From: Macrostomum lignano
Lineage: Eukaryota
Direction of reading: 5' to 3'
Length of the DNA stretch: 32,632 bases
Assembly (NCBI GenBank): GCA_002269645.1
Contig: NIVC01004172.1
Coordinates: 72,033-104,664 of the forward strand
The notes beneath the pieces were generated by a model. It was given only the letters and a program-made list of their open reading frames with translations, was not told the DNA's origin and did not search any database. Numbering within the stretch: position 1 is the first letter of the stretch; each line of letters starts with the position of its first letter. Position numbers and translations under genes: made by a program. Positions 1-32,632 of the stretch are shown here, in pieces.

Positions 1-384
1 ATAGGTGTGTAATATAAATGTGTCAATATCTACTAGATAAACTTATCTGATAATGGTCCCCAGAAAGTAAATTAATTTGTAAATAGAAATTGATTTTTTG
101 CTGGCTTTGAAATCGTGATATACATTTTCTTGTAAATAAAACAAACCATGCAGCTTTAATGGCTTTTAGCATGAAAAATTAAATACGTTTTTAATTAATC
201 AATCATTTTGTTTGTTTACGACAAAACAACCAAGTAAGAAGTCATGGTTTTTATGGTGACGTCAGCTTAAGCGATGTAATGGAGCGATGTAAAGTTTAGC
301 CAATGTCTCGCCAATGTTTGGTTAAATATCTCATAATATAAGTATAACCCTTTCCACTGCCGTAACGAATTATGGGTCGCATTC

Positions 385-1010
385 ACAAGCTCGAAAAAAG
401 CTCAAAACTTCAAAAGCTTCATCACAATCTCGAAGCTTCATCACAAGCTCAAAACTTCATCACAATCTCAAACTTCATCACAAGCTCGAAGCTTCATCAC
501 AAGCTCGAAGCTTCATCACAAGCTCGAAGCTTCATCACAAGCTCGAAGCTTCATCACAAGCTCGAAGCTTCATCACAAGCTCAAAACTTCATCACAAGCT
601 CGAAGCTTCATCACAAGCTCGAAGCTTCATCACAAGCTCAAAACTTCATCACAAGCTCGAAGCTTCATCACAAGCTCAAAACTTCATCACAAGCTCAAAA
701 CTTCATCACAATCTCAAACTTCATCACAAGCTCGAAGCTTCATCACAAGCTCGAAGCTTCATCACAAGCTCGAAGCTTCATCACAAGCTCAAAACTTCAT
801 CACAAGCTCGAAGCTTCATCACAAGCTCAAAACTTCATCACAAGCTCGAAGCTTCATCACAAGCTCGAAGCTTCATCACAAGCTCGAAGCTTCATCACAA
901 GCTCGAAGCTTCATCACTATTTCGAAACATCACAAGCTCGAAACTTCATCTCAAGCTCGAAACTTCATCACAAGCTTGAAAAATCACAATCTAGCACTTC
1001 GAGCTTGTGA
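385..1010. repeat. 19-bp minisatellite (CTTCATCACAAGCTCGAAG)n, about 30 copies, ending in an inverted unit at 997-1010
   Basis: Tandem unit is directly visible; variant CTTCATCACAAGCTCAAAA. The 212-aa ORF 372-1010 is its 19-aa-periodic translation. Confidence 0.95.
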
Positions 1011-1225
1011 AATTTCAAGCTCATTTATTATGGCTCCTCAGTTATACGAGGAGCTCCTCGTATTTGCTGTACGTTGGCTGACTCAGTTAGTTTGCCTTAA
1101 TTTGATATTCCCCGCTGTAATGAAGTGACGACCTGCTTGCCATACTAGACCGCATCGTTCCACTTCACTGGTCAAGCAATTAAAAAAATTCTTAAGTAAA
1201 AAATACCCTAATTTCTTTGGTCTAG

Positions 1226-3726
1226 AGCAGAGATGCTGTCACACCTGATGAAGCTATTTCGCAATTTGATTTGATCCATCAAGCGGTGACGGATTGAAAT
1301 TGAATTGTCTTTTCATTTCTTCTTGCAACCCCCTCCCCAGTGTTTGCAGAGGCATCCCCTGGCCAAGCACAGTCCGAGATTTGATAATTTAAGGCTCAAA
1401 CTTTTATTTCAAACGTTGAGTAATGAGGAACGGCTCATGTTACTCTCTATTATGCTTGGTTTGGAATGTTTTTTATCTAACGTAACCCCACCGGAGGCAC
1501 CCATTGCCAGAGATTCTCGATTCACCATTTTCAGTTTTCAGCTGCATTTTTGAGCTGTGCAGGCAAGCGGATTAAATTACTGATGACTGTGGGAACTTGC
1601 AAAAAGCAAAGATTAAGCGGAGAGTCTCACTGAGACGAAGAGTAAGCGGAGAGTCTTACTGAGACGGAGAGTAAGTGGAGAGAGTCTTGCCGAGACGGAG
1701 AGTAAGCGGAGAGAGTATTACAGAGACGGAGAGTAAGCGGAGAGAGTCTCACTGAGACGAAGAGTAAGCGGAGAGTCTTACTGAGACGGAGAGTAAGCGG
1801 AGAGTCTCACTGAGACGAAGAGTAAGCGGAGAGTCTTACTGAGACGGAGATTAAGCGGAGAGAGTCTTGCAGAGACGGAGAGTAAGCGGAGAGAGTATTA
1901 CAGAGACGGAGAGTAAGCGGAGAGAGTCTCACTGAGACGAAAAGTAAGCGGAGAGTCTTACTGAGACGGAGAGTAAGCGGAGAGTCTCACTGAGACGAAG
2001 AGTAAGCGGAGAGAGTCTTGCAGAGACGGAGAGTAAGCGGAGAGAGTCTTGCAGAGACGGAGAGTAAGCGGAGAGAGTCTTGCAGACACGAAGAGTAAGC
2101 GGAGAGAGTCTTGCAGACACGAAGAGTAAGCGGAGAGAGTCTTGCCGAGACGGAGAGTAAGCGGAGAGAGGATTACCGAGACGGAGAGTAAGTGGAGAGA
2201 GTCTCACTGAGACGAAGAGTAAGCGGAGAGAGGATTACAGAGATGGAGAGTAAGCGGAGAGAGGATTACAGAGACGGAGAGTAAGCGGAGACAGTCTTGC
2301 AGAGACGGAGAGTAAGCGGAGACAGTCTTGCAGAGACGGAGAGTAAGCGGAGACAGTCTTGCAGAGACGGAGAGTAAGCGGAGACAGTCTTGCAGAGACG
2401 GAGAGTAAGCGGAGACAGTCTTGCAGAGACGGAGAGTAAGCGGAGACAGTCTTGCAGAGACGGAGAGTAAGCGGAGACAGTCTTGCAGAGACGGAGAGTA
2501 AGCGGATAGAATTTTATTGATGTCGAGTGTAAGCGAAGAGAGACTTACTGAGATTTAGATAATTTGTGACAGTTTAATACCTGAAAATCAAGAGCCAAGC
2601 TGCGCACTATTTCCCAAAGATTTCAGATTGCCAAAGTCCATGGATAGCAACAACAGCTGCGCACATGGGGCACCGCAACGGTCCAGATGTCCACCAATAT
2701 TAGCGCATACGGCTTGAATATCAGAGCAGAAAAGGCGAATTCATCAATCACGGCAGGTGAGTATAATAAGTGGCTTTCTTATTACTGAAGTCTTGCCAAT
2801 CTTTAGCCTGTGCCTCCGCATCGGGGCGTGAAATTCGCAGGTGTGTGAAAGGGGTATTATTAAACTGAAATTGCAGGACGCAAAGTCCAAGTTCTAAAAT
2901 TCTGGAGTCCATGGACAACTATTGTAACAGATTGGAGGAATTATGGTAATTAGAAGTTTTTTCAGTCAGTCAGTCAGTCAGTCAGTCAGTCAGTCAGTCA
3001 GTCAGTCAGTCAGTCAGTCAGTCAGTCAGTCAGTCAGTCAGTCAGTCAGTCAGTCAGTCAGTCAGTCAGTCAGTCAGTCAGTCAGTCAGTCAGTCAGTCA
3101 GTCAGTCAGTCAGTCAGTCAGTCAGTCAGTCAGTCAGTCAGGCAGTCAGTCAGTCAGTCAGTCAGTCAGTCAGTCAGTCAGTCAGTCAGTCAGTCAGTCA
3201 GTCAGTCAGTCAGTCAGGCAGTCAGTCAGTCAGTCAGTCAGTCAGTCAGTCAGTCAGTCAGTCAGGCAGGCAGGCAGTCAGTCAGTCAGTCAGTCAGTCA
3301 GTCAGTCAGTCAGTCAGTCAGTCAGTCAGTCAGTCAGTCAGTCAGTCAGTCATTCAGTCAGTCAGTCAGTCAGTCAGTCAGTCAGTAGTCAGTCAGTCAG
3401 TCAGTCAGTCAGTCAGTCAGTCAGTCAGTCAGTCAGTCAGTCAGTCAGTCAGTCAGTCAGTCAGTCAGTTAAAACAATCGACGCTGAAGCACAATGGGAA
3501 TTCAGTTCTGATCAGGTGTTTTATCCAAAGCATAGCCAGGACTCAGGTGTCAGCTGCGCAGTATGGGCCAAGTTTTAATTAGGTTCACACAGATGAGTCC
3601 TATGCACACCCGCTGAGAACAGTTGGAAGAGGAGACCACCAAGAGAGAGCGTTTGAGCCGCGTTGCATAGCAACCAACCAGCTATTAAAATTTAATTGGA
3701 CTTGCCGTGAATCTGAGAGGAGCTGA
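1226..3726 (+). CDS. Candidate multi-exon gene of unknown product; best-supported exons ~2650-2756, 2877-2945, 3469-3515, 3583-3726, possible upstream exons 1226-1285 and 1341-1458
   Basis: AG/GT sites (CAG|GTGAGT 2756, TTGCAG| 2876, ATG|GTAATT 2945, CAG| 3468, CAG|GT 3515, TTAG| 3582) join in compatible phases into ...WGTATVQMSTNISAYGLNIRAEKANSSITAGRKVQVLKFWSPWTTIVTDWRNYVKTIDAEAQWEFSSDQVHTDESYAHPLRTVGRGDHQERAFEPRC...*. AATAAA at 4310. No family recognised; the link to the upstream exons is unresolved. Confidence 0.3.
1615..2506. repeat. 29-31-bp minisatellite (GAGTAAGCGGAGAGAGTCTTGCAGAGACGGA)n
   Basis: Visible tandem array; the last ~7 copies (2281-2500) are nearly identical. Confidence 0.95.
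2963..3469. repeat. (CAGT)n microsatellite, about 505 bp
   Basis: Direct; a few CAGG/CATT/AGT interruptions. Explains the (SQSV)n ORF. Confidence 0.99.
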
Positions 3727-3807
3727 AAACCTATTTTTAGAGAAATTATTAGCTGTTTCGAAAGGCTCATGGACACTGGCTATTTTAGAAAAAATCTTTC
3801 ATTATTT

Positions 3808-4235
3808 TTGAGTTCACATCACCTTGAGTCACATTCTTTGATCACTTGATCACTCAAGTTGAGTTCACATCACCTTGAATCACATCTTTGATCACTTGAT
3901 CACTCAAGTTGAGTTCACATCACCTTGACTCACATCTTTGATCACTTGATCACTCAAGTTGAGTTCACATCACCTTGAGTCACATTCTTTGATCACTTGA
4001 TCACTCAAGTTGAGTTCACATCACCTTGACTCACATCTTTGATCACTTGATCACTCAAGTTGAGTTCACATCACCTTGAATCACATCTTTGATCACTTGA
4101 TCACTCAAGTTGAGTTCACATCACCTTGACTCACATCTTTGATCACTTGATCACTCAAGTTGAGTTCACATCACCTTGACTCACATCTTTGATCACTTGA
4201 TCACTCAAGTTGAGTTCACATCACCTTGAATCACA
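3808..4235. repeat. 50-bp minisatellite (TTGAGTTCACATCACCTTGAATCACATCTTTGATCACTTGATCACTCAAG)n, about 8.5 copies
   Basis: Period measured from starts at 3859, 3909 and 3959; unit junction ACTCAAGTTGAGT is near-palindromic. Confidence 0.95.
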
Positions 4236-4382
4236 TGTTATCACTCATTGAGTTCCCATTACCGTACATACAGCTCACGTCTTTGATCACGTGAATTCAT
4301 AGCCAATTTAATAAAGAATGAAATCTTATCGCACTTGCAGCAACCAACCAAGTTAATTTGGCAGCGAACTGTCTCACCCGAG

Positions 4383-4568
4383 CTAAAAGATAAGATCTAA
4401 ATCAAATATTCCAAGGCGAAACCAGAACTGCTCACCCGAGGCCCTGGGCAGTTGAAAAAGCCTCAAAGCTATTCTCAATCCCGCCTTGGCGATAACAAGC
4501 GGAGCAGGAGCAAACCACTCCCTCTGTTGTTCTTCGGCCGAGCGCCTGCTGCCTTCCTCCTCCTCCAT
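4383..4568 (-). CDS. Possible 61-aa small ORF, or first exon of an unknown gene (MEEEEGSRRSAEEQQREWFAPAPLVIAKAGLRIALRLFQLPRASGEQFWFRLGIFDLDLIF)
   Basis: GC-rich island between two arrays; acceptor-like CCTTCTAG near 4703; internal donor-like CGG|GTGAGC near 4437. No homology recognised. Confidence 0.2.
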   Translation of the reverse strand: MEEEEGSRRSAEEQQREWFAPAPLVIAKAGLRIALRLFQLPRASGEQFWFRLGIFDLDLIF

Positions 4569-4855
4569 TAGCAAGCGCGAAACTCCAGCAGGCCCGTTTG
4601 GCAGCCAGCCAGCCACTGTTTGTTTGAGTTTTTAGAGGCTGAATGGACCACCACAGGAACAGGCCAGTTGCCGGTTGTGGGAGTTGAGGCAGCTCAAACA
4701 AACTAGAAGGACCAGCGTTCGGTTTTAAAACTTTAAAACTGCGGAGAAATCTAATTTGAATTATTAATTAGGGGAAAGTGAGTCGAACACTCACTTTATG
4801 TGACAGATGGTACTAAAGTAGAAAGAAAGTGACGCCAAAAATTAGTGCTAAATTG

Positions 4856-5495
4856 GCGCTAACAAATAGCATTCTAAGTGGCGCCAACAATTAGCGTCAA
4901 AACGGCGCCAACAATCGGCGTCAAAATTAGCGCCAACAATTAGCGTCAGAATGGCGCCAACAAATAGCGTCAAAATTAGCGCCAATAACCAGAATCAAAA
5001 TGGTGCCAACAATTAGCGTTGGAATGGCGCCAATAATTAGTGTCATAATTAGCGCCAACAATTAGCATCAAAGAGGCGCCAACAATTAGTGTCAAAATTA
5101 GCACCAACAATTAGAGTCAGAATGGCGACAACAATTAGCGTCAAAAGAGTACCAACAATTATCACTGAAGTGGCGCCAACAATTATCATTGAAGTGGCGC
5201 CAACAATTAGCTTCAAAAAGGCGCCAACAATTTGCCTTAAAAAGGCGCCAACAATTAGAGTCAGAATGGCGACAACAATTAGCGTCAAAAGAGTACCAAC
5301 AATTATCATTGAAGTGGCGCCAACAATTATCATTGAAGTGGCGCCAACAATTAGCTTCAAAAAGGCGCCAACAATTTGCCTTAAAAAGGCGCCAACAATT
5401 AGCTTCAAAAAGGCGCCAACAATTAGCCTAAAAAGGCGCCAACAATTAGCATTGAAGTGGCGCCAACAATTAGCCTAAAAAGGCGCCAACAATTA
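4856..5495. repeat. 21-bp minisatellite with core GGCGCCAACAATTAGC, about 30 copies
   Basis: Visible tandem array; overlapping ORFs in several frames are repeat artefacts. Confidence 0.93.
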
Positions 5496-5865
5496 GTCTC
5501 AAAGGAGCACTAACGAGTGTGCCAAATTTAGCGCTAAAAACTGCGCCTAAAGTACGTGACGAGGGGGGGGCGCGGCACAGTAGACTGGCGCAAAATTCTT
5601 GGTCAGAGATGAGCGCCATGATTAAAACTATCTCGATAGATTTTATGAACAAAGCTTTGTGAACTGTAGACCAGGACGCAGTTTTACTCATTTAAGTCTG
5701 TTGAAAAAAAAAATTGAAAAAGAAAATCAGAATGAGTTCAGCTGCAAATTGGCAACTAAAAAGCTGTATATTTTGTTTGCGCCAGGGTTGCGTTAGAAAT
5801 GAATGTTTTATTTCGGCGGCTAACTGGAAAACTCGGAACACGCTGGGCGCAAGTATTGGTGGCCC

Positions 5866-6984
5866 TCAGCTCGAGTCGCAGCTGTGGAACACCTCGCTGG
5901 CGAGGCGCCGCATGAGCTCGGGCGACACGCGGACCTCCTCTGGCTGGACGGATTCGGCCGCCTGAGCCAAGAGGCCGCCGCCGCCGCCGCCGTCCGAGAA
6001 TCGCAGCCGCTCCCTCAGCAGCGCCGGCGCCACACACGACGACTCCGTTGAGCAGCCGCCACCGACTGGCACGGAGCGAAGAGGCAGCGAGCGGCGTCGG
6101 CGAGGATGCCACCGACTGTCGCGGCGACCGCCGCCGAGAGCGCCGAAATTCGAAGCTGCGGCGGCAGCGGCTGCTGCAGTTGCCAGCGCGGCGGCTCGTC
6201 GACGCCGGAAAAGTCGCCAGGTGTCTCTGCGCATTCGCTCGCCCCAGTTCATGCCGGCGGCAGCGGCAGCGGTGGCAGCGGCGGGTATAGCATCGTCGAC
6301 GATGAATTCCACGAAGTCGTCGTTGGTTGCCGCTGGCCAGGGCACCGCGCCGGCGGCGGACTCGTCGCTAGACTGCGTCTCCTCCACGACCACTGCCTCT
6401 TCGGCTTCAGCTTCTTCAACGGCGCGCACCTCCTCAAAGGCGTCTTCGGCTTCGTCCAGTGCGATTTCAGCCTCGCTGTCGTCGTCGCCTTCAAAATCGT
6501 TGAAATCGTCCGTTGTCGATGCGCCCAGCCTGTCGGCGTCGTTGAGCCCGGCGGAGGCGGAGGCCTCGTCGTCGGCGTCCTGCGCGGACTCGTCGGACGA
6601 CGCCAGATCGCGTAGCGAGCGCGGCAGCTGGCGCCGGCGTGCAGCCAGTCGGCGCGCGATTCGTCGATGCTGCAGCAGCGAGGCCGCCGAAGCAGCCGAA
6701 GGCGGCCGAGGCGCAGCCGGCAAAGTCAAGCGCTGAGCGATTCGACGAACAGTGGCGGACTTCGATGTCGCCGCCGGCTGAGCGGTGGTCACCATGGCGG
6801 ATTCGGCGGTCACGGCGGCGACGCTCGACACGATGGCGGCGGAGACGGCAGCAGACTGCAGAGTGTGCTGCCAGCCGTCCGCGGCGCCGCCGGAACCTTG
6901 AGCAGCCGTAGTGCTGTTGTGTGGCGAGCTGCTGGACGATTCAGAATCCTCTGTGCTGTCCGTGCGAGTTCGGCGCCGCTGCAT
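5866..6984 (-). CDS. Intronless low-complexity/disordered protein (~372 aa; Ala/Ser-rich, acidic centre, Arg-rich patches), function unknown
   Basis: Long GC-rich ORF, first ATG at 6984 (the track starts at a TTG), TGA at 5866-5868, minus-strand AATAAA at 5812-5807. Confidence 0.7.
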   Translation of the reverse strand: MQRRRTRTDSTEDSESSSSSPHNSTTAAQGSGGAADGWQHTLQSAAVSAAIVSSVAAVTAESAMVTTAQPAATSKSATVRRIAQRLTLPAAPRPPSAASAASLLQHRRIARRLAARRRQLPRSLRDLASSDESAQDADDEASASAGLNDADRLGASTTDDFNDFEGDDDSEAEIALDEAEDAFEEVRAVEEAEAEEAVVVEETQSSDESAAGAVPWPAATNDDFVEFIVDDAIPAAATAAAAAGMNWGERMRRDTWRLFRRRRAAALATAAAAAAAASNFGALGGGRRDSRWHPRRRRSLPLRSVPVGGGCSTESSCVAPALLRERLRFSDGGGGGGLLAQAAESVQPEEVRVSPELMRRLASEVFHSCDSS

Positions 6985-8000
6985 CGAGTGGCCGGCTGCT
7001 GCACGCACCCCCAATTATGTGATTTATTGGGCCGCTAGTTGGTGAAACATTTTCCGCCGGCAGCTTGCAGAATTGTTAAATAACTTAAAGACTCTTTATA
7101 GCTCGTAGCAAATTGCTGGTGTTCTCAGCTCCCCTAAATTCACTGGCATTTGTTGTCTATGGTGAAAGGTTAAATTTAGCTTCAATTTGTCATCATTGGG
7201 GCAGAGCGCAGATACTTAGCGAGAATAAATGGATGGGCTACTCAGCACATTTATGTCCAAGCTACTTACAGTTCAGTAGTAAGTTAAACAGAAGCATTTT
7301 AATGTATTTTTAAAGCCTCACTTATTGGCTCTTACCCCCACCCCCAGCTTAAACCCTCCAACCCAGCCTTTCCACACTAACCCCTCGCCCCGCCCCCAAT
7401 TTTTATTGCCTTTCTCGGAATTGCAGACTAAAGCTGCAATGTACATTTCAGCGTACATTATTGCTGAACCAATTAGCAAGCTGTTTACGCCTGCAACCTT
7501 GGCTCCTAAACTTATCAAAGTGGTTTCAGCTGGCTTTATTTTTATAAAATAGCTTATGTATTCTTCTTTGCTACTGAACTGAAAGAAGAGAGCTATTTTA
7601 GTATAAGAAGCATACAAACCTTAGAGATTTAGTATATTTAGATATTCTATGGGTTTGAGGTCGGTATGTGATTAAATCCCGAGAGCCGAAGGGTCGTTAT
7701 TTGGGTCGTTGCAGACGAAGTAAGAATAGTATACTTTTTAGTCAATTTCTACCACTCTCAAGACTTTAATTAGCCAAGAATACTGGTTAGGTTACTTGCT
7801 ACACTACTTACACTAAGAGCATAGTTTTGATCATGCTCTGATCATGGAAAATTATCATAGTTTTTTATTTAACAACTTATTTTACTAGAGGGATGTGTAC
7901 GCAATATGCTACTGTCAATAGAACAAACGAAAAGGAAAGAAAATAGCTTGTAACAAAAAATCAACAAAAAACTATACACTAAATACGCCCGTAGGTCATG

Positions 8001-8004
<4 letters not shown>

Positions 8005-8033
<29 letters not shown>
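8005..8033. repeat. (TA)n microsatellite
   Basis: Direct. Confidence 0.95.
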
Positions 8034-8035
<2 letters not shown>

Positions 8036-8329
8036 CAATAGTGAATGTCATCATCAAGTATTATATATATCCATTGTTTAATAGAGCACACGTAGCTACA
8101 GTCTCAGACCTGCAAGTCAGAGTATCTAAAGCCACACAAGTCAAAAAGGCGAGCACGTTTTCCAAACCAATTTTAACTGAAATTTTAAACAAAAAATCTA
8201 AGATTAATTGTCCATCTGCATCAAAGTTTAAAGAAATTCTGCGAAAAAAAAATTAATACCATTCCAAAGAACTGAAAGAGTATGACCTACTTTAATAGCA
8301 AGAAATAAATACGTCAATATCATAGGAAA

Positions 8330-11300
8330 TCACAAAACAGCCAACGAAGCTTTCAGCGGAAGCTGCTCCGATGCCTGCTGCTGCTGCTGCTGCTGTTGCA
8401 GCTGCTGTGCCGCATCAGAGAACAGGTAAACAACCATCAGACCATCCTGGCACAGTTGCACTACCCTCCGACAGCAGTTGATCTCCGTCTCGGTTGGGGC
8501 CTCGCGCGACTGTCGCAGAATCAACTCCCAGCCGGTGTTGCCAGCGAAGGTCTCCCAGAGTCCCTGGCCGTGGCACCACAGCAGCCGGTTGTACAGCTTC
8601 TCGAATAGACTGGCCAGATTGTCGGCCGCCGCGGCAACATCCGAGGCCGTCATGCGGAGCGCTTTGTCGAGCGCTATGCGCACATTTTGCCTGGCAATGT
8701 CGATCACTTTTCGGCGCTTGTCGGCGTCAAGGCTCAGGCGCCAGTAGCTGCTTACGTCGGCCTTTCTAGCGAGCCAGTTATCCTGCAGCTGGCGCAGCAT
8801 CTGTTCGGCGGCGCGGTTCGACTTTCCAGGAAAGCGGATGCTCAACTCGTTAAGGAACTTCAGCGTTCGCTGAGCCAGCTGCTCGCGCTCGTTAGCCATC
8901 ATCGACTCAGACGGATGTGGTTGCTTCTGCGCCGGGTCCTTCTGCTTTTCTTGACTTTTTCGCAGCGACTTTTTTGGTCCATCTTTCAAAGGAAGCCTTC
9001 CAGCAGCGGGCTTGCGACGACCTCCCGCCGCCTGGTCGTCGATCTCGGAGTCGGAGCCGCTGCTGCCCGCCTGACCATCGTCCATCAGCTGCTGGACCGT
9101 CTTGGAGCCGAGCTGGGCAAGCTTCTTGGCCACCTCATCCGTTTTGCTAGCGTTGAAGGTCTTGACCTCGCGGTGAAGAGCTTCCATCTGACTACCTTCA
9201 AGCAGGGCCGAGATAGCGTCCAGCATTACGGACACCAGCTTCTCTTGCTTGGTGGCATCATCGACTGGAAAGATGCAACGGAATCGCTGACAGATTCGCG
9301 TGTCGACATCCTTCATCCGGTCTTGTCGTTTCAGCCGCGCTAATAGCGCAGTGAGCTCCGTCACCTCCTTTTGCGCTGTCTTGGCTGGCACCTCCGGACT
9401 GTCGGCCGTCTGCTTAGCCGCTTTCCAATCGGCCGGGCTAAAATTTAGCAGCATCAGCGTCTCCTGCAGCAGTTGAAGCTTTACTTTCTCTTCTTCCGAG
9501 TTGTCGTAGTCGAAACTCGGCGATCGGTTGACCTCCATCAGCCAGGGTTTGAGGTCGGTGTCGAGCAGGATATCGAAGCCGAGCAGTTCAAAGCAGGCGG
9601 AGCCGCTCCCCGGACTCTCTGTCGGGCGGCACTGGCGGTAAGAACGGACAACGTGCGGGTAGGCGGCGAACACTGTCTTGATGATTAGATCAACGATTCT
9701 GCGCCACACCAAGGCCACGTCGTATTTGTTCTGCTGCAGATAGCTGTTGAGAAACATCAGAGGTCGCTTCATGCCACTAACCTTGGCGCCTCTGCGGCGG
9801 GAGGCGGCGCCATACGTATCAGTCGGTCGATTCTGCTTGTTTACTGAGCAATTAGTCAGGTGGATGAAGTTCAGGTCTTCGTCAGCTTTGCATTTCTGTG
9901 GATCAACATAGGGCTCAGAGCTCATTCGAATGAAGCCATCGTTGAAGAGATAGATGCGCAGAGGATCGCAAGAGGACACCAGAACGTACAGACGCAGATC
10001 GAACTTAACGTTCTCAATCAAGAAGGGGTTGGACACATACTCTTGCAGTACGCACTGGCTTTCAACCGTCTGTGGAACCTCCTCAGCGGTCTTGTAGATT
10101 TTAATGCCTCTACCAGATGTGCCGTCAACCGGCTTGCAAATGTACGATGGCTTCACTTCAGACTTTTGCTCTTGCGTGTGCTGGCGGAAATTGGCGAGTT
10201 GATCTGGCAGACACCAGGTTCTAGGAGCAAACTTGTACTCGCTTGGATACCGCTGGTTAAGCTTGCCCATGTTCTTCGCAAGCAGATCTTTGCGGCAGAT
10301 CTCGGCCATCCCAGGAAAATGGTTCACCCTCTGAAACGGTTTCAACTGGGTCAGGCGCTCCATCGAAATGAAGGTGTCATTCCAGATTAGAAATGGCGTT
10401 TTAAAATCGTCTTTATTTGTCCTGACGAAGCCAATAAGCCTTGCCGCTGTTTCAACCAGTGCATAGCGAGTGCCAGCCAAATTAGCCGGGAGGGGCCGCT
10501 TCAGCTTGACAACGCGTAGCGAGTGTGTCTCGTAGCGGGAAAACTCGAATTCAGTCGGGCCCTTAGACGCCCGATTTTCCGAGTCTTTGTCTTTGTCAGA
10601 CATTCTGAACGATGACTTAAAACCATACGATTTTTTCTCAGCGGTTCTAGGCGGCGAAAGGTCCCGAGTGGAATTAGGACCAGCTTTGGGACCAGATCTC
10701 AAGTAGCTGGGCTCCTTCTTATTGCTTTTGCTATCGCTAAGGACGCTACTTCGAGGAGATCGGCTGTCGTCCTTGGAGCTAGCTCTTGGTGATAGGCCTT
10801 TTTTCGTACTTTCTGGCTCCTGCTTGCGACCATCGAGACGCTTTGAAGCCGTTCCTGCCTTAGGCTGAGCCAAGTCAAGGCCTTTTGCACTGCGAGGGGA
10901 GAGCTCATCTCGAGAGCTCTTGCTAAAGGATCTAGATGGAGGGGACAGGCTTCTACCATCCTTGCCGGCAGGCTTGGGTCGCACCGGTGACTTAATAGGC
11001 TCTCGTTTAAACCCCTTTGTCCCGCTTGAACTCTCAGTCTCGGAATCAGAGGTTTCTACTCGTAGAGGCTTTTTCTTTTCTAAGGATGCTTGTTTAGGCG
11101 TTGTGACGGCTCTTTTGAATGTTCCAGACTTTGGCTGTTCCTTGTCGCCTTGAAATTTAGATTTTGGACCAGGTGTTTCATTGGACTGCAAGCCTTCTTT
11201 GCGCTGAAGACCGGGCCTGTATCCGGACTTTGGCCATGAACCAGCCTCCTCCCGTTTCTTTCGGTCGTCGTCTTTCAAATCATCCTGACGACGCGGTGAA

Positions 11301-13129
11301 AGACTGTCGCCAGTTCTATATGCCGGCATAGAAGTGCTCAGTGGAGGTGACATGTCTCGGGTAGCTAGATTTCTTGACCGCCGAAGGCTTAAGCCGTCTT
11401 CCCGTTTAGGCAGAGGCGATTCGTCGTCACTGCCTTTGTAGCGACTTTTTGAACTTAAAAGCAGGCCTGTCTGTCTCTGCGAAGTTGCCGAGTCTCTAGC
11501 ATAGCTAGACCGCCTTGGAGACAGATTGTTCCCCAATGAAGATTGAAGAGGTGGCGATGAGGCTCCACTCCTCAAACCAGGAGCAGGTCGACGACGCGGA
11601 TAATCTGACGCTTGCGGTTCGGAATCGTCCGTATCTTTATTTGTACTTCCTCGCCTTTTAAGGTCATCTTTATCGTCTTTGATAGGTTTTCTACGAACCA
11701 GAGATTCATCTTGCCTAAATCTAGAAGGCGGCGATTCACTGCGATCATTCGGAGATTCCCTCTCCGAAGGTCTTCCAGGTCTTCGGAGTCTTCCAGGTCT
11801 CCGCAGGTCTTCCATTTCGGTTTTGCTGTTGTTGTCGCGTCGACGGTTTAGCGGTTCGTCGCGAAAAGATGACTTCAGAGGTGGCGAGCCGGATCTGAAA
11901 TCTCGGTCCGTCCTTCGGCGAGAAGGTAACTCCTCGGAATCGCTGTTCTTACCAGACAAGTCTCTCCGACGATTGAATGGTAAAGAGCCACTTCGCTCGT
12001 CAGTATCGTTTCGTCGGCGCGGGGAGGATTCATTACGTGGCGACAATCTTGACGGAGGCGGCGACTGGTCCCGTCTACCGCTAGTTAAACTCAACCGAGG
12101 CTTGTCGCGAGCGGCAGATCTAGATGACGGAGAATCGTAGTCGTCTTCCATAATCTTTTTGCGTCGAGCTGGAATGCTGTCTTTGCTGCTCAGACTAGGG
12201 GATTCTTTCCATTTTTTGAGCGGCTCCTCAAAGCTTCCTTTTTGAGCGGTTGACCGAAGTGTTGGCGAGGCGCTGTCATCGCGGTTTTCCGGTTCGAGAG
12301 CTGCCCTGGGTGATCGGCGACGCATTGGGATATCTCTATCACGATCTGTTACTCCAATCTCCTTTCTGCGTCGAATCGAAGTTTCGTCACGAAGTGAAGA
12401 CCTCGCTGGTGGCGAATCGTCGTCGCTAAGCTTGCTGTCAAGATTCCCTCCTCGAGTTAGGGACGAGCTTTTGTCAAGTAGGCTCGAACCCAGCCTACTA
12501 CTTCGTGGTGGAATATCGAATTCACTTTTGTTAGTGTCGGCTTGCCTCCGGCTCGAAGACCAGTTGGGTTTGTCCCTTGTTCGACTCAGTCTAGCGTCGG
12601 AGTTTTCTGACGAAGAGTCATCCTTGACTCCCAGCCGCATGTTGTCCGTACTGTCGTAGTGTCGCGCTTGTTTGCCATCGCCCGCTGTCGGACGGCTGAG
12701 CGAGCGGCTGCTGCTTGCGCCGTCGACGGATCGAGTTGGCAAATTTTGGGACGATTTCTGCTCAGCGTTGCGACTACGTCGAGCCAATGACGATCCCGTA
12801 GGTCGCGGCGATCCGGGTCGCTTTTTGTCGGCGCTGTCTTCGATGGTGTTTTCATCGCGACGCAAGCCAGCTGAAGAAGCGGACGAACGCGGCTGATAGG
12901 ACATAAAGCTGGCGTTCTTGTCGCGTTCCTCGTCGCTGTCGCTGACACACAGACGGTTGCGACTGCCGCCCGGTGCGGGGTGCTTCCGCTCGCTGCTGGC
13001 AGTGGAATCGAAGGTGCGACTGTTTCCGGGTGACTTGGACGGCGTCTCGGAGATAGGATTGAGTGGACTCGTTGGCTTTCCTAGGTACAGATTAGCCATT
13101 GAATCGTGTAGTCGAGCAAACCCGGCCAT
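8330..13129 (-). CDS. TTLL7: Tubulin polyglutamylase TTLL7-like, 1599 aa, single exon, with ~870-aa disordered N-terminal extension
   Basis: TTL core motifs RVNHFPGMAEICRKDLLA, KFDLRLYVLVSSCDPLRIY, HLTN, CFELLGFDILLD..LKPWLMEVNRSPSF. C-terminal IRFPGKS...YWRLSLDADKRRKVIDI...NRLLWCHGQGLW...CCRRVVQLC matches the TTLL7-specific C-terminal domain. ATTAAA at 8296-8291. Confidence 0.93.
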   Translation of the reverse strand: MAGFARLHDSMANLYLGKPTSPLNPISETPSKSPGNSRTFDSTASSERKHPAPGGSRNRLCVSDSDEERDKNASFMSYQPRSSASSAGLRRDENTIEDSADKKRPGSPRPTGSSLARRSRNAEQKSSQNLPTRSVDGASSSRSLSRPTAGDGKQARHYDSTDNMRLGVKDDSSSENSDARLSRTRDKPNWSSSRRQADTNKSEFDIPPRSSRLGSSLLDKSSSLTRGGNLDSKLSDDDSPPARSSLRDETSIRRRKEIGVTDRDRDIPMRRRSPRAALEPENRDDSASPTLRSTAQKGSFEEPLKKWKESPSLSSKDSIPARRKKIMEDDYDSPSSRSAARDKPRLSLTSGRRDQSPPPSRLSPRNESSPRRRNDTDERSGSLPFNRRRDLSGKNSDSEELPSRRRTDRDFRSGSPPLKSSFRDEPLNRRRDNNSKTEMEDLRRPGRLRRPGRPSERESPNDRSESPPSRFRQDESLVRRKPIKDDKDDLKRRGSTNKDTDDSEPQASDYPRRRPAPGLRSGASSPPLQSSLGNNLSPRRSSYARDSATSQRQTGLLLSSKSRYKGSDDESPLPKREDGLSLRRSRNLATRDMSPPLSTSMPAYRTGDSLSPRRQDDLKDDDRKKREEAGSWPKSGYRPGLQRKEGLQSNETPGPKSKFQGDKEQPKSGTFKRAVTTPKQASLEKKKPLRVETSDSETESSSGTKGFKREPIKSPVRPKPAGKDGRSLSPPSRSFSKSSRDELSPRSAKGLDLAQPKAGTASKRLDGRKQEPESTKKGLSPRASSKDDSRSPRSSVLSDSKSNKKEPSYLRSGPKAGPNSTRDLSPPRTAEKKSYGFKSSFRMSDKDKDSENRASKGPTEFEFSRYETHSLRVVKLKRPLPANLAGTRYALVETAARLIGFVRTNKDDFKTPFLIWNDTFISMERLTQLKPFQRVNHFPGMAEICRKDLLAKNMGKLNQRYPSEYKFAPRTWCLPDQLANFRQHTQEQKSEVKPSYICKPVDGTSGRGIKIYKTAEEVPQTVESQCVLQEYVSNPFLIENVKFDLRLYVLVSSCDPLRIYLFNDGFIRMSSEPYVDPQKCKADEDLNFIHLTNCSVNKQNRPTDTYGAASRRRGAKVSGMKRPLMFLNSYLQQNKYDVALVWRRIVDLIIKTVFAAYPHVVRSYRQCRPTESPGSGSACFELLGFDILLDTDLKPWLMEVNRSPSFDYDNSEEEKVKLQLLQETLMLLNFSPADWKAAKQTADSPEVPAKTAQKEVTELTALLARLKRQDRMKDVDTRICQRFRCIFPVDDATKQEKLVSVMLDAISALLEGSQMEALHREVKTFNASKTDEVAKKLAQLGSKTVQQLMDDGQAGSSGSDSEIDDQAAGGRRKPAAGRLPLKDGPKKSLRKSQEKQKDPAQKQPHPSESMMANEREQLAQRTLKFLNELSIRFPGKSNRAAEQMLRQLQDNWLARKADVSSYWRLSLDADKRRKVIDIARQNVRIALDKALRMTASDVAAAADNLASLFEKLYNRLLWCHGQGLWETFAGNTGWELILRQSREAPTETEINCCRRVVQLCQDGLMVVYLFSDAAQQLQQQQQQQQASEQLPLKASLAVL

Positions 13130-13165
13130 GTTTTTGGTCTATTAGGGCAGGGAAACCCGCCAGTG

Positions 13166-13324
13166 GTTGCTAAGCAGGATTAAACTAATTGATTTCACTT
13201 GAAAATCTTCTTTGCTTTTGCTAGAGCTAAACGCAAATTCCAGTGTTTTTCCTCTACTGCCTATATAAAATCCGACAGCTCTGCCTGCGCTTGCGTGCTT
13301 GGCGTGGCCGTCGCCCCTGGCAAC
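13166..13324. promoter_or_regulatory. Two RFX X-box-like motifs upstream of TTLL7 (GTTGCTAAGCAG 13166-13177; GTCGCCCCTGGCAAC 13310-13324)
   Basis: The distal motif fits GTNRCC-N0-3-RGYAAC; the proximal one has a strong half-site. Both lie in a CpG-rich patch 40-190 bp upstream of a cilia-related gene. Confidence 0.45.
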
Positions 13325-13887
13325 ACGCGCCCATACACAGCACCGCAGCGAGGCCAGTGCGCAGTTTGCGTAGAAAAACTTCTCTACCCCCTCGCTAGCA
13401 ATGCGCAATTCTGCGACTCGCACACAGCCGTGTAATTTAAAATTGGCACACAATTCAGTGTACAGTGGACTGTGGGTACAGTGTGCAGAATTCTCGTAAA
13501 ATCTACCAAATAAGACGTTTTTGAGTAGTGCTTTTTTCAAACTTATGCACCAAGGCATTTTCTTCAATTTCAAAAAAATGTTTACTCACCCCCGAGTACT
13601 CAGCCTGCTTGAAATTAACGAAAACGGAGGCTTGAAAATTTATACGAAGTATGCTAATCTATGTTAGGCCACATTTAGGGCTAAATATTGCGTCGCTGTA
13701 TTGCTAAATATATTTTGACTGAAATAATAACACTGGCAGACCGATGGCCAGGACAATTATTCAGAAAAAGTGTACGCTCGATAGCTGGAAAATGTTCATC
13801 AATCAGAGCCAACAAGCCATTGGTTAAAATAACTTTTTACTGATATATGGGGAAGGCTGAAGACCACTCGGATGAGGATGAGGCGAC

Positions 13888-14078
13888 TCCTATGGGACTG
13901 AAGGGCGACTGTTATGGGACTGGAGGGCAACTGTTATGGGACTGGAGGGCAACTGTTATGGGGCTGGAGGGCGACTCCTATGGGACTGGAGGGCGACTCT
14001 TTTAGGATTGGAGGGCCACTCTTATAGGACTGAAGGGCGACTCTTTTAGGACTGGAGGGCGACTCTTTTGGGACTAGC
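13888..14078. repeat. ~21-bp minisatellite (GGGACTGGAGGGCGACTCTTAT-like), about 9 copies
   Basis: Visible tandem array just downstream of the RidA poly(A) signal. Confidence 0.85.
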
Positions 14079-14209
14079 TAGAGGGGCGATTATTTTTTAT
14101 GTTTGAATCTAAATGACGATTCCATTAAAGGTCAGATCGCAAACTTTATTGAAGGCTATGGAGGCGAGCTCTTCATGGTCTTTAGACTAATGATTGGGTT
14201 TTCGGACAG

Positions 14210-14659
14210 TCACAGCTTAGCCGAGGGCCTACTACTGCCGCTACTACTATCAGTAGCCACCTCGGCCACGACAATAATTTCAACGCGTGCCCCGGCGGGC
14301 AAGTTGGACACCTGGTAACATTCCCTAGCCGGATAGGGCCGCTGAAAGAATTCAGCGTAGACTGAATTGAAGCTCTGTGCGTCGCGAATGTCGGCTAGCA
14401 GGGCGGTGCACTTTAACACGCTGTTGTAGTCGACGCCTGCGGCGGCGAGAACGGCGCCAACGTTGCGCAACGCCTGTCTAGCCTGGCTCTCGGTGTCCAG
14501 GCCGGCCAGCTGCCCGCTGTCGGGCAGGAAGCCGCACTGGCCCGACAGGAACAGCAGGCGGCTGTTCGGCGATGACGTCATCACAGCCTGACTTAGCGGA
14601 TTTTTTACGATTGGAGCATTTTTTGTCTCTATCACCTTTCTGCCGCTGTTGGCTGGCAT
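14210..14659 (-). CDS. RIDA: RidA/YjgF/YER057c/UK114 2-iminobutanoate/2-iminopropanoate deaminase, 149 aa, single exon
   Basis: Motifs P.SQAV, LFLSGQ, QARQALRN, FF..PYPAR, V..LP.GARVEI. Catalytic Arg (PAR) and Glu (VEI) retained. ATG at 14659 preceded by CTCTATCTTCATCTTCCAG|CC; AATAAA at 14150-14145. Confidence 0.93.
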   Translation of the reverse strand: MPANSGRKVIETKNAPIVKNPLSQAVMTSSPNSRLLFLSGQCGFLPDSGQLAGLDTESQARQALRNVGAVLAAAGVDYNSVLKCTALLADIRDAQSFNSVYAEFFQRPYPARECYQVSNLPAGARVEIIVVAEVATDSSSGSSRPSAKL

Positions 14660-14720
14660 GGCTGGAAGATGAAGATAGAGCCAACGGCAATCAAACACTG
14701 ACACACTTGGAGTAATAGCT

Positions 14721-15095
14721 CAGACTGGATTCACACATTTCAGACTGAATTCACATATTTCAGCCCTAATACACACATTTCAGTCTGAATTCACACAATA
14801 CAGACTGCATTCACACATTTCAGGCTGGATTCACACATTTCAGACTGAATTCACATATTTCAGCCCTAATACACACATTTCAGTCTGGATTCACACAATA
14901 CAGACTGCATTCACAAATTTCAGGCTGGATTCACACATTTCAGACTGAATTCACATATTTCAGCCCTAATACACACATTTCAGTCTGGATTCACACAATA
15001 CAGACTGCATTCACAAATTTCAGGCTGGATTCACATACAAATAACTCAAGACTGGATTCACACAAATTTAGATGTAACTCGGACTGCATTCACAC
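14721..15095. repeat. 20-bp monomer array organised as a 100-bp (5-monomer) higher-order repeat x3
   Basis: The monomer order at 14741-14840 recurs at 14841-14940 and 14941-15040. Confidence 0.92.
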
Positions 15096-16014
15096 GGAAA
15101 AGACTCCATCTAGATGTACTTGGTTCGATTCAGTGTTCATAGATGTTTGCCGAGAGAAATAAATCATTATTAATAATGAAGAATGAAAACTTACTTAATA
15201 AACAAACTCGCAAAGACAAATTTCACAAATTTCGAAATTATGCTTCAATGGCACAGTGAATGAAAGCTTTCTTCTGAAATGCTTCTTCAGAGCTCATGCG
15301 GGTCAGAAATTGCCGCGTGCATTTTATCAGTTATTATCAGTCTGAGAGAGCGAATGTTGTACTTGTACATGCATATTAAATGTACACTATTTGGCTAGAG
15401 GCCGCAAACCCAAAAATGACATTTTCCTAAAATAAGATTTTTCTACCACAACTACTAATAGTAGCATAGAAGTCATTTTAGCTCTATTTTTTTAATTGAA
15501 ATAATTAGAGCCAGTCATAGAACGAAATTGCACTTCAATATTTGATAAACTCACACGCTTGTACAACAGTGAGATTTTGGCTTTTTAATTGTCGTCTATT
15601 AACTTTAGTTTAATAAAAAAGCGAGCAACTCACAGTAACAATATATACACAAGAGTACATACTAATACAGCATATGAAGTTAGCCAGAAGAATACAAATA
15701 CACAAAGACATTGTGCTCAGATTCAAAGGAAGAGTTGCAGAGGGTTAGCAGTATGGTTATAAAGATACGAGTATTAAGGGTTTTCAAGTAACATTTAAAA
15801 TAAAAAAATAACAACCATTGTCATAATGCAGTACCCATACTTTTTTCGCTGCTATAGTAGTAGCTACGACAGATTGCCTTTGCTATGGTAACCATGATAA
15901 TAAATTATCTAATATCGAATATGAAATTCGATTGAATACATGTATTTCGCATTCAATTAAAATCCATGCTAGAATAGCTGCCTAGATTAATTATTAGCAA
16001 TTACTAGCAATATT

Positions 16015-16366
16015 GGTAGCCAAGACAACATCCCCGTTGCTATGGTAGCCAAGACAACATCCCCGTTGCTATGGTAGCCAAGACAATATTTCCGTTGCTA
16101 TGGTAGCCAAGGCAACATCCCCGTTGCTATGGTAGCCAAGACAATATTTCCGTTGCTATGGTAGCCAAGGCAACATCCCCGTTGCTATGGTAGCCAAGAC
16201 AACATCCCCGTTGCTATGGTAGCCAAGACAACATCCGTTGCTATGGTAGCCAAGGCAACATCCCCGTTGCTATGGTAGCCAAGACAATATTTCCGTTGCT
16301 ATGGTAGCCAAGGCAACATCCCCGTTGCTATGGTAGCCAAGACAACATCCCCGTTGCTATGGTAGA
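16015..16366. repeat. 29-bp minisatellite (GGTAGCCAAGACAACATCCCCGTTGCTAT)n, about 12 copies
   Basis: Period measured from 16015 to 16044. Confidence 0.93.
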
Positions 16367-16380
16367 TAAGTTAAAACTGT

Positions 16381-16584
16381 ATCGCTATAGCAACTGAATC
16401 CGAAATAACACCCTGCTGCTATAGGAACCAAATCTAAAAATAACACCCGAGTTGCTATAGCAACCGAATCCAAAAATAACACCCTGCTGCTATAGCAACC
16501 AAATCCAAAAATAACACCCGAGTTGCTATAGCGAGTTGCTATAGCAACCAAATCCAATATAACACTCCCGTTGCTATAGGAACC
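16381..16584. repeat. ~35-bp tandem unit containing the palindrome GTTGCTATAGCAAC (X-box), about 6 copies
   Basis: Perfect palindromes at 16451-16464 and 16535-16548; degenerate copies around them. Confidence 0.85.
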
Positions 16585-16649
16585 GAGGCTACTCAGAGCA
16601 AAAATAGCATTATTGTTGGAATGCAATGATAAAATCTCCCCAGCAACTG

Positions 16650-17012
16650 TTACGCAGTGTCGTCATCATCCGCAGCCGCACTGTCTGGCCCCATGGCCAG
16701 CTGCTGCTGCTGCTGTTGAGCTTGCACAGTCTCGGCTGTGGATCTCAGATGCCTAACAACCTTAGCCAGCGCCTCCGGATTGACGCCAGCTTCAATCAGA
16801 TGCGTGCAAATTCGCAGCTCCTCATAGTGCAGGCCGGTGTTAAGCAGGCGCGACATGTCAAACAAGGCCCGGTAGGCCGCCCCGCTGTTCTCGTTGCTTC
16901 GCGTGCCAGCCACCGCGTCAGAGCCTGACCCAGCCGAGGATGAGGTGGCAGCCCCGTCTGCTGTTCTGCCAGCTCGCCTAGCCAATGAGGATGAGTCTGC
17001 TTTGCCAGACAT
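16650..17012 (-). CDS. MZT1: Mitotic-spindle organizing protein 1 (MOZART1), gamma-tubulin ring complex subunit, 120 aa, single exon
   Basis: LFDMSRLLNTGLHYEELRICTHLIEAGVNPEALAKVVRHLR matches the MOZART1 signature (..[37 protein letters not shown]). Confidence 0.92.
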   Translation of the reverse strand: MSGKADSSSLARRAGRTADGAATSSSAGSGSDAVAGTRSNENSGAAYRALFDMSRLLNTGLHYEELRICTHLIEAGVNPEALAKVVRHLRSTAETVQAQQQQQQLAMGPDSAAADDDDTA

Positions 17013-19521
17013 TTTTTATGTTAATTTAGCGTTTCTCATGAAATAAAATACAAAATCTTGCTATACTGTTGAAATATTTTATAAATATGCTGGGGTGTCC
17101 TTGGTTGTCTTGACCATACATGCCCAACAGCCGGCCAATTCGTTTTGTAGTACTAATTAGATGACGAGGCTTTAAACTTAAATAATACTGTCCTAGTTAC
17201 TCCTACCGTTTACCCCAAATTATGCTAATTTTTGCTTTAGGATTTCTTTCATAGGTAAAGTCACATTTTTGGTCAAAAAGAAAGTTGCACAGCCTGGTGA
17301 AATTTCAAAGCTGGGCATGTATGGTCTGGAATTTCATTGCTATGGCTCTATAAAAACTTTTGATAAGTTCAATGTGAGAGCCAAATAACTGAGGTGGCAA
17401 ATTCAGACCATTATAACTTATATTTGGTATTCATATTCTTAAGATGTTATCTCAACAATTAATAAAATATATGGGAGATGTTTCAAATACCTTGCTTGAC
17501 TAGGTTAAGTCTGTAACAGGTTCAGTTGTCTAATAGGTTTGATAAGGAAAGAAGTAGTTGTCTTTTAATGCTCTATAGATCAATTGGTCAAATCTAGGTA
17601 GTTAAATGTAATTAGAGGACTATATATTCAGATCAAACATAGTGCTTAGGCAAGGAATGAGCTAGGAGAGCTTCTTGCTTGGTTTTAACATTGGTTTATA
17701 TAGCATTTTAGTCTTTCACATTAGGGAATAATTTGGATAATAAATATCTACTTTTTTTATTGGCTAAGGCTGGGGTCATGTCTTTAGCCTTTGCTTGTTA
17801 AGGCATATTCATTAGTTGGCAAACATTCAAATTGGATAGTAGCTTTCAGAGCCAAAATGTAATAACTTCACTGTTTTTTACTTTGTTGGCTGGCAAAATA
17901 CTTGCTAGCTTATTGATTAAATCTGTAAACTTCTAATGACAGTGTCAACCTAGTTGGATCCCATTATTAATAATGAGTGACATCTTGCTTTAAAAAGTGG
18001 AGAATGACAAGTTGATACTGGCCTATAAAGCACTGGCTTTAACATTAGCAGGGCTTATGCCAATCCTATTTCTTTATAATCTTTCAACTACTATCTATAG
18101 TATAGACAATTGTCAAGTTTTGTTCATAAAATTATTTTGATTCCAGAAGAGTAATCTATGAACTATTTTAAGTCTAAATATTAAATACTTTTAAGAGACT
18201 TAAGCCTGATTAAGCACTAATTATATGGTTTAAAACTTGTTATAATAAATATAATATATAAAATATAAAATATATAATAAATACTTTATGGGGCACAGCA
18301 GCTGACTGATCTGAGCAGCATCAAAACAACGAAAAGTATTGAAATTTAATTGAAACTGACTTGTACATAAATCGGTCATTTAATTTTTTTCATACGGTTT
18401 AAAGCTCAGAACTTGTCACCGGCTGCTTTTAAAGCCTAAAGTAAAAAAGTTACCTTCTTAGAAAGATACAATCTTTCCTACAATTTGAAGATAGTTATTA
18501 AAAAAACAAATGCTTTTAAATTAATTTGACAGTAAATCTGCTATAAAATAAAATATCTCTTTGCCTAGTTGTATTGTTTGACGTGTAACAATTTAAAATG
18601 TTTTTAGCCATTTTAGCTATTTGTTTTTATAGGTTGAAAAAAGTTTCTATGAAAAAAAATTAGTCAGCTCGGCCTCACACACAGCACACAGGACAAGCCT
18701 CTGCCCTTGAGCTGGATGACAGCTAGGCCTAGTGAAGCCTTAGCCCTTTAATAGCGACAATCTTACTAGGATAGGTAGGCCTAGCTCTATAATGTACCAA
18801 AAGCAATCTTAGAATTGTTTTAATGCTAGCCTTGCCTATCTGATCTAAAATAACTAGCTAGCCTACTTAGTTTATCTATCAAGAATGCTCTGTTGCAGCC
18901 AAGGGTTAAGCTTATTCGAAGTTATTCATACCAGACAGTTTTTCAAGGGAATAGCAAAAAATGGTCCTAGTCAGGATCATTTGTTGGCCAATCAATAGGC
19001 CTATTATTGCAGTGTGGATCGTGATAGCCGATAATCACTAAATTTAATGGGCCTCAGGCCACTCAGGACAGAAATTAATTAGGACTACTTTAAGGCATTG
19101 TTACAGATTTCGAGTCAGAGTTTCAGGGAATTTGGTCATTGGGGCAGAAAGTTTTTTGGTCTTATTAAATATAGGCCATATTCTAGGGCATGTGTCATGA
19201 CTATCAGACCATGATCCTGACCACATGATGGTTTCGATGGCTCTATGCTAATATAAATAAAAATTTCATTGTATACTAATATAATTTGTTTTATTTTAAA
19301 AAGAAGTTCAAACAAAACCAAAGTAATTTTTAATAAAACAATTATAAAATATTATTAGCAAAAGAAAAAAGTAGGCCTTAGTCTAGTCTATTTTTAGGCT
19401 AGGCTTTTTAGCAATCTTTTACTTTACTGTGTTTAATTAATTTAACCATTTTTTTATTTCAAAACAAAGATTGTAGGAGGATAAAAGGTAAGTGTCTTTA
19501 AGTGTCAAATAAGTCAATTAG

Positions 19522-20017
19522 TCAGTAATAATGAGCCACCTAGTATAGGAAGTTGCCAAACTCCTTTCTAGGAAAGAGCCTGCACTAGAGATACTTGTTG
19601 AGATAGCTTTCAAACAGAGCTTCAGAAGTGCCATGCATGTGTAGCATACTGTGCGCCCAGTGGTACACCAAATCCACTAGCTAGGTGACGATAAAGTGGG
19701 TACCCTTGAAAAAGCTACCCTTCATGATGCTTTTCTGCATCCTGCAGGTTGGACATGCCTAGGTATAGCCATCAACAAATTGGGCTCCATCCTGTCTCTG
19801 TAGCCGCATGGCTAGAGCCTCAGGGCATTGTTCACATGCCCGAGAATTTTGCAGTAGCCCATAGTTGGCCAGCCAGCAAATAGTTTGCTAGCTGTTAGAC
19901 GTCAGCAGCATAAGCTTGTGTAGTGTGATATCAATGTTGCATAGCTCGGTTGCTGGCCTTAGATTGGCCTTGGGCCAATAGTGGGTGTAGAGGACCTTCC
20001 AGCCATTAGTAAATTGG
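19522..20017 (-). pseudogene. Decayed, internally deleted Merlin (IS1016/IS1595/ISXO2-like) DNA-transposase relic
   Basis: Manual translation of one 165-codon frame: ...ICWLANYGLLQNSRACEQC..MRL....DGYT*ACPTCRMQKSIMKGSFFKGTHF..T*LVDLVYHWAHSM|LHMHGTSEALFESYLNKYL*CRLFPRKEFGNFLY*VAHYY*. This is the Zn-ribbon N-terminus of eukaryotic IS1595-type transposases fused to their C-terminus, with no DDE core. Strong acceptor TTTTTTTCTCATTTCAG ends at 20018. TIRs not found. Confidence 0.75.
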
Positions 20018-21407
20018 CTGAAATGAGAAAAAAAGTGAAAAATAATTAAACATAGTAAAATAAAAGATTGCCTTTTTTCCTTTATTTAATAGCAGCTTTA
20101 CAATTTTTTTATATTTTAAATGCATATAGACTAGGCCTATACTGATTTGATTGCAAAGAGGTCTATAGCTCATGTCTATAGCCCAAATACATGTAATATT
20201 TTATTGAAAAGTGATAAAAAAGCAATAAATATTCATTCAATAATTTATTCACATATTAGCTGATTTAAATGCCATTTATCAAAACATATCTAAGACACTT
20301 TTTGACACTAACATAAGGATATATTGTTTTCCCTGTATCAAAAAATAAAAGCTTCAAAAATATTAGAAATTTCTTGAATGCAGTTTTGAAATTCTTTTGC
20401 ACCCTTTCCTCAGAAATAAAAACTGCAGCCTAACCATTTGGGAAGCTGCAACCCCAAGTCCTTAGTCAGAGCTCCCCTTCTTGCATCCTAAGGAAGAAGC
20501 AAGAAAAGAATAATATCTTACAAACTTACACCCTATAGCCAATGCAGTTTGCCATATATTTGTTATTGTAGACAAGTAGTTATGTTTAAAAGTAGCCAAC
20601 AATTGGACCAAAAAGCTGCCAACTAGACGGCAACTTTATCTTATATTTATCATTTGACCTACAAGTGTGTGAATATTAAATAATTTAAGAACAAATATAC
20701 AATATTCGTATATTAGGATAAGGTACATAATGACATGATCAGTATATGCACTAATTGAGAAAACTAGGTTGGGCAAACTGGAAAGGTTGGGGTGAGGCAC
20801 CATTGCACAATAAAATACATGTAACTTTTGGCATGCACATGGTATTACTATGAAATTTTATGCTTTAATAAAGCTACTATAAAAGTAAATATATTGATAG
20901 GTAAAATTTAACTTATTTAAACAATCTTGCTGTCCATAGAAAATAGTCTGAAAACTTTTGCAATGCATTTTATGTATAAGACAATATATATGGACAATAC
21001 CTGGCTTGTCTTGCTAGGTAATAGTGTGGCCAAGGCAGCTTAGGTATGTTGCAAAACTTAATAGCCAAGCACCAAAATTTGTAAAGGGATATATAGGACA
21101 AAAATGAATTAAATAAGAAAAAATTGAACAAAGAGAGAAAAAATTATGTTATTGAAAAACAAATTAAAAGAGCAAGGAAGCATTAAGTAGTCGAAACCAT
21201 AGTGAGAAGATTTTAATTGCATACAGAGCAAAGCTATGTTGCAAAAAGCCTCCCTAGATACAATTTTATTGCACTCTTGCTGTTAGACAAAAGTATTTCA
21301 TACATTATTTTAGACACATCTAGGTTTTAATATTTTATATATTCATTAAATCTATCTGCTAGAACTAAGGATCAAGTTCAGTGGTTGCATTCTTCTAACC
21401 AAACTTG

Positions 21408-21584
21408 ATGTTATCAGGCGCTGGCTTAACAATGTCTGAACGAATATCCTCACACTTGGAGGTGAAGGCCGGTGTTCTGGTCAAGCGTTCCCAGAACAAG
21501 CATTTATTTACTAGGGAGAACTTTAAAGAGCGATACTTTATGCTCACGCCAATGAGTCTGCAGTATTTCGAGTGCTCGAAATCG
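21408..21584 (+). CDS. TEC: Tec kinase coding exon 1 (PH domain N-half)
   Basis: LVKRSQNKHLFTRENFKERYFML resembles Btk/Tec KRSQ..K..P.NFK.R.F; donor TCG|GTCAGT; 5' UTR acceptor TCTGCTAG at 21362. Confidence 0.88.
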
Positions 21585-24500
21585 GTCAGTAACATTACTA
21601 ACTAATTTTTTAGTTTTGCCACTGCTGTTCTAAGAAATAACCCAGCTACAGATACCCGGGCTGTGCCACCGAAACCCTCCCAGATTCTCAGTTGCTGTGC
21701 CACCGAAACCCTCCCAGATTATCAGTTGCTGTGCCACTAAAACCCTCCCAGATTCTCAGTTGCTGTGCCACTAAAACCCTCCCAGATTCTCAGTTGCTGT
21801 GCCACCGAAACCCTCCCAGATTATCAGTTGCTGTGCCACTAAAACCCTCCCAGATTCTCAGTTGCTGTGCCACCGGAACCCTCCCAGATTCTCAGTTGCT
21901 GTGCCACTAAAACCCTCCCAGATTCTCAGTTGCTGTGCCACCGGAACCCTCCCAGATTCTCAGTTGCTGTGCCACTAAAACCCTCCCAGATTCTCAGTTG
22001 CTGTGCCACTAAAACCCTCCCAGATTGTCAGTTGCTGTGCCACCGGAACCCTCCCAGATTCTCAGTTGCTGTGCCACTAAAACCCTCCCAGATTCTCAGT
22101 TGCTGTGCCACCGGAACCCTCCCAGATTCTCAGTTGCTGTGCCACTAAAACCCTCCCAGATTCTCAGTTGCTGTGCCACTAAAACCCTCCCAGATTGTCA
22201 GTTGCTGTGCAGCCTCCCAGATCCCCAGTTGCTGGGCCAGCCTCCCAGATCCTCAGTTGCTGGGCCAGCCTTTCAGGTTCTCAGTTGCTAGGCCAGCCTC
22301 CCAGATCCTCAGTTGCTGGGCCAGCCTCCCAGATCCCCAGTTGCTGGGCCAGCCTCCCAGATTCTCAGTTGCTGTGCCAGCTTCCCAGATTCTCAGTTGC
22401 TGGGCCAGCCTCCCAGATCCCCAGTTGCTGGGCCAGCCTCCCAGATTCTCAGTTGCTGTGCCAGCTTCCCAGATCCTCAGTTGCTGGGCCAGCTTCCCAG
22501 ATCCTCAGTTGCTGGGCCAGCCTCCCAGAGTGTCAGTAGCTGGGCCAGCCTCCCAGATCCTCAGTTGCTGGGCCAGCCTCCCAGAGTGTCAGTAGCTGGG
22601 CCAGCCTCCCAGATTCTCAGTTGCTGGGCCAGCCTCCCAGATCCCCAGTTGCTGGGCCAGCCTCCCAGATTCTCAGTTGCTGTGCCAGCTTCCCAGATTC
22701 TCAGTTGCTGTGCCTCCGGAACCTTCCCAGATTCTCAGTTGCTGTGCCACCGGAACCCTCCCAGATCCTCAGTTGCTGGGCCAGCTTCCCAGATCCTCAG
22801 TTGCTGGGCCAGCCTCCCAGAGTGTCAGTAGCTGGGCCAGCCTCCCAGATTCTCAGTTGCTGGGCCAGCTTCCCAGATCCTCAGTTGCTGGGCCAGCCTC
22901 CCAGATCCTCAGTTGCCGGGCCAGTCTCCCAGATCCTCAGTTGCTGGGCCAGCCTTTCAGGTTCTCAGTTGCTAGGCCAGCCTCCCAGATCCTCAGTTGC
23001 TGGCCAGCCTCCCAGAGTGTCAGTAGCTGGGCCAGCCTCCCAGATTCTCAGTTGCTGGGCCAGCTTCCCAGATCCTCAGTTGCTGGGCCAGCCTCCCAGA
23101 TCCTCAGTTGCCGGGCCAGTCTCCCAGATCCTCAGTTGCTGGGCCAGCCTTTCAGGTTCTTAGTTGCTAGGCCAGCCTCCCAGATCCTCAGTTGCTGGGC
23201 CAGCCTCCCAGATCCTCAGTTGCTGGCCAGCCTCCCTGACCCTCGCAGATCTGAATCACAGCACTCCCGTCTCCCTAGCAGAGTTCGCCATCTCGGGCCA
23301 GCAAGCCGCGCGGTCGGATCTTCCTGGCGCTGATGAAAGCGGTGGAAAGTGTCGATAAGCTCGACACTAGATTCGGCGGCGGGCGCTGGCGATTCGGCTT
23401 ACAAATTGTGTACGTAGAAGACGTGCACTACACGCACTACACTCTGTACGCTCTGGCCGCCACTGAGGCTGACCGGGCCGACTGGCTGCGCCTAATCCGG
23501 GACAACGCTCTGGCTAGAGGGGCCAGGTTTGGCCCAGTCTATCATCCTGGCGCCTGGCTTAAGCCTGGCCGATTTGCCTGCTGCAACAGTAGTGATAAAA
23601 AATCGCACGGCTGCTCGCCAGCTACGGATGCTCAACAGCTGCAGCAGCAAGATGAGTCAGTTCAATTGGCTACTCAACGGCAGCAGAGACCTGTCAATCA
23701 GTTACAGCCGCTGTCCCAGCAACAGTTGACCTCGCAGACTGGGGTTAGTAACTCTTTACGACCTATTTCATTTATGTACATTACTGTATACAGCTTAGTG
23801 CAGGGGTCGGCAACTTTTTTACCTCAAGGGCCAGGTAAAGAACCTTGCTAATGGCTGCGGGCCGGATGTGAGAGAAGAGAAGAAAGGAAAGAAGGGAGAG
23901 GAGAAGTGAAGATAGATAAAATGAGAGATGAAATGAGAGAAAATGAGAAGAGAGAGGGAAGCAGAGAAGAGGGGAGAGAGAAGGTATAAGAGAGCTGAGA
24001 AGAGACCTTGAGCGGGCTGGATAGAGAGGCTTCCTGGGCCGCATGTGGACCGCGGGCCGGAGTTTGCCGACCCCTTTTTTATTAGAGGCCGGGGGTTGTG
24101 TGCACCCTGGTGCACTTTAAGCGACATGGGCACACAACCGGCGAGAGGCATTACTGCCCATTTCGCCGACTCCCCTGAGCAGGCATACAAGCGCGCGGAT
24201 ACGTACGCAGGCACACACTCACACAGGAGTGTACAGCGGCCCTAACTTTATATTATCGTTAGGCATGTACACTTCACTGCGCCTTGGGGGTTGGCTCTCA
24301 AGGCCGTTAATTGCACGAGCAGAGCCAAGCCGAGATTCCAATTCAGCCCCAAATTAATGTGACTGCACTTGGAATCGAGCCTGGGTCGCTGGCACACCAG
24401 AGCCTGCGCTAGACCGCTGGGCTACGGCCCCCTTTTGCCGACCCCCGGTGTAGAGGTAAACTCCTCTGGTTTTGCACCACGATCCCACGTTCATTTGGAG

Positions 24501-27500
24501 ATTGTGTGCACACAATTGAGAACCAACTCCCCCCACCCCAAAGCCCCAGAGAGTGTACATGCCTGACGATAGTATTGGCGCGCTTGAATGTACTTTTTTA
24601 CCAGTGCAAGCCTTACCCTTTAGCTGTACCGGATGTTACTGCTGTGAGCTAATGTCATAGAAGCTTTATTACTCAATCCTAATTTGAAAACTCAGTTCTA
24701 CTAGTAGTGGACAAATCATTTTTATGACTCTTCTATATTCACAGGTGGGCAATTCCCGGTCAACGTCCAACTTTATTACTGACTCGTCAGCCAACGGTGT
24801 GACTGGCGGCGGCGACCAGCCAACTGGCGCGGCTGGCAACGTTGTGGTTGCCATACATAATTTCCGTCCAATGCGCTCCAACCAAATTCGATTGGAGAAG
24901 GTTCGTTTTTTTAATTTCAATTGTTTTATAGTTTGGTATTCCAATATACTAAAACAATTTATTTTATGCTGTACTTTCATTTTGCCGTTTTTCATAAATA
25001 TTTAGTCAACTAATCCTTTCTCATTGATCTCCTGATCACCTGATCTACGAGCTAGTCTCAATGAGCTGCTGACCAACTGATCTATTCTCATTAAGCTGCT
25101 GACCAACTGATCTATTCTCATTGAGCTGCTGACCAACTGATCTATTCTCATTGAGCTGCTGACCAACTGATCTATTCTCATTGAGCTGCTGACCAACTGA
25201 TCTATTCTCATTGAGCTGCTGACCAACTGATCTATTCTCATTGAGCTGCTGACCAACTGATCTATTCTCATTGAGCTGCTGACCAACTGATCTATTCTCA
25301 TTGAGCTGCTGACCAACTGATCTATTCTCATTGAGCTCCTGACCAACTGATCTATTCTCATTGAGCTGCTGACCAACTGATCTATTCTCATTGAGCTGCT
25401 GACCAACTGATCTATTCTCATTGAGCTGCTGACCAACTGATCTATTCTCATTGAGCTCCTGACCAACTGATCTATTCTCATTGAGCTCCTGACCAACTGA
25501 TCTATTCTCATTGAGCTGCTGACCAACTGATCTATTCTCATTGAGCTGCTGACCAACTGATCTATTCTCATTGAGCTGCTGACCAACTGATCTATTCTCA
25601 TTGAGCTGCTGACCAACTGATCTATTCTCATTGAGCTCCTGACCAACTGATCTATTCTCAATGAGCTGCTGACCAACTGATCTATTCTCAATGAGCTGCT
25701 GACCAACTGATCTATTCTCAATGAGCTGCTGACCAACTGATCTATTCTCAATGAGCTGCTGACCAACTGATCTATTCTCAATGAGCTCCTGACCAACTGA
25801 TCTATTCTCAATGAGCTGCTGACCAACTGATCTATTCTCAATGAGCTGCTGACCAACTGATCTATTCTCAATAAGCTGCTGACCAACTTATTTATTATAG
25901 ATACCAAAGTAATCATTAAAGTAATTGTAGAAACCAGAATCGCTAAACTTAGCATATACTTCCTATTTTATTGCTACTACCTGAGGCGCAGGTTAACATA
26001 GCAGCGTGATTCTATATCAACAATAAAAAATGACAATTTTTCGCAGGGCGGACGCTACATGGTAGTTGACGGATCCAATGCCAAATGGTGGTACGTCCGG
26101 GATTCATCTGGGTAAGTGTAGTTTTTTTTCGGTGCAATATATTCTACACTTAATTCTTAGAAAACGATTCGAGAAAGAATTTCGAATTGCAGAGAGTACG
26201 GCTACATTCCGGCTAATTATATACGCAAGCCCGACAGTCTTGAAACTTACGAGTAAGTTCTATTTGCCTAGCAATTGGCTACTACTACTAATTAATTAGT
26301 AATTAGTTAAATTATTATACATGACTAATTCGCGTTTCCTATACTGACAGCTGGTACTACAAGAACATCAGCAGACAGCGGGCTGAGCACATACTGCTCG
26401 ATCTGGGCCGCAAAGAAGGCTGCTTCCTAGTTCGTGACTCAGTGTCTAAACGGAACAGTTACACCTTGTCTGTTATGGCTAAGGATGTTAATAAGTGAGT
26501 GTTGTTCATGCGCTCCTTTAATTACAGTGCATGACTGTCTTTGAACTCGGTAATTTGACTGTGCTGGCATCGTTGGAATCTTCTCCATTCACTGTTGCTG
26601 TGTCTCTCTTAGTCTCTACTAGCCTCCATTTCCCACCTGTCCTTCCTTTTGATTCCTCTCCCTCGTGTCTACCTCAATCTTTTATTGTGTACCTCCATCT
26701 CTCCTTGTCTACCCCTATCTCTCCTTGTCTGCCTCCATCTCTCCTTGTCTACCTCTATCTCTCCTTGTCTACTTCCATCTCTCCTTGTCTACTTCCATCT
26801 CTCCTTGTCTACCTCTAGCTCTCCTTGTCTACCCCTATCTCTCCTTATCTACCCCCATCTCTCCTTGTCTGCCTCCATCTCTCCTTGTCTACCCCTATCT
26901 CTCCTTGTCTGCCTCCATCTCTCCTTGTCTACCTCTATCTCTCCTTGTCTACTTCCATCTCTCCTTGTCTACTTCCATCTCTCCTTGTCTACCTCCATCT
27001 CTCCTTGTCTAACCCTATCTCTCCTTGTCTACCTTCATCTCTCCTTGTCTACCTCCATCTCTCCTTGTCTACTTCCATCTCTCCTTGTTTACCTCTCTCT
27101 CCTTGTCTACCTTTATCTCCCCTTGTCTACCCCTATCCCTCCTTCCTCTCTACATTTCATAATAATTATCGCATTAAAAGAATTAGCAGTGTTATAGGGC
27201 ATGTATGCATCGACCTGCTAACTTTATAATGCATGCAATGCTCCAATCTGCATGCTAACAAGTCCAGTCTGGGAGAGGGGGAACGGGAGAAAATCGATTG
27301 AGCCCCTCTCCCCCAGTTGTTGCGGCACTAATGATTGCCGTTAGCTGTGTATTTTGGGCCAATATTTGTGCCTCAGATGGAATATAAGCGTTTATATACG
27401 CTATGGAAAAGTTGTGCATCTAATTATCCTCTGTCAATAATCGTTACCATCTTTTATTGCTTTAATATTTCAAATTCCCAAATCCAGTTGTAGGCTGATT

Positions 27501-30500
27501 AATTATCTGTATTAAGCTCCATTAGCAATAGACCTGGTGGAACTGCCACCAATGTTTAGTGTCTAATCTAAACAGTGTGTGAAAATTTTAAAATGATGCT
27601 TGCCTTTGTATGCTGTAGTTTATACGCACAGATTTATAACCATACTAAACCAGTGCAAAATTGCCGAGATTTCGATTCAAATTTATCTGCAGCCTGAATG
27701 CCATTTATAGAGGCTCTCTGCGTCATTGGTGACGTGCACTCCGTGTCTGTTAGTATTTTATCTGTAATCTGTCTTTAGTAATCTATCTATCTGTCATAGG
27801 GTCCCTCCCTGTAGATTTTCTATTAGTGGGGTCAGCTGCCCTCCCTGTAGATTTTCTATTAGTGGGGTCAGATGCCCTCCCAGTAGATTTTCTATTAGTG
27901 GGGTCAGATGCCCTCCCTGTAGATTTTCTATTAGTGGGGTCAGATGCCCTCCCTGTAGATTTTCTACTAGTGGGGTCAGATGCCCTCCCTGTAGATTTTC
28001 TATTAGTGGGGTCAGCTGCCCTCCCTGTAGATTTTCTATTAGTGGGGTCAGATGCCCTCCCTGTAGATCTTTTATTAGTGGGGTCAGCTGCCCTCCCTGT
28101 AGATTTTCTATTAGTGGGGTCAGATGCCCTCCCTGTAGATTTTCTATTAGTGGGGTCAGCTGCCCTCCCTGTAGATTTTCTATTAGTGGGGTCAGCTGCC
28201 CTCCCTGTAGATCTTTTATTAGTGGGGTCAGCTGCCCTCCCTGTAGATTTTCTATTAGTGGGGTCAGATGCCCTCCCTGTAGATCTTTTATTAGTGGGGT
28301 CAGCTGCCCTCCCTGTAGATTTTCTATTAGTGGGGTCAGATGCCCTCCCTGTAGATTTTCTATTAGTGGGGTCAGCTGCCCTCCCTGTAGATTTTCTATT
28401 AGTGGGGTCAGCTGCCCTCCCTGTAGATCTTTTATTAGTGGGGTCAGCTGCCCTCCCTGTAGATTTTCTATTAGTGGGGTCAGATGCCCTCCCTGTAGAT
28501 TTTCTATTAGTGGGGTCAGCTGCCATACCTGTAGATTTTCTATTAGTGGGGTCAGATGCCCTCCCTGTAGATTTTCTATTAGTGGGGTCAGATGCCCTCC
28601 CTGTAGATCTCTCTATAGGCCTCTGATCCTTCATTGGGCTTCTGCCCAGGTGAGGCACCTGTACTTTCAGTTTTTCTTCAAGAAAAATCTGTCCCGACGT
28701 TTCCCCTGCCAGAAGAATTCTTTAATGCGTAATAAAGAAAAGTATTAATGCGGAGCTGCACGTCGGGACAACAAATTTTTTATTATATTAGTTTTATTTT
28801 CTATCTCAGCTTCAATAGTACTGAGTCCAAGACTTCAGGACAGCCACTGGGGGGGGGCTGCTCGGCGGTGGGTCTCTCTGCCTCGCACTTCTTTCTTTTG
28901 CTGAGTCGTTTAGACTGCGTGCGAAACCAATTCTACTGAGGCCACAGCCGCGCAGCAGCGGCTACCCAATTGCACAGTGCGCTTTAATTATTCAGTTGAC
29001 TGCCAGGCGAGTCTGCTAGATAAATTTGGTAGACGATATTGTTTTTCTACCTCTGTTAGTTTTGTTGCTAACTTTTTTATTTATCTAAATCAGAGGATAG
29101 CGGGGACCCACTGAAGGAGCGGAGGATGACAGCGGGGACCCACTGAATGAGTGGAGGGTGACAGCGGGGACCCACTGAAGGAGCGGAGGGTAACAGCGGA
29201 GACCCACTGAAGGAGCGGAGGGTAACAGCGGAGACCCACTGAAGGAGCGGAGGGTGACAGCGGGGACCCACTGAATGAGTGGAGGGCGACAGCGGAGACC
29301 CACTGAATGAGTGGAGGGCGACAGCGGAGACCCACTGAATGAGTGGAGGGCGACAGCGGAGACCCACTGAATGAGTGGAGGGTGACAGCGGGGACCCACT
29401 GAATGAGTGGAGGGTAACAGAGGAGACCCACTGAAGGAGCGGAGGGTGACAGCGGGGACCCACTGAATGAGTGGAGGGTAACAGAGGAGACCCACTGAAG
29501 GAGCGGAGGGTGACAGCGGAGACCCACTGAATGAGTGGAGGGTGACAGCGGGGACTCAGTAAAAGACAAAATCTGAACGATTTAAAGATACCTTAATAAA
29601 AAGTGTTACAATTTACTTATAAATAGCAAATTATGGAGATGTTTCCGTGAAGTAATATATTTGTAAAGTTTTTTCTTAATCAGTAGCACAAAACCGCAAT
29701 TTTCCAGTCGCAGCGAGTGGCGCGTGCACCACTATCACATCTACGTGAACGATCAGCGCCAGTACTATCTGGCTGAGAAGCACGCCTGCGCGTCTATTCC
29801 TGAGTTAATCTTCTATCACAAGCACAATTCTGGCGGTGAGTATCTAGTATATGATTATCACTACTCTGTGACTGTTTTCGGTGAGATTCTCACTACTCTA
29901 TGGCAATCTAGGGTGAGATTCTCGCTACTCTATGGCAATCTAGGGTGAGATTCTCTACTCTATGGAAATCTAGGGTAAGATTCTCGCTACTCTATGGCAA
30001 TCTAGGGTGAGATTCTCGCTACTCTATGGCAATCTAGGGTGAGATTCTCTACTCTTTGGAAATCTAGGGTGAGATTCTCACTACTCTATGGTAATCTAGG
30101 GTGAGATTCTCACTATTCTACGGTGTAATCTAGGTTGAGATTCTCACTACTCTATAGTGTAATCTAGGTTGAGATTCTCACTACTCTATGGTGTAATCTA
30201 GATTGAGATTCTCACTACTCTATGGTAATCTGGGGTGAGATTCTCACTACTCTATGGTGTAATCTAGATTGAGATTCTCACTACTCTATGGTAATCTGGG
30301 GTGAGATTCTCACTACTCTATGGTGTAATCTAGGTTGTGATTCTCACTACTCTATGACAATCTAGGGTGAGATTCTCGCTACTATATGACAATCTAGGGT
30401 GAGATTCTCTACTCTATGGAAATATAGGGTGAGATTCTCGCTACTCTATGGCAATCTAGGGTAAGATTCTCACTACTCTGTGGCAATCTAGGGTAAGATT

Positions 30501-32632
30501 CTCACTACTCTGTGGCAATCTAGGGTAAGATTCTCGCTACTCTATGGCAATCTAGGGTAAAATTCTCGCTACTCTATGGCAATCTAGGGTAAGATTCTCG
30601 CTACTCTATGGAAATCTAGGGTGAGATTCTCGCTACTCTACGGAAATCTAGGGTGAGATTCTCGCTACTCTGTGGCAATCTAGGGTAAAATTCTCGCTAC
30701 TCTATGGCAATCTAGGGTGAGATTCTCGCTACTCTATGGCAATCTAGGGTGAGATTATTGAATTTATCAAAATAGGCTAAGATCAAGGCAAAACCATCCC
30801 CCGCATCCGCAGGCTTGGTTGTCCGCCTGCGCTCGCCGCCCAGCCTCGGCCAGGAGGCGCCGGCCCCGGTGGGCCTTGGCTTCGACGAGCTCGAAGTTGA
30901 TCCGGCCGAGCTCAAAATGGACCGCGACCGATTGGCCGCGGCCAATTCGGCGAAGTCCGCCGCGGCTGGCTTCGCGGCACCCCGGTGGCCGTCAAGCTGA
31001 TGCTGGAAGGCGCCATGGCTGAGGAGGACTTCATCGAGGAGGCGAGAAATATGCGCAATTTGAATCACCCGAATCTTGTTCAGCTATTCGGTGTGGTCAC
31101 CAAGTCTAAGCCGGTCATGCTGGTCACGGACTACATGCCGTACGGATCGCTGAAAGACTTTCTACGCTCCCGTCGGGATAACTATATGAAGGCTAGTCGG
31201 GTTGCCGCCCTGCTAGACGTGTGCAACCAGGTAGCCGTGGCTATGATGTACCTGGAGGAGAGGAACTTCATTCACCGGGACTTGGCCTGCAGAAACATAT
31301 TGGTCAAATCGTTGCTGCACCTGCACGGCTATATTGAGGCGAGTGTAGCATTGCATCGGTTTGGGGGGTCGTTGAGTTATTAGAGTTGCAAAGAGTATCC
31401 ATCAGATAGCTGTAGGCATTGGAAGAGAGGTGGACTGTGAGAGAGGGGTAGACAATGATAAGCTAGACTGAGAATGAATGAGAATGGTTAAGAAGTAGGC
31501 TGAGAGTGGATGAGAGGTAGGCTGAGAGTGAATGAGAGGTAGGCTGAGAGTGAATCAGAGGTAGGCTGAGAGTGAATGAGAGGTAGGCTGAGAGTGAATG
31601 AGAGGTAGGCTGAGAGTGAATCAGAGGTAGGCTGAGAGTGAATCAGAGGTAGGCTGAGAGTGAATCAGAGGTAGGCTGAGAGTGAATCAGAGGTAGGCTG
31701 AGAGTGAATGAGAGGTAGGCTGAGAGTGAATCAGAGGTAGGCTGAGAGTGAATGAGAGGTAGGCTGAGATTGAATGAGAGGTAGGCTGAGAGTGAATCAG
31801 AGGTAGGCTGAGAGTGAATCAGAGGTAGGCTGAGAGTGAATGAGAGGTAGGCTGAGAGTGGATGAGAGGTAAGCTGAGAGTGAATGAGAGGTAGGCTGAG
31901 AGTGGATGAGAGGTAGGCTGAGAGGTAGGCTGAGAGGTAGACTGAAAGTGATGAGAGGTAGACTGAAAGTGGATGAGAGGTAGACTGAAAGCGGATGAGA
32001 GGTGAACTGAAAATTAATGAGGTAAGCTGAGAGTGAATGAGATGTAGGCTGAGAAGGGATGAGAATTAGACTGAGAGTGAGTAAGAATTGGTGATGATAG
32101 GTAATGGGGGCGGTATCCAGTGGTCAAGCGCGGCGCTTGATGTGCCAGCGGTCCAGGTCGATTCCCATTGCAGTCGCATTAATCTGCGAGGGCTAAAATT
32201 AGAATCTCAGCTTGGCTCTGCTCGTGCAATAAAATGCCATTGAGGGCCAACGCCCAAGGCGCAGTAAATTGTACATGCCTAAGCGATAAAATAAGTTAGG
32301 GCCACTTGTACACCTCTGTGTGTGAGTGTGTGGCTGTTCAGGGGAGTCAGCGGTATGAACAGCAATAAAAAAATCAAAAATGGATGAGAGGTAGACTGAG
32401 AAAGAGTGAGAAGTAGACAGAGAAGGGCGTGTCAGCACATGGTCTCGGGTTAGTAAAGTACCCAAGGCTAATCCGAATCCCACCGCCACCCCTGTTAACA
32501 GGTGAAGGTGAGCGACTTCGGCATGGCCCGGTTCCTCCTGGGCCAAGAGTACGACGCCTCGGCCGTTCGAAATTCCCGGTTCGCTGGGCCGCACCGGAGG
32601 TGTTCCAGTGCAACCGGTACAGCGTCAAGTCC
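21408..32632 (+). CDS. TEC: Tec/Btk-family non-receptor tyrosine kinase (PH-BH-SH3-SH2-TyrK), multi-exon, 3' end beyond the window; two single-base frameshifts in the sequence as given
   Basis: Exons 21408-21584, 23279-23743, 24745-24900, 26047-26111, 26193-26252, 26351-26494, 29708-29835, 30813-31338, 32502-end, all phase-compatible; domain order is diagnostic of the Tec family. Confidence 0.93.
21660..23238. repeat. Compound minisatellite: 34-bp unit (21660-22210) switching to a related 28-bp unit (22210-23238)
   Basis: Shared core CTCCCAGATTCTCAGTTGCTG; periods of 34 and 28 match the aa periodicity of the spurious ORFs. Confidence 0.95.
23279..23743 (+). CDS. TEC: Tec kinase exon 2 (PH C-half, Btk zinc-binding motif, Gln-rich linker)
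   Basis: RGRIFL..MKAVE; RADWLRLIR; YHPGAW..PGRFACC......HGC; NAGNAG acceptor (23279 or 23282); donor GGG|GTTAGT. Confidence 0.88.
23801..24076. mobile_element. Non-autonomous hAT (Charlie-like) MITE with an internal GA-rich tract
   Basis: TIR pair CAGGGGTCGGCAACT (23801) / AGTTTGCCGACCCCT (24061-24075). No matching 8-bp TSD; another right-TIR-like TTTGCCGACCCC at 24434-24445. Confidence 0.65.
24208..24432 (-). mobile_element. tRNA-derived SINE, copy 1
   Basis: Reverse complement starts GGGGCCGTAGCCCAGCGG (A box)...GCTCGATTCC (B box); the body aligns by eye with 32106-32335. Confidence 0.75.
24745..24900 (+). CDS. TEC: Tec kinase exon 3 (linker and SH3 start)
   Basis: ATTCACAG acceptor; VVVAIHNFRPMRSNQIRLEK; donor AAG|GTTCGT. 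Confidence 0.82.
25048..25890. repeat. 30-bp minisatellite (GAGCTGCTGACCAACTGATCTATTCTCATT)n, about 28 near-identical copies
   Basis: Direct; lies within Tec intron 3. The 317-aa minus-strand ORF is its translation. Confidence 0.97.
26047..26111 (+). CDS. TEC: Tec kinase exon 4 (SH3)
   Basis: GGRYMVVDGSNAKWWYVRDSSG; TTTCGCAG acceptor, GG|GTAAGT donor. Confidence 0.88.
26193..26252 (+). CDS. TEC: Tec kinase exon 5 (SH3 end)
   Basis: EYGYIPANYIRKPDSLETY; TTGCAG acceptor, GA|GTAAGT donor. Confidence 0.88.
26351..26494 (+). CDS. TEC: Tec kinase exon 6 (SH2 N-half)
   Basis: WYYKNISRQRAEHILL...KEGCFLVRDS...YTLSV; AA|GTGAGT donor. Confidence 0.9.
26655..27150. repeat. 20-bp pyrimidine-rich minisatellite (CTCCTTGTCTACTTCCATCT)n
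   Basis: Direct. Confidence 0.93.
27805..28610. repeat. 36-bp minisatellite (CCCTCCCTGTAGATTTTCTATTAGTGGGGTCAGATG)n, about 22 copies
   Basis: Period 36; explains the 12-aa-periodic ORFs on both strands. Confidence 0.97.
29095..29555. repeat. 32-bp minisatellite (CAGCGGAGACCCACTGAATGAGTGGAGGGTGA)n, about 14 copies
   Basis: Period measured from 29290 to 29322. Confidence 0.95.
29708..29835 (+). CDS. TEC: Tec kinase exon 7 (SH2 C-half)
   Basis: [46 protein letters not shown] acceptor (alternative in-frame AG at 29713); G|GTGAGT donor. Confidence 0.92.
29880..30755. repeat. ~32-bp minisatellite (GTGAGATTCTCACTACTCTATGGCAATCTAGG)n, about 27 copies
   Basis: Direct; fills Tec intron 7. Confidence 0.96.
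30813..31338 (+). CDS. TEC: Tec kinase exon 8 (SH2-kinase linker, kinase subdomains I-VIb); missing G near 30934
   Basis: GLVVRLRSPP...LG(+1 base)RGQFGEVRRGWLRGTPVAVKLMLEGAMAEEDFIEEA...HPNLVQLFGV...HRDLACRNILV; probable GC donor GAG|GCGAGT. Confidence 0.88.
31495..32095. repeat. 22-bp purine-rich minisatellite (GTAGGCTGAGAGTGAATGAGAG)n
   Basis: Period measured from 31561 to 31583; degenerates toward both ends. Confidence 0.94.
32106..32335 (+). mobile_element. tRNA-derived SINE, copy 2
   Basis: GGGGGCGGTATCCAGTGG (A box)...GGTCGATTCCC (B box); shares GCTTGGCTCTGCTCGTGCAAT, CCCAAGGCGCAGT, GTACATGCCTAA and AAGTTAGGGCC with the reverse complement of 24208-24432. Confidence 0.75.
32502..32632 (+). 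CDS. TEC: Tec kinase exon 9 (DFG, activation loop; partial); missing G near 32565
   Basis: VKVSDFGMARFLLGQEYDASAG(+1 base)SKFPVRWAAPEVFQCNRYSVKS; TGTTAACAG acceptor. Confidence 0.9.
   Translation, partial: MKVSDFGMARFLLGQEYDASAVRNSRFAGPHRRCSSATGTASS

What the first reader, a model, noticed from the sequence alone, without database searches (positions are those of the whole stretch)
19522..20017. RIP-like mutational signature: all five premature stops of a transposase relic are TAG within CTAG
The 165-codon Merlin-like frame has no frameshift and no internal TAA/TGA. It has five TAG stops (plus-strand CTA at 19888, 19759, 19681, 19585 and 19540), each preceded by C. Two fall where the family has Trp (GY.W.C; YLW.R), implying CTGG>CTAG; the others fit CCAG>CTAG. 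All five are explained by C-to-T at the inner C of 5'-CCAG-3' on either strand, a non-CpG (CpA) change. Classic CpG decay is also apparent (inferred DE>NK and R>C). CpA>TpA hypermutation of repeats is the hallmark of fungal RIP; I know of no established equivalent in animals. This could be a repeat-directed deamination or CHG/CAG-methylation genome defence. Ancestral codons are inferred.
Basis: partly seen in the sequence, partly recalled or inferred. Interest (0 to 1): 0.72.

Follow-up and report, generated by a model that had tools for sequence, protein, structure and literature searches.

The report
Decayed flatworm transposon with deamination-type stops
This is a dead, internally deleted Merlin DNA transposon in the flatworm Macrostomum lignano whose five stop codons all arose by cytosine-to-thymine changes at CAG sites; this looks like wear from DNA methylation rather than a fungal-style repeat-mutating defence, but only two independent copies could be compared.

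Summary
The minus-strand frame 20016..19522 has five in-frame TAG codons, all inside CTAG, and ends at the family's natural TGA.

The window is Macrostomum lignano contig NIVC01004172.1. The relic is a 663-bp non-autonomous Merlin element (19410-20072). It has 5'-GG inverted ends and an 8-bp target duplication. Its DDE core is deleted, and a 4-bp frameshift lies near the start.

A second copy and about 90 relatives show the stops were Q, W, Q, W, W (CAG or TGG). So every stop is C>T at CAG on one strand or the other.

The two copies differ by 33 transitions and 3 transversions. Sixteen of 17 polarisable changes are G:C>A:T. Loss is heaviest at CpG, then CAG (7 changed, 10 conserved), then other cytosines (12 changed, 92 conserved).

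The CCAG rule fails outside the stops. RIP's substrate index is not met. The window's minisatellites, two other repeat pairs and about 18 kb of paralogous sequence lack the pattern. The stops predate a genome duplication.

Best reading: methylation-linked deamination (M. lignano keeps DNMT1 and DNMT3) of one transposon family, not RIP. This rests on two independent copies.

The parts
19410..20072 (-). Whole non-autonomous (internally deleted) Merlin-superfamily element, 663 bp
   Evidence: It is bounded by inverted repeats starting 5'-GGCAATC. The same insertion sits in paralogous contig L004 at 4709-5380. A second, shorter family copy is at L001 9934-10355.
20028..20072 (-). 5' terminal inverted repeat (GGCAATCTTTTATTTTACTATG...)
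   Evidence: the repeat finder pair I1, 44 nt and 84% complementary. The terminal GG is seen.
19410..19454 (-). 3' terminal inverted repeat. Its last base is changed (GATTGCC to GATTGCT), a CpG-type C>T against the first G of the target duplication.
20073..20080 (.). Target-site duplication, 5' side (GGAAAAAA on the minus strand)
   Evidence: L004 keeps GGAAAAAA on one side and GGAAAAAG on the other (7 of 8 match).
19404..19409 (.). Target-site duplication, 3' side. Only a remnant (AAAAAG on the minus strand) is left, because the window has lost the two G's that L004 keeps.
19522..20006 (-). Transposase remnant. It starts at the ATG 20006-20004, has a 4-bp frameshifting deletion near 19976 and a 6-bp in-frame indel near 19941, and ends at the natural TGA 19524-19522.
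   Evidence: P0044 ends '...ILYWIRHYY', matching the window's '...FLY*VAHYY*'.
19630..19650 (-). Approximate junction of the internal deletion that removed the DDE_Tnp_IS1595 core. N-terminal '...LVYHWAHS' is joined to C-terminal 'MHGTSEALFESYL...'.
   Evidence: tblastn places P0040 residues 15-126 on 19974-19657 and residues 300-337 on 19638-19525. Pfam finds no domain in the relic.
19888..19890 (-). Stop 1, TAG from CAG (Gln)
   Evidence: The L001 copy has CCAG here and P0001 reads SNSQQT.
19759..19761 (-). Stop 2, TAG from TGG (Trp)
   Evidence: The L001 copy has CTGG. W is present in 78 of 83 relatives at this column.
19681..19683 (-). Stop 3, TAG from CAG (Gln), inferred
   Evidence: Relatives have Q in the motif L-x-Q-[ILM]-[LIV]-D, for example P0044 'LELQQLITLIY'.
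19585..19587 (-). Stop 4, TAG from TGG (Trp), inferred
   Evidence: Relatives read 'SYLxEFMWR' or 'EFQWR' (P0040, P0044 and others).
19540..19542 (-). Stop 5, TAG from TGG (Trp), inferred
   Evidence: P0044 'ANILYWIRHYY' and P0040 'NMIYWIPNYF' align with the window's 'GNFLY*VAHYY'.

Best explanation
The feature is a dead, non-autonomous Merlin DNA transposon in an intergenic stretch of the Macrostomum lignano genome. Its five stops are the visible part of a decay made almost entirely of cytosine deamination-type changes (C>T on either strand). Loss is heaviest at CpG, next at CAG, and weak at other cytosines.

One rule, C>T at CAG on either strand, explains the whole pattern:
- CAG becomes TAG.
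- C-TGG becomes C-TAG through the opposite strand.
- TGG>TGA would need a change in CpC context, and CAA>TAA in CAA context. Both are disfavoured, and neither is seen.

The most likely cause is cytosine methylation of this element in the germ line. That means maintenance and de novo DNMT activity at CpG, with DNMT3-type spill-over to CpA, especially CAG, followed by spontaneous 5mC deamination.

Shown here: element anatomy, ancestral codons, substitution spectrum, direction of change, context ranking, and absence of the pattern in control sequences.
Inferred: that methylation is the cause, and that it includes CAG.
For: Identity and anatomy:
- The window is M. lignano NIVC01004172.1.
- The TIR starts 5'-GG. 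The TSD is 8 bp, perfect (CCAGTGGC) in L001 and 7 of 8 in L004.
- Relatives carry PF12762.

Ancestral codons: Q, W, Q, W, W.

Spectrum, window copy against L001 copy (359 bp):
- 33 transitions and 3 transversions, against 224:133 in about 18 kb of paralogous sequence (Fisher p = 3e-4).
- Differences are spread over codon positions 12/7/9, with 17 non-synonymous and 7 synonymous codons. So the decay is neutral and the bias is mutational.
- Sixteen of 17 polarisable differences are G:C>A:T.
- By context: of at least 11 ancestral CpG sites, only 1 is intact in both copies. CAG has 7 changed and 10 conserved. Other non-CpG C has 12 changed and 92 conserved (p = 0.006, or 0.04 without the two stops). 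CpC is 2/35 and CpT is 4/46.
- The dependence is on the 3' neighbour (A 13, T 4, C 2). The 5' neighbour does not matter (A 8, C 4, G 4, T 3). That is how DNMT-type enzymes read sequence, and not how APOBECs do.

Other support:
- CpG o/e is 0.21 in the element and 0.27 in the AT-rich intergenic block. There, CpG sites alone are hypermutable in the paralog comparison (7 of 65, against about 0.016 elsewhere).
- L004 still has ACG where the window has ACA and L001 has ATG, which confirms an inferred CpG ancestor.
- Literature: M. lignano retains DNMT1 and DNMT3 and has low-level 5mC (PMC11292947, PMC9246332). Mammalian non-CG methylation is concentrated at CAG and CAC (PMC7736785).
Against: - Only two independent copies, plus one paralogous duplicate, could be compared. 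The CAG excess rests on 7 events. Without the two stops that prompted the finding, p = 0.04.
- No methylation data were examined, and non-CpG methylation has not been reported in flatworms.
- Two other interspersed repeats (14:11 and 13:14 transitions to transversions) and the window's minisatellites (51:49; CAG 1 of 17) do not show the pattern. So methylation would have to be selective for this element or family.
- CTG, the opposite-strand partner of CAG, is hit only 1-2 times, so this is not symmetric CHG methylation.
- Since the duplication, the surrounding region shows no CAG excess.
Confidence: 0.55

Rival explanations
1. Ordinary neutral decay of an old pseudogene, with CpG methylation decay only. 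On this view the five-of-five TAG pattern and the CAG excess are coincidence, made more likely by a Trp- and CAG-rich transposase N-terminus.
For: - The frame offers 7 TGG, 5 CAG, 5 CAA and no CGA. TAG is therefore already about 48% of all stop-creating paths, and P(5/5 TAG) is about 0.024.
- Six of 7 TGG are preceded by C, so the CTAG context is nearly automatic for stops derived from Trp.
- The finding was picked post hoc.
- The CAG excess is p = 0.04 once the two ascertained stops are removed.
- No CAG excess appears in paralog divergence or in minisatellites.
Against: - Non-CpG differences are still 20 transitions to 3 transversions, against roughly 1-2:1 in three controls.
- Sixteen of 17 polarised changes are G:C>A:T.
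- Five of 10 TAG-capable in-frame codons are hit, where the per-lineage divergence is about 6%. None of 12 TGA- or TAA-creating transition paths is hit.
- An independent CTGG>CTAG (Gly>Arg, not a stop) occurred in the L001 lineage.
Confidence: 0.25
2. Enzymatic hypermutation of the transposon. Either a RIP-like, homology-triggered C>T process or an AID/APOBEC-like deaminase mutated copies in bursts, for example on single-stranded intermediates during excision or gap repair.
For: - The spectrum is transition-only and runs G:C>A:T.
- CpA<->TpA is the largest single class (13 of 33). RIPCAL-style dominance is about 0.65-1.0, which is the 'medium' range for RIP-affected fungal repeats (PMC2621366).
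- Both copies are gap-repair-type internal deletion derivatives.
- TGG>TAG is the classic APOBEC3G outcome (PMC7308096).
Against: - RIP substrate index is 1.58 (threshold 1.03 or less; affected fungal repeats 0.27-0.74). TpA/ApT is 1.10, no higher than the flanks at 0.99-1.08 (PMC2621366).
- CpG is the most affected context, the reverse of Neurospora-type RIP.
- CAA, CAC and CAT are barely affected.
- Other repeats and tandem arrays are unaffected.
- There is no 5' dinucleotide preference and no strand-coordinated runs. C>T and G>A alternate along the element.
- Changes kept accruing slowly after the duplication (10 transitions, 2 transversions in the element). That fits a steady process rather than a burst.
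Confidence: 0.12
3. The TAG codons are not stops. Either TAG is a reassigned sense codon or is read through, or the frame is a domesticated exon.
For: Only TAG interrupts the frame. A polypyrimidine tract followed by CAG lies just upstream.
Against: - The five positions correspond to two different residues, Q and W, in the sister copy and in relatives.
- The catalytic core is deleted and the N-terminus is frameshifted.
- Substitutions are spread evenly over codon positions.
- Host genes in the window read normally with the standard code.
Confidence: 0.01

Closest known systems
Merlin / IS1016 (IS1595-family) DNA transposons, non-autonomous deletion derivatives (Feschotte 2004; survey in PMC8101967)
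   Same: The TIRs start 5'-GG and the target-site duplication is 8 bp. The remnant's N- and C-terminal parts are homologous to transposases of about 320 aa that carry DDE_Tnp_IS1595 (PF12762). Internal deletion is the usual way such derivatives arise.
   Different: This copy has lost the whole DDE domain. The family has a conserved CxxC...CxxC N-terminal region that Pfam does not recognise as Zn_Tnp_IS1595. No autonomous copy from M. lignano was found in the protein databases.
5-methylcytosine deamination decay of methylated transposons (vertebrate CpG decay; plant CG/CHG decay; DNMT3 non-CG methylation at CAG and CAC, PMC7736785)
   Same: The changes are unidirectional C>T on both strands. 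CpG is almost eliminated, leaving TpG/CpA products. The secondary target is defined by the 3' neighbours (CAG). The host keeps DNMT1 and DNMT3.
   Different: A mutational footprint of non-CpG methylation is not established in animals. Invertebrate methylation is usually in gene bodies, whereas here the genes look unmethylated (CpG o/e about 1 or above) and the transposon-bearing intergenic block looks methylated. CTG is spared, unlike symmetric plant CHG.
Fungal repeat-induced point mutation (RIP)
   Same: C>T transitions inactivate a repeated transposon with TAG stops. CpA>TpA is the largest single dinucleotide class.
   Different: CpA/TpG is not depleted and CpG is hit harder than CpA. Only CAG among the CpA contexts is raised. 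Other repeats are unaffected. RIP is a process of the fungal premeiotic dikaryon and depends on RID, and neither is known in animals.
APOBEC3G-type editing (GG>AG, giving TGG>TAG stops; PMC7308096, PMC4574155)
   Same: Trp codons are converted to TAG. The five stops have a CC context on the deaminated strand.
   Different: There is no general 5'-C preference beyond the stops and both strands are affected without clustering. The target is a cut-and-paste DNA transposon with no reverse-transcribed single strand. APOBEC3 enzymes are mammalian.

Membership tests
Merlin superfamily (eukaryotic IS1016/IS1595-like DNA transposons) | Terminal inverted repeats with a conserved terminal 5'-GG-3' (PMC8101967) | tested here: met
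   The ends read GGCAATC... and ...GATTGCC in the L001 copy. The window and L004 copies read GGCAATC... and ...GATTGCT. The arms are 44-45 nt and 84% complementary.
Merlin superfamily (eukaryotic IS1016/IS1595-like DNA transposons) | 8- or 9-bp target-site duplication | tested here: met
   L001 has CCAGTGGC on both sides (8 of 8). L004 has GGAAAAAA and GGAAAAAG (7 of 8). The window copy has lost 2 bp of the 3' duplicate.
Merlin superfamily (eukaryotic IS1016/IS1595-like DNA transposons) | Transposase with a DDE_Tnp_IS1595 (PF12762) catalytic domain | tested here: inconclusive
   The relic itself gives no Pfam hit because the core is deleted. Its N- and C-terminal remnants do align to proteins that carry PF12762: P0019, P0036, P0040, P0044 and about 30 others.
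Fungal-type RIP | Depletion of CpA/TpG: (CpA+TpG)/(ApC+GpT) of 1.03 or less (PMC2621366) | tested here: not met
   The index is 1.58 in the element interior, 1.68 in the frame and 2.28 in the L001 copy.
Fungal-type RIP | Excess of the TpA product: TpA/ApT of 0.89 or more, and above non-repeat controls | tested here: inconclusive
   The value is 1.10, but the flanking non-element DNA gives 0.99-1.08, so it does not discriminate.
Fungal-type RIP | CpA is the dominant C>T context, and the process acts on repeated DNA in general | tested here: not met
   CpG is the most affected context, and only CAG among the CpA contexts is raised. Minisatellite arrays give CpA 7/58 against CpC 7/41 and CpT 11/65. 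Two other repeat pairs give 14:11 and 13:14 transitions to transversions.
Fungal-type RIP | RID-type cytosine methyltransferase homologue acting before meiosis on duplicated sequence | not testable with these tools
   The M. lignano genome and proteome could not be surveyed here.
AID/APOBEC-type DNA editing | Fixed 5' dinucleotide preference (CC or TC) and strand-coordinated clusters | tested here: not met
   The 5' base of non-CpG C/T differences is A 8, C 4, G 4, T 3. C>T and G>A alternate along the element.
Methylation-driven (5mC deamination) decay | CpG depletion with TpG/CpA products, unidirectional C>T | tested here: met
   CpG o/e is 0.21. One of at least 11 ancestral CpG sites is intact in both copies. 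There are three CA/TG double-decay pairs. Sixteen of 17 polarised changes are G:C>A:T. L004 retains ACG where the window has ACA and L001 has ATG.
Methylation-driven (5mC deamination) decay | 5mC actually present on the element, in CG and CAG contexts, in germ-line cells | not testable with these tools
   There is only literature that the species has DNMT1, DNMT3 and low-level 5mC (PMC11292947, PMC9246332). The genomic pattern is stated to be unknown for any free-living flatworm (PMC9246332).

The most novel reading that the evidence does not exclude
Macrostomum lignano selectively methylates some DNA transposons, and not its gene bodies, at CpG and also at CAG. This methylation is mutagenic enough to act as an irreversible, RIP-like-in-outcome inactivation of transposons in an animal. 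Less likely, a dedicated deaminase edits transposon DNA. The evidence does not exclude either. The transition-only, G:C>A:T, CpG-then-CAG spectrum is specific to this family among the sequences that could be examined.
Probability: 0.2. Interest if true: 0.7.

Novelty: new member of a known kind. Interest (0 to 1): 0.38.

Why it matters
The genomic pattern of DNA methylation is reported as unknown for any free-living flatworm (PMC9246332). M. lignano is one of the few flatworms that still has DNMT1 and DNMT3.

This locus gives an evolutionary footprint suggesting three things:
- Methylation there falls on a transposon-bearing intergenic block rather than on genes.
- It may include CAG sites.
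- It leaves a measurable mutational scar that kills transposase reading frames.

If that holds genome-wide, it would be an unusual transposon-directed methylation pattern for an invertebrate, and a rare case of a heritable footprint from non-CpG methylation. If it does not, this is an ordinary dead transposon.

Tried and rejected
- **Pfam on the relic.** The frame, with X at the stops, gave no family. The family was identified only through relatives.
- **More M. lignano copies.** None were found beyond L001 and the paralog. The first protein search gave one hit. A profile search gave 58 relatives, none from M. lignano. tblastn of all relatives against the held loci found nothing further. Exact look-ups of two small element ORFs found nothing. 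The eukaryotic genome itself cannot be scanned with these tools.
- **CTAG enrichment as a regional signature.** The window as a whole is not enriched (113 observed, 126 expected). The cluster at 29880-30756 is a 32-bp satellite with one CTAG per unit. The TAG/CAG ratios in the AT-rich block are unremarkable.
- **Dcm-like CCWGG target.** Only stop 2 fits, so this was rejected by inspection.
- **CCAG rule.** Rejected.
- **Purifying selection as the cause of the transition excess.** Rejected.
- **Codon reassignment or a domesticated exon.** Rejected.
- **Wasik et al. 2015 (PMC4603488).** It could not be read.

Full report
**Observation**

- Read on the minus strand from 20016, the region gives 164 codons and a terminal TGA at 19524-19522.
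- There are five in-frame TAG codons, with plus-strand CTA at 19888, 19759, 19681, 19585 and 19540. Each lies inside a CTAG. There is no internal TAA or TGA.
- Three further CTAGs in the frame are not stops.

**What the sequence is**

- The window is 100% identical to Macrostomum lignano contig NIVC01004172.1, assembly GCA_002269645.1.
- The host genes are eukaryotic: a TTL-domain gene, a RidA-like gene, a MOZART1-like gene and a Tec/Btk-type kinase.
- The frame lies inside a 663-bp element at 19410-20072. The element is bounded by 44-45-nt inverted repeats that begin 5'-GGCAATC.
- Only one database protein is close: P0001, an M. lignano 'hypothetical protein', 78% identical.
- The P0001 locus (L001) holds a shorter, independently deleted copy of the same element. 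That copy has a perfect 8-bp target-site duplication, CCAGTGGC.
- A paralogous contig (L004, NIVC01003575.1) is 95-97% identical over about 18 kb and carries the same insertion. Its target duplication is GGAAAAAA and GGAAAAAG. The window copy has lost two bases of one duplicate.
- An exhaustive HMMER search and a profile search found about 100 more distant relatives. Many are about 320 aa long and carry DDE_Tnp_IS1595, PF12762.
- A 5'-GG TIR, an 8-bp TSD and this domain are the defining Merlin features (PMC8101967).
- The window copy keeps the first 118 or so residues and the last 38 or so. The catalytic core is deleted, with the junction near 19640.
- P0044 ends '...ILYWIRHYY' where the window reads '...FLY*VAHYY*'. 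So the TGA at 19524-19522 is the natural stop.
- Contrary to 'no frameshift', the true ATG is at 20006-20004 in another frame. A 4-bp deletion near 19976 shifts the frame. A 6-bp in-frame indel lies near 19941.

**Ancestral codons**

- Stops 1 and 2 are CAG and TGG in the L001 copy.
- Stop 2 aligns with a Trp found in 78 of 83 relatives.
- Stop 3 aligns with the Gln of L-x-Q-[ILM]-[LIV]-D. Stops 4 and 5 align with the Trp of 'FMWR' and 'ILYWI'.
- So the order is Q, W, Q, W, W, and each stop is one transition from TAG.
- All five stops are shared with the L004 paralog, so they predate that duplication. The two that can be compared are absent from L001.

**Is it more than chance?**

- On the inferred ancestral frame (7 TGG, 5 CAG, 5 CAA, 0 CGA), context-free models give P(5/5 TAG) of about 0.024. 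They give P(5/5 C-TAG) of 0.001-0.003.
- These values are nominal and post hoc.
- Six of the 7 TGG are preceded by C, so the 5' C carries little information for the Trp-derived stops.

**The wider spectrum**

- Over 359 aligned bases, the window and L001 copies differ by 33 transitions and 3 transversions. BLAST alignment gives 29 and 4.
- The differences fall on codon positions 12/7/9, and 17 differing codons are non-synonymous against 7 synonymous. The bias is therefore mutational and not due to selection.
- Differences were polarised using family consensus residues, the four TIR copies and the L004 copy. Sixteen of 17 are G:C>A:T.
- Changed against conserved cytosines, by 3' context:

| Context | Changed | Conserved |
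|---|---|---|
| CpG | 7 single differences plus three CA/TG double-decay pairs | 1 CpG site still intact in both copies |
| CpA | 13 | 44 |
| CpT | 4 | 46 |
| CpC | 2 | 35 |
| CAG (within CpA) | 7 | 10 |
| CAA (within CpA) | 1 | 11 |
| CAC (within CpA) | 1 | 3 |
| CAT (within CpA) | 2 | 14 |

- CAG against all other non-CpG cytosines (12 changed, 92 conserved) gives Fisher p = 0.006, or 0.04 without the two stops.
- The 5' base of the CAG events is C three times, A three times, T once and G once. Conserved CAGs have G 4, C 3, T 2 and A 1. There is no CCAG rule.
- The L001 lineage has its own polarised CTGG>CTAG, which turns MAGRP into MARRP and is not a stop.
- The rule 'C>T at CAG on either strand' explains all of this. 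CAG gives TAG. C-TGG gives C-TAG through the opposite strand. TGG>TGA needs a CpC-context change and CAA>TAA a CAA-context change, and neither is seen.

**Controls from the same genome**

- About 18 kb of window-against-L004 divergence gives 224 transitions and 133 transversions. There is no CpA or CAG excess (CAG 9 changed, 707 conserved).
- Two other interspersed repeat pairs give 14:11 and 13:14 transitions to transversions.
- Variants in 13 minisatellite arrays, polarised against each array's consensus, give 51 transitions and 49 transversions. C>T is 32 and T>C is 19. C>T per available site is 0.44 at CpG and 0.12-0.17 at the other dinucleotides (0.12 at CpA). CAG is hit 1 time in 17.
- So the pattern is neither genome-wide nor a general property of repeats.
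- CTAG is not enriched in the window as a whole. The CTAG cluster at 29880-30756 is a satellite with one CTAG per unit.

**Mechanism**

*RIP is not supported.*
- The substrate index is 1.58, against a threshold of 1.03 or less. RIP-affected fungal repeats give 0.27-0.74.
- TpA/ApT is 1.10, which matches the flanks (PMC2621366).
- CpG is hit hardest, and other repeats are spared.

*APOBEC-like editing is not supported.*
- Its hallmark is TGG>TAG (PMC7308096).
- Here there is no general 5' preference, both strands are hit, and there is no clustering.

*Methylation-linked deamination fits best.*
- The ranking CpG, then CpA (mainly CAG), then CpT and CpC, read from the 3' neighbour, is the ranking expected of a DNA methyltransferase with DNMT3-like non-CG activity. 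In mammals such methylation is concentrated at CAG and CAC (PMC7736785).
- M. lignano retains DNMT1 and DNMT3 and has low-level 5mC (PMC11292947, PMC9246332).
- The element has CpG o/e 0.21 and the AT-rich block at 17013-21600 has 0.27, while exons are at about 1 or more.
- In the paralog comparison, CpG sites are hypermutable only in that block: 7 of 65, against about 0.016 for other cytosines there. There is no CpG excess in the non-coding stretch 13130-16600.

I therefore favour methylation-linked deamination of this element, at confidence about 0.55. Ordinary decay plus coincidence gets about 0.25. Enzymatic hypermutation gets about 0.12.

**Limits**

- Only two independent copies and one duplicate were available.
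- The M. lignano genome could not be searched for the rest of the family.
- No methylation data were examined.
- The CAG signal rests on a handful of events.

**Verdict**

- The reading 'CpA-type C>T, possibly CAG methylation' is partly supported.
- The readings 'CCAG-specific' and 'RIP-like repeat-directed defence' are not supported.
- The object is a new member of a known kind: a decayed non-autonomous Merlin element. It carries a suggestive lead about transposon-directed, partly non-CpG methylation in a flatworm, and that lead can be tested.

Noticed in passing
window 17013-21600 (compare 8330-13129 and 13130-16600): CpG depletion is mosaic. The AT-rich intergenic block has CpG o/e 0.27, while exons are at about 1.0-1.4. 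In the comparison with paralog L004, CpG sites are hypermutable only in this block (7 of 65, against about 0.016 for other cytosines). There is no CpG excess in the non-coding stretch 13130-16600. This suggests methylation of intergenic or transposon DNA rather than of gene bodies.
   Followed up: partly
L001 9934-10355 (gene call 10001-10297): The annotated M. lignano gene BOX15_Mlig019988g1 (P0001, 98 aa) is just the N-terminal remnant ORF of a Merlin deletion derivative of about 420 bp. The derivative has intact TIRs and a perfect 8-bp TSD, so this is probably an annotation artefact.
   Followed up: yes
window 4997-25863 vs L004 (NIVC01003575.1): A paralogous contig, 95-97% identical, carries the same genes and the same transposon insertion. 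A third contig carries identical RidA-like and MOZART1-like proteins. This fits the known large-scale duplication in this genome.
   Followed up: partly
window 19375-19403, 20125-20141, 18715-18870; L001 9850-9925 and 10365-10400: Motifs of the type TAGGCCTAG / TAGTCTAGTCTA recur in the flanks of both Merlin copies, partly as an outer inverted pair, and again about 600 bp away. Flank similarity of 73% extends beyond the TIR between the two loci. This could be a preferred target repeat or an older host element. It is unexplained.
   Followed up: no
window 414-980, 1620-2553, 2962-3469, 3808-4236, 4826-5503, 21660-23244, 25052-25896, 26666-27144, 27803-28616, 29099-29555, 29880-30756, 31491-32080: The window is unusually dense in minisatellites (periods 19-50 bp, 8-37 copies). 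They generate many long spurious ORFs in several frames.
   Followed up: partly
window 24208-24435 and 32103-32336; window 17147-17279 vs L001 2570-2699: Two other short interspersed repeats (83% and 78% identity) were found. Their transition/transversion ratio is roughly 1:1, unlike the Merlin pair.
   Followed up: partly
window 20017-20040 (minus strand): The inner part of the 5' TIR ends in a polypyrimidine tract followed by CAG (ttttttctcatttcag). This looks like a splice acceptor and sits a few bases upstream of the transposase ATG. It is conserved in the L001 copy. Its significance is unknown.
   Followed up: no
window 19812-19815 vs L004 and L001: The window and L001 both have CTAG here, where the closer paralog L004 has CTGG. 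Either L004 changed A>G, or CAG>TAG arose in parallel in two lineages. The second would fit a CAG hotspot.
   Followed up: no
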